64,000 nucleotides of DNA, taken from the IMG/VR virus record IMGVR_UViG_3300038345_000251, positions 32,001-96,000 of that record; one strand, 5' to 3'. The notes beneath the pieces are model-generated. The model was not told the origin of the DNA. It searched no databases and saw only the letters and a program-made list of their open reading frames with translations. Made by a program: the position numbers and the translations under genes. Shown here in pieces: positions 1 through 64,000 of this stretch (the stretch's first letter is position 1; each line of letters starts with the position of its first letter). The stretch comes from a virus. Lineage: Duplodnaviria > Heunggongvirae > Uroviricota > Caudoviricetes.

Positions 1-524
1 ATTTCTATTGCATCATTACCATAGAGTTTAAATATTTTAACTGCATATAATGTACTGATGTCGAATGATTTAAGGAACACCATAATATCGAACATGTGTT
101 TTTGTTCATTCCAAGATTGTACTAATTCATCAATTTTCTTTTGTCCCAATCGTGGAATTTCCTTTAATCTTTCAGGGTGATTTTCAATAATGTCAGGTGT
201 ATCTTCGCCAAACTTATCCACAATTTTATCAGCGAATCCTGGACCGATACCTTTAATCAAACCACTACCTAAATATTTACGGATTCCGTAAACAGTATCA
301 GGCATAATTTCATTGCAAAGAGTGGACACAAATTGTTTACCATACATATTATGAGTTTTCCAATCACCTTCTACATAGAGAGTTACCCCTGGTAGTGGAT
401 TAGTTGTATTAGCGATAAGAGTAACAGGTTTCTTAATGGTGTCAGGTGTGGCTAACATCACTGTATATCCATTCTCTTCGTTATAGTATATAATTGATTC
501 AACTGTACAATTAAAGTGTTCCAT
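1..524 (-). CDS. recD2: RecD2-like SF1B helicase, N-terminal part (runs off window start)
   Basis: Manual translation from ATG at 524: MEHFNCTVESIIYYNEENGYTV...VEGDWKTHNMYGKQF...YLGSGLIKGIGPGFADKIVDKFGEDT, the typical RecD2 N-terminal/HhH region. Confidence 0.85.
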   Translation of the reverse strand, partial: MEHFNCTVESIIYYNEENGYTVMLATPDTIKKPVTLIANTTNPLPGVTLYVEGDWKTHNMYGKQFVSTLCNEIMPDTVYGIRKYLGSGLIKGIGPGFADKIVDKFGEDTPDIIENHPERLKEIPRLGQKKIDELVQSWNEQKHMFDIMVFLKSFDISTLYAVKIFKLYGNDAIE

Positions 525-1146
525 TTACGTTTTTAATCATTGCTATTTTATTTTCTTGGAGTTTATAGATATTGATTAAGAGCAATAATGAATTTCCATC
601 TTTTTTATTTTCTTTGTCTTGATAATCTTTTATTTTTAAACCACTTCCTTTCACATTATATAATTGATTATTCACTCTAATATATTCTCTAAGTTTGAAC
701 ATATTAATGATGGCATATTTACAAACTTGATTATCTTTGTTTAAAAAGACATAAATTAGAAAGTCACATTCAGAACGTGCAAGACCACCTGGTTTATCGT
801 GTGATGTTATATCATAGACAATGTTACCTGTTTCGGTTATCCGTTTATCTGTTTTGATTTCTATTGCATAAAAATCCTCTGATTCAAGGTTCTTTAATGT
901 ATGGTAACTTAGTCTTTCCTTTATTTCGTTTTGTGTATTTAAATCCTTAATATTAATTTGTTCATCAGTTCTAAATATCAGTGCATCAATATCTTTATCC
1001 TTTTCAAGTTGTGTACCTTTTGTGTCTATATAAACTTTATGTGATAAAAAATGTATAGGGAAGATAGTGTTTAAGAAGAAATCTTCACCGATTTTCCCTA
1101 TATCTGATTGTTCTTTAACTTTATCACTCTTTCTCTTATATCCCAT
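511..1146 (-). CDS. PD-(D/E)XK-type nuclease-like protein
   Basis: GKIGE...DIDAL...IEIKTD motif spacing; likely start MGYKRK at 1146, downstream of a TATATTTG promoter. Confidence 0.55.
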   Translation of the reverse strand: MGYKRKSDKVKEQSDIGKIGEDFFLNTIFPIHFLSHKVYIDTKGTQLEKDKDIDALIFRTDEQINIKDLNTQNEIKERLSYHTLKNLESEDFYAIEIKTDKRITETGNIVYDITSHDKPGGLARSECDFLIYVFLNKDNQVCKYAIINMFKLREYIRVNNQLYNVKGSGLKIKDYQDKENKKDGNSLLLLINIYKLQENKIAMIKNVNGTL

Positions 1147-1259
1147 ATATCTGTTTTTTACAAATATACAAATTTTATATAAGAAAAACAACGAATATAT
1201 AAAACAAAAAAACGCACTTGTGAAAGTGCGTTTTTGATAATAATAAGGATAATATTGAA

Positions 1260-2372
1260 CTACTTAATCTTGCTTTCGATATATTTCTTAGTAAGGAAAT
1301 CGTCATAATCTGCCTTAATAAGTTTAGCAGGTTTAAGTTTACTCTTAAATGTATGATACAAAACCGAATACAAGTTAATCTTCTCTGCAAACTCAACAAA
1401 TTTAGTTTTGTCTGTTTCCATAATATTACACCATCTAAGATAAGGCATATCAGGGTTGTTGAAAATAGCATTAAGATTATTACTATAAATTGGAAGGTAA
1501 ATGTTTGCATCCAAGTTATGCTTCTTACAAACGTGTACACAAAGGTCTAAAGCATACATCAAAAGGTTTGCAACCTTAAGGTTTCGTACCCTATTATATC
1601 TACCAGGAAGATGATTCTTCCGATTCTCTTCAGCAATACCGCTTTCAACATAGATTGTACCAGCAGTGCTCAAAAAACTTCTATAAAAATCAGCATAATA
1701 GGTATAATATGGCTGAAGGGTAAAGTCTTCAGGGTCTGTATCACCCTTAATATACTTATGTGCAAACATATATCCGACAGCAGTATCAAGACTATTTGTC
1801 TCATACTGAAAATCCTTCATTTTGTAAAAAGCGTCAAGTGCTTCTCCGTCAGTCATACGAAGTTTAGCAGCAACTTTATCACCAGCACTCCAACTAGTTC
1901 TAGGAACACCACCGTTAAAACAATAAGTTAATTCCGCAATTCTATCATATGTCATTTCACCTTCATAGGTACACGTGAACTTTTCTGGAATTAAATAAGA
2001 TTTCTTTGAATCAGCCTTAAGGCGTTTAACACTTTCCTTGGCAGATTGTCCATCAATGATATAGAACTTGCCATCATCAGAACAAAGAGCAAATGAGAAC
2101 GGACGCAAATCATCATCCCATCCTTTCTTGACAATTGATTTCATCGTCTTCTTAACACGTGTCTCAAAGACTTTGTGTTCAAGTTCGTGATAAACATTCT
2201 TCTTATCATTATCAGAAGAAATACCACATCTTTGACCCCTTGAATGCAACAGCATATTAATTTCGTCAAAGTTAAGTTTAACAAATTGTTTTTGGTCTTT
2301 CGTTTTCTTAATTTCATCGAAAACAGTAGTAACAGTTGTGTTACTGGAATTAGTAAAGTTTTTGGTTTCCAT
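1260..2372 (-). CDS. ParB/Srx-like N-terminal domain protein
   Basis: IVKKGW...FYIIDGQS resembles the ParB-like DGQH motif. Confidence 0.5.
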   Translation of the reverse strand: METKNFTNSSNTTVTTVFDEIKKTKDQKQFVKLNFDEINMLLHSRGQRCGISSDNDKKNVYHELEHKVFETRVKKTMKSIVKKGWDDDLRPFSFALCSDDGKFYIIDGQSAKESVKRLKADSKKSYLIPEKFTCTYEGEMTYDRIAELTYCFNGGVPRTSWSAGDKVAAKLRMTDGEALDAFYKMKDFQYETNSLDTAVGYMFAHKYIKGDTDPEDFTLQPYYTYYADFYRSFLSTAGTIYVESGIAEENRKNHLPGRYNRVRNLKVANLLMYALDLCVHVCKKHNLDANIYLPIYSNNLNAIFNNPDMPYLRWCNIMETDKTKFVEFAEKINLYSVLYHTFKSKLKPAKLIKADYDDFLTKKYIESKIK

Positions 2373-2548
2373 AAATTTTAAATATTAATTAAGTTTTGTT
2401 AAATTTCAAATTTCACTACAAAGGTATAAACAATTTTTCTAATTTCCAAATTTATTTTACATTTTTTTCATTTAACTTTTCAGTTGGTGTATATGGCAAA
2501 TACCGTGCCAAAAAAATATGAGTAGATTTATTTAACCTACTCATATTC

Positions 2549-3439
2549 CTAATATATTTCAAGAATGTTAACGATTTTATCAGGTGGAATATTATCATAG
2601 GTATAATATGCAGTACCTTCTCTTTCATCATGATAAAGTTTTAATCCATCACAGTTAATTTCAAGTACAATCATATCCTGTAAGTTTTGTCCAACCATAT
2701 TTTTTATTTCATCTATATCAGTTCCGAGATATATTCTTTCTGGAAAATTACCTCTTGATTTAGGTATTAATCCATACTTTAATATTCTTTTTAAAAAAGA
2801 CTTATCTGTTGCATGATAAAATATTTCACCTGATTTTTGTTTATAACGTTTGCCATATTTTGCTTCAATGATTATACTGAAACTAATTATTGGTGTTTCA
2901 GAAAGATATTTATCAAATTCAATATCGTCTTTAAATAAAGAATCTTTAGATTGAAATGTATCGTTGAATTTATAGAATACTTTTGGTATATATCCATTTT
3001 TGTTTTCTTCTCTAATATCAATTTCTGAAACAAACCAACCTAATAATGTTTCTACTGTCTTGATGATTTCTCTGTAATTAGAAAAATCTTTTCCTAAATC
3101 AATTGCTACAAAATCGTTTTTCTTTGTTGTTGTGTTTCTTTTATATGGATTAAATCTTAAACTTCTGATTTTGATAATATTAGGAAATTTTTTCTTTAAA
3201 TATATTGCTGACTTATTTATATCATAAGACATTATAAGACCTTCATTAAGATTTTCAAATAAGAATTCTTGTTTAGTGTCAGTTCCATAAGATATTATGG
3301 AATCGTTATCTTCAGTTGTCAATAATAGTTCTTTAAAATATCTTTGTCTTTTGGTTGGTTCATAAAAAAATGGTTTAAGAACCTCTGTTATGAGGTTCTT
3401 AAAACCATTCTCATTAATTTTAATAATCTTTTCTTTCAT
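2549..3439 (-). CDS. Tpt1/KptA-like ADP-ribosyltransferase-fold protein with head-type leader
   Basis: C-terminal FYHAT...ILKYGLIP...IYLG...VLEI...NIPPDKI; N-terminal IIKINENGFKNLITE leader. Confidence 0.6.
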   Translation of the reverse strand: MKEKIIKINENGFKNLITEVLKPFFYEPTKRQRYFKELLLTTEDNDSIISYGTDTKQEFLFENLNEGLIMSYDINKSAIYLKKKFPNIIKIRSLRFNPYKRNTTTKKNDFVAIDLGKDFSNYREIIKTVETLLGWFVSEIDIREENKNGYIPKVFYKFNDTFQSKDSLFKDDIEFDKYLSETPIISFSIIIEAKYGKRYKQKSGEIFYHATDKSFLKRILKYGLIPKSRGNFPERIYLGTDIDEIKNMVGQNLQDMIVLEINCDGLKLYHDEREGTAYYTYDNIPPDKIVNILEIY

Positions 3440-3441
3440 TT

Positions 3442-5442
3442 TTATGGCTCTACTGTTTTTATTTTTCTTGGTCTTCCTCTTCCACGTTTAACTTCTACCA
3501 CAGGTTCATTCATCTTTGCCACTTCTTCGTTAGTATATACAAAAGGTAAATCATCAACTTGTGTACAACTTGTATTAAGTTCACCCTCTGTTGTAGATAC
3601 TGAAATACTACTATTTTCATCTACCTTAAGTGTATAATCAGCTTGTGCAGTTATTGTTTCATTTGGGTTAATCACTGTTTCAGCATGGTCAGTACTAATA
3701 GGTAAGTCACTAATATGTTGTTTAATGTCTTCTTGGATTTCTTTAGTTACACCAAGTTCTTCCCATTTCTTTTCTGCTTCCAACCTTCTTGCTTCTTCCA
3801 TTTCAGCCTTAGTTCTTCTCTTACGTTTAGGTTTAACTTCTTCCTTCTTAACAAAATCCTGTTCCCTTAATTCAACAAACTGAATAGGATGTCTCTTTTC
3901 AGGTTCTTCAACCTTTTTCTGTTTCTCTTCTCTTGCTTTCCTATTGGTTTCGACAATTACATCAGGTAGTCTTTTCATATTAGGAAAATAGTCAACAACA
4001 GTACTGATGATGCGTTCCTTAAGTTCATCTGAAGCGATTACATCATCAATAGATATTTTTTGAAGAATACAGTTAAAGTCATTAGTAATTACATCATAAA
4101 CGATTTCCTTTACACTATCTTTAAATGTAACAGATGTATTGTCAATACTTAGTTCAGTTGGTTTATCTATAGGTGCAGTAATACTTTGATTGTCATAGTC
4201 AATTACATTAATTTGAGTACATTCATTAGGTACTTGTGATGGTTGATGATTTTCAGGTACAAATATTGTATCACCTTCAATATCTTGATAATTTTCAGGT
4301 ACAGGTGTTGTGTCACCGTTAATATCTTGATACCCTTCAGGTACAAGTATCGTATCAGCAAGTTTTTCCATGTTAGGAAGTACATTTTCGATAACATCTT
4401 CTTGTTCAGTGATTTTTTTAACCCTATTTTCATTGGTTTTGGTAACGAAGTTAAATTGAAGGGTTTTAAGAGTACCATAAGTTTGTTCATCAAAATATTG
4501 GTTGAGTTTTTCGATAAGTTCATTCCAAAGTTTTGATTTCTTTTCAAATTCCTTATCTTCAGAAGTGCTATATTGTATTTCCACTTCATCACCGTCTTCT
4601 GTTTCTATGTTAGTTGTTTCAAGTTCGGTATTTACTTGTCCATCATATTTAGCAACACGTTCAAGAGATTTTTCATAGTATTCAGTATTCTTTTCAAAAC
4701 CTAAATAATTACGTTTATTAAGTTTTGCCATTTTAGCAGTTGTACCACTACCCATGAAAGGGTCAAGAACCAAGTTACCTTCTACTGACCAAGAGAGAAT
4801 ATGGTCTTGTGCAAGCAATTCAGGAAATACAGCAGGATGTCCTGTTTTATCATTAAATGATACACTATATCTCCATATATTATTTCTATAACTATATTCT
4901 TTTATAACAGGTTGATTTTTCTTAACTTCTACAAGGTTTCCATCAACATCATATGTGGTATTTTTACCCCATTTAGCCCAACCAGCCCATTTGTTACGTT
5001 TATCCGCAATAAGTGTAATATCTTTTCTGATTTCACCTTTAACAAAGACAAACATATATTCAAATATTTGAGAATAACGTTTGGCATTCTTACCAGCTGG
5101 TCTTGATGAACCGTTTTTCTCATAAATCATTGTATCGTGAAGTTTAAACCCAATTTCTTTGAAATATTGTGCTTGTCTGAATGATGTGCCTGTTTCATCA
5201 CCATTAATAGTTGCATCACCAACAACCCATACAACAACACACCCAGGTTTAGTTACTCTATATAATTCTCTTGCAATAGGTTTAAATATTTCAAAATCCC
5301 ATCTAAATTCATCACCTTCTTGATAGGTTCTAAGATTGTCATAAGGTGGACTTGTAACAGTCAAATCAACTGAATTATCAGGAAGTAATTTAAGACCATC
5401 TATACAATCCATGTTGTAAATTTTATTAATCTCTAATTCCAT
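3442..5442 (-). CDS. DNA N4/N6 methyltransferase (beta class) with long acidic extension and C-terminal AT-hook
   Basis: VTSPPY catalytic motif, HPAVFP, DPFMGSGTT SAM motif in the first ~265 aa; C-terminal KRGRGRPRK. Confidence 0.85.
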   Translation of the reverse strand: MELEINKIYNMDCIDGLKLLPDNSVDLTVTSPPYDNLRTYQEGDEFRWDFEIFKPIARELYRVTKPGCVVVWVVGDATINGDETGTSFRQAQYFKEIGFKLHDTMIYEKNGSSRPAGKNAKRYSQIFEYMFVFVKGEIRKDITLIADKRNKWAGWAKWGKNTTYDVDGNLVEVKKNQPVIKEYSYRNNIWRYSVSFNDKTGHPAVFPELLAQDHILSWSVEGNLVLDPFMGSGTTAKMAKLNKRNYLGFEKNTEYYEKSLERVAKYDGQVNTELETTNIETEDGDEVEIQYSTSEDKEFEKKSKLWNELIEKLNQYFDEQTYGTLKTLQFNFVTKTNENRVKKITEQEDVIENVLPNMEKLADTILVPEGYQDINGDTTPVPENYQDIEGDTIFVPENHQPSQVPNECTQINVIDYDNQSITAPIDKPTELSIDNTSVTFKDSVKEIVYDVITNDFNCILQKISIDDVIASDELKERIISTVVDYFPNMKRLPDVIVETNRKAREEKQKKVEEPEKRHPIQFVELREQDFVKKEEVKPKRKRRTKAEMEEARRLEAEKKWEELGVTKEIQEDIKQHISDLPISTDHAETVINPNETITAQADYTLKVDENSSISVSTTEGELNTSCTQVDDLPFVYTNEEVAKMNEPVVEVKRGRGRPRKIKTVEP
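4243..4345 (-). repeat. 42-bp coding tandem repeat (VPExYQDIxGDT) in methyltransferase extension
   Basis: VPEGYQDINGDTTP / VPENYQDIEGDTIF / VPENHQ. Confidence 0.7.
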
Positions 5443-5474
5443 TTCAATATACTTTATTCAAAAATTATTTTTTA

Positions 5475-5482
5475 CAAATGTA
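5475..5482 (-). promoter_or_regulatory. Representative Bacteroidota -7 promoter (TAnnTTTG)
   Basis: TACATTTG here; TATATTTG/TACCTTTG also at ~1161, ~2419, ~32406, ~45572 and ~47991 ahead of non-structural genes. Confidence 0.65.
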
Positions 5483-5506
5483 CAAATTTAAATCCAGATT
5501 TTCAAA

Positions 5507-5516
5507 CTATTTATAG
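5507..5516 (+). promoter_or_regulatory. Representative phage late-type promoter motif ACTATTTAT(A)
   Basis: Recurs shortly upstream of >20 structural/cargo genes and the ncRNAs on both strands. Confidence 0.7.
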
Positions 5517-5532
5517 AAAAATATTTTAGAAT

Positions 5533-8526
5533 ATGTACAAAGTTTATAATAAGAGAAGTAACGAAGTTATTAACGGTAAAGCCAAGTTACCAACACCTGA
5601 ACAATTAGAATATGGTGAACTTGCAATTAACTATGCAAAGGGTAAGGAAACATTGGCTATTAAAAATGATGAAGATGAAATCGTAAAGTTACCATTTACT
5701 GGCGGTAGTGGTGAAAGTGGTATTTTTGCTTACAGGGATGAAAATCATGAAGACGATGGAATATTCCCTGATAAACAGACATTATACGATTCTTTAAGAG
5801 ACCATATTAAAAGAGGTGAAAACCTTTTTGAACCAGAAGAAGGAAAGATGTGTGTTGCTTTTGTAAAGAATGATTGGGATGAAAGTATTTCTACATATCC
5901 TATTATAAATCCTGAACCTTCATACGATAGTATTGTTGACCCTGAAAAAACAAAAAGAACTAATGAGATTAAATCACATAGATTACCTTATAATGGTGAT
6001 AAGATAGTTGTTAGAAGACATTTATTCCATCAACCTATGGTACATCTTCCATATTATTTTCAAGATTGTCTTTGTGTGTTTAGGAAAAGTTTTGAAGAAC
6101 CTAGTCAAACTCGTACATTTAAATATAATTCAAGTTTGTTAGAATTTAAAGATGTTATAACAAATGGTTATAATGATTTAGTTGATGTAGAAGTATATGA
6201 TATTGATGAAAATGGCTGTGATAAAGAACTTGTTTTAACAAGAAATGATGGTGAATCTTATCGTTTTTGGGCTATGGTTCGTTTTGACATGTATGATAAA
6301 AATGTTTTTGAAGCAATAAATCGTATTTATGATGATAATGATGGATGTTATGTTTTAAACGAAAACACAATTAAACTTGAATGTATTTGTCACGATTTTT
6401 ATAGAAGTAGAACAACTCTTAGTCCATATTTGAAATTAGAATGGGGAAATTACACAAGCGGTGGTGGTGATGTAACACCTTATAATTTTGATGAGAATAA
6501 ACCTAAACTTATTAACATAAGACCAAGTTTATGGAAAGGTATTATTGAAAATCTTGATGAAAAAATATATCCTAATAGAGAACCTGAAAGATATAACATG
6601 TTTATTAAAAATGTTTTTGGTGACGGACAATCTAATTGGCCTAAACCAAGATATAGAGTAAGAAGTAAGATACGTAACTATATACCTGTCTATGGATATT
6701 TTGATAATAGACGAAAAATGGTATGTATTTATCCTGAACTTAGTGGTGATAAATTAATTATACATTATAATAAAGATGCTTTTCTTTATACAGGTGCTGA
6801 TTTATCAAACGAATATTTATATGTTAGTTTTACACGTAAGTTTTACGGAAATCGTTATATGAATATAGGTATTAGAATATATCTTGATACTTTAGATAGA
6901 AATAACTATTATACTATATTTGAAGCGTCTGATTTTTCTGAATTTGATGATGTTAACGGTGGCTTTTTGGGATATGATATAAATAATACTGAAACAAAAT
7001 GTTATACTGAATCAGATGTATATTCAAAATATTTTGGAACGTTAACACAATTTAAAGAAAGTAGAACCAATCGTTGGGAACATAAACTCAGTGGATGGCA
7101 TTGGTGTAATAGTAGGAAAGAATATCAAATCATTGATGGAACTGGAAGGTATCACGGTAATAAATCATATTCATTAATGCTTTATAAGAAACATAGAGGT
7201 GTTGTATCTATACATCCTTGTCATGTATCAATTATTAGAACAAACAAAAAAAACGTAGTTGATGATGCTGATTATTTGACATTTGATATTACAAATGGTG
7301 GTACAATCAATTGGAAACATAGTGGTAGTACCAATAGAGATTTATATTATAGAATTTCTTCTGATGGCGGTGAAAGTTATGGCGATTGGAATTTAATTAG
7401 TTCTGATGAAGATAGCAGTTTTAATGTTGATTCAAATGACAAAGTTCAATTTAAAGGAAATTTTCAAAATTATCCTACTCAAAATGATTCTAACTATTCA
7501 ACGTTTAGTGGTTCGACAGCAACGTTTAACGTTAGTGGTAACATAATGAGTATTATGAAAGAAGAAAATTTTGATAATTTGGAACTTACACAACCGTATG
7601 CCTTTTTCCAATTATTTGCTTGCACAAATGTTGCTGATGCTAGTGAAATGAAAATGCCTAATACAGTATCACAAGCATGTTGTGGTTTTATGTTTAGAGA
7701 GTGTAGGCTGTTAGAACATGGACCAAAATTACCAGCCGAAGAGTTAGTACAGGCATGTTATTGGGCAATGTTCATTAATTGTTCAAGATTACAAGAAGGT
7801 GTAGAAATGTCAGCAGTAAATATGGCATATCAAAGTTGTATTTATATGTATGCTTATTGTGGTTCATTGACAACTTTACCTGAATTACCTGCAACTAATT
7901 TAGGATATGGTTGTTATGCAAGAATGTTCCAAGCCTGTAATTCATTAACATCAATTCCAAGTGGTTATTTACCTTCAACAACTTTGGCTGAAGATTGTTA
8001 TACTGGAATGTTTTCTGACTGTTTTAATTTAACTTCAATACCAAGTGATTTATTACCAGCAACTACATTAAAACAGTCTTGTTATGTCTCTATGTTTGAA
8101 AACTGTTTTTCATTAACAAATGTTCCTAATTTACCTGCAACAGATTTATCAGGAGCAAATAGTTGTTATCAATGTATGTTCCAAAATTGTAGAAGTCTTA
8201 CAGGTATACCAACTGATTTGTTACCAGCAACAACATTGGCACAGAGTTGTTATAGTTCTATGTTCTATGGTTGTTCAAGTTTAGCCACAGCACCTGAATT
8301 ACCAGCTACTACTTTAGCAAATTATTGTTATCGTCAGATGTTTTATAATACTAATATTAATTACATTAAATGTTTAGCAACTGATATAAGTGCAAATCAA
8401 TGTACAAGCGATTGGGTTAATGGTGTTCAGACAACATCAGGTACATTTGTCAAGAATCCTGATATGAATGATTGGACAACAGGTACATCAGGTATTCCTG
8501 AGAATTGGAATGTACAGATAAATTAA
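5533..8526 (+). CDS. Fibre-anchored paralog A: GELAIN anchor + unknown basic domain + BspA-like LRR C-terminus
   Basis: N-terminus near-identical to 8869 and 10994; shared EPSYDSIVDP, PYYFQD, TLSPYLK, LYKKHRG motifs; C-terminal LPATTL..CY..MF..C repeats. Confidence 0.65.
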   Translation: MYKVYNKRSNEVINGKAKLPTPEQLEYGELAINYAKGKETLAIKNDEDEIVKLPFTGGSGESGIFAYRDENHEDDGIFPDKQTLYDSLRDHIKRGENLFEPEEGKMCVAFVKNDWDESISTYPIINPEPSYDSIVDPEKTKRTNEIKSHRLPYNGDKIVVRRHLFHQPMVHLPYYFQDCLCVFRKSFEEPSQTRTFKYNSSLLEFKDVITNGYNDLVDVEVYDIDENGCDKELVLTRNDGESYRFWAMVRFDMYDKNVFEAINRIYDDNDGCYVLNENTIKLECICHDFYRSRTTLSPYLKLEWGNYTSGGGDVTPYNFDENKPKLINIRPSLWKGIIENLDEKIYPNREPERYNMFIKNVFGDGQSNWPKPRYRVRSKIRNYIPVYGYFDNRRKMVCIYPELSGDKLIIHYNKDAFLYTGADLSNEYLYVSFTRKFYGNRYMNIGIRIYLDTLDRNNYYTIFEASDFSEFDDVNGGFLGYDINNTETKCYTESDVYSKYFGTLTQFKESRTNRWEHKLSGWHWCNSRKEYQIIDGTGRYHGNKSYSLMLYKKHRGVVSIHPCHVSIIRTNKKNVVDDADYLTFDITNGGTINWKHSGSTNRDLYYRISSDGGESYGDWNLISSDEDSSFNVDSNDKVQFKGNFQNYPTQNDSNYSTFSGSTATFNVSGNIMSIMKEENFDNLELTQPYAFFQLFACTNVADASEMKMPNTVSQACCGFMFRECRLLEHGPKLPAEELVQACYWAMFINCSRLQEGVEMSAVNMAYQSCIYMYAYCGSLTTLPELPATNLGYGCYARMFQACNSLTSIPSGYLPSTTLAEDCYTGMFSDCFNLTSIPSDLLPATTLKQSCYVSMFENCFSLTNVPNLPATDLSGANSCYQCMFQNCRSLTGIPTDLLPATTLAQSCYSSMFYGCSSLATAPELPATTLANYCYRQMFYNTNINYIKCLATDISANQCTSDWVNGVQTTSGTFVKNPDMNDWTTGTSGIPENWNVQIN

Positions 8527-8610
8527 AGTTAAGAATTAAATTTAATATAAAAAACTCACTTTTATTTTTTTCAAAAGTGAGTTTTTTTGTTTTTTTATAC
8601 TATTTATTAA

Positions 8611-8745
8611 GTGAAACAGGTCTCTTGTCCCGTGAGTGGACTTTAAAGCTAAGGTGTTTCCAAGTAATGTTCACTTAGGTGGGAGACGATGTTGAAAATA
8701 ATTTTCTCACAATATATAAAACGCATCCATTTGGGTGCGTTTATT
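8611..8745 (+). ncRNA. Hairpin ncRNA cassette 1 (79-nt irregular stem 8615-8693)
   Basis: Own ACTATTTAT promoter (8599); aac/gtt, gtctcttgtc/ggtgggagac and tgagtggac/gttcactta pairings; GAAAAT-N11-AATATATAA; terminator 8719-8742. Confidence 0.7.
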
Positions 8746-8755
8746 TTGTTTATGT

Positions 8756-8814
8756 AGCAGAGTACTGCAAGCCTGTCCCAAGAACCCCACAGTTTTAACT
8801 GTGGGAGTAGTCAG
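8756..8814 (+). mobile_element. Orphan copy of the IS605-type tnpB right end / omegaRNA 3' scaffold
   Basis: 58/59 nt identical to the reverse complement of 16933-16991, including the cccacagtt-tt-aactgtggg hairpin and terminal AGTAGTCAG. Confidence 0.85.
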
Positions 8815-8868
8815 ATGAATTTGTATATTAGAATTTTTCGAACTATTTATAGAAAAATATTTAAGAAT

Positions 8869-10602
8869 ATGCAAAGAGTTTATAATAAAAGAAGTGATGA
8901 AATTATAGATGGTAAAGCCAAATTACCAACACCTGAACAATTAGAATATGGTGAACTTGCAATCAACTACGCAAAGGGTAAAGAAACAATCAGTATTAAA
9001 AACAGTGATGATGAAATAGTAACTTTACCATTTGGTAATGTTTCTAAAGCAGGTTTAATTAAATTTGAACGTGCTTATCATGAAGAACCGTTATATATTT
9101 TTGATGATATTAACGATTTTTATGATTCAGTAAGAAACAAAATTGGTGATGGTGAACAATTATATGAACCAGAAGATGGTAAAATATGTGTTGCTGAATT
9201 AGCAGATGGTACTTACATTCCAATTATTAGTCCAGAGCCATCATATGATAGCATTGTTGACCCTAACAAGAAAAAGACAAATTATGAAATAATGAATCAT
9301 AAACATCGTCCTTATGATGGTAATAGAATTGTTGTTAGAAAACAATTATCAATACGTCCCGTTGAACATTTACCTTATTATTTTCAAGATGGAATTGTTA
9401 CAATAAGAATTAATAAGAACTATCTTAAAAAAGGTGAATCTATTGCAATTTATGTATATGATAGATGGTTTGAAGAGCCTAGATTTGTCAAAGATGGTTA
9501 TGGTTCTATATATGGAACTTCTCTCTCTAATGATATTCAATTAATTAATCATGGTGACGGATTATGGGAGTTAAAAAATAATGGTAATCGTGACCTGTAT
9601 AAACCAATTGTAATTCAAATACCATTTAAAATAGATACATCTGGAAGACAATACAATGTTCTTGAAGTAACTAATTCAAGTTTGTTTGTTGATGTTGATA
9701 CAAGGGATTTATTTTCAAGAACAATTGCTTATAATTTTGGACAGAACTGTGTTAAAGTAGGAAACATAAGATATGATAAATATTATAATCGTGAAACTTT
9801 AAGCCCATATCTTAAATTTGTTAGAACTGAAGGATGTAATATTAAACTTATTAATACAAAACCAAGTCTTTGGAAAGGTGTTGTTGACCATGATGGGGAA
9901 GTTATATATGAAAATACATCTAAATATGACAGTTTAATGGGCATGATATTAGATAAAGCACCAAATACATTTATTAAATCAAAGACAAGAGACTATATTT
10001 ATCGTTATCATAAAAAATTAGCACAACATAGAAAAGATGCTGGTTATGGACAAAGTGGTGTAGTAGGAAACATTGAAGGTGGTTATCTTTATTTAAGGTT
10101 TTCTATTATAACTGATGATGTGAGAAAATGTCGTTTTGTTATACATTTCGATAGTAAAATTGGTTTTTCAAAAAGAAGTGTTGATTTATCTTTTCAAGAG
10201 ATTGAAAACTTAATCGTTGAATCTTATAATCTTCCCGGTAATGGTAAAGTATTTAAACTTTTATTTGATGGTGACGATTTTTATGATTTAGGACAATTTT
10301 TCTATGGATGGGAAGTAAGTGGCATACACGTATATTGTCGTGATAGTTCTGTAACACATATGCCAATTTTAGGTGACAGAGATAAAAAAATGGATATGTC
10401 AAATAAAAAACTTAATCCTTTTGGTTGGTTTAAAGGTGGGTATTCAGGTGTTAGTAAATCAGGAAGAAATACTTATGAGAAAATAAGAAGAAACAAAGGA
10501 AGGTATCAACGTAGTTATGCTATTAAACTTTATAAAGTTCATAGAGGTATTCCTTCTTCATACCCAACAACAGTAATTATTAGAAAAAATAAAAGAAAAT
10601 AA
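8869..10602 (+). CDS. Fibre-anchored paralog B (GELAIN anchor + unknown basic domain)
   Basis: Start MQRVYNKRS at 8869 after ACTATTTATA promoter; paralogous to 5533 and 10994; very basic C-terminus. Confidence 0.65.
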   Translation: MQRVYNKRSDEIIDGKAKLPTPEQLEYGELAINYAKGKETISIKNSDDEIVTLPFGNVSKAGLIKFERAYHEEPLYIFDDINDFYDSVRNKIGDGEQLYEPEDGKICVAELADGTYIPIISPEPSYDSIVDPNKKKTNYEIMNHKHRPYDGNRIVVRKQLSIRPVEHLPYYFQDGIVTIRINKNYLKKGESIAIYVYDRWFEEPRFVKDGYGSIYGTSLSNDIQLINHGDGLWELKNNGNRDLYKPIVIQIPFKIDTSGRQYNVLEVTNSSLFVDVDTRDLFSRTIAYNFGQNCVKVGNIRYDKYYNRETLSPYLKFVRTEGCNIKLINTKPSLWKGVVDHDGEVIYENTSKYDSLMGMILDKAPNTFIKSKTRDYIYRYHKKLAQHRKDAGYGQSGVVGNIEGGYLYLRFSIITDDVRKCRFVIHFDSKIGFSKRSVDLSFQEIENLIVESYNLPGNGKVFKLLFDGDDFYDLGQFFYGWEVSGIHVYCRDSSVTHMPILGDRDKKMDMSNKKLNPFGWFKGGYSGVSKSGRNTYEKIRRNKGRYQRSYAIKLYKVHRGIPSSYPTTVIIRKNKRK

Positions 10603-10632
10603 AATTTTTTGTTTTTTTATACTATTTATTAA

Positions 10633-10775
10633 GTGAATCTCCCATTCCTCAGGGGCGCATTCTTTTGGCAGAGTGGTTCATCTGTTTTGAATGTACATGT
10701 GGTGGTGGGGCAGATGAAAATCCTTAAAAAACAATATATAAAAAACTTTGTAATTTTTTTACAAAGTTTTTATTT
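10633..10775 (+). ncRNA. Hairpin ncRNA cassette 2 (79-nt stem 10637-10715)
   Basis: Promoter ACTATTTAT at 10621; atct/agat, cccatt/ggtggg, gcattc/gaatgt and ggcaga/tctgtt pairings; GAAAAT-N11-AATATATAA; terminator aaaaactttgtaa...ttacaaagttttt. Confidence 0.7.
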
Positions 10776-10802
10776 TTTTTATATTTTCATACTATTTATT
10801 TA

Positions 10803-10939
10803 ATGAAACGAATCCATCGAATTAAAGGTTTCTTTATCGTGGGACTGGGTTCTACCTCGTTGAGGCCTCTAGATGGAGTACGTTGAAAATTCTTAAAACT
10901 CTATATATAAGCAGATAAATTATTTATCTGCTTTTTTTT
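10803..10939 (+). ncRNA. Hairpin ncRNA cassette 3 (78-nt stem 10807-10884)
   Basis: Promoter ACTATTTAT at 10791; aacg/cgtt, tccatc/gatgga, aggtttc/gaggcct and gtgggac/gttctac pairings; GAAAAT-N11-TATATATAA; terminator aagcagataaat/atttatctgctt. Confidence 0.7.
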
Positions 10940-10993
10940 GTTATATAATTGATGTTAACGATATATTTATTTATATAAATAAACAAAAAAATT

Positions 10994-12688
10994 ATGCAAA
11001 GAGTATATAATAAGAGAAGTAACGAAATTATTAACGGTAAAGCCAAGTTACCAACAGCTGAACAGTTAGAGTATGGTGAAATTGCAATTAACTATGCAAA
11101 AGGTGAAGAAACATTAGCTATTAAAAATGATGAAGATGAAATTGTAAAATTGCCATTTACTGGCGGTAGTGGTGATAGTAATATCAGATATGTTAGAAAT
11201 AGTGACGTAAACCCATTTTCAGATAAAAGTCAACTATATGATTATATAAGAAGAAAAAGAAAAAGTGGTGATAATCTATATGAACCAGAAAATGGATGCC
11301 TTTTTGTTGCAAGAGTTGTTGAAAATGGAGTAGAAAGTATATATCCATTTGTAAATTATGAACCATCATATGACAGTATTATTGACCCAACAAAAACTAA
11401 AACACAAAAGCAAACTGAAGAACATAAAAAAATAACATATGATGGAAAATTTGTTGTTAGAAAACATTTTCCCGAAAGACCTATGGAATTTTTACGTTAC
11501 TATTTCCAAGGTGAATTTATGTTGTTTGAAGTGTATATAGTGGCAGGTGGTAGTGCAACATATTATTATGATACTGTTTTAATTAATGATATAGATATAC
11601 TTTCAAGTGAAGAAGGTATAAGAACATTTTATAAAAGACATCATAATAATATTGTTGTTGATAGAAATACTGATGGCGTAAGAGTTTTCAGTAATACAGG
11701 AACAACTGACGCAAAAATATTGATTAAAGTATTTCCTAATTGTTCAAATGGAAGTTTAGATATTGCTAATGTTGTTTTCCTTACAGATTTAAATAGTTAT
11801 TTAGGTAAAAAACAAAATTGGAAAGACGAATGGCAAAAAATAAAAGATAAAGAGTTCTATATTAACAATGATACATTTTATTTTGCTAATTTAAGTCAAC
11901 TCACAAGTGAACCTGAAACAATTTCACCACACCTTAAAATTAGAAATCAACATGTTGTAAACATTAAACCATCTACATTTTTAATTCAAAACAGAAACAT
12001 TGTTGATGGTGCAACAATTATGGGCGCAAAAGCAGATAGTAGTGTGTTTAAACGTTTAATTAATACAATTACAGCAAAAGATGCTAATAAACATATTTTA
12101 GTTAAAACAAGAGATTACGTTCCATTATATCCACAACGTGGTGAAAAATATGGTAAAATGGTTGTTACTGCAAAATTTGAATGTGGTAAGTTAATCATTT
12201 GTAAAGGGTATTATCAAGGAAAAATTGTTGTCGTATATCATGAAAGTGTTACACCAAACATCACACAAAGTTTAACTATTGATACAGCACAACATTCAAG
12301 TAGTGACCCAACTGTTCTTGTTATTGAACCTAGTGATTTAGGTATAGTAAGTACATATTTTTATTCATTAACATGTATTGGAACAATGTTGCTTGATAGT
12401 AGTGTTGAAGGATATATGGGTACATATACAAAACGTCCAGAATTCCATACAAGTGGAAGCGCAAAATTCAAGAAAAAAATTCTTACTCCTTGGGGATGGA
12501 TTAAACCTGCAACAAAAAAGAAAATGTACTGGGGTACACTTGCATGTGTTTATTATAACCAACATTCAAGACATGTTTCTAAAAAATATGGTAGAAGTTA
12601 TGATATGTTGGCATATAAAGTGATAAGAGGTGTTAAATCATTATTCCCTGCACATATTTATTGTAATTTACGAAGTAGAAGTAAATAA
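10994..12688 (+). CDS. Fibre-anchored paralog C (GEIAIN anchor + unknown basic domain)
   Basis: Same N-terminus and EPSYDSIIDP, RYYFQG, TISPHLK, PWGW, YKVIRG motifs as paralogs A and B. Confidence 0.65.
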   Translation: MQRVYNKRSNEIINGKAKLPTAEQLEYGEIAINYAKGEETLAIKNDEDEIVKLPFTGGSGDSNIRYVRNSDVNPFSDKSQLYDYIRRKRKSGDNLYEPENGCLFVARVVENGVESIYPFVNYEPSYDSIIDPTKTKTQKQTEEHKKITYDGKFVVRKHFPERPMEFLRYYFQGEFMLFEVYIVAGGSATYYYDTVLINDIDILSSEEGIRTFYKRHHNNIVVDRNTDGVRVFSNTGTTDAKILIKVFPNCSNGSLDIANVVFLTDLNSYLGKKQNWKDEWQKIKDKEFYINNDTFYFANLSQLTSEPETISPHLKIRNQHVVNIKPSTFLIQNRNIVDGATIMGAKADSSVFKRLINTITAKDANKHILVKTRDYVPLYPQRGEKYGKMVVTAKFECGKLIICKGYYQGKIVVVYHESVTPNITQSLTIDTAQHSSSDPTVLVIEPSDLGIVSTYFYSLTCIGTMLLDSSVEGYMGTYTKRPEFHTSGSAKFKKKILTPWGWIKPATKKKMYWGTLACVYYNQHSRHVSKKYGRSYDMLAYKVIRGVKSLFPAHIYCNLRSRSK

Positions 12689-12696
12689 TAAAATGA

Positions 12697-12724
12697 AAGG
12701 TGAGTTAATTAACTCACCTTTTTT
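12697..12724. terminator. Bidirectional intrinsic terminator
   Basis: aaaggtgagtta-at-taactcacctttt between convergent genes. Confidence 0.7.
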
Positions 12725-12726
12725 AT

Positions 12727-13302
12727 TTACCATTCATTTAACTGAATGTTATTTCTTGTGATTCTTTTTTTCTTTGGCGGTTCTTCAGGAACGACAATTT
12801 TACTGAATGATTCGTTGGGGTTATTTACAGGACTAAACACTGTTTTATTTTCCACTTCATTTGGTGATTCTACCCATCTTGTTAAAACCTGTAATGGGTC
12901 TTCAGATTTCACATCATCTATATATAAATCATCTTTAATTTCATTTTGATAGTCTTTTAATATTTTACATCTACAATATGCAGTAAATAAATTGTCACAA
13001 TATGACTTGAAATCTCTATCTGTTATTTTTGAAATACCTTTATTATAAAGTTTTTTCATTTTTTTAGCAAAAAATTCAGAATAATATCCACGAAGTTCAA
13101 TAGGCATTGATAAAAACTGTTCAGAAGTTGTTTTAATAACTTCATTAAATGTCCTAACAAAACGGTTTATATCTTTATCACTTGCCATAGAAATAAACAA
13201 CTTCACAACTTCAATTGTATTTGGATTCATTTTTTCTTTATCCAAGTTTCCTACTAATGAATTGAGTGTACATATTGCACTATTTTTATCATAAATTTTC
13301 AT
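12727..13302 (-). CDS. Hypothetical protein
   Basis: 191-aa ORF, no recognisable motif. Confidence 0.6.
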   Translation of the reverse strand: MKIYDKNSAICTLNSLVGNLDKEKMNPNTIEVVKLFISMASDKDINRFVRTFNEVIKTTSEQFLSMPIELRGYYSEFFAKKMKKLYNKGISKITDRDFKSYCDNLFTAYCRCKILKDYQNEIKDDLYIDDVKSEDPLQVLTRWVESPNEVENKTVFSPVNNPNESFSKIVVPEEPPKKKRITRNNIQLNEW

Positions 13303-13387
13303 TTTCTTTATCGTTTTAAAACACTATTTATTTAATATAAAATACACTACAAAAATACATAAATAAATTAAGTAAGTCAAGATTTAT

Positions 13388-16129
13388 ATGAATTTATTTG
13401 AAAATATTATATTAGATTTATTGTTAGAAGCAAAATCACCAGAGGAAATCTTAAGTATATTAAAATATAAATTTAAAAATGTCCCTGAAAATGTGATTGA
13501 TGCAGTATTTAATGTTGACCCAACCAAAAAGAAGTCATATACACAATGGGTGTTGATGCATTGGGACGAAGAAAAACATATTATAGATAAGTTTTTACAA
13601 GATGGAACATTTAAAAAAATGTTTAACTATGCTAAAGAACATCAAGAAGTACAGTTAAATAAGTATGATTCCATTAAAGAAGCAGCAAACCAACTTTTAG
13701 GTGCTATTAGTGATAGTGCCTCAGAGGATGATATTGATATTGATTTACTTAAAAAAGACGGTAACGGACCAGAAAATGATTTTACAATTGCATTCCGTAG
13801 TGGTGAATGGATAGTAGCAATACCTAATACCTATGAAGCAGACCATAAACTTGGTGAAAATACACATTGGTGTACTGCTGGTTGGTATTATACCGATGAA
13901 CAAGGTAGAATGTATTATAGAAGATACTTAAGAGAATTTGGTGGGTGTTATTTTATTAATTTTGATTTAAGACAATATGAAACACTTCATAATAGAAATA
14001 GAGAAATAGAACAAACAACTGTTCGTTATCCATTTACACGTTATCAATTCCATTTTGAATCAAAACAGTTTATGGACACTGATGATAACCGTATAAGTAT
14101 GTCACAACTTAATATGCCTGATGATGTAATTAAATTCTATGAAGACAAAGGTTATAATTTCGATGATGTTGATGAGTTATCAGATGAGGAAAGAATGGAA
14201 CAATACGAAGAAGCACGTTGGAATCGTAGTGTTGATGTAACTGATAGACTTGTTATATTACCTGAATATGACCAAGATATGAATCCTAATATTCCTGATG
14301 ATACTATATATATGGTTTATGACCAAAATAATGATATAATGGACCCTGTTAGTTATACACCTATAAGTACACAAGCGTTATATGTTGATGATGATAATGG
14401 TTTCTATATCTTCAATGCAAATACTAAAGGACATGGAATGAACGGTACTTTACTTGTTACTGATGCACCAGCTGATGTAGATGAATATGATGGTACAGGC
14501 GATGATGAACCATTAGTTATTATTGAAACTGGTGGTTATTTTGAAGCATATGAGGAAGTTAAATACTATAAAGTAGTTGAGTTTTTTGGTGTTAATACAT
14601 TACTTTTTATTAGTGAAGATAATGGAAGATTCAATGGTAACGATTCATTTATCCATTTTCAAAATAGAAATTTAACAGATAGTATTAAATTACCGTTTAA
14701 AATTGATGAAGTTGGTGTTTTAGATGTTTTCCCTAACTATGACGTTGGTAGTTTATATGATACTGAACGTTCAGAGTTTATATTTGAAGTTGTTTATGAT
14801 AATGGTTATCATTCATTGATTAATGTTGCACGTGATGGCATAAGTTATTTAATTAAATGTGATAAACCTGCCAATAATGGTGAACATTTCATCGAACAAG
14901 AAGATGAAAATGGTGAAATGGTAATATTAGGTACACTCAGAAACTATTATGGTAATCAAGAAGATTATGATGAAAAAAATACTACAGCTATTGCTGCATA
15001 TGTAAAAGATTTTCATTTTAATAATACTGTATTAGTTAAAATGAATGATAATAAATATAATATTTTTAACATTAAAACAAAACAACTTATTTTACCTCAA
15101 AATTTTAACGTAATTAAATCTGCTGATGCTAATCTTGTATTAGCAGAAAAATATGGTGCTGTTATTGTAAGTAATGATGATGAAAATGGTGATACCGTTT
15201 ATTCATTAACAACAGGTGAACCTTTAACAGATACATATCCATTGATTGATTGTGGCGTAAGATTTTTCTATGGATGGGTTGGTGCACAAGATGCAATGAA
15301 AAACTATTATGTTTTTTCACCTGATTTTAAACAAACTTATGGACCATTTGTTGGTTTAAATAGTGGATGGGGTGCAAGTAAAATGCTTGTTACTGTTTTA
15401 GACAAAAACCATCAGAAAGTTAGAAAATTCTTTAACTTTAAAACAGGAAAATTCGAATTTGAAGATATTGGTATGCTATCAGTTCTTTCAGGTGATTATA
15501 ACATTGCTGCTGGTATGACAAGTAATGGTGAATCAATAATGTTTAATTTTGAAACAGGTAATATTATAGATAGAAACGTTATGCCAGGACAACGTTTTCA
15601 AACAATTAATAAAGATGGGTCAATTATTGGTATAAGACATTCTAATACAGGAAAAATGAATATGATTAACTTAAAAACAGGTGAAAAATTATTACCGTTT
15701 GAAGTTGATAAAATTTATGGAAGATTTGATAGCCGTAGTTATCAAGCATTTTTCCCATTTGTTTCTTTAAAAAACAATGATGCTTTCTATATATTCAATG
15801 TTGATACTAAACAACTTTTACCAAATGAAAATGGTATTGTAACAGGTGATACAGGTGTTTATGCATTTAGTTTATATGGTTCAGAAATGCCTGTTTGTAG
15901 TTTTTCAATACATGATAGTATGAATACTTCTGTGTATCATATTGTTTGGAACTATAGTAATGGAGAAGTAAGTGTAAGAGAAGGTGGAAGGGGCGGTGAA
16001 TCAGTTGATTTAAAGAATTGCACACCTGAAGTACAACAAAGAGTTATGCAAGTACTTAATCCACAAAAAGCACAATTTGTTAGTCAATATACAGAAATGA
16101 TAAATAGAATGAAAAAGTTAATTAAATAA
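13388..16129 (+). CDS. PcfJ-like domain plus beta-repeat (WG-repeat-like) protein, putative virion cargo
   Basis: WIVAIPNTYEADHKLGENTHWCTA and YQFHFES..FMD..D motifs; C-terminal YNIFNIKTKQLIL-type repeats. Confidence 0.5.
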   Translation: MNLFENIILDLLLEAKSPEEILSILKYKFKNVPENVIDAVFNVDPTKKKSYTQWVLMHWDEEKHIIDKFLQDGTFKKMFNYAKEHQEVQLNKYDSIKEAANQLLGAISDSASEDDIDIDLLKKDGNGPENDFTIAFRSGEWIVAIPNTYEADHKLGENTHWCTAGWYYTDEQGRMYYRRYLREFGGCYFINFDLRQYETLHNRNREIEQTTVRYPFTRYQFHFESKQFMDTDDNRISMSQLNMPDDVIKFYEDKGYNFDDVDELSDEERMEQYEEARWNRSVDVTDRLVILPEYDQDMNPNIPDDTIYMVYDQNNDIMDPVSYTPISTQALYVDDDNGFYIFNANTKGHGMNGTLLVTDAPADVDEYDGTGDDEPLVIIETGGYFEAYEEVKYYKVVEFFGVNTLLFISEDNGRFNGNDSFIHFQNRNLTDSIKLPFKIDEVGVLDVFPNYDVGSLYDTERSEFIFEVVYDNGYHSLINVARDGISYLIKCDKPANNGEHFIEQEDENGEMVILGTLRNYYGNQEDYDEKNTTAIAAYVKDFHFNNTVLVKMNDNKYNIFNIKTKQLILPQNFNVIKSADANLVLAEKYGAVIVSNDDENGDTVYSLTTGEPLTDTYPLIDCGVRFFYGWVGAQDAMKNYYVFSPDFKQTYGPFVGLNSGWGASKMLVTVLDKNHQKVRKFFNFKTGKFEFEDIGMLSVLSGDYNIAAGMTSNGESIMFNFETGNIIDRNVMPGQRFQTINKDGSIIGIRHSNTGKMNMINLKTGEKLLPFEVDKIYGRFDSRSYQAFFPFVSLKNNDAFYIFNVDTKQLLPNENGIVTGDTGVYAFSLYGSEMPVCSFSIHDSMNTSVYHIVWNYSNGEVSVREGGRGGESVDLKNCTPEVQQRVMQVLNPQKAQFVSQYTEMINRMKKLIK

Positions 16130-16159
16130 AAAAAGCAGGTTAATTAACCTGCTTTTCTT

Positions 16160-16687
16160 TTAGATAAATAAACTTATTAATACTATATACGTTGAAAGGA
16201 ACATTGCCATTTCAAGATAATAAATAAGACTTTCTTTTAGTGTTCTTGTACCTAATCCAATTACAAAGGTTAATACAAATACAGGTAATAAAACAATCCA
16301 TTTATGTACTATCACAAACAACCATACAAGAATTAAAGTAACACATGTCCATGCCCCAATTTGATGAACAATATTTTGTTTTTTAACTGTATCATAGTTT
16401 GGTGTAAATGATACTAAAAACAAATATAAAGGTGCAAAAAAACAAAGAAATTGTAAAGCACTTCCTGTTCCTGTTACAATCATTGGTGGCATTAAAAGTG
16501 CTGCCGTTATAAATGTTACTACAGACCAAATATTAATTCCTTTTGTTTTAGGATGCTGTTTTTCCCATTCACTCCATTTTGGTCCGTATGCAGAATAACA
16601 ACTCAATAAACCGTATTTATTGAGACAAATGATATTAAATGTCACAAATAATATCATTGAAATAAGTGTGCAAATTAAACTTCCCAT
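16160..16687 (-). CDS. Multi-pass membrane protein
   Basis: About 5-6 hydrophobic segments; ACTATTTAT promoter upstream. Confidence 0.65.
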   Translation of the reverse strand: MGSLICTLISMILFVTFNIICLNKYGLLSCYSAYGPKWSEWEKQHPKTKGINIWSVVTFITAALLMPPMIVTGTGSALQFLCFFAPLYLFLVSFTPNYDTVKKQNIVHQIGAWTCVTLILVWLFVIVHKWIVLLPVFVLTFVIGLGTRTLKESLIYYLEMAMFLSTYIVLISLFI

Positions 16688-16774
16688 ATTGTTTGAGTTT
16701 TATAAATAAATAGTGTTTTTTAAGACTTAATTTTCAGTATACCATCTTATTTGATACTTAAAATACTATTTTAC

Positions 16775-16932
16775 AAAAAAGTGGGGATGTATTTCATCCT
16801 ACATCCCCTAATGACAGTCACTGGTAGCGAAATTCCCAAAACTACACGGCTGTGCATATACCAAAAAAGGAAAATCAGGTATATCATCTGAAATTCCTTT
16901 TATATTTTTTATGTACTATATTCCCAAATCCA
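16775..16932 (-). ncRNA. 3' part of a multi-branched structured ncRNA interrupted by the IS605-type element (5' part at ~18209-18240)
   Basis: GC-richer non-coding region with stems gtacata/tatgcac, aaaaggaa/ttcctttt and gtagt/gctac; strong terminator ggggatgta/tacatcccc-T6; pairs across the IS with the 5' piece. Confidence 0.5.
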
Positions 16933-18102
16933 CTGACTACTCCCACAGTTAAAACTGTGGGGTTCTTGGGACAGGCTTGCAGTAATCTGCTCCTTATGTC
17001 CACAAAGGGATAGTCCTTCCCTCTCTATATTTCTTGCAGCATTCAAATCCCTGTTATGATGTGTTCCGCACATAGGACAAGCCCATTCCCTAACATTCAG
17101 GTTTTTGACCTTTTCTTCCTTGTGTCCACACTCCGAACAGATTTGGCTACTTGCAAACCACTTGTCTATCTTGACAAGGCTGTCACACTTGTATTCAAGC
17201 ATATTCAGGAACATACTCCACCCACAGTCGGAGATTGATTGTGCGAGGTGATGGTTCTTTTGCATACCTTTCACATTCAAAGTCTCAACACATACTGTGG
17301 AATAGTTCTTTGCTATCCAAGTGCTTGTTTTGTGCAAGTAATCATATCTTTGGAAGGCTATATGCTCTTGTAGTTTTGCAACCTGCTTTATTGCCTTCTT
17401 CCAATTGTTTGACTGCTCTTCTTTTTTCTTACCCTGTTGGTATCTCCTACTGACAGTCCTTTGCAATACTCTCAGTTTCCTGAGATTTGATTTCAAGTAT
17501 TTTTGGTTTTCAAATACCTTTCCATCACTAAGTACTGCAAAATCCTTTATGCCAATGTCAATACCAACAGACTTTCCATTATCCAATTTTGCCTTATCCA
17601 CAGTTTCATACAGCACTGATATGAAATACCTGTCTGTTGATGTATGGCTGATTGTATATGACTTTATTTTTCCTTTTATTTGCTTGTTGTGACCCTTGAA
17701 AATCCTGATAGTTCCCAACTTTGCAACCTTTACAGTCCAATTGTCATAGTCAAGGACACAGGCAATTGGAATCCTGAAACTATCTTTTACACCTTTCTTC
17801 TTGAATTTAGGGAAACCGCTACCACCCTTGCGAAAGAAATTGGCATAGGCACTATCAAGGTTCCTGATAGCCTGCTGCAAGGATTGGCTTGGAGCATCCT
17901 TCAGGAAAGTGAGTTCAGACTTCAGTTGTGGGAGTTGGTTTATCAGTTCTATTGCTGAGATTGTTATACCACTTTCCTTATATGCACTAATTTTTCTGTC
18001 AAGCATAGTGTTATACACTTTGCGGCAGCACCCACAAGTCTGCTTAATCTGCTCCTTCTGAGTGTTGGTAGGATTTAGTTCATATTTGATGGCTCTCAGC
18101 AT
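16909..18102 (-). CDS. tnpB: RNA-guided endonuclease TnpB (IS200/IS605)
   Basis: HTH N-terminus, RuvC GIDIG / VETL / [18 protein letters not shown] zinc ribbon; ORF reads through the right end into the flank. Confidence 0.95.
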
Positions 18103-18208
18103 TAGTTAAACTTTTGCTTTTCTAATGTAAATATACAAAAATTTTTTCAAAAAAACAAAATTAAAGTACACTTGCTTTCAACCAACTATTGAAATAGTGG
18201 TTTTTTTT
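16933..18208 (-). mobile_element. IS200/IS605-family (IS1341-like, tnpB-only) element
   Basis: Left-end hairpin aaccactatttcaatagttggtt (~18180-18203); right-end hairpin cccacagtt/aactgtggg plus AGTAGTCA; GC higher than phage background; left boundary approximate. Confidence 0.8.
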
Positions 18209-18290
18209 CCCCACAGGAAAATCCAATAAAATTTGTTTGATTATAAATAGTATGAAAAGTTGAATTATTCGGTTTCTTTATTTTCTTTTA

Positions 18291-19646
18291 GGAAATTATA
18301 TACCTGTTGTCCACAGGATTTACTATTTTAATGCTTCATAGGGTTAGTAATCTCATTGCCCTCCACATTCAGAATCCCTCTTTCCTGTGGGATTTTATTT
18401 TCTTTACCTACCAAGGCTTGTGGGTGCAAGCCAAAATTCTTTATATTAATGGCTGCATTAACATCCCTATCATGTATCTCTCCACATACAGGACATATCC
18501 ACTCCCTGTCAGATAACTTTAATTCTTTGTTTATATATCCACACTTACTACACATCTTACTACTTGGGTCAAACCTTCCTATAAATACTACATTTTTTCC
18601 ATACCATTCAGCCTTGTAAACTATCTTCCTTACTATCATACTCCATGATGCTGAATTGATTGCTCTGGCAAGATTATGATTCTGTGTCATACCAGTAATG
18701 TTTAAGTCTTCCATACATATTGTATCATATCTCCTTATCCATTCAGTTGACAACTTATTAGTGAAATCCACCCTCTTATTTGCAATCTTCTCATGATACT
18801 TAACAAGTCTGATTCTTGCTCTTTCCCAATTCTTTGAACCTTTTTGTTTTCTTGCAAGTCTTCTATTAAGAAGTCTTAGTTTTCTATCAGTTGATTCAAG
18901 GTATTTAGGGTTATCTATTTTAGTACCATCAGATAATGTAGCATATGTTTTGATACCGAAGTCAATACCTACAGTTGTTTCATCAACCACATTGGCTTTC
19001 TGTGGAGGTGTTTGTTGGTCATCAACTAATACTATGCACCAAAACACACCTTTATTATCATAATGTACAGTAAGTGTTCCAAATTTAACGTTATTACTAT
19101 CAAATGTTCTGTTTTTTTTCATTTTAACCCAACCTATTGTTGGTATTTTGATTTTCCAATTATCAAAATCCATTGTTGGTTTGTCAGAGAACTTGACAGT
19201 TTGTTTTGAGTGTTTAGACTTAAAGTTAGGGAACTTGGTTTGTTTTTTAAAGAATCTGGTAAATGCATTATCAAGATTTCTTAGTGATTGTGTTAAACAT
19301 TGTCTTCCACATAATGAAAGCCATTGATATTCAGGTAATTTTTTCATTTCAGTAATCATGGCAGATAGTTCACAATAGGAAAGACGTTGTTTATTATTTG
19401 CCCAAGCATTTTTCTTTTTATCAAGTCCCCAATTATATATGAAACGAGCATTACCCATTGCCTGAAGCAACTGTTGTTGTTGCTTCATTGTTGGGTTCAA
19501 TTTATATTTAAAAGCTTTATTCATATATTAGTTTACTTTTTCTTTTTTCTAACTATAAATAGTATTTAATTTCAAAAAAGTCAACATTAATTAAATAATT
19601 TTCAAATAATTATATTATTTTTGTGGACAACAAGTATATAATTTCC
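18291..19646 (-). mobile_element. Non-autonomous TIR element (IS1595/ISNwi1-like ends) carrying tnpB
   Basis: 25-bp TIRs GGAAATTATATAC(C/T)TGTTGTCCACA at 18291-18315 and 19622-19646; 8-bp direct repeat TTCTTTTA at 18283-18290 and 19647-19654. Confidence 0.85.
18328..19524 (-). CDS. tnpB: RNA-guided endonuclease TnpB
   Basis: GIDFG / MEDL / DRDVNAAINI RuvC triad and CSKC-CPVC zinc ribbon intact. Confidence 0.95.
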   Translation of the reverse strand: MNKAFKYKLNPTMKQQQQLLQAMGNARFIYNWGLDKKKNAWANNKQRLSYCELSAMITEMKKLPEYQWLSLCGRQCLTQSLRNLDNAFTRFFKKQTKFPNFKSKHSKQTVKFSDKPTMDFDNWKIKIPTIGWVKMKKNRTFDSNNVKFGTLTVHYDNKGVFWCIVLVDDQQTPPQKANVVDETTVGIDFGIKTYATLSDGTKIDNPKYLESTDRKLRLLNRRLARKQKGSKNWERARIRLVKYHEKIANKRVDFTNKLSTEWIRRYDTICMEDLNITGMTQNHNLARAINSASWSMIVRKIVYKAEWYGKNVVFIGRFDPSSKMCSKCGYINKELKLSDREWICPVCGEIHDRDVNAAINIKNFGLHPQALVGKENKIPQERGILNVEGNEITNPMKH

Positions 19647-20225
19647 TTCTTTTAATTGTTTCTTTTTAATTTCAACATAATCTCTGAAAGGTTGTCTTTG
19701 TTTTCTACCCCTATAAAGCCACTTTTTAAACAATTTAAGAGATACACTTGTAATACCCATAAATCCTTTCCAATTAGGCTCATAGTTGCTTAAATAAGCG
19801 TTTTTGGCTTCTTCTTTTGAATTAAATCCAAGCATTACTTTGGTTTCATCAAAATTACCATGTTTATCTTTTTGGTCAACACAATAAACTCTTTCGAAAT
19901 TTTCAATATTTGGTCCAATGAATACATCAACAGCATCACCATCTTTTCCTTTAGTAATATTAAAATATCCGTAATGTTGTTTCATTACATTATATTTTCT
20001 ATTACCATTAGCATCTGTTTCACCATAATATCTTTTACTTCCTTTAGGGTTTTCAATGGCAATTTTCATACCTTTAACTGAAATATGTCCCATTTTATAG
20101 TTAGAGGCTTCTTTTTGTGCGTCAGTAGGATTAAGATTAATATCTTCACATCTTTTATTAATTTCTTCGCTTGAAATTTCAAGTAATGTATTATACTGTG
20201 ATTCTGTTATTATTAACTTTCGCAT
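19602..20225 (-). CDS. Inorganic-pyrophosphatase-like (polyvalent-protein type) domain protein with head leader; C-terminus altered by TIR insertion
   Basis: IAIENPKGSKR...HYGY...GKDGDAVDVFIG...DETKVMLGF; start MRKLIITESQ; pre-insertion end reconstructs as LKENKETE*. Confidence 0.7.
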   Translation of the reverse strand: MRKLIITESQYNTLLEISSEEINKRCEDINLNPTDAQKEASNYKMGHISVKGMKIAIENPKGSKRYYGETDANGNRKYNVMKQHYGYFNITKGKDGDAVDVFIGPNIENFERVYCVDQKDKHGNFDETKVMLGFNSKEEAKNAYLSNYEPNWKGFMGITSVSLKLFKKWLYRGRKQRQPFRDYVEIKKKQLKEGNYILVVHKNNIII

Positions 20226-21303
20226 TTTTTCTTTTTCTTTTTTCTCTTTCATTTCTCAATTTTCGTTTATGTTCTTTGCAAATTTCTTGTGTATATTTTA
20301 TTAATCCGTCTGGATTAAAATTTTTAATATTTTCTATACCAATTTCATTTTCAGTAACAATTTTATATTTAATATTTTTTTCTTTATAAAATTGTTTTGC
20401 TACTTCAAACTTTATTTGATTAATTTTATCATTTACTAAATTACTTGGTTTTATTTCTTCTACAACGATTTTATTATCATAAAAAATTTTAAAATCAGGT
20501 ATATAATAATGTTTTTCATTATTATCATCTGTATATAAAATTCTTTCAGTGTTTTTTTCCCAATTTATAACAGATGTATCATTATCTAATTGTTGCATCC
20601 TAACTGCTTCCCACAACGAATCTGCAACATACCATTTGTCAGACTTTGTTGAATACCAAGGTAAGTTAGTCCCTTTAAAATGTTTTCTACCTTTATTTGC
20701 TGATAAAGTAAATGCATCTGAAAAATTTCTTGTAACATTTGCATTTTTAACCCATCTAGCAATTGTTGTTGTCCCATAGTGATATTTTTCATGTAATTCA
20801 CAAATATTAAGTCCTGAAATATATTCTTCAACAATTTTATTTTTAATATCGTCAGGGATTTTATTATGTGCTTTTCGTTCTATTTTAACACCTTTTTCGT
20901 ATAAAATTTTGTAAACAGTTCCATTACCTTTAATGTTATATTTTAATTGTATTTCTTTAATTGGTGTTTGGTTTACATAGTCATTGTAAATTTTACTTTT
21001 TGTTTCATTATCAATTTTTTTGTTTAAATTTCTAACAAGATTATATTTTTTTAATACTTCATAAATTTTACGTTCACAAAGATTAGTTGCTAAAATTATT
21101 TCTTCTATTTTAACTTTGTTTGAGTATAATTCTACAATTAAATTTTCTTGTTTTTTAGATATATCTTTTTTTAAATTTCTTCTTTCAATTTTGTTTTTTT
21201 TGAGAATATTTAATATTTTACTCTTAGAACAACCATATTTTTTAGCGAGTTTTAAACTTGATAACCCTTCTTTATATTCTTTTATTATTATTTTGTCATC
21301 CAT
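20191..21303 (-). CDS. HTH-repeat + TnsA-like PD-(D/E)XK endonuclease (free-standing homing endonuclease-like)
   Basis: Several HTH repeats, then YYIPDF...EEIKP. Confidence 0.7.
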   Translation of the reverse strand: MDDKIIIKEYKEGLSSLKLAKKYGCSKSKILNILKKNKIERRNLKKDISKKQENLIVELYSNKVKIEEIILATNLCERKIYEVLKKYNLVRNLNKKIDNETKSKIYNDYVNQTPIKEIQLKYNIKGNGTVYKILYEKGVKIERKAHNKIPDDIKNKIVEEYISGLNICELHEKYHYGTTTIARWVKNANVTRNFSDAFTLSANKGRKHFKGTNLPWYSTKSDKWYVADSLWEAVRMQQLDNDTSVINWEKNTERILYTDDNNEKHYYIPDFKIFYDNKIVVEEIKPSNLVNDKINQIKFEVAKQFYKEKNIKYKIVTENEIGIENIKNFNPDGLIKYTQEICKEHKRKLRNEREKRKRKNAKVNNNRITV

Positions 21304-21370
21304 ATAACCAATTGTTTATTAATAAATAGTTTGTTACCACCGTTTTTTTGTTTTTCAATTGGTTTTTTAA

Positions 21371-21448
21371 TTATGACAATTTATTTACTGATAAAGTACC
21401 AAATGTCCAATCTTATCATCAAACCAATCTTTCATTACTTGTTTCAAG
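21371..21448 (-). pseudogene. Degenerate duplicate of the 3' end of gene 27219-27641
   Basis: 36-nt exact match 21413-21448 = 27271-27306, with further similarity and a 1-nt deletion. Confidence 0.75.
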
Positions 21449-21560
21449 TTTCATAATAAATAAATCTTAATATATTAATAAATATTTGTTTGGTTTAATT
21501 TGTTTTTTATAAAACTTTTATAAGAAATAATACTATTTATAAACAAAGAAAAATAGTACT

Positions 21561-22118
21561 ATGGCAGTAAAAAATAAAGTAAACGAAAATAGATTAGACT
21601 ACGAACCTTGGGGTTACAGGGTAGATGTTGGTTATACAAGTAAAAAAACTGCAATTAATGCAACTATTGAAAAATTTTTTACTAATGTAAAATATAGTAA
21701 AAAAGACGAAAAAATACACTTTTATAATCTTAAAGGCGAAGAAAAGGGTAGTATTAACGTTAATGATTTTTCATCAGGTGTAATTAAAGGTACATCATAC
21801 GATGCAGCAACAAAAATATTAACCATTAAATATGAAAACGGAAAATCTGTCTCATTTAACCTTACCCCAATCATTAATTCCATCGTTGAAAAAATAGACG
21901 AAAATATTAGTGTTTTATCAGGTACTGTAGAAGAAATTATTAATAACGAAATGGCATTACAAAGTGCTGCATTTTCTGATAGTGAATATGTGTGGGATGA
22001 AGACAATAAGAAAATGGTTATTAGATTTTATAATACAAACAGTGAACTTAAAGATACTATTGAATTGTTTGATACTAACGATGAAGGAGAAGTAATGATA
22101 GAAGCAGGTAAATTTTAA
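21561..22118 (+). CDS. Tail-fibre-associated protein (C-terminal EAGKF)
   Basis: SYDAATKILTIKYENG beta motif; ends GEVMIEAGKF like the next gene. Confidence 0.5.
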   Translation: MAVKNKVNENRLDYEPWGYRVDVGYTSKKTAINATIEKFFTNVKYSKKDEKIHFYNLKGEEKGSINVNDFSSGVIKGTSYDAATKILTIKYENGKSVSFNLTPIINSIVEKIDENISVLSGTVEEIINNEMALQSAAFSDSEYVWDEDNKKMVIRFYNTNSELKDTIELFDTNDEGEVMIEAGKF

Positions 22119-22171
22119 CAAAGAAAAAAAAAATAACAAATAATAAATGAAATTAAAGTATTAACAAAATT

Positions 22172-23992
22172 ATGGCAAAAACATTTAGGTATAAACATTT
22201 ATTAAGTAGTACAGCTAATAATGTTCCAGCAAGTGATAAGTTATTAAAGGGTGAAATTGCTATTAATGACTTAGACGAGAAGTTATTTATTAAAAATAAC
22301 GGTGGTGAAATTGTAACATTCATTCCAGAAAGTCAGATTAATGCTAAAATCAATGCTCTTGATAAAGCAGCATCAGCAGAAGACGGTAAAGTAGTTACAA
22401 CTGTTAGTGAGACTAACGGTGTTGTTTCTGAAACTAAAGCAAAGGTTAAAGACCTTCAACTTGGTGGTTATTCAAAAGACACTACAGCAACAGGTGCAAT
22501 CGGTTCAACCGATACCATTAACACTGCTTTAAGTAAACTTGAAAACACAGTTGCTGCTAACGAAATCAGCAACAGTGACCATTCAATTACTGTTACAACA
22601 GCTTCTACAGGTACTGATATTGCAGTAAACATCAAAACAGGTGAAAAAGTAATTAAACTTGGCAATGATGGTATTTATACTGACATTAAAATCAGTGCTT
22701 TAACTGCAACAGAAATTGGTGAACTTCCTGGTTCTACTAATATTAAAGAAGCTTATAAACTTCTTGATAGTGACGGTAATAAACTTGGTGATGTTATTAA
22801 AATCTACAAAGATAGTTCATTGTATAATGCTTATCTTGGTCACATGGATGATAGTATTACATCATCAACAGACCCTACAGTCGTTCCTGGTACAGGTGAT
22901 ACTGCACTTTGCTTTATCTATCAAAAAGCAGATGGTACATATGAATTAGTTAAAGTTGATGTTTCACGGTTCCTTGAAGAAGCTGAATTCCTTGATGGTT
23001 TAACTGTTAATAACCATGTTGTTAAAGTTTTAATTGACCCTACTTCAGAAACATTCTTAACAGTAAGTTCTAACGGTGTTAAATTAAGTGGTGTACAGAA
23101 TGCTATTAATACAGCAATCCAAGCACTTGATGTAACTGCTGATACAGCACAGGCTGGTCAATATGTTGCTGCTATTAAAGAAACTGACGGTCTTGTAGCA
23201 GTTAAAACTAGAGCAAACGTAAGTGAAGCAGTTCTTAATAACTATGTTAAAGGTACTGATGGTTCAGATGTTGCTGCAACTGATACATTAAATCAGGCAA
23301 TCAGCAAACTTGAAAATCAAATTAGCATAGCTTCATCTGCTGCAACATCTAAAGTTGAAAAAGATGCAAATGCAAGTCACTTAACAGTTACTTCAACAAC
23401 AGGTGCTGATAATTCAGTAACTTATACAATCGGTGAAAACGATATTGCAAGTAATAGTGATTTAACAGCAGAAATTGCAGCAAGAAAAGCTGTTGATGGA
23501 CAAACAGGTCAAACTTATGTAGCAAATGGTAGTACAAACTATATTGGAGATGCAACATCACTTAACGATGCTGATGTTAAACTTGATGCAGCAATTAAAG
23601 CAAATAATGACAGAGCAATTTCAGCAGAAAATACATTACAGAGTGAACTTGATACAACACAAACAGGTGCAGGTTTAAATACTGACGGTACTTATACAGC
23701 AAACACTAGTTCTAATTACCTTACAGGTGCAACATCACTTGCTGATGCTGATAACAAACTTGATACCAAACTTTTCGAACTTAGTGGTGCTGTCAAAAAT
23801 GCTGTTGAAGGACTTGATTATACAGATACTGATGTAACAAATCAGTGGGTAACAAAAGTTGACGAAGCTAATGGTGTAATTGTACCAGCTAGAAGTTATA
23901 TTAGTGTTACTAACTTAACAACAAACGGAGACCCTGACTTTACAGTTGATGGAACAACAGGTGAAATTATTCTTGAAGCAGGTACATTCTAA
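22172..23992 (+). CDS. Tail fibre protein
   Basis: N-terminal GEIAIN anchor, Thr/Ala/Ser-rich internal repeats (TDTINTALSKLEN), ends GEIILEAGTF. Confidence 0.65.
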   Translation: MAKTFRYKHLLSSTANNVPASDKLLKGEIAINDLDEKLFIKNNGGEIVTFIPESQINAKINALDKAASAEDGKVVTTVSETNGVVSETKAKVKDLQLGGYSKDTTATGAIGSTDTINTALSKLENTVAANEISNSDHSITVTTASTGTDIAVNIKTGEKVIKLGNDGIYTDIKISALTATEIGELPGSTNIKEAYKLLDSDGNKLGDVIKIYKDSSLYNAYLGHMDDSITSSTDPTVVPGTGDTALCFIYQKADGTYELVKVDVSRFLEEAEFLDGLTVNNHVVKVLIDPTSETFLTVSSNGVKLSGVQNAINTAIQALDVTADTAQAGQYVAAIKETDGLVAVKTRANVSEAVLNNYVKGTDGSDVAATDTLNQAISKLENQISIASSAATSKVEKDANASHLTVTSTTGADNSVTYTIGENDIASNSDLTAEIAARKAVDGQTGQTYVANGSTNYIGDATSLNDADVKLDAAIKANNDRAISAENTLQSELDTTQTGAGLNTDGTYTANTSSNYLTGATSLADADNKLDTKLFELSGAVKNAVEGLDYTDTDVTNQWVTKVDEANGVIVPARSYISVTNLTTNGDPDFTVDGTTGEIILEAGTF

Positions 23993-24082
23993 AAATTAAA
24001 TAAAGACGAAAACGTTGAAAAAGGCGGTTGAAATATTTACCGCCTTTTTTTAAATAATAAGAGAATTTATATTCAAAATAAT

Positions 24083-25333
24083 ATGGCAAAAAAGTTTAGA
24101 TATAAACATATATCAAGCATCATTGAAGATAGAGTACCAAGTGAATTACTTGATGGTGAAATTGCCGTTAACCGATTTGCTGGTAAAGAAAAATTGTTCA
24201 TTAAAAATAGTAGTGGACAAATTATTTCCTTTATTCCAGAACATGATGTAACAACATTGATTAGTAACTTAACTGAACAACTTGCTGAACTTAGTTCTTC
24301 AACTATTGATGAAATTGCAAGAGCACAATCAGCAGAAACAGTTCTTCAAGAAGAAATTGATATTGTTAGCGCACATACAACAACATTGGCTATTGCTTGT
24401 GCTGAAGACTTCAAAGAACTTAGTGGTAGCTTGAAGACATTAACTATCGCAATTGGTGAAGACTTCGATGAGTTTGAATACAACATTAATCAATTAAGTT
24501 CAAGTACTAAACAAATCGAAAGTAGTGTTTCAGGTATTGTTGGTGATAACATTAGAGAACTTAGTGCATCAGTTATTACATTGAGTTCAAGTACTGAAGA
24601 TATTGCTGGTGATTTACATGATGAAGTTACAAGAGCAACAAACGTTGATAACACACTTAGTGGTAATGTTACAACTCTTAGTGGTAATGTCATAACTCTT
24701 AGTGGTAATGTTACAACTCTTAGTGGTAATTTAGATACATTGGCGATTGCTGCAACAGAAGATATTGATGAACTTCAATATCAAGTTGATATTAAGACTG
24801 CATTACTTGATGAAAAAGTTGATAATGAAATCACAAGAGCAAGAACTTCTGAACAATCTGTTAGTGGTGCTGTACAAACCCTTAGTGCAGGTACACTTAA
24901 TACCTTCACACGTAAGCCAGTTACGATTTGGGAAACAGATGGTACAAGAGGATTACTTGGTGTAAATAATAGTACTATGGATTTAAGTAATTCATGGCAA
25001 CTTGAAAACCTTGATTTCACACCATATAAGTTTGTTTTGGCATACTTTAAACAAGCCGATACTGGAGCAACAGCAACTGCTGCTACACCATCAGTGGTAT
25101 GTACAATTCCATTAGATAGTGCTTCACTTTCTACAGGATATACCGCATATGTTGGTGGTGCAGGTGGAACAAACCCTAATAATAGAGATATTCATTTCCA
25201 AGTTCTTTGTGCAATTGATAGCACTAAAACAAAATTCCAAGTTGTGTCTGAACATTCAATTGCAGGAACAATACTTGCACAGAAAAACGATAATGGTAGA
25301 TACTGTTATAAGATTGTAGGTTATTATGAATAA
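24083..25333 (+). CDS. Tail fibre protein with coiled-coil shaft
   Basis: GEIAVN anchor, ELSxS/EIxRA coiled-coil repeats, globular C-terminus. Confidence 0.65.
   Translation: MAKKFRYKHISSIIEDRVPSELLDGEIAVNRFAGKEKLFIKNSSGQIISFIPEHDVTTLISNLTEQLAELSSSTIDEIARAQSAETVLQEEIDIVSAHTTTLAIACAEDFKELSGSLKTLTIAIGEDFDEFEYNINQLSSSTKQIESSVSGIVGDNIRELSASVITLSSSTEDIAGDLHDEVTRATNVDNTLSGNVTTLSGNVITLSGNVTTLSGNLDTLAIAATEDIDELQYQVDIKTALLDEKVDNEITRARTSEQSVSGAVQTLSAGTLNTFTRKPVTIWETDGTRGLLGVNNSTMDLSNSWQLENLDFTPYKFVLAYFKQADTGATATAATPSVVCTIPLDSASLSTGYTAYVGGAGGTNPNNRDIHFQVLCAIDSTKTKFQVVSEHSIAGTILAQKNDNGRYCYKIVGYYE
24656..24730 (+). repeat. 21-bp tandem repeat encoding heptad LSGNV(T/I)T
   Basis: cttagtggtaatgttacaact x3 plus a partial copy. 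Confidence 0.85.
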
Positions 25334-25359
25334 TAAATGTTAAAAGTTTGATTGATACT

Positions 25360-25506
25360 ATGTTAGAACAAACAAGAATATTTACAAATGAAGATGCTTA
25401 TGAAGCATATGTTGCATCATCAGGTTTTACTGAAAGAGCAAATGTATCTATTATTCAGTCAAATGATAATGTTCATTTTGATTATACACCTATTGCAAGC
25501 GAATAA
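25360..25506 (+). CDS. 48-aa stand-alone fibre N-terminal module
   Basis: MLEQTRIFTNEDAYEAYV...ANVSIIQSNDNVHFD resembles the N-terminus of 25600 (TKRFEQHSEYEEF...PNVSVCEDNYHVHYN). Confidence 0.55.
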   Translation: MLEQTRIFTNEDAYEAYVASSGFTERANVSIIQSNDNVHFDYTPIASE

Positions 25507-25599
25507 TATTATATATTTATAAATTAATGAAAAACGCACTCATTTGGGTGCGTTTTTCTTATTTTTAAAGACTATTTATTAAGAAAATACATTTATATT

Positions 25600-27003
25600 A
25601 TGATATATACAAAACGTTTTGAACAGCATTCTGAATATGAAGAATTTATAAGTGGAGGTACTAATGTATACAAACCAAACGTATCTGTTTGTGAAGATAA
25701 CTATCATGTACATTATAATCCTGGTCCACCAATTGACAAAAGGGATGATAGTGAAATTTATGGTGTAATCGAAATTGGTAATATTGAACCATTTAGTTAT
25801 GAAGGTGGTGAACAAACAGGAATTAGTTTAACTACAAGAGCAACAAATACATGGGCATTAACCCAAAAGTCTGATTGGCTACATGTTGAACCTATAAGGG
25901 GAACAGGTAATACTACATTAACAATTGAGGCAGATGAATATGATAATATTGAAGAAAATAGAGAAGGCTTCTTTAAAGTTAGATACACAATGCCTGATGT
26001 AAGATACAGTACTACTAAGTATGGTATTATACAGAAACATAAACTAGACCCAAAAACATGTCCACTAACTTTTGAAATAATTTCTGGTGGTACATTGTAT
26101 TGGAGAACAAATGATACAAACTTAACAAGAACCATTGAATATAAAAAGAATGATGGCGAATGGATAGAAGTAACTTCAAGTCAAGATAATGATGGATTGG
26201 GAACTATAATATGTACTGTCGTGGAAAATGATATTGTAAGATTTAGAGGCAATAATTCTAATGGATACGGAAATTATCATCAATTTAAAACAAGTGATGG
26301 TTGTTCTTTATATGCTTATGGAAATATTAATAGTTTATTATCTAAAGAACAATTTGTAACAATAACAACCATTGCAAATAATAGTTATATATTTTCAAAT
26401 TTATTTATGGGTTTAAGTGCATTAACATCTCACCTATCTTATAAACTTTTGCTACCTGCCACAGATGTTAGAGGATATGGTGCATATATAGCAATGTTTA
26501 AAAATTGTAGTAATATTTCTAAATCACCAGTCATTTTAAGTAACTGCATTAATGGTAATAGTACATATGCTACTATGTTCGAGGGTTGTACATCATTAAT
26601 AGAAGCACCAAAACTACCAACAACATTATCTAACCAAAGAACATTTGAAAGGATGTTTTTAAATTGCACTAGTTTAGTAACACCACCAGAATTGCCATCA
26701 ACTAATTTGACACAATATTGTTATCTAAATATGTTTGAAGGATGTACAAGTCTTACCACAGCACCTGAATTACCCGCAACAACATTGGTAGGTGACTGTT
26801 ATTATAGGATGTTTTTTAATTGTAGTAATTTAAGCAATATTAAATGTCTTGCAACTGACATAAGTGCAACAAGATGTACATCAGATTGGGTTAGAGGTGT
26901 ACAAACAAGTTCTGGTACATTTGTTAAAAATCCCGCAATGTCATCATGGACAACAGGTACTAGTGGCATTCCAGCTAATTGGACAGTAGAGGATGCTACG
27001 TAA
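25600..27003 (+). CDS. BACON + BspA-like LRR receptor-binding protein
   Basis: WLHVEP..GTGN...REG BACON-like segment; LP.T.L..CY..MF.GC repeats; C-terminus closely related to that of 5533. Confidence 0.7.
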   Translation: MIYTKRFEQHSEYEEFISGGTNVYKPNVSVCEDNYHVHYNPGPPIDKRDDSEIYGVIEIGNIEPFSYEGGEQTGISLTTRATNTWALTQKSDWLHVEPIRGTGNTTLTIEADEYDNIEENREGFFKVRYTMPDVRYSTTKYGIIQKHKLDPKTCPLTFEIISGGTLYWRTNDTNLTRTIEYKKNDGEWIEVTSSQDNDGLGTIICTVVENDIVRFRGNNSNGYGNYHQFKTSDGCSLYAYGNINSLLSKEQFVTITTIANNSYIFSNLFMGLSALTSHLSYKLLLPATDVRGYGAYIAMFKNCSNISKSPVILSNCINGNSTYATMFEGCTSLIEAPKLPTTLSNQRTFERMFLNCTSLVTPPELPSTNLTQYCYLNMFEGCTSLTTAPELPATTLVGDCYYRMFFNCSNLSNIKCLATDISATRCTSDWVRGVQTSSGTFVKNPAMSSWTTGTSGIPANWTVEDAT

Positions 27004-27062
27004 TGATTTTATATTATAATATTTTAGGAAAAAGCAAGTTAAAAACAACTTGCTTTTTTTTA

Positions 27063-27085
27063 GGGAACTATATACCTGTTGTCCA
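27063..27085. mobile_element. Solitary TIR of the 18291-19646 element family
   Basis: GGGAACTATATACCTGTTGTCCA, 21/23 identical to the TIR. Confidence 0.65.
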
Positions 27086-27218
27086 AAACTGGGTAAAAGA
27101 AAAGCCACAAGTAATAACTCACGGCTTATCAGCTCTATATTATATAACTTAACACCATTATACCATAAATCATCTTTTAAATCACCACCATGATAATAAA
27201 TGTTAACATTAGAAGTTT

Positions 27219-27641
27219 CTACTGCTCTTCCATTAATCTATTTACTGAAAGATTACCAAATACACCTATTTTATCATCAAACCAATCTTTCATTACTTGT
27301 TTCAAGAATAATTTTCTACATAATTTATCAGTAAACATATTCTTGAATTTTTCTATAAGCAAATCTTGTAAATCTTCTTCGTAAAGACTTTTGAGTGGTT
27401 CACCATTTGATGCAAACATAGTAACGATTCTTACCTTTTCAGGCATACCGTTAGCACCTATACGTTCAAGATTTCCTTTTTTAAAATTGTTATCAAGAAA
27501 TTTCTTTACAACAAGTACTTTATCTGGGTCAATAGTATATGGTTTACCTGTACTTTTTGGAACAGGTATTTGTTGAATTTCTTCATTTAATATTCTTGCA
27601 AGATTTTTCTCTTGTTCTTCAGTTATAATTACCCTTTTCAT
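27219..27641 (-). CDS. Hypothetical protein with head-type leader
   Basis: MKRVIITEEQ...ILNE leader. Confidence 0.6.
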   Translation of the reverse strand: MKRVIITEEQEKNLARILNEEIQQIPVPKSTGKPYTIDPDKVLVVKKFLDNNFKKGNLERIGANGMPEKVRIVTMFASNGEPLKSLYEEDLQDLLIEKFKNMFTDKLCRKLFLKQVMKDWFDDKIGVFGNLSVNRLMEEQ

Positions 27642-27709
27642 ATAAAATATTATATCTATAAATATTTTATACTTTTAAAAACTATTTATAAAGAAAATAT
27701 AAGAATATT

Positions 27710-28003
27710 ATGGGAAAAAATACAATTAAATTAAACGAATCACAACTCAAAAAGATTGTTGCTGAATCAGTAAAAAGAGTATTGAAAGAGGCTGATGATT
27801 TTAACGCACATGGGTATAAAGCCCTAAACAACTATGGTGGGAATGAAATACAAATCAATAACAGCGGTGATGCAGCAAGATTAAAATTCCAGAATGGTGA
27901 AATAACTGACTGGCTTGAAATTGAATTTGACGATGAAGGTGTTGCATATATTACAACGCCTAATGGACAACAAGAAAAATTGTCAGATTATATGAGATAT
28001 TAA
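27710..28003 (+). CDS. Small protein with head-type leader
   Basis: IKLNESQLKKIVAESVKRVLKE leader; ACTATTTATA promoter. Confidence 0.6.
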   Translation: MGKNTIKLNESQLKKIVAESVKRVLKEADDFNAHGYKALNNYGGNEIQINNSGDAARLKFQNGEITDWLEIEFDDEGVAYITTPNGQQEKLSDYMRY

Positions 28004-28065
28004 GCAACCTTACATTACAGTAAGAATAAATATAAAAAAGGTGAGTAGTTTTACTCACCTTTTAT

Positions 28066-29253
28066 TTATTTAACTTGTAACGAATCATATACTGGTTTAG
28101 TTTTTACTATTGTGTTATCTCCTATTTTGCCGACATTATTAATATCAATTGTGTGTGGATAAGTAATTTTAAATATATATCCGTTTTCATATTCATTTTC
28201 AAGTAATAAGTCTGTTATCTTATCTTCGATTTCATCTTGGATTGCTCTTGCAATTGGACGTGCGCCATATTCTTTTTCATCTTTTACAATATTAAGAATA
28301 TAATCTATAACATTTTCATCATATTCGACATTATAACCAATTTCATTAAGTCTATTTTCAAATTTCTTAATTTCAAGTTTGATAATATCTTTAAGATTTT
28401 CATCGGTAAGACTATTGAAATAAATAACATTTGTAAGACGGTTAATAAATTCAGCAGGGAATTTCTTTTTCAATTCTTTAAGAAGAATTTTCTTACTGTT
28501 TTCATCGGCATCTGTATTAAAACCAATTCCTTTACCAAAATCATTTGCTGCTTTTGTACCAACATTCGATGTGAATAATACAATTACGTTCTTAAAGTCA
28601 ACACGCATACCAGAGTTATCTGTAAGGAAACCTTCATCAAGTACCTGTAAGAAAATATTATAAACTTCAGGGTCTGCTTTTTCAATTTCGTCAAGAAGAA
28701 GTACACAATATTTCTTATTCTTAACAGCTTCAGTTAATAAACCACCATCTTCATAACCAACATAACCTGGGTTAGAACCGATAAGTTTATTTACTGCTGT
28801 TTTGTCAAAATATTCTGACATATCAAAACGAATAATTGCCTCTTCTGTACCAAACATTTCTTTTGCTAATTTCTTGGCTATAAGAGTATTGTGACTTAAT
28901 ATATCATTTGTGTAATATCTATGATTAGAGTTATCAGAAAGTTCTAAGTCATACATTTCTTCATAAACACCTGTATTAATAATTTCTGTTATTTCTTCAA
29001 CACCATCTTTTGTTAATATTAAATCTCCAACATTAAGTTCTTTTGCAAAAACTTCATCCATATTATTATTAAATAATATATGGTCATCAGCACATTCAAG
29101 TGTTTTATTTTTAGTTTTAATAATAAATTTTAAATATGGAATTGTTTGATGTATTGCAACAATATCAACAAACCCATTATCAGTTTCAACTTCGTAGTCA
29201 AAAATGTTTTGTGACCATGTAAACTTTCTATTAACAGTTTCAGATTTTAACAT
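28066..29253 (-). CDS. clpC: Split ClpC C-half: C-intein (122 aa) fused to the remainder of AAA+ domain 2
   Basis: Intein blocks CADDH, YDLEL, terminal SHN|T, then RFDMSEY, GYVGY, LLLDEIEKA, YGARP. Confidence 0.9.
   Translation of the reverse strand: MLKSETVNRKFTWSQNIFDYEVETDNGFVDIVAIHQTIPYLKFIIKTKNKTLECADDHILFNNNMDEVFAKELNVGDLILTKDGVEEITEIINTGVYEEMYDLELSDNSNHRYYTNDILSHNTLIAKKLAKEMFGTEEAIIRFDMSEYFDKTAVNKLIGSNPGYVGYEDGGLLTEAVKNKKYCVLLLDEIEKADPEVYNIFLQVLDEGFLTDNSGMRVDFKNVIVLFTSNVGTKAANDFGKGIGFNTDADENSKKILLKELKKKFPAEFINRLTNVIYFNSLTDENLKDIIKLEIKKFENRLNEIGYNVEYDENVIDYILNIVKDEKEYGARPIARAIQDEIEDKITDLLLENEYENGYIFKITYPHTIDINNVGKIGDNTIVKTKPVYDSLQVK
28888..29253 (-). mobile_element. Split intein C-fragment
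   Basis: Ends ILSHN followed by the Thr of Walker A. Confidence 0.85.
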
Positions 29254-30401
29254 ATATTTAAAAAATTTAAAATTTGTTGTATAACTTTATTTTTATTATT
29301 TCTATAATCATTTTCCCATATATTTAAATAAGAAAAACCATTATTTATTGCAACTTTTTGTTTTTTAGCGTCAAATTCCCATAAATCTTTACTAGTTTTA
29401 TCTTTTTTAAATGGGTTAGGTGTATCATTTTCTTCAAATATTAAAGGGTTAGCATGATATATATCACCTTGAAATTCTATTATTTTCCTTTTATTTAGGT
29501 CGGTAAAATCATAAATATAATTAATGCCTTCTTCTCTTAAACAATACTCATGATTTTTAGTTGCATAAAAAATATAGTCTTTTTCTTCATCTTTATAATA
29601 TTTTAAAATTGTGTCAAATAATTCTTGTGATATTTTTGAATATCCAACATGTAAATTTTCTGATTTATGAAGTGTGTTTTGCCATTTTTTTTGACGTTCT
29701 TCCCATACTTTTATGCCATCTTCTTCACCATATTTTTCAATACATTTTTCTTTTGAAAAGAAACATTGTTTTTCAGAAATAATCTGTTGTGCTTCTTCAA
29801 GTGTACAACCACTAATTTTTATCCAATACTCTGGACATCTCCAACTTCTTTGTCTAACTTTTTCAATGTTACCATTTGAAATTTTTGAGTATTTTGATTG
29901 TATTTTGCTTATTTCTTCTTTTGCTTCGTTTTCAGAATATCCTCTACTTGTCCAATATTCAATACAATATCTACTTTTTTCCCTAAAAAACAAATCAGCA
30001 TTTTCAATGTTACCAAGTTTTTTAATTATAGTTTCTTTATCACAATTACCTCTATTTTTTACAAATTGTGTAAAACATTTTTGTTTCTCAGTTATTTTTT
30101 GTCTTCCTTCTTCTTCAGAATAACCTTTATTTAACCAATATTCAATACACAAAGGACTTTTTTTCTTTTTTTCTTTTTCAATTTTATCAGCATATTCTTT
30201 TCCAATAAAAGATAATCTTTTAATTTTGAAACTTTTATTATTGAAACAAATACATTCTGGATTTGAACAATTTGTTATACTAAAAATATTTTCACTCTTT
30301 TTTTTGCACTCTAAATCACTACCACAAAGTTTACATTTTGGTAGTTCATTAGAATCTGTTTCAAAAACTACAATACCATTATATTTAAATTTTTTCCCCA
30401 T
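29247..30401 (-). CDS. Free-standing endonuclease (Vsr/PD-(D/E)XK-like) between the split clpC halves
   Basis: CIEYW..GYSEEE repeats; C-terminal YDF...IIEFQGDIYHANP...IWE. Confidence 0.75.
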   Translation of the reverse strand: MGKKFKYNGIVVFETDSNELPKCKLCGSDLECKKKSENIFSITNCSNPECICFNNKSFKIKRLSFIGKEYADKIEKEKKKKSPLCIEYWLNKGYSEEEGRQKITEKQKCFTQFVKNRGNCDKETIIKKLGNIENADLFFREKSRYCIEYWTSRGYSENEAKEEISKIQSKYSKISNGNIEKVRQRSWRCPEYWIKISGCTLEEAQQIISEKQCFFSKEKCIEKYGEEDGIKVWEERQKKWQNTLHKSENLHVGYSKISQELFDTILKYYKDEEKDYIFYATKNHEYCLREEGINYIYDFTDLNKRKIIEFQGDIYHANPLIFEENDTPNPFKKDKTSKDLWEFDAKKQKVAINNGFSYLNIWENDYRNNKNKVIQQILNFLNIC

Positions 30402-30455
30402 ACTTATATTTTATATATAAATAGTTTAAAAAATTAATTTATTGGTTGAACAGGG

Positions 30456-32378
30456 TTATTTTTTTACTCTTTTTTTAAATTCATCAATCGTAATGCGCTC
30501 AGTTTCACCTGTTTTTTTGTTTCTTATGTTTATATAAGTATTACCAGAAACGCATTTACCAACACCTGTTTTTCCAATTAACATACTACTATACAAGCAT
30601 TTACCGTTACTTAAACCAATTCTATTACGTTTAAGTGCTTTGCAAATGGTATCAATTGCATCATCTTGTCCAATAACTTCTTCTTTAAGACGTTCATTAA
30701 TATTTGCAAGACGTTTTTTATCATCAGCAGTAAGTTTATTAATAGGAATTTTAGTTTTCTTTGAAATAAGTTCAAGAATTATATTTTCACCGATAATTTC
30801 TGGATTATGAATTCTATATTCCTTATGTCTTTTTTCGTTTTCGATAATTTGAGCGTTTAGTGATTGTTCGATTTTTTCAAGTTCATCAACTTGTTTATAA
30901 TTTTCTTTTTGTTTTGCTTCATTGATATTAAACTTGACGTTATTAAGTTCTTTTTTCATTGCAGCAACTTCAGGATTTGAATCAGCACTTGTTCCGATAA
31001 TAGAACCTGCTTCGTCAATAATATCAATTGCTGAATCAGGAAGATTACGTTCAGGAATATATCTATTTGTAAGTTTTACACAGGTATCAATTGCTTCATC
31101 TGTATATCTTACATGATGATAGTTTTCATAATAATCTTTAATACCGTGTACAATTTCAAGTGCTTCTTCTATTGTTGGCGTATCAACAATAATTTTTTGG
31201 AATCTTCTTGCAAGTGCAGGGTCTTTATCGAATGTTTTTCTAAATGCTTTATAATCTGAAGTACCGATAACTTGTAATTCACCTGTTTCAAGTGAACGTG
31301 AAATCATACCAGAAATATCATATTCATTTTTATTTTTATCATTAAGAACATTACTGATATTATCAATAAAGAGAATATAATTACCGCTTGTTTTAATTTC
31401 ATTAAGAAGCCCTTTTACACGTTCTTCAAACTGTCCTCTTAATGTTGTACCTGCTTGAAGTGCTGTGATGTCAAGAGAAACAACAATTTTATTAAGAAGA
31501 AAATCTGGTACTTCTTTTTCCACAATTTTACTTGCAAGGTTTTCCGCAATACTTGTTTTACCAACACCTTCAGAGCCTACTAAGATTGCATTGTTTTTCT
31601 TTCTTCTACCAAGAATTCTAACAATTTCTTCAATTTCTTTATCTCTACCAATTAATCTATCAATTTCTTTATTTTCTGCAAGAACATTAAGGTTTGTACA
31701 AAATGAATCAATACAAGGAGTTTTACTTTTTGGTTTTTTATTATTGGCTTCTTCTTGTTCTTTTTGCATTTTCATAATATCTTGTGGTGTAATTTCACCA
31801 GCCATTAATTTACCCATTAATTCTTGTGGGTTAGGAAATTTAGATAAATCAATACCAATTACAGTTGGCCCAGACATTCCTGGTATTTCTTGATTAATTT
31901 CGTTATTTTTTATTTCTTCTTGTTTTTGTTTATAAATTTCTGCAAACTTATTGTAAGTAATTTGTTTAGCATTGATGATTTTTCTAATTCTATTATCATT
32001 AGAATCATCAGAAAGAATGGCAAGCATAACATGTGCTGTAGTTACTTCCTTGTCACCCATTTTTTTACATTCTTCTTGTGATTTATCAAGATATTCAGTA
32101 AGTTTTTCGTTATATTTTTGTTCTCTTGTTGGTTTAACAGCATTCATCGCTTTTGAAGACAAATAACTGCCAACTGATGCTTGAATTGCATCAAGAGTTG
32201 GAGGGTTGATAACTTTTACAAGAGTTTTATATAACTCGTTGTCCTTTGTCTCTAAAACCGCTAAGAAGAAATATTCAGGAGTAATTACAACAGTTGGAAG
32301 TTCATCTTTTGCAATTTCGTTCTCCATATATACCAGAACTTCCTTAAGTTCGTCAGAAAATAAATTTTTGTCTATCAT
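30456..32378 (-). CDS. clpC: Split ClpC N-half: Clp-N repeats, AAA+ domain 1, UVR-like coil, start of AAA+ domain 2, then N-intein (32 aa)
   Basis: IGRDKE..RRKKNN..GVGKT, DPALARRFQ, LPDSAID, VIGQDDAI, GKTGVGK|CVSGNT...; probable start MIDKN at 32378. Confidence 0.9.
   Translation of the reverse strand: MIDKNLFSDELKEVLVYMENEIAKDELPTVVITPEYFFLAVLETKDNELYKTLVKVINPPTLDAIQASVGSYLSSKAMNAVKPTREQKYNEKLTEYLDKSQEECKKMGDKEVTTAHVMLAILSDDSNDNRIRKIINAKQITYNKFAEIYKQKQEEIKNNEINQEIPGMSGPTVIGIDLSKFPNPQELMGKLMAGEITPQDIMKMQKEQEEANNKKPKSKTPCIDSFCTNLNVLAENKEIDRLIGRDKEIEEIVRILGRRKKNNAILVGSEGVGKTSIAENLASKIVEKEVPDFLLNKIVVSLDITALQAGTTLRGQFEERVKGLLNEIKTSGNYILFIDNISNVLNDKNKNEYDISGMISRSLETGELQVIGTSDYKAFRKTFDKDPALARRFQKIIVDTPTIEEALEIVHGIKDYYENYHHVRYTDEAIDTCVKLTNRYIPERNLPDSAIDIIDEAGSIIGTSADSNPEVAAMKKELNNVKFNINEAKQKENYKQVDELEKIEQSLNAQIIENEKRHKEYRIHNPEIIGENIILELISKKTKIPINKLTADDKKRLANINERLKEEVIGQDDAIDTICKALKRNRIGLSNGKCLYSSMLIGKTGVGKCVSGNTYINIRNKKTGETERITIDEFKKRVKK
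30459..30554 (-). mobile_element. Split intein N-fragment
   Basis: CVSGNTYINIRNKKTGETERITIDEFKKRVKK*, an intein block A motif. Confidence 0.85.
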
Positions 32379-32441
32379 CTTAATATTTTTACTTGTTTTT
32401 TTTGACAAATATACACATTTTATTACAAAAAATCAAGTATA

Positions 32442-33170
32442 ATGGTAATATTAAAGAAGTATGATGAAGAAACCAAAACAGAAAAGGCTTGGTATGATTC
32501 AAGTATGTTTTGTTTCACAAAGGCAGTAGAACATGAAAATTCCAATCATGTTGAATTATATGTAACATTTAAAAATGGTTGGACATATGTATATAAAGAT
32601 GTTAAACTTGAAGATTATGTTTTATTAATTTCAGGTTTTGAACAATCTTCACACGGTAAGACGTTAAATAAAGTAATTAAACCCAATTATGAATTTGAAA
32701 GAGTTGATAATAGAAATGTAGATGATATATGGGCTGAATATTATAAAATTCGTAACGAAGAAGATGAAAAACAAAAAGATATATATAATACGTATTTTAT
32801 ATCAGGACATAGAGATATTACAGAAGAAGAGTTTGAGGCAAATTATCAAGAAAAATTAAATTACGTTGTGTCAGAACACGAGGATTGTAAGTTTGTGGTT
32901 GGTGATTATCATGGTGTAGATATAATGGCACAAAATTATTTAATTGATGTATTACAAGTTGACCCGTCACGAATTACTGTATATCATATGTTAGAACAGC
33001 CAAGAAATATAAATCCAAAAATTACAAACTTAAAAGGTGGATTTACTTCAGATGATGAAAGAGATAGTGCTATGACAAATGCTTCATTTGAAGACATTGC
33101 TTTTGTTAGGGATAATAAGAAAATTAGTGGTACAGCAGAAAATATTTTACGAAGATATTTGTTAAAGTAG
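32442..33170 (+). CDS. KTSC-like domain + SLOG-like domain protein
   Basis: LYVTFKNG.TYVYKDV...SHGK..N..IK (KTSC-like); YFISGHRD...GD..GVD (SLOG-like). Confidence 0.5.
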   Translation: MVILKKYDEETKTEKAWYDSSMFCFTKAVEHENSNHVELYVTFKNGWTYVYKDVKLEDYVLLISGFEQSSHGKTLNKVIKPNYEFERVDNRNVDDIWAEYYKIRNEEDEKQKDIYNTYFISGHRDITEEEFEANYQEKLNYVVSEHEDCKFVVGDYHGVDIMAQNYLIDVLQVDPSRITVYHMLEQPRNINPKITNLKGGFTSDDERDSAMTNASFEDIAFVRDNKKISGTAENILRRYLLK

Positions 33171-33231
33171 TTTTTTGAATTTAATACTATTTATTTAGAA
33201 AGAATAATAACGTTATAAATTCAATAAAAAA

Positions 33232-33444
33232 ATGGTAAACAATAAATTTAGATGCTACGGCTATAAGGAAACTACTGAATTTGTTGGTCTTAAACCAAAG
33301 TTGTTCAATGAAATTGGTGATGACCTTACAATTGGTAAAGTTGATAACCCTGTTGTATCAATTTTTGACCCAACAGCAAAAGGCAATGATTCAATGAAAG
33401 ACGTTGACATTAAAGGTTTGGCTGAAAAAGAAGAAGAAGAGTAA
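33232..33444 (+). CDS. Hypothetical protein
   Basis: 70-aa ORF with ACTATTTAT promoter and terminator. Confidence 0.55.
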   Translation: MVNNKFRCYGYKETTEFVGLKPKLFNEIGDDLTIGKVDNPVVSIFDPTAKGNDSMKDVDIKGLAEKEEEE

Positions 33445-33534
33445 GATATTTCCTTATATATTATAAATGCACTTTGATTAATTTCAGAGTGCATTTTGTT
33501 TATTTATTGACTATTTATAGTTATATTATTATAT

Positions 33535-35787
33535 ATGAAAACAATTTATATCACAGAAGAACAAAAGAAAAAACTTAAAAAAGCAATAACACCGCAAGAA
33601 CAGGTTGGTAAAAAAGTAAATGCAGGTGTTATGGATGCTGTTGTTGGTGGAATGTGTGAGGATGCAGAAGACGATAAGTTTGTTTTAGGTGCTGAAATGA
33701 ATGCACCTATCGGTGGTGTTTATTATCATGTAAAAGAATCAAAATTAAACGAATCACCTGATTATATTGATTTCTTTGATGATAGATTTAATTACTCAGA
33801 TGCATACCCATTTATTTATCTTTGGAACAAACAACAATTATATATTGGGCAAGGTGGACAAACACATATTGATGTGGTTAATGAAATTGACAAAGAATTA
33901 AACAATGATTTTTCAAACCCAGAAATACCTTATTCTGCACATTGTGATGAAATGTTAACAGGAAGATATTGGCAACAGGATAATGTTATTTCTTTTTGGA
34001 AAACGCCTATTGATAGAAGAATGAATGTTCGTAAAGTTATTGATGCACTTAAGGAACAAGGTATAATACAAAGTTCAGAATATACAGTATTAGATTATTG
34101 GGATAATAACACGATGTCATGTTGTATTTTCCCAATCAAATGGCTTTTCAATGGAACATATGATATGTTTGCAGGTAGATGTTCAAGAATTGCACCAATA
34201 AAACCACTTGAATATAGTAGAACAGGAAAATATACATATTTCCAAGTAAACACAAATGGTAGTGGTATTCAATGCGTCAACGTTTCAGGTAATGAAATAT
34301 TAACAGGTATGGAATATTATATGAAAACAAGTTCTATGAGCGAAGGTAGAAAAAAAGTGGTTAAAAATGATGAAGGTGAAATTGTTCCTGAAAAATGTGA
34401 TAAATGTGGTGGTGATGTGGTTGTACAAATACACGGTGAACCTGTATATATATGTAAAGATTGTGGTAAGTATTTTGGAACAGTACCGTTTACTTTGAAA
34501 GAAAGTATAGATTATAAAAAATGGTTACGACAACTTAAAAAAAGACGTGACCCAGATAATATTGAAGAAAATATTGAAATCGAAGATAAATGGAATGGTG
34601 AAGGTGAAAAATTAGAACCACTTAAAAGAATTTCAAGAGTTCCTGAATTTCTTTATCATTGTTCATATGCCAAAAACCGTGAAAGTATTTTGAAAAATGG
34701 TATTTATGCTTCAGTTGGTGATGAATATAAAGATTGGTGGAATTATGAAGGACCAAACGGTGAAACACCTGATGACGATGAACTTGAATATCTTGTGTTT
34801 TTATCAAGCAGACCTTATACATGGGCTGATAATTATCCGATAGATAAAATGGATATTTATAAAATAGATACAAAACAACTTGATAAACATTGTTTTTATT
34901 TTGACCCAGATAGATTTATGGCATTGAAAGGTTCAATATGTTATACTCTTAATATACCGCCATCAGCTATAGAACTTTTTGATACTGTTTATAGGCATAA
35001 AAGTATTAAAGAAAATATAGAAAATGAAATAGCACCAGAAGATGTTGATTTATCTTCGTTCAATATTAAAAAAAGACTTAATCCTAAATTTTGGTCTGAT
35101 GGACATCTTGATTCAAGAATTAGATTAAAATTAATGGATATTTCTAACGATTTTATTGAATATTTAGGAATAGAACCTAATATTGTTGAAGATGTATTAA
35201 TGACAGGTTCATTAGCAAATTTCAATTGGAGTGAAGAATTTTCAGATATTGATTTGCACATATTGTTAGATTATTCAGATGTTGATGAAAACACTGAATT
35301 CGTAAAACAGTATTTTATGTCACAGAAAAACTCTTGGAATAATGAACATGGTGACATTACGATATTTGGTTTTCCTGTTGAAGTATATGTACAAGACATA
35401 AATGAAAAACATGATTCATCAGGTGTATATTCACTTGATAGAGATAAGTGGTTAATTGAACCTGATAGAAACATTTTGGCAACATCTAAAGTTAACAAAA
35501 AGTTAATTAAAGATAAAGTTTCTGATTATACAAACAAGATTGATAAATTAGTTTATCTTTACGGAAAAGCCAAAGATGATGAATATAAACTTGGAAAAAT
35601 TGCAGAAAAAGCAAATGTTCTTTGGGATGAGATTAAAAATAGTAGAAAAAAAGGATTTGAAATTAGTAACGGAAAAGAGATAAATAATTTTAATATTATA
35701 TTTAAAACATTAAGAAGATTTGGTTATTTGGATAAATTATATCAACTTAAAACTAAAACATACAACAAATTAAATAGTATTGATTGA
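33535..35787 (+). CDS. Multi-domain head cargo: leader + Zn ribbon + ART-fold + nucleotidyltransferase
   Basis: CDKC/CKDC; LYHCS...ILKNGI...NIPPSAI; GSLANFNWS..SDIDLH...VEVYVQD (Pol-beta NTase). Confidence 0.7.
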   Translation: MKTIYITEEQKKKLKKAITPQEQVGKKVNAGVMDAVVGGMCEDAEDDKFVLGAEMNAPIGGVYYHVKESKLNESPDYIDFFDDRFNYSDAYPFIYLWNKQQLYIGQGGQTHIDVVNEIDKELNNDFSNPEIPYSAHCDEMLTGRYWQQDNVISFWKTPIDRRMNVRKVIDALKEQGIIQSSEYTVLDYWDNNTMSCCIFPIKWLFNGTYDMFAGRCSRIAPIKPLEYSRTGKYTYFQVNTNGSGIQCVNVSGNEILTGMEYYMKTSSMSEGRKKVVKNDEGEIVPEKCDKCGGDVVVQIHGEPVYICKDCGKYFGTVPFTLKESIDYKKWLRQLKKRRDPDNIEENIEIEDKWNGEGEKLEPLKRISRVPEFLYHCSYAKNRESILKNGIYASVGDEYKDWWNYEGPNGETPDDDELEYLVFLSSRPYTWADNYPIDKMDIYKIDTKQLDKHCFYFDPDRFMALKGSICYTLNIPPSAIELFDTVYRHKSIKENIENEIAPEDVDLSSFNIKKRLNPKFWSDGHLDSRIRLKLMDISNDFIEYLGIEPNIVEDVLMTGSLANFNWSEEFSDIDLHILLDYSDVDENTEFVKQYFMSQKNSWNNEHGDITIFGFPVEVYVQDINEKHDSSGVYSLDRDKWLIEPDRNILATSKVNKKLIKDKVSDYTNKIDKLVYLYGKAKDDEYKLGKIAEKANVLWDEIKNSRKKGFEISNGKEINNFNIIFKTLRRFGYLDKLYQLKTKTYNKLNSID

Positions 35788-35853
35788 TTTTTTTAATTTA
35801 TCAAAATATTTATAAGAAAATAAGAAATAATAAATAGATTTAAATATAGCACA

Positions 35854-37470
35854 ATGAATAACAATTTTGAAGATTCAATTGCTCGTATGAAGGCTCTTTA
35901 TACTTATGGCACTGTAAGTGAAAATAAGAAACAGAGTACAAGTACATTAGAATACTCTGCTAAAGCAGCAGACGGTAAAACATATGGTATTGTAAGAGAA
36001 TGTAATCATTGGTATATTAAACAAGCAGCAGATGGTAAAGAAAAACTTGCTGAAGGATATGATTATATTGGTGGTTATATGAATAAAAGAAATTATCAAT
36101 ATGATAGTTACAATAGTGCTCTTAAAAACCTTGAACTTAAACTTTCATCTATCAACGAAGCATGTGAAGGTAAAGTAAACGTTTCAACACTTGACCCTTT
36201 CAAAAAAGAAATCGTTCTTGCTGAAGCATCAGATAAAATGAAAAATGAAATTGCTCGTCAACGTCAGATTATGTATAATGCAGGTATGATTATGAACGAA
36301 GCAAAAGATTATGCAGTAAAAGGCGGTCCAGCTTGTTCAACAGCACAGCCTGAAGCAGAAACTGGTAAAAAAGGTGACAAAGCAGAAGGTAGCAAAGAAG
36401 CTAAAGCAAATCCTGAATACGAAGGAAGTCATGTTGAACCTATTAAAAAAGCAGAACCATTTGAAAAAAATCCTGTAAAAGAATCATGTGATAATAAATC
36501 ATGTGATACTGATTTTGATGCAGGTGTTCCTAGCTTTGGTTCAACTGAAAACGGTGAAGCAGACACAGAACACAACAATGACCCATTTACCCAATCAGTA
36601 AATGAAGAAGGTGAAAAAGAATGGGATAAAGGGCTTCCTGGTTCAGAAGGTATTGGCGAAGCAGATACTGACCATAACAATGACCCATTTAACAAAAACG
36701 TAAACGAAGGGATTGAAGATGAACTTGGTGACGATGAATTATCAGATGATGATTGGGATGATGAAGACTTTGATTTAGATGATGATTTAGAAGATATTGA
36801 TTTAGATGAACCTGAAGATGAACTTGGTGATGATGCAGTAGAAGATGAACTTGGTGACGATGCAACTGATACTGATTTAGACGCTGGTGTTGAAGATGTT
36901 GAAGGTTCATTAGAAGATGGTGAAGAAATGGTTGATGAAACTGACCCAGAATCTGTAAGAAGTGAAATTGAAAGATTACAAGGTATTCTTGATAGTCTTG
37001 AAGGTGGAGAAGATGAACTTGGTGATGATGCCGTAGAAGGTGACGTTGCACCTGAAGGTGAAGACATTGATAATGCACCTATTGACGATGAAGATGGTTT
37101 TGGTGCAGAAGGTGAAGATGATTTTGATGAAGATGATTTCCAATTTGAAGGAAAACAGGCATTCATGGATTCAATTGTTGAATCAGTTGTTAAATCAATT
37201 GTTAAATCAATTCTTAAAGAAGATGAACTTCACGATTTCGGTAAACACCCTGGTTATAGAAAGAAACCTATGGACCTTCCACCAACAGGAGAAGATAAAA
37301 ATGAACACGGTGAAGACATTAATGACGATAGTGTTCACAATGAAGAACCATTTGGTAAACAGATTGGTGACAGTTCACCTTTCAATCAGTTAGTAAACGC
37401 TGTCACACAGGATGTATTATATCAATTAAAACACGGTGTTCCCCTTGACAATAAAAAAAAAGAGGAATAA
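35854..37470 (+). CDS. Acidic head-core/scaffold-like protein
   Basis: Very D/E-rich, repeated GEADTxHNNDPF and EDELGDD, many (I/V/L)xE sites. Confidence 0.55.
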   Translation: MNNNFEDSIARMKALYTYGTVSENKKQSTSTLEYSAKAADGKTYGIVRECNHWYIKQAADGKEKLAEGYDYIGGYMNKRNYQYDSYNSALKNLELKLSSINEACEGKVNVSTLDPFKKEIVLAEASDKMKNEIARQRQIMYNAGMIMNEAKDYAVKGGPACSTAQPEAETGKKGDKAEGSKEAKANPEYEGSHVEPIKKAEPFEKNPVKESCDNKSCDTDFDAGVPSFGSTENGEADTEHNNDPFTQSVNEEGEKEWDKGLPGSEGIGEADTDHNNDPFNKNVNEGIEDELGDDELSDDDWDDEDFDLDDDLEDIDLDEPEDELGDDAVEDELGDDATDTDLDAGVEDVEGSLEDGEEMVDETDPESVRSEIERLQGILDSLEGGEDELGDDAVEGDVAPEGEDIDNAPIDDEDGFGAEGEDDFDEDDFQFEGKQAFMDSIVESVVKSIVKSILKEDELHDFGKHPGYRKKPMDLPPTGEDKNEHGEDINDDSVHNEEPFGKQIGDSSPFNQLVNAVTQDVLYQLKHGVPLDNKKKEE

Positions 37471-38090
37471 CTGAATCTTCTATTGACGAAAAAAAGGTAA
37501 TAAAAATACCTAAAAAAAATAAACCATCACCTACAGATATGAACGCTATGGGTGGTGGTTTTGCTGGTCCTGAGCCAACAATGCCTGACCCTAATTTGGG
37601 TGGTGCTCCTATGGAAGACCCTTCAATGGGTGCTGACCCAAATGCTATGGGTGGAGACCCTAATATGATGGGTTCTGACCCAGGAATGGATGCAGGTATG
37701 GGAACTGACCCAATGGCAGGTGATGCAACTCCTAATAAAGCAAAAGAAGATATTCAAAAAAACATAGGTAAAGGATGCTCTGATTTCAGAAATTATCAAG
37801 GTGAAGATAAAGAGGAATTGGGTAAATGGATTGAAGGTATGTTAGATTCTGTTGATGATGAGAGTAGTGATGCAGGTATTGGTGAAGAAAGTGAAATGCC
37901 TCCAATGAACAATCAAATGCCACAAATGGAATCTGTTATTTTCACAAAAGGACAATTAGATAAAATAAATGAGGAATTTGGTATTGACAATATGTCTAAA
38001 AAAGACGATAATATTAATACACAACAAAAAAGTAAAAAAGATATAAGTAATAATAATTCTCCTTTTAATAATCCAAATTTTAGTAAATAA
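37455..38090 (+). CDS. Pro/Gly/Met-rich protein, probably a -1 frameshift extension of 35854 (first ATG 37539)
   Basis: Frame open from 37455, immediately at the A9 run ending the previous ORF. Confidence 0.55.
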   Translation, partial: KKRGITESSIDEKKVIKIPKKNKPSPTDMNAMGGGFAGPEPTMPDPNLGGAPMEDPSMGADPNAMGGDPNMMGSDPGMDAGMGTDPMAGDATPNKAKEDIQKNIGKGCSDFRNYQGEDKEELGKWIEGMLDSVDDESSDAGIGEESEMPPMNNQMPQMESVIFTKGQLDKINEEFGIDNMSKKDDNINTQQKSKKDISNNNSPFNNPNFSK

Positions 38091-39073
38091 TGAAAAAGAT
38101 TATTATAACACGTTCACAACTTAACGAGATATATAATACACCTCAACTTAAGAAAATACAAAGAAATATTTATAAAAGTGTTTCAGACTATTGTGGTAAA
38201 ATGCATTCAGATGATGCGTGGCAAGATGTTAAAACCCTTATAGGTATGATTCAATCAGTAGATGGCGTTAATGATATTCATGTTGGTGCAGGTGAGTACA
38301 CTAATTTCCTCAACCCAGAAAAAGGTGCTTATAGAGATTATCAAACAACTGTTGAAACCGAATTTGGTAATTTATATGGTTATATAAGATGTCATGCAGC
38401 TGGAACAATGGATGATATTTTTAAATATTATGACATGACAATTAGCCTTTATCCTGATAAGCAAAGAGATATGGAAATAACCGAAGACATTGATATTGCG
38501 GTTAAAGCAAATAATAATACAACTTCTGATTATTTGAACGCATTAAAAAATTCTAATACCAGAAATGATATTATGAAAGCAAGAGCCGTAACACCTGATG
38601 TAAATGCAGTTGTTAGTGGTCCTAAAACAGATGATAATTCACCTAAAATTGATGTCGAAGTACCAGCAGGTAGTACACCTGAAGATGTTATGATTAAGCA
38701 GCCTGAAATTGGTAATGCTATAACTAATAAAGGTGCACAAGCATTTGTTCATGGTGATGGTTATCCTAACGAATCAAAACGTTATACAAAAAAACAAGTT
38801 GAACAGGCTCGTCTTTATGAAATGAGAAGAACAGGAACAATCATGACTAAAAAAGAACTTCGTGAAAATATTCTTGGTGAAAAAGAAACAATTATTCCAA
38901 AACTTAAATCAATGAATATGTTTCAAGCACTTGAATGTTTCAGGCAAGTTTATGGTGATGAAGCACTTCAAAATCTTTCAACTTCTTGGGATATGTTACG
39001 GGGTATTGTAAATTATTTCTATAATTCAGACGAAGAAAAACAACAGAAGTTTTTAGAATTAATTAATCAATAA
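38090..39073 (+). CDS. Hypothetical head protein with leader
   Basis: MKKIIITRSQLNE leader. Confidence 0.6.
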   Translation: MKKIIITRSQLNEIYNTPQLKKIQRNIYKSVSDYCGKMHSDDAWQDVKTLIGMIQSVDGVNDIHVGAGEYTNFLNPEKGAYRDYQTTVETEFGNLYGYIRCHAAGTMDDIFKYYDMTISLYPDKQRDMEITEDIDIAVKANNNTTSDYLNALKNSNTRNDIMKARAVTPDVNAVVSGPKTDDNSPKIDVEVPAGSTPEDVMIKQPEIGNAITNKGAQAFVHGDGYPNESKRYTKKQVEQARLYEMRRTGTIMTKKELRENILGEKETIIPKLKSMNMFQALECFRQVYGDEALQNLSTSWDMLRGIVNYFYNSDEEKQQKFLELINQ

Positions 39074-39151
39074 TCTATTTTTTATTTAAATAAGTCAGCG
39101 AAAAACAAGTGTTAACAACTTATTTCGCTGACTTTTACTATTTATATGTAT

Positions 39152-40339
39152 ATGAAAACGATTTATATAACAGAAGAACAAAAAAAGATTTTAAGTGAAG
39201 GTATTCTTATGGATTCACTTCCAGAAGATATTACTAATTCTATATTACAAGGTGAAACATCATTAAAAAATAACCCTGCTATACCTAATGTTTTTGAACA
39301 CAGTTATCTTGAAAAAGTGTTGAAAAAACGTTTTATTGAAGTGGTTGATGAACTTAAGAAAATAGGTGAAATTAATGACGTTCCTGATACTGATATTCCA
39401 ACAGTATTAAATAAACTTATATTAAAATGTCAGGAAATAGAAAAGCCATATAGAAATGAACTTGAAAAATTATGCTATAACTATTTGGTTGATTTATTCG
39501 CAATACCAGATGATATTGTAACAGTTGAATTTACATTAGTTGATGAGGTTGATATTAATACTGATGTTATTAAACTTGACCCTGTATATGGCGAAGATGA
39601 TGAAATAGAATATGAAGATTTAGTGGAAGTCGAAACAGTTAAAGATGAAGTATATAAAAGAAGAATGTTAGATGTTCTTTCTATGGGCGCAGGAATACAA
39701 GTTTCTTCAAATATTAAATCTTATTTATCAGATATTTACGATATTGAACCAAAACTTGCTGATTTATATAGAAAAATATTGGCTTTAAATAATTATTTGT
39801 TGTTAACAAGAGAAAATCTTGGAATGACAGATGAAAATAATATGCAAATTGGTACTGTAGAAGTAACTCTTAACAACGGTGATATTAAACCAATTATTAA
39901 AGCACAAGGTGAGATATTTCCTGTACTTTTAAGTGAAAGTGTAAGAGGGTTTATGGAATTATTTGCTTCACATGGTTTACCTAAAGATATGAATATACTT
40001 AATAGTGTTTTGAATAAGGCAGATTATCTTAAAGCAGAACCTTGGGATATGAGAATTGGTCCGTCATTATGGACAATAATGAGTGAATCATTTGGCGAGA
40101 TTGATTTTACTACTATACCTTTTGTATATAGAACAATTGCTTGTCTTTCTTGTAAGAATTTCAACAAACTTATGAAAGAAGTACTTGCAAAAACAAGAGC
40201 AGGAAAAAGATTGATGGGTAAAATAATAGAAAAAGCAAAAAAAGATAAAGAATATAATCAATTCTCTGATAAAATGACAAAACTTAAAACAGATAAAAAT
40301 GTTATAACAGATGAATATATTCATCCAGATGAACTTTAA
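39152..40339 (+). CDS. Hypothetical head-associated protein with leader
   Basis: MKTIYITEEQKKILSE, sharing its first 12 aa with 33535. Confidence 0.6.
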   Translation: MKTIYITEEQKKILSEGILMDSLPEDITNSILQGETSLKNNPAIPNVFEHSYLEKVLKKRFIEVVDELKKIGEINDVPDTDIPTVLNKLILKCQEIEKPYRNELEKLCYNYLVDLFAIPDDIVTVEFTLVDEVDINTDVIKLDPVYGEDDEIEYEDLVEVETVKDEVYKRRMLDVLSMGAGIQVSSNIKSYLSDIYDIEPKLADLYRKILALNNYLLLTRENLGMTDENNMQIGTVEVTLNNGDIKPIIKAQGEIFPVLLSESVRGFMELFASHGLPKDMNILNSVLNKADYLKAEPWDMRIGPSLWTIMSESFGEIDFTTIPFVYRTIACLSCKNFNKLMKEVLAKTRAGKRLMGKIIEKAKKDKEYNQFSDKMTKLKTDKNVITDEYIHPDEL

Positions 40340-40376
40340 TAAAATATAAACTATTTATATAAAAATATTTACTACT

Positions 40377-40994
40377 ATGAGAGTTGAAGAATTTTTAAGT
40401 ACTATGGATGCACTTAGGTTTGATACAGACCTTGATGAAACCAATCCTGAATTAAGAGGAATGGTAACTAAAGTATATCCATATTTAAGAAAGATATATA
40501 ATATGATGTATGAAAGCGGTATGATTACCGAAGCACATGGTGTTAAGAAACATAACACACCTAAAGATAAACGTGCTGCTGAAAGGAAAGGTAATCGTGA
40601 TGCTGAAAAAGATATGTTTGGTGATGGTTTTAAATCAAAAAATAAAATTCATAAAATTAAAAATTACAATAGAAGAGACAATAAGAAAGTAAGTATCGAA
40701 GACAATGATATGAACGAATCTAAAAATATTGTCAGATTAAGCGAATCAGAACTTAAGAATATGGTTCAAGAATCAGTTAAAAGAATTGTAAAAGAATCAT
40801 ATATGGATATTCCTGATGCTAACAAAACATTTGATAGTGATAACGATTATATTACTGTTAGTGTACCATCTGATAAATTTGGTGAACTTAAACATCAAAT
40901 TGGTGTTAAAATGAAAGAACTTGGTTATGTATATCAAGATGTTGGGCAAAATGGTAATAAAGCAATGATTACATATAGAAGAATTGGTATTTAA
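40377..40994 (+). CDS. Hypothetical head protein
   Basis: Internal IVRLSESELKNMVQESVKRIVKE motif. Confidence 0.55.
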   Translation: MRVEEFLSTMDALRFDTDLDETNPELRGMVTKVYPYLRKIYNMMYESGMITEAHGVKKHNTPKDKRAAERKGNRDAEKDMFGDGFKSKNKIHKIKNYNRRDNKKVSIEDNDMNESKNIVRLSESELKNMVQESVKRIVKESYMDIPDANKTFDSDNDYITVSVPSDKFGELKHQIGVKMKELGYVYQDVGQNGNKAMITYRRIGI

Positions 40995-40996
40995 TT

Positions 40997-41722
40997 ATGG
41001 ATAGAAATAATTTGGTTGAAATACATAAAGGTCAAACAGGAACTGGATTATTAATAGAATCAGATGGTTATATTTCATCTGAAGTGGGAAATAATAAACA
41101 ACTGTTTGAATCATATAGGAAATTAAATGAAAGTATGGAAGATGGACAATTCCATTGTCCATTTCCTCTTATTTTTGATGCTGTTTTACAAAGATATGGG
41201 GTTGAAAACGCTAATGGTAGAATTTATCCTGAACATATTCTTAAAAGAGAAGTTGAGAAATATCAAAAGTTAATACAAGAAAAACGAGCACTTGCTGAAT
41301 TAAATCATCCAGCAGAATCTGTTATTGACCTTTCACGTGTTGCAATTAATGTTGTTGAAACACATTGGGAAGGTAATACACTTGTTGGTAAAATTGAAAT
41401 TATAACGAGTCCAGGTTTTAGAAAATACGGTATTATTTCATGTCAAGGAGACCAAACAGCCAATCTTTTACTTAGTGGTTATAAAATTGGTCTATCTTCA
41501 CGTGGACTTGGTACTGTTACTCAAAAGATGGGTATTCTATATGTTGCCGATGATTATGAACTTGTTTGTTTTGATGTGGTTAGTGACCCGTCAACAGGAA
41601 ATGCTTGGATTTGTCCAGATGGTATACCATCTGAATATATTAATGTATCTGAAAGTAAAAAAACAGAAAAAAATTCTTTGTTTGAAAAGTTGGATAAATT
41701 TAATGATTGGTTAAATGATTAA
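40997..41722 (+). CDS. gp21: Prohead core protease (T4 gp21-like)
   Basis: NANGRIYP, ELNHP, GLSSRGLG, FDVVSDPS. Confidence 0.9.
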   Translation: MDRNNLVEIHKGQTGTGLLIESDGYISSEVGNNKQLFESYRKLNESMEDGQFHCPFPLIFDAVLQRYGVENANGRIYPEHILKREVEKYQKLIQEKRALAELNHPAESVIDLSRVAINVVETHWEGNTLVGKIEIITSPGFRKYGIISCQGDQTANLLLSGYKIGLSSRGLGTVTQKMGILYVADDYELVCFDVVSDPSTGNAWICPDGIPSEYINVSESKKTEKNSLFEKLDKFNDWLND

Positions 41723-41917
41723 ATTGTTAAATGTAGAGGATATTATTAAAAAACTTTCAAATAATGGTTTATTTGAAACTATTGTTAAAGAAATTTGTAA
41801 AAGTTTAACCTAAAATACTGTTAAAATGTTAATTTTTAAGTGTTAAAAAAGTTTTTTTCACTTTTACAAAATATTTATAAATAAAATAATAAGAAATAAA
41901 TGCTAATTTGAGTAAAA

Positions 41918-43483
41918 ATGAGCAAAGAAAATAAAAATATCGCATCTGAAGCACTTCTTGAATTAGATTCAATTAAAGAAGCACTTAAAGAGAATTCAAA
42001 GAGTACATTGAAAATGATGCTTGGCGAAGCTGTTAAAGATGTTCTTCGTGAGAGAATCGAAGATGAAGATGAATACGAAGTGGAAACAGAAGGTAGCGAA
42101 GAAGATAATAAATCGGAAGAAAGCACTAAAGATACTGATGATAATCAGAACAATGATTCAGAAAAATCTGGTGATGTATCAGAAGATATGAATGACGATG
42201 AAATGTCACAGGAAGCTCCAGATATGGCACAACAAGATAATATGAATCAGGTTCAGGCTGCTGAAACTCAGGAAGCACCAATGAATGGTGAAGGTGAAGA
42301 AGCAGGTGACGATTGGTCTGAATTCTCACAATATCAAACAGGTGATGAAAATACATATGACCTCACTGGCGAACAAGACTATAACCAAATAGTTAAAGTG
42401 TATAAGTTAATGCAAGATACCGACCAGGTAGTAGTTAAAAAAGAAGGCGATACTATACAGTTAACTGATGGTGGAACTGGAGCCGAATATGTAATTGACC
42501 TTGGTGGTGACAGCGAAGATGCTGAAGAACCAATGGAAGGTGAAGGTGAGGAAATGTCTGAATGTGTTGTCAAAGAAGGTTCAGATGATATTGCTGGTTT
42601 ACCAGATGATGAATCAAATGATGATACAGATGATGACGAAAGATTTGTAGAAAATGAAGGTAAAAAAAGTAAAAAGACTATGAAAGAAAACAAACAATTA
42701 GTATTTGAAGTGGACCTTGGTTATACAGACAATTATCAAAGTAAAGACCCTATTCAGGGACTTAATAACTCAGAACCTTCAAAATCTGGCAAATCTTGGG
42801 AAAAAGGTGTGCCAACAGGTACTGAAAAACCTTGGGCTGGTAGTTCAAAAGATAAAGGTGAACCTTTTGAAAAAACTGTTAACGAAGAAGATGAAGTTAA
42901 TGAATGTGGTGCTGCTTGTGCAACCAACGAAGAACCTGTAGAAGAAGGTGTTGCTGGTGCAGTAAAAGCAAGAACAACAGCTAAAGACCATACTCCTAAC
43001 AACAGAAAAGAACATCTTCCAAAGAAAGCAAGACACATTTCAACTGCTGACGAAGGTTATGATGAAATGGTTGAATCTTACAAAAGAGAAATTGCAAAAC
43101 TTAAGAAAATTAACGAAGCATACAAAAAAGAAAATGCTCAACTTAAAGAATGTGCAAAAGAACTTGGTAAGAATATCAACGAATCTTATGTTGTGAACAC
43201 CAATCTTGCAAAGATTACAAGACTTTTCACTGAAAACGTTGTAAATCAGCAAGAAAGAATTGATATTGTTAATAGATTTGCAAACGAAGCAAAAACTGTT
43301 GAACAGTCAAATGCACTTTACGAATCAATCAACAATGAACTTAAAAAGAATGGTAACAAGAATCTTACTCTTGAAAACAATGCTCCTGCTAAAGCAGAAG
43401 AAAACAAACAACTTAACGAAGTTAAAAAATCAAAGGGACTTCTTGATACCTTAGACCTCATTAAAAGAATGGGAAATTTATAA
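41918..43483 (+). CDS. Prohead scaffold/core protein
   Basis: Acidic, coiled-coil C-terminus, between protease and major capsid genes. Confidence 0.7.
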   Translation: MSKENKNIASEALLELDSIKEALKENSKSTLKMMLGEAVKDVLRERIEDEDEYEVETEGSEEDNKSEESTKDTDDNQNNDSEKSGDVSEDMNDDEMSQEAPDMAQQDNMNQVQAAETQEAPMNGEGEEAGDDWSEFSQYQTGDENTYDLTGEQDYNQIVKVYKLMQDTDQVVVKKEGDTIQLTDGGTGAEYVIDLGGDSEDAEEPMEGEGEEMSECVVKEGSDDIAGLPDDESNDDTDDDERFVENEGKKSKKTMKENKQLVFEVDLGYTDNYQSKDPIQGLNNSEPSKSGKSWEKGVPTGTEKPWAGSSKDKGEPFEKTVNEEDEVNECGAACATNEEPVEEGVAGAVKARTTAKDHTPNNRKEHLPKKARHISTADEGYDEMVESYKREIAKLKKINEAYKKENAQLKECAKELGKNINESYVVNTNLAKITRLFTENVVNQQERIDIVNRFANEAKTVEQSNALYESINNELKKNGNKNLTLENNAPAKAEENKQLNEVKKSKGLLDTLDLIKRMGNL

Positions 43484-43517
43484 TAAAGAATAAATAAAAT
43501 TAAAAATACTTAAAAAA

Positions 43518-45425
43518 ATGATTAGCGATTTTTTAAAATCTGGTCAGGTAGGTACAATTGAACTTAATGAACAGAAAAGAATTAGACAACAAATTAACGA
43601 AAGATGGGACTCTCTCGGCATGACCGACGGTCTTCAGGGTGTAGTTAAAGAAAATGTTGCAACTCTTTTTGAAAATCAGGCAAAAGCTATGCTTTCAGAA
43701 GCTACTGATAGCAATAACAGTGGTTCATTCGAAACTGTAGTATTCCCTATTATTCGTAGAGTTTTCAGCAAACTTCTTGCTAACGACATCGTTTCAGTAC
43801 AGGCTATGAACCTTCCTATTGGTAAGTTGTTCTTCCTTCTTCCTGTTACTTCAGAAAGAGAATGGTCTTCAGAAGAAATCGAAGATGGTGCAACTGGTAG
43901 ACACAAAGGTCTTATGGGTTACGAAAGAGTAGACCGTAGAGACGGTAGCACATATAATAGATTCTATCTTCCAGATGAAACTATTAATGAGCAAACTTAC
44001 GAAATTTATGACATTAAATCAGGTGAAGTCGTAGGTAGTGGTTACACTTCTTATGATGAAGCATTCGCAGCAAAAGGCGAAGGTGAAAGAGTACGTCAAG
44101 TAAGTCCTGAAGTTACACGTTATATGGGTAAAACCCTTTATGACCTCTTCTACAATGACTTCCTTTTCGATAACTCAAAAGGTAAAATCCACATCAAAGT
44201 TGGTGATGCAACTCCTGTTGTATTCAAACGTGGACAGCTTGTAGATGCAACTGAAGATGACATTAGACTTTATTCAGATGGTACTGTACGTAACCTTATC
44301 CTTAAAGTAAAAGGTTTCTCTTCATACAATGCAAGTAAACTTACTGGTCCTGATGGAAACGAAATGGACACTGAAGCATTCCTTGCTTCTCTTAAAGTTG
44401 TTGCTGATACCGTTATTGGTAATTCAGGTAGCACTTGCTTTATGCCTAATGAATCAATTCCTTTCCGTGTTGTAACACAGAAATATGGTAAAGGTATTGT
44501 AGAATATGCTGGTGCTTGTGATGCTGAAGGTTGCATTTATCTCGACCTTGACCTTGCAAAACCTGCAAAAGCACAGGGTGCTTCAATGGACGGTTATCTT
44601 GGTATTGACCCTGAAACTCTTGATTTCAACGCATTCAAAGTTGCATGGTGTCAGTATGATAGCCTTGAACTTGAAACCGAAATCGGTGAAGTATCATTCA
44701 AACTTGACAGTGTAACTGTTTCAGTTGAAGAAAGAAAACTTCGTGCAACTTGGTCTCCTGAACTTGCACAGGACGTTTCAGCATTCCACAATATTGACGC
44801 TGAAGCAGAATTAACTGCACTTCTTTCAGAACAGATTGCAGCTGAAATCGACCGTGAAATCCTTAGAGACCTTCGTAAATTCGCTCCTTGGAAAGCACGT
44901 TGGGATGTTAATGGTTGGAGAAGAATGGCTGGTTTCTCAACAAACTACACACAGAAAGATTGGAATCAGGAACTTGTTACAAAGATTAACCAGATTTCAG
45001 CACAGATTCACAAATCAACCCTTCGTGGTGGTGCAAACTTCATCGTAGTTTCATCAGAAATCTCAGCAGTATTCGATAACCTTGAATACTTCCACGTTTC
45101 AGACGCAAGTGCTGAATCAGACCAATACAATATGGGTATTGAAAGAGTTGGTTCACTTGGTGGACGTTATCAAGTATACCGTGACCCTTATTCACCTCAC
45201 TGGTCAATAATTATCGGTCATAAAGGTAAATCACTTCTTGATACTGGTTACATTTACGCTCCATATATTCCTATGCAGCTTACACCAACTATCTACAACC
45301 CTATGAACTTTGCTCCTGTTAAGGGTATTCTTACAAGATACGCAAAGAAATGTGTTAACAACAGATTTTATGGTGGTATAAACGTTGATGGGTTACAGAC
45401 TTGGGATATTAATGAACTTAGATAA
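43518..45425 (+). CDS. gp23: Major capsid protein (T4 gp23-like)
   Basis: LFENQ, PIIRRV, VSVQAM..P.G, RKLRATWSPELAQD, LSEQIAAEIDREI, YAPYIP, TRY. Confidence 0.95.
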   Translation: MISDFLKSGQVGTIELNEQKRIRQQINERWDSLGMTDGLQGVVKENVATLFENQAKAMLSEATDSNNSGSFETVVFPIIRRVFSKLLANDIVSVQAMNLPIGKLFFLLPVTSEREWSSEEIEDGATGRHKGLMGYERVDRRDGSTYNRFYLPDETINEQTYEIYDIKSGEVVGSGYTSYDEAFAAKGEGERVRQVSPEVTRYMGKTLYDLFYNDFLFDNSKGKIHIKVGDATPVVFKRGQLVDATEDDIRLYSDGTVRNLILKVKGFSSYNASKLTGPDGNEMDTEAFLASLKVVADTVIGNSGSTCFMPNESIPFRVVTQKYGKGIVEYAGACDAEGCIYLDLDLAKPAKAQGASMDGYLGIDPETLDFNAFKVAWCQYDSLELETEIGEVSFKLDSVTVSVEERKLRATWSPELAQDVSAFHNIDAEAELTALLSEQIAAEIDREILRDLRKFAPWKARWDVNGWRRMAGFSTNYTQKDWNQELVTKINQISAQIHKSTLRGGANFIVVSSEISAVFDNLEYFHVSDASAESDQYNMGIERVGSLGGRYQVYRDPYSPHWSIIIGHKGKSLLDTGYIYAPYIPMQLTPTIYNPMNFAPVKGILTRYAKKCVNNRFYGGINVDGLQTWDINELR

Positions 45426-45456
45426 TAATTCATTGAAAACCAATAGTTTAGAACTA

Positions 45457-45484
45457 AACCCTCTGAAAATCAGAGGGTTTTTTT
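45457..45484 (+). terminator. Intrinsic terminator after major capsid gene
   Basis: aaaccctctga-aaa-tcagagggttttttt. Confidence 0.8.
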
Positions 45485-45597
45485 ATTGTCCATGTTAACA
45501 AACTGTGTTTAGTAAAAATAGACGTTTTGTAAATAATCGTATTTTTTCTTGTTTTTATAAATATTTATATGTATATTTGTAATAAAATAAGAAAATT

Positions 45598-46557
45598 ATG
45601 AGAAAGATTTTTACAGAAAAAGAAAAAAATAAAATAAAAAAACTATATGAAGAAGGGAATGGTATTGTAAAAATATCTAAAAAACTTCATACAAGTGACA
45701 AAAAAATTAAACAAGTTATACTTTCATTTGGAGAAAATATAAACAATAGTAAAAACAAAAAACTTAATGGTTACTGGCATATTCGTGAAAATAATGAAGC
45801 ATTAGCAAAGACTTGTAGAAATCGTAGTGAATTTGGTGATAAATCAAGTACTGCTTATAAAGTGGCACTTAAGGAAGGATGGATTGATGAATATGAAAAA
45901 TTGTATTTTACGGATAAGAAAAATTTTCCATCATTTGACTTACCTATTCATCTTGTATATGCTTATGAAATAAAAGAGTATAATAGTGTATATGTTGGTA
46001 GAACAACTGATTTAAAAAGAAGAGATAAAGCACATAGAAATCCTACTGATAATGATACTTTGTATAATTTTTGTAACAGTAATAATATTGAAATACCGAA
46101 GCCGATTATTTTAGAAGAAAATTTGAATGCATTTGAAAGTCAAGATAAAGAAAACAAGTGGATAAAAACTTATAAAAAGAATGGCTGGAGTACATTGAAT
46201 AAACAAAAAACTGGTATTGGAAGTAGTTCTTTAGGTTCAACTGCTGCTAAATGGAACTATGAAACGTGTAAATCAGCAGCTTCTTTATGCAAGAATAAAG
46301 AAGAATTTAAAAAGAAATACAGTAGAGCACATAATGTTTCTAGAACAAATGGTTGGATTGACGAATTTTTTCCTTTTAATTCAAAACGAGAGAACGGATG
46401 TTTTGATACACTTGAAAAGTGTAAAGAAGCATGTAAAGGATATAATACAATATTAGAGATTAGAAACAATTATCCTTTTTTGTATCATAAAATATGCAAA
46501 AATAAATGGACAGAAGAAATTAGAAAGTTTATTATAGAAGAAAAGAAAAGAGACTGA
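45598..46557 (+). CDS. GIY-YIG-like free-standing homing endonuclease
   Basis: VYAY...VYVGRT...R...E.KWI...LN; flanking repeated DNA-binding modules. Confidence 0.75.
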   Translation: MRKIFTEKEKNKIKKLYEEGNGIVKISKKLHTSDKKIKQVILSFGENINNSKNKKLNGYWHIRENNEALAKTCRNRSEFGDKSSTAYKVALKEGWIDEYEKLYFTDKKNFPSFDLPIHLVYAYEIKEYNSVYVGRTTDLKRRDKAHRNPTDNDTLYNFCNSNNIEIPKPIILEENLNAFESQDKENKWIKTYKKNGWSTLNKQKTGIGSSSLGSTAAKWNYETCKSAASLCKNKEEFKKKYSRAHNVSRTNGWIDEFFPFNSKRENGCFDTLEKCKEACKGYNTILEIRNNYPFLYHKICKNKWTEEIRKFIIEEKKRD

Positions 46558-46563
46558 AATTAT

Positions 46564-46767
46564 TCAGTCTCTTTTTTTATTTGGTATATAAGAACCTGTT
46601 TTCACATATCGTTCATAACATTCCCAACTAACATGTTCACCTTCTTTATCTTCACTATCTATATTGATTACTTCAAGTCCATACCAAGGTTCACCTGACC
46701 ATAACCCTAAGTTATACTTCTTACATAAAGAAAGAAATTCATCTAAAAATTGTTGTTCTTTATCCAT
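46564..46767 (-). CDS. Hypothetical protein
   Basis: Last of four tandem minus-strand ORFs. Confidence 0.55.
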   Translation of the reverse strand: MDKEQQFLDEFLSLCKKYNLGLWSGEPWYGLEVINIDSEDKEGEHVSWECYERYVKTGSYIPNKKRD

Positions 46768-46781
46768 TTTCAGTTCAAATT

Positions 46782-47180
46782 TTAACTTTTCGGCTCAAAA
46801 TTACTATCTTTCGGCTCATTTCTTTCTTTTTCAAATTCTTTAAGTTTTTCTTCAAATTCTTCACGTTCTTTACGCATTTCTATAACTTCTTCCATAACAA
46901 CCTTTTCTCTAAAAAGATTAAATACGTTTACTTTTTCATCAGCAATTGTGTCATCGTAAACACTATTGTCAACTTCAACAATATAGCATTCATCAACACC
47001 ATACCCCATACCATCATCTTCTAAAATACGTGGATATGCGTCTAAAATCTCATCATCTACTGAAATAGATAGTTTACCATCAGATTCTTCAAATCCAAGT
47101 GCTAAAAGGATTTCCTTTAAATTCATTATTGAACAAGGCCATCCTTGAAAATCATAACATAAATTAATTTTTCCACCCAT
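46782..47180 (-). CDS. Hypothetical protein
   Basis: 132-aa ORF in operon. Confidence 0.55.
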   Translation of the reverse strand: MGGKINLCYDFQGWPCSIMNLKEILLALGFEESDGKLSISVDDEILDAYPRILEDDGMGYGVDECYIVEVDNSVYDDTIADEKVNVFNLFREKVVMEEVIEMRKEREEFEEKLKEFEKERNEPKDSNFEPKS

Positions 47181-47580
47181 TTTTCTTTAATCTTATTAAA
47201 TTTAACTTATCAATTAACTCACTATAACGTTCCCAAGCATCTATATTATAATCATAATACCAAGTCATTTTATCACCATCATTAAATGAAATAACAATGT
47301 GAGGTTTAATATATACTGTATCATCAACAACTTTTAAACTATTATTTAATTCAAGTTCTTTTTTAGTGTATAATATTTTAGTACCAAATTTACCATACCA
47401 ACTGTCAGCAAATAATGTTTCTTCTGCTATTATTTTTTTAATGCGTGGAAAAGGAAAAAATCTAAAATCCATATCTACAAAATCACCCTTATTGAACTTT
47501 TTGTAAAACTCTTTAGATTTTCTTTCTTCAATACATTCAATTTTTGAAACTGTAGCAACTGAAATTTCTCTTTCTTTCAT
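47164..47580 (-). CDS. Hypothetical protein
   Basis: 138-aa ORF in operon. Confidence 0.55.
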   Translation of the reverse strand: MKEREISVATVSKIECIEERKSKEFYKKFNKGDFVDMDFRFFPFPRIKKIIAEETLFADSWYGKFGTKILYTKKELELNNSLKVVDDTVYIKPHIVISFNDGDKMTWYYDYNIDAWERYSELIDKLNLIRLKKNGWKN

Positions 47581-47584
47581 AATA

Positions 47585-47974
47585 CTATTTATTAAACCAA
47601 ATTACGTGTGAAAAATCTGTTCTATATACTTCATCCAAAATATCAGAAGGATAAATATAAATGTCTGAAATACCTGTTTCTGTGGCATATTTACCATACC
47701 CATCATTATCGGTAAATAATTCTCTTTTACAGCCATCAATAAAACGTTCAAATGACATTAACTCACCATTCCATTTCTTACCAAAAGTCATTGTTGGGTC
47801 TTGAATTAATCGTGCTTGTCTATCGTTTTCAGAAATTTTAATTCTGATGTCTAAAGTTTCTTTAAACATTTCATCCCAAGACATTCCTTTTTTAGCACAT
47901 TCATCTTCTTTCTCAGAAAGTTGTTTAGATAATTTTTCGTTTTCTTTTATGTATTCTTTATACTGTTTGTCCAT
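47585..47974 (-). CDS. Hypothetical protein
   Basis: 129-aa ORF preceded by a TATATTTG promoter. Confidence 0.55.
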   Translation of the reverse strand: MDKQYKEYIKENEKLSKQLSEKEDECAKKGMSWDEMFKETLDIRIKISENDRQARLIQDPTMTFGKKWNGELMSFERFIDGCKRELFTDNDGYGKYATETGISDIYIYPSDILDEVYRTDFSHVIWFNK

Positions 47975-48065
47975 ATGGTTTTATTTTCTACAAATATACA
48001 ACAAAAATGGCAATAAATCAACTTTATTGCCAAAAATGTATTATATTTCTTTTTTTATAATTATG

Positions 48066-48506
48066 TTAACTATTCTTCCTTTCAATCACATTAATTTGAT
48101 AAATTGCTTTAACATGATGATGAGCAAATGTATCACAAACTGGAATGTACTCAACCAAATCTACCCTAAATAAATGCAATCCCTTCTGAAGACCAAATAC
48201 CTCCATTTCAATACTCTGCCCTGTCAATGGAATAATGTCACCTGAAGAATGCATTTCATTTGCTACTTCAATCTTGAAATCTTTCTGTGGATTATCATAG
48301 TCAATCTCTTCTTTGGCATCTAAATCAAAGAAAATCCTATTCTCATTCTTAGGATTAATGTAATTGTTAGATAAACCAAATCTGGTACTATTTCCCTCTG
48401 TTACATCTGGGAGAATGCAAGGTGTAGACCACTCAGGAATAGGATTGTCTTCAAAATGACAACCAAATAAATCTTTAATCTTTTCCCATAATTTACTTAA
48501 ACACAT
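48066..48506 (-). CDS. Hypothetical protein
   Basis: 146-aa ORF; looks more GC-rich at third positions than its neighbours. Confidence 0.55.
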   Translation of the reverse strand: MCLSKLWEKIKDLFGCHFEDNPIPEWSTPCILPDVTEGNSTRFGLSNNYINPKNENRIFFDLDAKEEIDYDNPQKDFKIEVANEMHSSGDIIPLTGQSIEMEVFGLQKGLHLFRVDLVEYIPVCDTFAHHHVKAIYQINVIERKNS

Positions 48507-48572
48507 AATTAATAATTTTTTATTTTAAAAATATAAAATTATATAGAAAAAAACAATAGTTCCCTTAAAAAA

Positions 48573-49493
48573 TTAGCCTTCTATAAACTTAACATCTGTA
48601 TTCATAAATTTAGAATATCTTTCTTGTGCTAATCTAATAATATCTTCTACGTTTGCTCCTGAAACACCACCAATTTTATCTGAAAGTTTATTGTTAATTA
48701 ACAATGTTGGAACACCAGTATCTGGTGTTGCTGAGACAAATAAAACATGTGAATGTTCAAATCTTTGATATTGCATGTTTAAAAGTGGTTCAACATCCTG
48801 TTCAGTTGCACCTGCTGCTTTAAGCTTATCAATTGCACTTGTTGATGGTTTATAAGGTAATAATGTAAGTCTATTTACATCAATTGGTCTAATGTGCCCA
48901 TCACTCATTACAAGATAATAATTGATGCTAATAGGTTTAATACCACTCATGTTAAGATTTGTATATGTGTGTGCAGTAAGTTCATCATTATTACCTGCAT
49001 ATTGTGAAATACCACCTTTATCACCAAATTTATTTCTATCTATGCCATATCTTGCTTTACCAAATTCAACACCAAATTTTCCACCAAGTTCGTCTCTTTT
49101 TGTTTTCCAATCGTTGTACTTGCTATCAACATCATCTTGTGCTTGCCAAGGTAAGTTGTAAATTGTAAGTTTAATTACGTTTGTAACTTTACCTTCTTCT
49201 CCAAGATTTTTACCAAGAGTTTCATAATCGTCAAACGATTTCATTCTATTTGTTGCAGGATTACGGAAACTTCCTTTTGGAACTTCGATTTTAGCTGCTG
49301 ATACGTAACCAAACGTAACTCTATTACCAGGTTTTAAACCAGCCAATAAATCATAAAAATTTTCTTCACCAACGACATCACGCCATTTACAGGTTACTTC
49401 ATTAATACTTTCAGTAAGATAATTACTACCACCATTAGGCGTTTCTTCCATTCTTCTCATAAGAGATTTTATTTCATTTAATGTGTCTTTCAT
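48573..49493 (-). CDS. Hypothetical virion protein
   Basis: MKDTLNEIKSLMRRME...LTESINE leader-like N-terminus. Confidence 0.55.
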   Translation of the reverse strand: MKDTLNEIKSLMRRMEETPNGGSNYLTESINEVTCKWRDVVGEENFYDLLAGLKPGNRVTFGYVSAAKIEVPKGSFRNPATNRMKSFDDYETLGKNLGEEGKVTNVIKLTIYNLPWQAQDDVDSKYNDWKTKRDELGGKFGVEFGKARYGIDRNKFGDKGGISQYAGNNDELTAHTYTNLNMSGIKPISINYYLVMSDGHIRPIDVNRLTLLPYKPSTSAIDKLKAAGATEQDVEPLLNMQYQRFEHSHVLFVSATPDTGVPTLLINNKLSDKIGGVSGANVEDIIRLAQERYSKFMNTDVKFIEG

Positions 49494-49497
49494 ATCA

Positions 49498-49704
49498 CTA
49501 TATACTATTATTTTGTTTATTTATTTCATTACAAAATTCGCAAGCACGTTTAAAATTTGTAAATTTTTCTATTATTTCAAAATCTTCTAATAAACTTGCT
49601 TTATCTGGAATATATCTACCATTTTCATCAAAATCCTCAGATGTTATGATATTGTATGTTCCACCTTCATCAATTACGTAATAAATTATTTTAGAATGTT
49701 TCAC
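49498..49704 (-). CDS. Hypothetical protein
   Basis: 68-aa ORF tightly packed in operon. Confidence 0.5.
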   Translation of the reverse strand: MKHSKIIYYVIDEGGTYNIITSEDFDENGRYIPDKASLLEDFEIIEKFTNFKRACEFCNEINKQNNSI

Positions 49705-49725
49705 TTTAAATTGTTTTTATATAGA

Positions 49726-50367
49726 TTATTCAATAATTGTCCACATTTCTACAAATCTATATGCATCTTCATATTTTATTGTAGTATATCCATTTGTTCC
49801 AAAAGATTTACCCCAACTATTTCTTATTATAAAACCATGTTTATCATAGCCAACAATAGCAATTGCATGATAACCAAGAAATCTATCATATTTTCTTTGA
49901 TTCCAGAATTCTTTTGTGTTATTATAAACAGGAAGTGCACCAACACAAGGACCATTCATAACAAGAGCAACTTTAATTTTTTCAGCATCCCTTAAAAGTG
50001 CATATTCATCAATTTTAAGTTTTCCAAGATTTGAAGATACACCTTCATGTCTTAGAAAACGAAATGCATCTTTAAAAGTCATTCCATCACCTTCAGTTGT
50101 TTTACTGTTATAGATTTCAAAATAATTAATTTCATTATCTTTTCTATTATGTCCATTGTTTAAATTTTCTCTCCAGTTAAGAAAAGCAGATACAGAACAT
50201 GGAACACATATTGATAATTGTCCTTGATTTAATACTTCTGGTAAATATTTTTTATAAGAATAAGAATCAGGTATTTTTATTTGGTTAGATACGGTAGTAC
50301 CAAAAATATGTTCTGTACCATCAAGTACTGAAGGTTTATAACCACTATTATATACATTTCTATCCAT
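49726..50367 (-). CDS. Papain-like C1 cysteine peptidase
   Basis: NQGQLSICV (Q, C), YHAIAIVGY (H), IRNSWG (N). Confidence 0.9.
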   Translation of the reverse strand: MDRNVYNSGYKPSVLDGTEHIFGTTVSNQIKIPDSYSYKKYLPEVLNQGQLSICVPCSVSAFLNWRENLNNGHNRKDNEINYFEIYNSKTTEGDGMTFKDAFRFLRHEGVSSNLGKLKIDEYALLRDAEKIKVALVMNGPCVGALPVYNNTKEFWNQRKYDRFLGYHAIAIVGYDKHGFIIRNSWGKSFGTNGYTTIKYEDAYRFVEMWTIIE

Positions 50368-50388
50368 AATAAATTCTATTTAAATTGA

Positions 50389-50859
50389 TTATTTTCTATT
50401 AAATTTATCATCAATATATTTAAGTTTTGGTGGGTTTTTCTTTACAGCTCTGGTTTTTTTAGTCTCTTCATATGGGTCACAATTAACAAATCTCTTAGTT
50501 ACCTTATAAAGATTTTCTCTTGGAATTAAGATATATATAAGTTCAGATTCTTCACTATATACTTTAATATACATTCTTTTTGTTACATATCTACTATACT
50601 CAAAATCCAAATATCTTTCACTAATCCATTCGTCTAAATTTCTTGGCAATCTGTCAATAATACACATAGAATCAACTTGTTTTGGTGTATAATAATATAC
50701 GAATGCTCTCATAGTTCCTTCTTCGGTTGAAACAGCGGCAGCACCCATTGTAATAACATCAGGATTACTATTAGTAACCGTCATATTTCTTGTTTGACCA
50801 CAACCTACTAAAATAAGGATGCTAATAAAACTAATAAATAATACTTTTATTTTTTTCAT
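50389..50859 (-). CDS. Putative lipoprotein
   Basis: MKKIK + hydrophobic stretch + LVGC lipobox. Confidence 0.65.
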   Translation of the reverse strand: MKKIKVLFISFISILILVGCGQTRNMTVTNSNPDVITMGAAAVSTEEGTMRAFVYYYTPKQVDSMCIIDRLPRNLDEWISERYLDFEYSRYVTKRMYIKVYSEESELIYILIPRENLYKVTKRFVNCDPYEETKKTRAVKKNPPKLKYIDDKFNRK

Positions 50860-51009
50860 AATTAAATAAGGTTTTATTTTTAAATAAATAGTTTCTTAAT
50901 TCCAGTAAAACAAAAATATAATTTTTTTTCTTTAAATTCAACTTTTTTAAATTTTAAAACTATTTAAATATTTATATATAAGAGATAAACAATAAAACTA
51001 TGATAACAT

Positions 51010-51975
51010 ATGCCTAATAAGTTAACGCAAGATGAATTTATTAATAGAGCCAAAAAAATTCATAATAATAAATATGATTATTCAAAAGTTAATTATACTG
51101 GTTCTAATAATAAAGTATGTATAATCTGTCCTGAACATGGAGAATTTTGGCAAACACCACATGACCATTTAAGAGGTTATAAATGTCCAAAATGTAGTAC
51201 AAAAGCAAAGTTAGATAATACATCTTTTATAAAAAAAGCAAGACAAGTACATGGTGATAAATATGACTATAGTAAAGTTAATTATATTGATAGTAAAACG
51301 CCTGTTTATATTACATGTCCAGAACATGGTGAATTTTGTCAACGACCTTCTGCACATTTATACGGAATGGGATGTCCTAAATGTGGGACAATTTCTACTG
51401 GTATTAAAAGAAGGTTAGAACAAAATAATTTTATAGAAAAAGCAAGAGAAGTACACGGTAATAAATATGACTATAGTAAAGTACAATATACAACATCGTT
51501 GAATCCAGTTAGTATAATATGTCCATTACATGGCGAATTTTCACAAACACCACACAAACATTTATTAGGACATGGATGTCCTATTTGTGGAAATAAAAAT
51601 AATTTAACAGAAATAAAGTTTTTCCAATCTTTAAAAAATATATTTACTAATGTTGAGTATCAAAAAATTTTTCCATTTCTTTCTGATAAAGGATGTGTTC
51701 AAAAAATAGATTTTTATTTACCTGAATACAATATAGCCATAGAATTAAATGGTAGACAACATTATGTACCTGTTGAGAAATTTGGTGGAGAAATTGGTTT
51801 TCAAAGAATAAGAGAATTAGATATTAGAAAATATAACAGATGTATTAATAACGGTATTAAAATATTTTATTTTACACCACCATCAATGAAAAAATACATC
51901 ACAAATTATTTTGAAAAAGTATATACGTCATTTAATGACTTAATAAATGATATAAAAATGCTAAAAAATGATTGA
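51010..51975 (+). CDS. Zn-finger-repeat endonuclease (DUF723-like repeats + PD-(D/E)XK/Vsr-like), homing endonuclease-like
   Basis: 3x KYDYSKV.Y...ICP.HGEF.Q.P..HL.G..CP.C; then IDFYLPEYNIAIELNGRQHY. Confidence 0.75.
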   Translation: MPNKLTQDEFINRAKKIHNNKYDYSKVNYTGSNNKVCIICPEHGEFWQTPHDHLRGYKCPKCSTKAKLDNTSFIKKARQVHGDKYDYSKVNYIDSKTPVYITCPEHGEFCQRPSAHLYGMGCPKCGTISTGIKRRLEQNNFIEKAREVHGNKYDYSKVQYTTSLNPVSIICPLHGEFSQTPHKHLLGHGCPICGNKNNLTEIKFFQSLKNIFTNVEYQKIFPFLSDKGCVQKIDFYLPEYNIAIELNGRQHYVPVEKFGGEIGFQRIRELDIRKYNRCINNGIKIFYFTPPSMKKYITNYFEKVYTSFNDLINDIKMLKND

Positions 51976-53857
51976 TTTCAATTATTTACAAAAAGAGTAC
52001 CTTAAGTGTTTTAGAGATAAATCACGCATTTATATGATACAAAATTATCTCAAAACATATGATGCTACACAAAAGAAACAAGTTAAATTTAATTTATTTC
52101 CAAGACAACAAGATTTATGTTGTATTTTAGGAAATGCAAATAACGTTGTTACAACAAAACCTCGTCAGGCAGGTATCACAACAACAGTTGGTGCTTTCAT
52201 TGCGTGTGAAATGTGTTTAGCAGACCCTGATTCACCACAAACAGTACTTGTAATTGGTAACACATTAGACCTTGCACAACAAATGGTAACAAAAATTCGT
52301 GAATTCCTTTTACAATTTCCTGCTTGGATGTGGGGTGATGAATACATTACGGATATGTCAAAATATAATTTACCACCAGACAAAAATGAGATTTTTAAAA
52401 TTTGTAATCAAAAAGAATTAGTTTTAAAAAATGGATGTAGAGTGGTTGCACGTTCATCTGGTCCTGATGCTTCTCGTGGTGTCGGTGGTGTTACTTGGCT
52501 TATCTTTGATGAAGCGGCATTCATTGAAAACGGTAAAGATGTGTATGCATCAGCAATTCCTACAGTATCTACTGGTGGTAAAGTGGTTATGGTGTCAACA
52601 CCAAATGGTAAAGACCAATTATATTATGAAACTTGTAGATTGGCTGAACTTAAAGGTACTGATAGATGGAACAACTTTGAACTTGTTAAAATGAAGTGGT
52701 ATCAAGACCCACGATATAATAAACATCTTCAATGGTACAGAAAAAATAATGAAGGACAAACAGAATTCTATAAAGAACCTTTATTAGATAAAGAAGGTAA
52801 TATTAAATATGACAATGAACATTGGGAAAAAATGGTTGAAGACGGTTGGAAACCTCGTTCACCTTGGTATATTACAATGTGTCAACAATTTAACAATGAC
52901 GAAGTTAAAATTGCACAGGAACTTGATGTGTCATTTCTTGGTTCTGCATCAAACGTTGTACCACCTGAAGCAATTGAAATGCAAGATGAACTAAATGTTA
53001 GAGTACCATTACCTAAAGACGGTGATGGTGATATGTTCCATCTTGAAGATACTTGGATTTGGAAACCACCTATTCCTGGACATAGATATGTAATGCCTAT
53101 TGACTGTTCAAGAGGCGATAGCGATGACCGTTCATCACTTCAAATCATTGACTTGGATGGTATTGACGATGATGGTAAACCTTGTACTGAACAAGTATTG
53201 GAATATAATGGTAAAATTACAGGTGATGATTTAGGCGAAATGGCATATTGGTATGGCTCATTATATGGTAATGCATTTTGCATTGTAGAATCAATCGGTG
53301 GTTATGGTGATGCGACAATTTTAACATTAATGAGATTAGGTTATAAAAACCTTTATTATGATGACCCTAATCTTAACAAATATACAATTCAAAGAGAACA
53401 ATCAACTATTCAACCTGGTACTGACGGTAAACTTCCTGGTTTCCATAGTAACGCTGTTCGTTTTCAAATGTTAAGCCATTTTGCAAATGCTATAAGAACT
53501 AATGAATTTAAGGTTAGAAGTAGAAGAGTTATTTCTGAACTTGATACTTGGATTTTTAAAAATGGTAGACAAGACCACCAAGATGGTTGTCACGATGATA
53601 ATATTACATGTTTAGCAATGGGATATTTTGTTGTGAAATTCTATTTAGGTGATATGGAAAGAGCAAAAGAAAGGGATGCAGCATTTCTTAGAGCGTGGAT
53701 TAATAGCACACAAAATGTTAAGCCGTACAATTTTAACAAAGAAAATCAAGAAATTTCAGCAGCACCTAAAAAAACATATTTACCAATATATAATAATAGA
53801 ACAATACAAAAAGTTGGGAATACGGTAATTGATAGTTATAGATGGTTATTAGTTTAA
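51968..53857 (+). CDS. terL: Terminase large subunit (T4 gp17-like)
   Basis: KPRQAGITT, LIFDEAAF, STPNG, QELDVSF, ID.SRG..D, HDD. Confidence 0.92.
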   Translation: MIDFNYLQKEYLKCFRDKSRIYMIQNYLKTYDATQKKQVKFNLFPRQQDLCCILGNANNVVTTKPRQAGITTTVGAFIACEMCLADPDSPQTVLVIGNTLDLAQQMVTKIREFLLQFPAWMWGDEYITDMSKYNLPPDKNEIFKICNQKELVLKNGCRVVARSSGPDASRGVGGVTWLIFDEAAFIENGKDVYASAIPTVSTGGKVVMVSTPNGKDQLYYETCRLAELKGTDRWNNFELVKMKWYQDPRYNKHLQWYRKNNEGQTEFYKEPLLDKEGNIKYDNEHWEKMVEDGWKPRSPWYITMCQQFNNDEVKIAQELDVSFLGSASNVVPPEAIEMQDELNVRVPLPKDGDGDMFHLEDTWIWKPPIPGHRYVMPIDCSRGDSDDRSSLQIIDLDGIDDDGKPCTEQVLEYNGKITGDDLGEMAYWYGSLYGNAFCIVESIGGYGDATILTLMRLGYKNLYYDDPNLNKYTIQREQSTIQPGTDGKLPGFHSNAVRFQMLSHFANAIRTNEFKVRSRRVISELDTWIFKNGRQDHQDGCHDDNITCLAMGYFVVKFYLGDMERAKERDAAFLRAWINSTQNVKPYNFNKENQEISAAPKKTYLPIYNNRTIQKVGNTVIDSYRWLLV

Positions 53858-54041
53858 AAAGTAACGGCTAAGTAGTAAATACTTAGCCGTTTATGTTGTT
53901 TATCAAGAATATTCCTACCTAAGAAATAATCAGTTCCCCTTCCATACAACATATTTAAAGTGGGTATTTTTACTCACTTTTTTTTTGTTATATTATTCTT
54001 TAAATGAAACTATTTATAGTTATATAAATGTTTTTAATATT

Positions 54042-55172
54042 ATGACAAAGAGAACAGAAGAAATAAACAGTCTTTTTAGAAGAGTAAGAAGTTTACTTGG
54101 AGCACCTGTTCGTGCTGTTGAGTTGACTGATGACCAATTATGTGATTTACTTGAAATTTGTATTGAAGATTATTCAGAAAAAGTAAATAACTGGTTAATT
54201 GAAACACAATGGATGTCTCTTTATGGTAAAAAAGTTACAACACTTGATATGGCATTTGCTTTATCAACAAGAACTTTTGATATGATGAAAGACTATTCAT
54301 ATTGGTTTTCAAAACAAGTTGGGTTACAACAAGAAGGTCCTTGGGAACTTAAAAAAGACTTCTTTACAATTGAAAAAGGAAGACAGGTATATGTTGTTCC
54401 TTCAGGTAGAACAATCAATAAAGTAATGTATGTTAATCCTCCAACATCACAAGCAGCGTTATTTGCAAATTATGGTGGTATTGACATCGGTTTCGGTGGT
54501 GGTTATGGACAACTTGGTGGTGGTGCATATGGTCCTGTAGGTGGTTTTTATACAGCACCTGCTGCTGATGTTGCTTATCTTGCTACTGATTTACAGTATA
54601 AAAACAGACTTTTAAGATGTGATTTAACATATAAAGTAACTGCTGGTCCTAATGGAACACATTTAATTCATTTAATGTCAACACCTGGTAGTCCTTTATC
54701 ATTTGGTTTTGTCGGTGGTGTTGGACACGGTTTAGGTTTAGTTGGTTGTGAAGTTTGGTATACATATTATGATACAACAACAGCAGAAGAAGCAGATGAA
54801 TGTGCAAGAGCAAATGCAGGTAATGTTGTTTTAACTCCAGACCAGGTTCAGTTATCAACAATAGATTATGCATTCTTAAATGACCCAACAAAAACACTTG
54901 TCAGACAATTACTTGTTGCAAAAGCAAAACAGACACTTGGTTTAATTAGAGGTAAATTTAGTGGTAAAGTAAGTATTCCACAGGCAGAAATGACTATGGA
55001 TTATCAAACATTGATTCAGCAAGGTAAAGAAGAATGGGATGCTGCAATGAAAGGTCTTGTTGAAAGACTTGAACGTATGCACCCTGCTAATTTATTAGAA
55101 CAACAATCTAAGATAATGGAAAATACCTTGAACATTCAAAAACATATACCACTTCAAATTTATACTATATAA
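54042..55172 (+). CDS. Neck protein (T4 gp13-like)
   Basis: LGAPVRAVELTDDQ N-terminus; GLIRGKFSG; position between terminase and portal. Confidence 0.7.
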   Translation: MTKRTEEINSLFRRVRSLLGAPVRAVELTDDQLCDLLEICIEDYSEKVNNWLIETQWMSLYGKKVTTLDMAFALSTRTFDMMKDYSYWFSKQVGLQQEGPWELKKDFFTIEKGRQVYVVPSGRTINKVMYVNPPTSQAALFANYGGIDIGFGGGYGQLGGGAYGPVGGFYTAPAADVAYLATDLQYKNRLLRCDLTYKVTAGPNGTHLIHLMSTPGSPLSFGFVGGVGHGLGLVGCEVWYTYYDTTTAEEADECARANAGNVVLTPDQVQLSTIDYAFLNDPTKTLVRQLLVAKAKQTLGLIRGKFSGKVSIPQAEMTMDYQTLIQQGKEEWDAAMKGLVERLERMHPANLLEQQSKIMENTLNIQKHIPLQIYTI

Positions 55173-55184
55173 AAAAATAAAATT

Positions 55185-55400
55185 ATGATAAAAAAAGAAT
55201 TCATTAAAGAAGCAAAAAAAATATACGGTAACAAATATGATTATAAAACAATAAAAGATGAAAAACTGGAACCATATAGTATGATTCCGATTATTTGTGA
55301 TAGACATGGTTTATTTTTCCAAACAGTATATGACCATTTAGACGGAAAAGGATGTTTTGAGTGTTATCGTAACAAAGAAAAATTGACAGATGATGAATAA
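55185..55400 (+). CDS. Single Zn-finger repeat protein (DUF723-like)
   Basis: YGNKYDY...IICDRHGLFFQT...HLDGKGCFEC, one unit of the 51010 repeat. Confidence 0.6.
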   Translation: MIKKEFIKEAKKIYGNKYDYKTIKDEKLEPYSMIPIICDRHGLFFQTVYDHLDGKGCFECYRNKEKLTDDE

Positions 55401-55507
55401 TCTGTCAATTTTTTGATTATATTGACTTTATTGTTTTTTTGTAGTATATTGATACATAGAATAATTGTTTATAGGAAACTATTTATAATAAATAAATAAT
55501 AGATTTT

Positions 55508-57613
55508 ATGGCTGAAAAGAGAAACACGATATTTCATAATATATCAAATGTTTTATTTGGACAAAGTATTGCACCTGAAATGCAGAAGTTACCACCAACA
55601 GGAGGAATTACTTCAACAAACACAAACAGAGTGTTATATTCAACAAATAGTAAGGAAGATTATGAAAGAAAATTAACACAGTATAAACAACAAAAACTTT
55701 TATCTTATCAGTGGGCTAAAGCTGGTGCTGATAATGCAATGGAAAGTCTTGCAGGATATACTGCTGTTAAGTTAATGTATAGAGACGCTGATTTAATGGA
55801 TGAAATGCCTGAAATCGGTGCAGCACTTGACTTGATAAGTGAGGAAGCATGTGCATTCAATGGTGATGGTGAAATGGTACATGTTAAATCAAAATCAAAG
55901 AGAATTAAAGCAATTCTTGAAGATTTGTTTTATGAAAGATTAAACGTTAATGTAATGCTTCCTATGGTTGCAAGAAGTATGATTAAATATGGTAATGAAT
56001 TTATGCTTCTTAACATTGATGGTGATAGGAAAAACGGTGTTTTAGGTTGGAAAGAATTACCTGTTTATGAAATGGATAGAATCGAAAACGGTTACACTTC
56101 AGCAGCAGGTGTTATGCCAAATCAAGTTAATGATTTAAAACCTGATAAAACTGTTTTTGTGTGGGTTGGACATAATGAATCACTTCCTTATCAAAATTGG
56201 CAAGTAGCACACTTTAGATTGCTCAAAAACTCTTTATTCTTACCTTATGGTGTATCACATTTACATAAAGCAAGACGTGCTTGGAGAATGTGGAGTATGA
56301 TGGAAGATGGTATGCTTATTTATCGTCTTGATAAAAGTATTGAAAGACGTGTATTTAAAGTATTTGTCGGTGCTATTGATGACCAAGATGTACCTGCTTT
56401 CATTCAGGAATTCGCAAATAATTTTAAGAGAACACCAATTATTGACCCTGCAACAGGACAAGTTGATTTAAGAAAGAACTTTCTTGATGTTTCAAGTGAT
56501 TATTTTATTCCTGTAAGAGACCCTTCTGCACCTACGCCTATTGAAACACTTCAAAGTGCACAGAATCCTACTGCAATGGATGATATTAAATATATGCAAA
56601 ACAAAGTATTTGCTGCTTTACGTGTACCAAAAGCATTTCTTAATTATGAACAAGCACAAGGTAAGGGACAAAATATGTCATTACTTGACATAAGATTTGC
56701 ACGTATGGTTAATTCAATGCAACAGTTCTTATTATTAGAACTTAATAAAATTGCAATGATTCACTTGTTCTTTATGGGTCTTTCAGATGAAATTACTAAT
56801 TTCACGTTATCAATGAATAACCCATCAGCACAAATTGAAGCACTTGAACTTGAAGATATTACCAAACGTATTCAGACAGCAACAGCTGCTGTTACTGACC
56901 CAGGTACAGGTATTCCTCTTATGTCAATGCATAAGGCTATGAAGAAAATCTTAAAGATGTCAGATGCTGAAATTAAAGATATGTTTCTTGAAATACGTCT
57001 AGAAAAAGCAATGGCTGCTGAGTTGGAACAAACAGCAATGATTATTAAGAAAACTGGTATTTTCGATAGTGTTGATAGAATTTATGGTGATTTTAATGCT
57101 ATGAATGGACAACAGATGCAACAACAACAGCAACAAGATGGTATGGGTGGTGGTGCACCTGGTGGAGCAGCTGGTGGTTTTGAAGGTGGTTCATTGAATA
57201 TGGATTCATTAGGCGGTGCTGGTACTGAAGATATGCCTGATATGGGTGGAGAAGAATCATCAGTTGATATGTCACAAGCACCAGACCTTGATAATGGTGG
57301 ACCAACGGAATCAAAAGCATCAAAACCGACATTAAATGAAAAGAAAAAGGAAAGAATTAAATCATTTACTGAAAGATATTTTGAAAGATTAAATGAGGGT
57401 ATTAAAGAAGACCCTGATTATGTTGAAGAAGTGATTGATTTTGAAGGTAAAAATGTAACGATTAATGAAAAAGTTAACAGAATATTTGATAAGATAAACA
57501 ATATTATTGTTGAAAACGAATATAACGGACAAGATTCATTAGATGATACAGGATTAACTGAAAGTGCTTTCGATAAAGATTTCTATAATGAAATTGAAAA
57601 TGAAGAGGAATAA
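55508..57613 (+). CDS. gp20: Portal protein (T4 gp20-like)
   Basis: YRDADLM...PEI.AAL, EDGMLIYR...ERRVF, DYFIP, DIKY..K.F.AL.VP. Confidence 0.92.
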   Translation: MAEKRNTIFHNISNVLFGQSIAPEMQKLPPTGGITSTNTNRVLYSTNSKEDYERKLTQYKQQKLLSYQWAKAGADNAMESLAGYTAVKLMYRDADLMDEMPEIGAALDLISEEACAFNGDGEMVHVKSKSKRIKAILEDLFYERLNVNVMLPMVARSMIKYGNEFMLLNIDGDRKNGVLGWKELPVYEMDRIENGYTSAAGVMPNQVNDLKPDKTVFVWVGHNESLPYQNWQVAHFRLLKNSLFLPYGVSHLHKARRAWRMWSMMEDGMLIYRLDKSIERRVFKVFVGAIDDQDVPAFIQEFANNFKRTPIIDPATGQVDLRKNFLDVSSDYFIPVRDPSAPTPIETLQSAQNPTAMDDIKYMQNKVFAALRVPKAFLNYEQAQGKGQNMSLLDIRFARMVNSMQQFLLLELNKIAMIHLFFMGLSDEITNFTLSMNNPSAQIEALELEDITKRIQTATAAVTDPGTGIPLMSMHKAMKKILKMSDAEIKDMFLEIRLEKAMAAELEQTAMIIKKTGIFDSVDRIYGDFNAMNGQQMQQQQQQDGMGGGAPGGAAGGFEGGSLNMDSLGGAGTEDMPDMGGEESSVDMSQAPDLDNGGPTESKASKPTLNEKKKERIKSFTERYFERLNEGIKEDPDYVEEVIDFEGKNVTINEKVNRIFDKINNIIVENEYNGQDSLDDTGLTESAFDKDFYNEIENEEE

Positions 57614-57637
57614 ACTATTTATAAAGAAAATAATGTT

Positions 57638-58543
57638 ATGAACGAAGAATATATAAATACACTCAAAACGCTTGATGCTATTGAAGAATATAGAAAGAAA
57701 GTAAACGAAGCATGTGACAAACGTTCTGAAAGAGTTAAGTTATTAACAAAGGGATTTGAATTATCACAAATGCCTTTTGGGTATATTAAAGAATGTTTTG
57801 AAAATTTTGCACCTGTTTTATTTAATACTAAAGAAGGAAGAAAACTCATTAAAAAATACACAAATGAAGTTAAAAACAACCATACTTTAAGTACTTTACA
57901 TACAATTTACGAAAACATAAGAAAAACAAGTAAAGATTCAGACGTTGATTTCTTAATTAATAGTATTGTTAATGAAAATGTGAACTTGTCTCAAAAAACA
58001 GTTAAAACTGTTACTGAATCTTTAGGAAAAATTCTTGCAGAAGCATACCTTTATATTGGTAAAGAAGCAAATGAATTGATTCCTGAAGAAAAACAAAATT
58101 TAGACAATGCTATAAAATATATCACAGAAAATAAAAAACACATTAAAAATTTATCTAGTTTCAGTTCAGCAGTACAAGTAATTCGTGAAGAAATTGAAAA
58201 ACATGATGGTGTTAACGAATTCAAAACAAAAGATATTGATGCTATTGCTAATGAATTGATGAGAGAGTTTAATGAAAAATATAACGATAAATTATCTAAT
58301 GATGAAAAGAAAATGATAAAAGAACTTGCTGAAAATAATGATAAAGAATCTGTTTTTAACAAGTATAAAGAACTTTGTGTAAATAAGATTTCTGAAGCAA
58401 AAGAAACTTATAAAAAAGAAGGTGATGTACAATCATTAGATAGATTACAATCAATATTCGAACAGGTTAACAAAAAAGTTTTTACAGAAGATACAGTAGA
58501 AAAAGATATTTGTAATTTTATTGAAATAGCATCTATATTTTAA
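57638..58543 (+). CDS. Hypothetical helical protein
   Basis: 301-aa ORF after portal with ACTATTTATA promoter. Confidence 0.6.
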   Translation: MNEEYINTLKTLDAIEEYRKKVNEACDKRSERVKLLTKGFELSQMPFGYIKECFENFAPVLFNTKEGRKLIKKYTNEVKNNHTLSTLHTIYENIRKTSKDSDVDFLINSIVNENVNLSQKTVKTVTESLGKILAEAYLYIGKEANELIPEEKQNLDNAIKYITENKKHIKNLSSFSSAVQVIREEIEKHDGVNEFKTKDIDAIANELMREFNEKYNDKLSNDEKKMIKELAENNDKESVFNKYKELCVNKISEAKETYKKEGDVQSLDRLQSIFEQVNKKVFTEDTVEKDICNFIEIASIF

Positions 58544-58545
58544 CC

Positions 58546-59253
58546 ATGAAACTTGTTTTAACAGAACAACAATATAATAAATTAAAAGAATATTATTTAG
58601 TTGAATCGTATATAGGTTCAATTAATGAATCATTTAGTTTACCTATGTTATGGAAAAAATATAAGCATTTAATTATGGTCGGTATTTCTACTGCTGCTAT
58701 AATCGCTTCAATTAATGCACTTAATATAAACCAAAATGATAAATTAAAATTATTAGATTTAGTTAATACGGAAATGAAACAAGATACTAATTTTAACCAA
58801 AAAGTTGAAGCAGTGAAAAATTATATGGCAACTGCTGCAAAAAATCAGGGATTTAACCCAGAAGACATACAATTAACGCCTGAAGAAATGATTAATGCTT
58901 GTAATGAAACAGGTTTTGATTTACCGCTTTTAATGGCACAAGCACATCTTGAAAGTTGTTTTGGTTTGACTAAACGAGCACAAAAAACAAATAGTGTATT
59001 TTCTGTTGGTTGTTGGGACAATGGACAAAACAAAAAGACATATTCAACGCAAAATTCGTCAATTAGACCATACATTCAGTTACTCCAAAACAATTATTTA
59101 CAGCAAGGAAAGAAAACATTGGATGATATTCTTAAACCAAATGGGTTTGTTAATCATCAAGGTAACAGATATGCATCTGATACAAAATATGAAAGTAAAC
59201 TTAATTCAATAAGAAATAGAATTTTAAAGAATTATCCAATATTAGGACAATAA
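58546..59253 (+). CDS. Glucosaminidase/lysozyme-like peptidoglycan hydrolase with head leader
   Basis: MAQAHLESCFG, NSVFSVG, YASDTKYE (GH73-like); MKLVLTEQQY leader. Confidence 0.75.
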   Translation: MKLVLTEQQYNKLKEYYLVESYIGSINESFSLPMLWKKYKHLIMVGISTAAIIASINALNINQNDKLKLLDLVNTEMKQDTNFNQKVEAVKNYMATAAKNQGFNPEDIQLTPEEMINACNETGFDLPLLMAQAHLESCFGLTKRAQKTNSVFSVGCWDNGQNKKTYSTQNSSIRPYIQLLQNNYLQQGKKTLDDILKPNGFVNHQGNRYASDTKYESKLNSIRNRILKNYPILGQ

Positions 59254-59285
59254 AAAAGGGAACTAAATCAGTTCCCTTTTCTTTT

Positions 59286-59675
59286 TTATTCTTTTACGTA
59301 GATTAATAATTTTTCTTCAACTGGAACTCTAAAACTTCCTTCTAAAAATGATTCACCTTCTTGTGTAAGGTTTCCGTTAAACGTAATATCAAACCAACCT
59401 TCGTAAATTCCAACTTCTTTTACATCCCTTGGTTTCCAAGTATATTGTAAAAGATATTTTTCTTCACATCCATCAGTTTTAGCCAATACAATATCAGCAT
59501 GTGCTTTTGATACTTTTAAAAGCCCTGTTTCAGTGTTTTTCATACTGAAAGTTACATTTGCATCTAAAAGTGAATATTCTATTAATGATTTTCTATAATC
59601 ATATCTACCATCATTAATAACTTCCATTCTAAGTTTATTGTTTACAGAACCTTGTCTTATATAAAACTCTTGCAT
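59286..59675 (-). CDS. BppU-like baseplate domain protein
   Basis: FYIRQG...VTFSM...QYTWK..D....G.YEG.F. Confidence 0.55.
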   Translation of the reverse strand: MQEFYIRQGSVNNKLRMEVINDGRYDYRKSLIEYSLLDANVTFSMKNTETGLLKVSKAHADIVLAKTDGCEEKYLLQYTWKPRDVKEVGIYEGWFDITFNGNLTQEGESFLEGSFRVPVEEKLLIYVKE

Positions 59676-59706
59676 TTCTTAAAGTATTTTATTAATAAAT
59701 AGTGTT

Positions 59707-60156
59707 TTAATCCTTTTTAGACTTAAAAATATCGTAACCATATTGATTAAATAAATCTTTAATTAGTTTAGTATCATATGTTGTATGTTGTTTAAGATAA
59801 TTTACCACATTTGTAAAATTTCCTTCTTTATTAAGAACTTTAACCGATGGTTTCAGAAACATTTGAAATGAAAGGAATGACTTTTTGTTTACCTTAATCC
59901 ATTCATCTGCTACGTCAACAAAAAGCATATATTCTTTCTTAAAATTTTCATCTTCATTAACAGTTGTTTTTATTAAATCATCAAATGTATCTTTTATCTT
60001 TTTTATATCATTTTTATAATTTTCTTTTTCTTTTGTAGGTTTAATGTAGAAACCGCCTTCAAGATATATTACATCGGGATATTTTTTATCAATTGTTCCA
60101 ATTTTTAATTTCATATCATCATCGTTCAATTTTATTACACTTCCAATTTTTTTCAT
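59707..60156 (-). CDS. Hypothetical protein
   Basis: Probable start MKKIGS at 60156. Confidence 0.55.
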   Translation of the reverse strand: MKKIGSVIKLNDDDMKLKIGTIDKKYPDVIYLEGGFYIKPTKEKENYKNDIKKIKDTFDDLIKTTVNEDENFKKEYMLFVDVADEWIKVNKKSFLSFQMFLKPSVKVLNKEGNFTNVVNYLKQHTTYDTKLIKDLFNQYGYDIFKSKKD

Positions 60157-60257
60157 ATTAACTAATATTTTTTTATAATATAAAAAAAATATTGAATTTG
60201 TCAAGGGGTCGATTGAAGAAAAATCAACTATTTATAAGTAATAAACGAATTTTTAAT

Positions 60258-61769
60258 ATGATAAGACATTTTTTCTTAGATAAAACAAATACAATTTACA
60301 AAAATGTTCCATTGGCAAACGTTGGTTTAAATCCTGTTTTAGAGTTAAACTATGGTAGTGGATTACTTAGTCGTGGTCTTATTCATTTTGATGAAACAGA
60401 GATTTTAAAACTTGTGGAAGATAAAACATTTGCTGATTTATCAAAATTGACATTTAAATTAAGAATGACAAACTGTTTTTCAGTTGACGGTTATCCATAT
60501 GAAAAAATTTTAAAAAATGGTTTGGTATTAAGACAAAGAGCAACATCATTTGATTTAATTGCGCTTCGTTTGCCTTGTGATTTTGATGGTGGTAGAGGAT
60601 TCAGTTATGTTAGCGATTTTTGGATTAACAATAATCGTGAATTAAGTACAGAAGGTTCAAATTGGAATTATTGTGAAAACGGTAAAGTATGGCCTGTAGA
60701 TGAAGATAAGATTGACCTTACTAATCCTAATCTTAACTTTGTTGGTAAAGATATTTGGTATATGAGTGGTAATACAAGAGTAAGAATCAATCTTGAAGGT
60801 GGTGTATATTCAGATGAAGAAATTAAAAATGAAGTTGCTTTGTTTAATAGTGGGGCAAGTTCATTAATACTTGATGTACAACATTTCGATTTTGGACACG
60901 AAAATCTTAATTTAGATATTACCGATTATGTAATGGATATTATTAATGGTACACCTAATTATGGTATTATGTTAATGTTTACACCAAGATTTGAGGAAAA
61001 TAAAATAGAAATGCCACAATATGTTGGTTTCTTTACTGACCATACAAATACATTTTTTCATCCATATGTTGAATGTATCTATTGTGAATCAATAAATGAT
61101 AGTAGAGCAACATTTTGTTCAGGTAAAGAAAATAAACTTTATCTTTACACAAACATTGATGGTATTCCACAAAATCTTGATGAATTACCAACATGTACAA
61201 TAAACGAAACTTCTTATCCTGTAAAACAGGCTCAAAAAGGCGTTTATTATGCTGTTATTTCAGGTTTGAGTGAAGATGTGGATAATGAGACTATTTTATA
61301 TGATACGTGGGGAAATTTGGTTTTAAATGGGGAAAGAATCGAAGATGTTGAACTTGAATTTGAAGTACAGCCAATGAAACGTTTCATTTCAATTGGTAAT
61401 GTTGTTAGTACAAAAGAATCTTTAGTCCCTGACGTGTATGGAATCAATGATGCAGAAGACTTACATAGAGGTGAAATTAGAGAAGTAACTGTTGATTTCA
61501 GAAAAGAATTTGAGACAGATAAAATGGCTTTAATTGATAGTGGTGAATATAGAATCTATATTATGGATGGAAATAGAGAACTTACTGTTTTCGATTATCA
61601 ACCAATTGAAAAAGGGTTTTTAAAGAACTTCTTTGTAGTTTATACAGAAGATTTAATACCAAATGATTATTATGTTGATATTAAAGTAAAATCTGGTAGA
61701 GAAATCAAATACTATAAAAAAGTTTTAAAATTTGGAGTTGTAAGTGATGTAACAGAAAGATATGAATAA
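60258..61769 (+). CDS. Putative virion structural protein
   Basis: Start MIRHFF after ACTATTTATA; LSRGLIHFD, LDITDYV..NYG, FFT.HT.TFF.P. Confidence 0.55.
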   Translation: MIRHFFLDKTNTIYKNVPLANVGLNPVLELNYGSGLLSRGLIHFDETEILKLVEDKTFADLSKLTFKLRMTNCFSVDGYPYEKILKNGLVLRQRATSFDLIALRLPCDFDGGRGFSYVSDFWINNNRELSTEGSNWNYCENGKVWPVDEDKIDLTNPNLNFVGKDIWYMSGNTRVRINLEGGVYSDEEIKNEVALFNSGASSLILDVQHFDFGHENLNLDITDYVMDIINGTPNYGIMLMFTPRFEENKIEMPQYVGFFTDHTNTFFHPYVECIYCESINDSRATFCSGKENKLYLYTNIDGIPQNLDELPTCTINETSYPVKQAQKGVYYAVISGLSEDVDNETILYDTWGNLVLNGERIEDVELEFEVQPMKRFISIGNVVSTKESLVPDVYGINDAEDLHRGEIREVTVDFRKEFETDKMALIDSGEYRIYIMDGNRELTVFDYQPIEKGFLKNFFVVYTEDLIPNDYYVDIKVKSGREIKYYKKVLKFGVVSDVTERYE

Positions 61770-61796
61770 AATAAAAGCCTCAAAGAAATTTGAGGC

Positions 61797-62672
61797 TTAA
61801 TTTATTCTAATACTATTTGAAAGAATTTTTGTTAAATCATAATTTTGAAGATTTACAATATCATCTGTTACACATGGTATCATTGTTGGATATGGATGAA
61901 CATGATTGACAAAGGCTTTGACAAACATCTTCAAAAATTCAATTAATTTATCACCATATGGTAATTCATGTGCTTTTTCAATAAGTTCTTTTAATTTTTC
62001 ATCTGTAATAAGGTCTTCGCTGTCTGCTGTAATAATATTTCCGTCTTTAGGTACATTACCTAAAAGCAATACCTTATCTGCAACAATTGCAGCAGTACTA
62101 TTATAACTGTCATTGTCTGCTTGTTGTTGTTCTGGATTATATCTTAACTTAACAAATGCTGAATTTTTACTATTGAATTCTACTTCTCTTGGGTTTTTAT
62201 CATTAACTAATTTAGTACCACTTCTAAGTCTTACATCGTTTTCAGTTAATATAATATCTGAATATTTTCTACCTAAAATTGCGACATCTTCTTTTTTGGG
62301 GTAAGCACCTTTTGTTTCAGGTTTCAAAGTATCACCAACCATAGGAGATATTCTTGAACCAGGGAATGTTGCTGTTGCAAACAAATGAAATGGGTCATCA
62401 TACAAAAAATCTTTTTGTGAAATAATTGGACCTATATATCTTCTTAAACTTGTAGCATCATTTGCATTACGTAAATCAACATATACTGCTTCACCAACCT
62501 TTGGCATTACGTGAAACATTTTAGGTAATAATGGATAAGCAAACGGAAGTTCCGAATCACGAAGAGGGTTATCTTCAGGTGTTAATCTAACTTTGATTCT
62601 ACCTGCATCGTTTTCATCGTCAATACTTATCACTTCGCATATTCTGAATCCTGAAATATCATATGCACCCAT
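61797..62672 (-). CDS. Baseplate hub/spike (gp5/VgrG OB-fold-like)
   Basis: VISIDD..AGRIKVR...PKVGEAV; C-terminal HVHPY. Confidence 0.75.
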   Translation of the reverse strand: MGAYDISGFRICEVISIDDENDAGRIKVRLTPEDNPLRDSELPFAYPLLPKMFHVMPKVGEAVYVDLRNANDATSLRRYIGPIISQKDFLYDDPFHLFATATFPGSRISPMVGDTLKPETKGAYPKKEDVAILGRKYSDIILTENDVRLRSGTKLVNDKNPREVEFNSKNSAFVKLRYNPEQQQADNDSYNSTAAIVADKVLLLGNVPKDGNIITADSEDLITDEKLKELIEKAHELPYGDKLIEFLKMFVKAFVNHVHPYPTMIPCVTDDIVNLQNYDLTKILSNSIRIN

Positions 62673-62674
62673 TT

Positions 62675-62860
62675 TTAATATAATTTTTTACCTCTTATTT
62701 TTAATTCATTATCAACTTTGTTATATTCTTTTTCGATTTTTTCAAGTTCATCACAAAGTCTATCTATTTTACCCTGTATTGCTTCAAATTCATCAGATAA
62801 TTCTTTTTTGTAGATGATAAGTTCGTTATTACTTAATTCATCAATTTTTTTTGTTTTCAT
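62675..62860 (-). CDS. Small coiled-coil protein
   Basis: 61-aa ORF tightly packed in operon. Confidence 0.55.
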   Translation of the reverse strand: MKTKKIDELSNNELIIYKKELSDEFEAIQGKIDRLCDELEKIEKEYNKVDNELKIRGKKLY

Positions 62861-63252
62861 TATCGTAAAATACCTCTTACTGTTGTACTTATTATATTAT
62901 ATCCTGTTGATACAACGGGACCACCTGCATTACCACCATTTGTTTCAACCATTATACTACCAGCTGGAATTGATACTTGTACAGAACCGTTTTGTTTAAT
63001 TTCATCAAGAATATGTTTTACAATATTATATGTATATTGATTAACAACATTTGGTGTACCATCAGGATTAACGCCTGTTGCAATTCCTAATGCTGCATTG
63101 TCTGCAATTATTTTTGCTGCTGTTTCAGAAGGTGATGTACCTGGTCTTCTTACAGCAATACAGTAAAGAAGTTGTGCAGGTAATACTTCAGCAGGTGTTT
63201 TCATTTGCATAAATGCCTGTTTCATTTTTCTTGCCATTTCAGATACATTCAT
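62860..63252 (-). CDS. Hypothetical (putative baseplate) protein
   Basis: G.NAGGPV motif; in the baseplate operon. Confidence 0.5.
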   Translation of the reverse strand: MNVSEMARKMKQAFMQMKTPAEVLPAQLLYCIAVRRPGTSPSETAAKIIADNAALGIATGVNPDGTPNVVNQYTYNIVKHILDEIKQNGSVQVSIPAGSIMVETNGGNAGGPVVSTGYNIISTTVRGILR

Positions 63253-63277
63253 AATATAAATCTTTTTTTAAATATTA

Positions 63278-64000
63278 TTAACATGATTTTTCACTTTCTG
63301 GTATATCTTGTGTTTGTGTTATATCAGCATAATTTACGTCATCTATTTCAGTTAATACCTTAGTAGGTTTAAATAATGGTATACAACTGATTGCTTCTTC
63401 CAATAATTCAATCCAAGCAGCAAGTTTTTCTGCTAAAATTAACGCACCCCATTCAATCAAAAGTGGTTTTATATATTTTAAGAATAATTTATATAAAAAC
63501 TCAACAATTTTATCTTTAACATATCTAACAATTGATATAATAATTGATAAAAGTTTTTTAATAAATAATTCCATAATATCATCAATTGATTTAATGTTAT
63601 TAACGTTAATTAATCCCATTATTTCAAAATTAATCACAAAAAGTAACATTACTTTTGGTGTAAACATTGCTTTTGCTAATGGCATTACTAATGCCATAAC
63701 AACATCATTAAGCCATTTTTCATTATAGCCAACACTTAACTTATCTGAAATTTCAATTGCAGCATCTTGTGTTGGAATTGCTGAAATGTCATAAACAGTT
63801 CTAGATATACTTGAAATCTTTTCATTCATAGTTGCCATTGAATTTATTTCATTCATAGCATCTATTCCAATTTCTTTATCAATTTTAATTGCTGGTGATG
63901 TTTCACTATTTAATTCTTTAGCACCATATCGTTGCAATTCCATTGCTTTAAGTGCATCGTTAAAATCATCGTTTGAAAAACTAAAGAAACAATCTTCAAC
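63278..64000 (-). CDS. Hypothetical protein, C-terminal part (begins beyond window end)
   Basis: Frame open to the window edge (VEDCFFSFSNDDFNDALKAMELQR...). Confidence 0.6.
   Translation of the reverse strand, partial: VEDCFFSFSNDDFNDALKAMELQRYGAKELNSETSPAIKIDKEIGIDAMNEINSMATMNEKISSISRTVYDISAIPTQDAAIEISDKLSVGYNEKWLNDVVMALVMPLAKAMFTPKVMLLFVINFEIMGLINVNNIKSIDDIMELFIKKLLSIIISIVRYVKDKIVEFLYKLFLKYIKPLLIEWGALILAEKLAAWIELLEEAISCIPLFKPTKVLTEIDDVNYADITQTQDIPESEKSC

Follow-up and report, generated by a model that had tools for sequence, protein, structure and literature searches.

Several phages are known to encode small structured RNAs. The pRNA of phi29, which is associated with the particle and bound by phage protein, is branched and serves the packaging motor, and T4 produces the stable RNAs C and D. 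In T7, long irregular intergenic hairpins act as RNase III sites. Kink-turn, box C/D and SECIS-type RNA ends have established motif definitions, and attC sites are characterized by the pairing boxes RYYYAAC and GTTRRRY and by an integrase. The roughly 90-nt vsgRNAs are described as phage-encoded, stand-alone decoy RNAs (10.64898/2026.06.01.729453).

Organization of the locus

The locus described here combines three candidate structured RNAs (R1–R3) with three related genes (A, B, and C) in a gut jumbo phage (Caudoviricetes), having a genome of 392,823 bases (393 kb) and 29.6% GC. The window, i.e., the whole stretch of DNA that was analysed, comprises 64,000 nt (positions 32,001 to 96,000 of IMG/VR record IMGVR_UViG_3300038345_000251). 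Genes and RNA cassettes are arranged in the order A-R1-B-R2-R3-C, all on the + strand, ~30 kb or more away from the capsid, terminase, and portal genes, and the block also carries, on the minus strand, four genes unrelated to these, one of them encoding a DNA methylase.

Gene A (5533..8526; 997 aa) has CTATTTAT at 5507 and is followed by an intrinsic terminator predicted from sequence (8552..8597, +), the T run of which leads into the R1 promoter. Cassette R1 (8599..8750) contains ACTATTTAT (8599-8607), GTGA (8611-8614), the rod (8615-8693), GAAAAT (8694-8699), 11 nt, AATATATAA (8711-8719), and a predicted terminator (~8720-8750). Between R1 and gene B lies a TnpB-like insertion of 61 bp (8754..8814, +), resembling the 3' end of an IS605-family TnpB gene at 16909-18102, which was assigned by Pfam and shares with the insertion the same peptide end of 16 residues. 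This insertion is no part of the RNA/protein system, and run X5 lacks it (joint 8753-8815).

Gene B (8869..10602; 577 aa), with CTATTTAT at 8843, encodes an anchor and a core with a basic C-terminal segment (net +17). Cassette R2 (10621..10775) has the promoter motif at 10621-10629, GTGA at 10633-10636, and the rod at 10637-10715, followed by GAAAAT, 11 nt, AATATATAA at 10733-10741, and a predicted terminator (~10742-10775). Cassette R3 (10791..10940) has the motif at 10791-10799, ATGA at 10803-10806, and the rod at 10807-10884, followed by GAAAAT, 11 nt, TATATATAA at 10902-10910, and a predicted terminator (~10911-10940). Gene C (10994..12688; 564 aa) is again composed of anchor and core with a basic C-terminal segment (net +15); a TATTTAT variant lies upstream (10964-10975), and a terminator-like hairpin past its stop. 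The preliminary description had matched three genes with three RNAs. The counts hold, but one RNA per gene does not, since the order A-R1-B-R2-R3-C contains no repeated gene+RNA unit.

Anatomy and predicted transcription of the cassettes

The rods correspond to the three GC-rich islands noticed previously (79, 79, and 78 nt; GC 0.44-0.49), and the architecture proposed for them, i.e., ACTATTTAT, RTGA, rod, GAAAAT-N11-WATATATAA, and hairpin with T run, is present in all three. GAAAAT-N11-WATATATAA occurs three times in the 392,823 bases, always at R1–R3, and a covariance model of R1–R3 has three matches in the genome, which are R1–R3 themselves. Upstream flanks are 80-94% identical and downstream flanks 69-85%, and the inner 70 nt are unrelated. 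That the stems have almost no common sequence was borne out: their inner identity (19-22 of 70-71 positions; 27-31%) is at chance level, and only the length is fixed.

The promoter motif is common to the cassettes and the genes, and also precedes portal and baseplate genes; CTATTTAT is found upstream of 53 of the 385 ORFs (36-fold enrichment), including the portal and gp25 genes. TTGAAA-N17-TATAA, considered as a sigma-70 promoter, was rejected, being upstream of 0/385 ORFs. A coding function was also rejected; an ATG frame of 27 codons is present in R3, but in R1 this frame ends after 11 codons. The cassettes resemble genuine structured RNAs that are transcribed separately. Two RNA runs yielded, among the pieces listed, nothing but short gene B contigs (X19, 10084-10234 and 10276-10426; X20, 10299-10463) and no piece over the hairpins; assembled contigs of this kind would lose a 135-nt RNA.

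The hairpins might act in cis on the fibre mRNAs, as 3' stabilisers, processing sites, or attenuating leaders tuning the amounts of A, B, and C. Sequence inspection found no terminator hairpin between the gene B stop and R2, and thus B mRNA could extend through R2; WATATATAA also precedes other terminator-like hairpins (10 of 85 genome occurrences, R1–R3 included); and long irregular intergenic hairpins of phages are known RNase III sites. However, R1 is separated from A by the A terminator, the R1 terminator and the B promoter lie between R1 and B, and R3, having both promoter and terminator, touches no coding sequence. The antisense fit of the tail to the A, B, and C starts is not notable (ranks 5-263 of 386), so antisense control of these genes is not supported. 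Altogether, a cis-acting role seems quite improbable.

Predicted folding and structural comparison

All three RNAs are predicted to fold end to end into unbranched rods of -23.6 to -23.9 kcal/mol, as the preliminary description had proposed. Rods at least as stable were formed by 3, 7, and 2 of 1000 dinucleotide shuffles of R1, R2, and R3, respectively, and the minus strands fold 8-10 kcal/mol worse than the + strands. Judged by energy only, R2 does not stand out (z -0.64; 193/1000 shuffles as stable), and pair probabilities in its lower stem are 0.3-0.4.

Compensatory change along the entire stem, also proposed earlier, found no support in the three sequences. Positions of helices and loops differ among R1, R2, and R3 and RNAalifold found no structure common to the three, so compensatory change is visible only in the basal 4 bp, the only alignable part, where covariation is not significant (83/500 shuffles, n=3). 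The base common to R1–R3 has 5' GA and 3' GA around the 4-bp stem, then AAAU, and tandem sheared G-A pairs are predicted there. Natural substitutions in R2 (n=5) include three that keep a pair, one that gains a pair, one that leaves a mismatch, and none that breaks a pair. This evidence is weak, because ~60% of transitions placed at random on paired positions would likewise keep the pair, a single run accounts for four of the five changes, and X13 and X16 may represent the same strain.

Comparison with known RNA systems

In agreement with the earlier failure to assign a family, Rfam 15 has no match in the window at the gathering threshold, the best hit (E 0.51) being far below it. No tRNA or tmRNA was detected in the window (ARAGORN, RF00005), and a 13-nt match of R2 to the D-arm of a tRNA of this phage has E 0.46. 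The phi29 pRNA and T4 RNAs C and D resemble R1–R3 in being small structured phage RNAs. The pRNA is branched, however, whereas R1–R3 are divergent, unbranched rods located among appendage-type genes and without Rfam match. With vsgRNAs, R1–R3 share compactness, similar size, a long stem, and a 3' hairpin (10.64898/2026.06.01.729453). They differ from vsgRNA and tracrRNA in lacking a 5' guide, the rod beginning at the predicted 5' end, and in lacking a repeat:anti-repeat sequence conserved among the three; no tracrRNA or CRISPR family of Rfam matched at gathering score.

All three RNAs are reminiscent of kink-turn, box C/D, and SECIS-type ends in having 5' RUGA and 3' UGA around a stem, where two sheared G-A pairs could form. 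The canonical second helix and 3-nt bulge of a kink-turn are not evident in R1–R3. In comparison with box C/D RNAs, the stem is long (~79 nt), with only RUGA and UGA, and RUGAUGA/CUGA boxes and a guide are absent. The likeness to box C/D guides, together with conserved flanks around an unrelated inner 70 nt, reminiscent of repeat and spacer, might suggest programmable guides, in which the constant flanks would be a protein handle and the variable rod would direct a core enzyme to its target. Against this, the variable part is mostly self-paired and not exposed; targets of R1 and R2 in the own genome are unconvincing (13-17 nt with E 0.1 or worse among the matches listed), phage records gave no convincing target, and no internal C'/D' boxes are seen by eye. 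No Nop, L7Ae, IS110, or reverse-transcriptase domain was found in A, B, C or the Pfam-scanned ORFs of the phage, and for reverse transcriptase the search covered 394 ORF entries and 8 more (ORFs of 75 aa or more) at E 1e-5. A guide function is thus regarded as very doubtful.

Hairpins acting at the DNA level, i.e., attC-like or other recombination sites shuffling fibre genes, would be in keeping with the gene-sized units between them and with the AAC start and GTT end of R1 and R3, which are like attC cores. R2, however, has ATC/GAT, the bases outside the triplet are unpaired, each cassette has promoter and terminator, and no integrase family is present among the ORFs scanned. Moreover, runs X2 and X5 keep the order B-R2-R3 on one contig, and X8, X13, X16, and X18 keep R2-R3-C start. 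This possibility can be given hardly any weight.

Proteins A, B, and C

As first described, there are exactly three paralogues (tblastn). They belong to a rare family with a common fibre anchor and a ~500-aa core that ends in a basic segment; sequence comparison of this core with Pfam, PHROG, and PDB gave no match. The residues found to be invariant in the core are R, K, Y, F, D, T, P, and G. In gene A, the anchor (residues ~1-55) and the core (~75-574) are followed by a C-terminal cysteine-rich repeat domain (575-997), common to at least four other proteins of the phage.

The K/R/H/Y/W-rich domain noted in the preliminary description has a basic C-terminal segment, in which the 100 residues around the HRG motif have a net charge of +8 to +22 in 10/10 family members, reaching down to 21-26% identity. 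As a control, 61 other anchor-bearing proteins do not exceed +9 in any 100-aa window (median 0). Of the 99 long proteins of the phage, B and C are within the top 7, and the tail of A is the weakest (+8), its best window (+9) equalling the control maximum. Such a segment could equally bind DNA, LPS, or acidic polysaccharide.

Anchor residues 16-53 have a weak match to a PHROG tail fibre (E 0.038) and no Pfam match at E 0.1, the Mtd_N profile PF18454 included. In the ESM Atlas the top lead for P0158, a lead only, is an Mtd_N cluster (score 0.78). The anchor is present in most of the best 150 of 1284 matches and in several other proteins of the phage, and it suggests a virion location for A, B, and C. 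Mtd_N-like and tail-fibre proteins may share the N-terminal anchor with A, B, and C, but the basic segment at the end of the core is lacking in the other anchored proteins. AlphaFold2 with 15 sequences reached pLDDT 42 and pTM 0.26, and Foldseek matches of the model had TM <=0.14; hence no fold is claimed.

Possible duplication, relatives, and homologues

The 5' flanks of A and B are identical at 34 of 40 nt and those of R1 and R2 at 33 of 35 nt, as would be expected if, in two of the three cases, gene and RNA had been duplicated as one unit. The proposal that RNA and gene were duplicated together is therefore consistent with A/R1 and B/R2 but not with gene C, the 5' flank of which differs from those of A and B (12-13 of 40 nt) and which has R3 upstream.

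Both the family domain and the cassette pattern are absent in 37/37 related phage records, and the covariance model matched 0/35 other records. Any cargo of a single accessory block would be expected to show such joint absence; in G001, with a capsid protein 86% identical, the genes flanking the A–C block are directly adjacent. Beyond these relatives, the strict cassette pattern gave two matches in viral contigs, both in AT-rich coding regions of giant-virus type. A relaxed pattern gave at least 119 loci (34/64 parts), the 30 best-folding of which lack the tail except for R1–R3. The RNA model did not match Lak-A1, and a blastn match to Lak phages was rejected as AT-rich flank. Homologous gene loci were not confirmed in viral, metagenome, genome, or GenBank phage collections, seven candidate loci matching the anchor only; a degenerate protein motif had 7, 0, and 5 matches, none of them fitting the family HMM. 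Distant protein homologues (P0002, P0003, P0006/P0009, and P0007/P0010) sit on ENA and Logan contigs, the longest contig measuring 172 kb. Six supplementary files of the phage structured RNA catalogue PMC10690425 contain no match.

The main rival to a partnership of RNA and protein is that R1–R3 are abundant, stand-alone intracellular decoys or mimics, sequestering an RNA-binding enzyme or a defence sensor of the host, with the basic tails binding another polyanion, e.g., at the host surface, and the RNAs lying near fibre genes by accident. Every cassette comes with a promoter motif and a terminator of its own, the genes follow no regular order, other accessory genes lie in the block, the vsgRNAs are phage decoys of like size, and relatives L268 and L291 have different promoter-hairpin-terminator units without the A/B/C protein family. 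On the other hand, a late-type promoter would suit assembly more than early counter-defence, the RNAs have no Rfam likeness to a known ligand RNA, and the decoy function leaves the shared A/B and R1/R2 flanks and the family-wide basic tail unexplained. It is possible, though on the unlikely side.

Possible function of the RNAs

The favored interpretation, a tentative one with somewhat less than an even chance, is that R1–R3 are late-transcribed small RNAs of ~135 nt, likely bound by A, B, and C, which would place a protein-RNA complex on the virion. A phage late promoter would start transcription at about RUGA, giving transcripts with predicted rods of equal length. The protein core would recognize the conserved G-A base and the shape and length of the rod rather than its sequence, the basic tail would acquire its fold on contact with the RNA backbone, and the complex would be held on the virion by the anchor, as in other fibres. 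One-to-one cognate pairing would not be needed. On the virion, RNA could be a stiff scaffold, a part of the surface, or cargo into the next host. A more specific form, that the anchored proteins clamp the rods at the G-A base and show or deliver them as ribonucleoprotein appendages, with exchangeable rods diversifying binding, is doubtful.

No precedent was found in the literature searched for an RNA-bearing phage fibre, or for RNA as a lasting part of an appendage of a tailed DNA phage or as particle-borne, protein-bound cargo. If the reading of these sequences is right, RNA would join the materials used by phages for host recognition or first contact, and the proteins would be a natural example of binding RNA rods by shape. 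Even without the protein partnership, R1–R3 would be a new class of small phage RNAs, fixed in geometry but free in sequence, and even without the RNA partnership, A, B, and C would be a new family of basic-tailed virion proteins, their place in the virion being predicted from the anchor. Both the RNA class and the protein family are accessible in vitro without phage culture.

Cassette anatomy and predicted folding

The three cassettes R1, R2 and R3 (+ strand, 8599-8750, 10621-10775 and 10791-10940) agree with the sequence in all coordinates and motifs previously assigned to them. The pattern GAAAAT-N11-WATATATAA occurs three times genome-wide, always at R1-R3. Among 98 CTATTTAT sites, the next 80 nt reach a GC content of at least 0.44 only at R1-R3 and at one intragenic site. 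That such units act in cis, as mRNA elements, is improbable. WATATATAA may be a partly generic terminator flank, since a hairpin at least as stable as -9 kcal/mol follows it at 10 of 85 occurrences, R1-R3 included, as against 32 of 400 random 50-mers. An IS605-type end fragment is inserted at 8754-8814, directly after the R1 terminator, and resembles the 3' terminus of a TnpB gene located at another site in the window; the fragment is polymorphic among sequencing runs and absent in run X5.

End-to-end folding with G-U pairs, as proposed in the preliminary description, was recovered: each hairpin (79, 79 and 78 nt) is predicted to form an unbranched rod of -23.6 to -23.9 kcal/mol with 4-5 G-U pairs. 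The rod shape arose in 51 (R1), 38 (R2) and 26 (R3) of 1000 shuffles, and rods of at least equal stability in 3, 7 and 2, respectively. Energy-only z-scores (R1 -2.2, R2 -0.6, R3 -1.9) caution against over-reading stability. The minus strand folds 8-10 kcal/mol less well, which together with the G-U pairs points to the + strand as the RNA; a role as DNA recombination sites is highly improbable.

Conservation and natural variation of the hairpins

The cassette flanks are near-identical (28-33/35 nt upstream, 18-22/26 downstream), and the inner 70 nt of R1-R3 show identity at chance level. A reading as programmable guides, with the variable rod setting target specificity, is very doubtful. Features common to the three are length and a base consisting of GA, a 4-bp stem, GA and AAAU, the stem being AACA/UGUU in R1, AUCU/AGAU in R2 and AACG/CGUU in R3. 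Kink-turns contain tandem sheared G-A pairs, and the GA/GA flanking the basal stem is predicted to be able to form such pairs, but the remainder of the kink-turn motif is missing.

Compensatory change along the stems, claimed at first, is unsupported because the inner helices vary in number and position and no consensus fold of R1-R3 emerged. Change on both sides was seen at 2 of 4 basal pairs, exceeding slid controls but not shuffles (83/500, in an alignment gapped for R2 at the fourth pair).

Natural variation in R2 and R3 was read from single contigs of four runs from four studies. R3 was invariant. R2 carried five substitutions, four in run X8 and one common to X13 and X16, of which three retain a pair via G-U exchange, one creates a pair at a mismatched position, one stays mismatched and none breaks a pair. 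This pattern lends mild support to the predicted rod, since ~60% of random transitions would also retain pairing.

Phage setting

The phage record (392,823 bases, GC 29.6%), of which the window is bases 32001-96000, has T4-like genes for capsid, portal, terminase and gp25, along with two sigma-70-type factors, numerous tRNAs and enzymes of RNA repair. The window stretch is present in gut metagenome runs from several studies, the best match being a bovine gut run, which may be its source. TATATTTG is enriched 14-fold upstream of ORFs, and because it agrees with the Bacteroidota promoter motif, the host is probably a member of Bacteroidota. CTATTTAT precedes 53 of 385 ORFs, portal and gp25 among them, a position that suggests a late-type phage promoter. 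Two IS605-family TnpB genes stand in tandem at 16909-19524, with two further TnpB genes elsewhere in the genome.

RT, Nop, L7Ae, TROVE, RNase III and integrase families were not found among the scanned ORFs (E 1e-5), and membership of the cassettes in retrons, DGRs, TIGR-like systems or integrons was ruled out on this absence of partner proteins.

The A/B/C protein family

The genes A, B and C (+ strand, 5533..8526, 8869..10602 and 10994..12688) are exactly three paralogues, as tblastn bore out, with ~32-33% identity across the common region. Pfam gave no match for any of them, PHROG matches were confined to the anchor and the C-terminal repeats of A, and the best PDB sequence match had an E value of 0.12. 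When 1.84 billion representatives were searched with a profile, 1284 matches were returned at E 0.001, the majority of the best 150 being anchor-only. Relatives comprise six distant full-length proteins (P0002, P0003, P0006, P0007, P0009 and P0010; 21-26% identity to B) and one A-like protein. Their shared motifs YDxIR, YxSLxDP, RKHLP..YxF, ETxSPxLK and KHRG..P flank two variable inserts. For P0006/P0009-type and P0007/P0010 proteins, longest contigs of equal size suggest occurrence in pairs on the same contigs.

The net charge of the 100 residues around HRG is +8 to +22 in 10/10 family members, A being the weakest; 61 other anchored proteins (at least 350 aa) have at most +9 in every 100-aa window. 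Structure prediction gave a pLDDT of 42 and no usable fold.

Possible linkage of RNAs and proteins

Cassettes and genes carry a common promoter motif, which counts for linkage. Joint duplication of RNA and gene was earlier suggested from the 3:3 count and co-divergence. A single duplication of gene plus RNA would make A/B and R1/R2 flanks alike, and they are (34/40 and 33/35 upstream bases, respectively), which also counts for linkage. The irregular order A-R1-B-R2-R3-C, the different 5' flank of C and the unrelated genes in the same block speak against linkage. In related jumbo-phage records, the A/B/C domain and the cassette pattern were each found in 0/37, the RNA model matched none of 35 other records, and anchor-only matches occurred in 17 of 35 others. 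This joint absence is weak evidence for linkage. In the related record G001, a homologue of the 191-aa gene adjoins a RecD-like helicase gene; here ~12 kb including the whole module intervenes. RNAs working apart from the proteins could be stand-alone decoys, which is rather unlikely.

The same accessory block contains four genes at 511-5442 (- strand). One encodes a DNA methylase bearing a long acidic tail, another a protein that weakly matches an RNA 2'-phosphotransferase PHROG (E 0.0016).

Other RNA-like elements

Several tRNA genes of the phage (L219:5020-5195, L219:5305-5482, L218:17666-17816, L218:19655-19769, L219:1880-1989 and, on the - strand, L219 about 8085-8130) carry inserts of ~40-100 nt that seem to lie in or close to the anticodon loop, and were missed by ARAGORN and caught by Rfam; the inserts may be small tRNA introns. 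The phage also has a CUA-anticodon tRNA, yet TAG terminates just 10 of 198 long ORFs. An unassigned GC-rich non-coding island between tRNA genes (250684-250783 of the phage record; L218 about 15684-15783) matches the 3' base of R1 at 15/16 positions (E 1.8, compatible with chance).

Related jumbo phages contain other units of TATTTAT promoter, GC-rich hairpin and terminator, of different shape and without Rfam match (L291 about 12000-12150, - strand, from G022; L268 about 8085-8175, + strand, from G008). In a 35-kb viral contig, L130:301-397 comprises TATTTAT, ATGAAAC, a long AT-rich hairpin of 87 nt and GTTGAAAA; it is also readable as a short hydrophobic ORF and did not match the RNA model.

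Relation to published systems and proposed function

The literature, covered mostly as titles and abstract openings, yielded neither cassettes like these nor phage fibres that bear RNA. The vsgRNAs (10.64898/2026.06.01.729453), in the portion of that source consulted, differ in architecture from R1-R3. The consulted portion of PMC13282480 mentions non-coding RNAs of phiKZ and jumbo phages with head-fibre appendages, and no RNA-protein fibre. The cassettes had no match in six of nine supplementary files of PMC10690425. Further comparators were pRNA, T4 RNAs C and D, SECIS elements, attC sites and T7 RNase III sites.

Protein-bound RNA on the virion, as first envisaged, is retained tentatively as the likeliest of the readings. 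The RNAs would be made late and fold to rods of fixed length, A, B or C would grip the conserved rod base and the backbone with its basic core, and its anchor would tie the complex to the particle. The data show no more of this than the anatomy, the folding statistics and the charge pattern; transcription, binding and location are inferences. R1-R3 are a genuine trio of predicted small RNAs, specific to this locus and of a new kind, A/B/C are a new basic-tailed, fibre-anchored protein family adjoining them, and a putative partnership between the two is plausible and partly supported.
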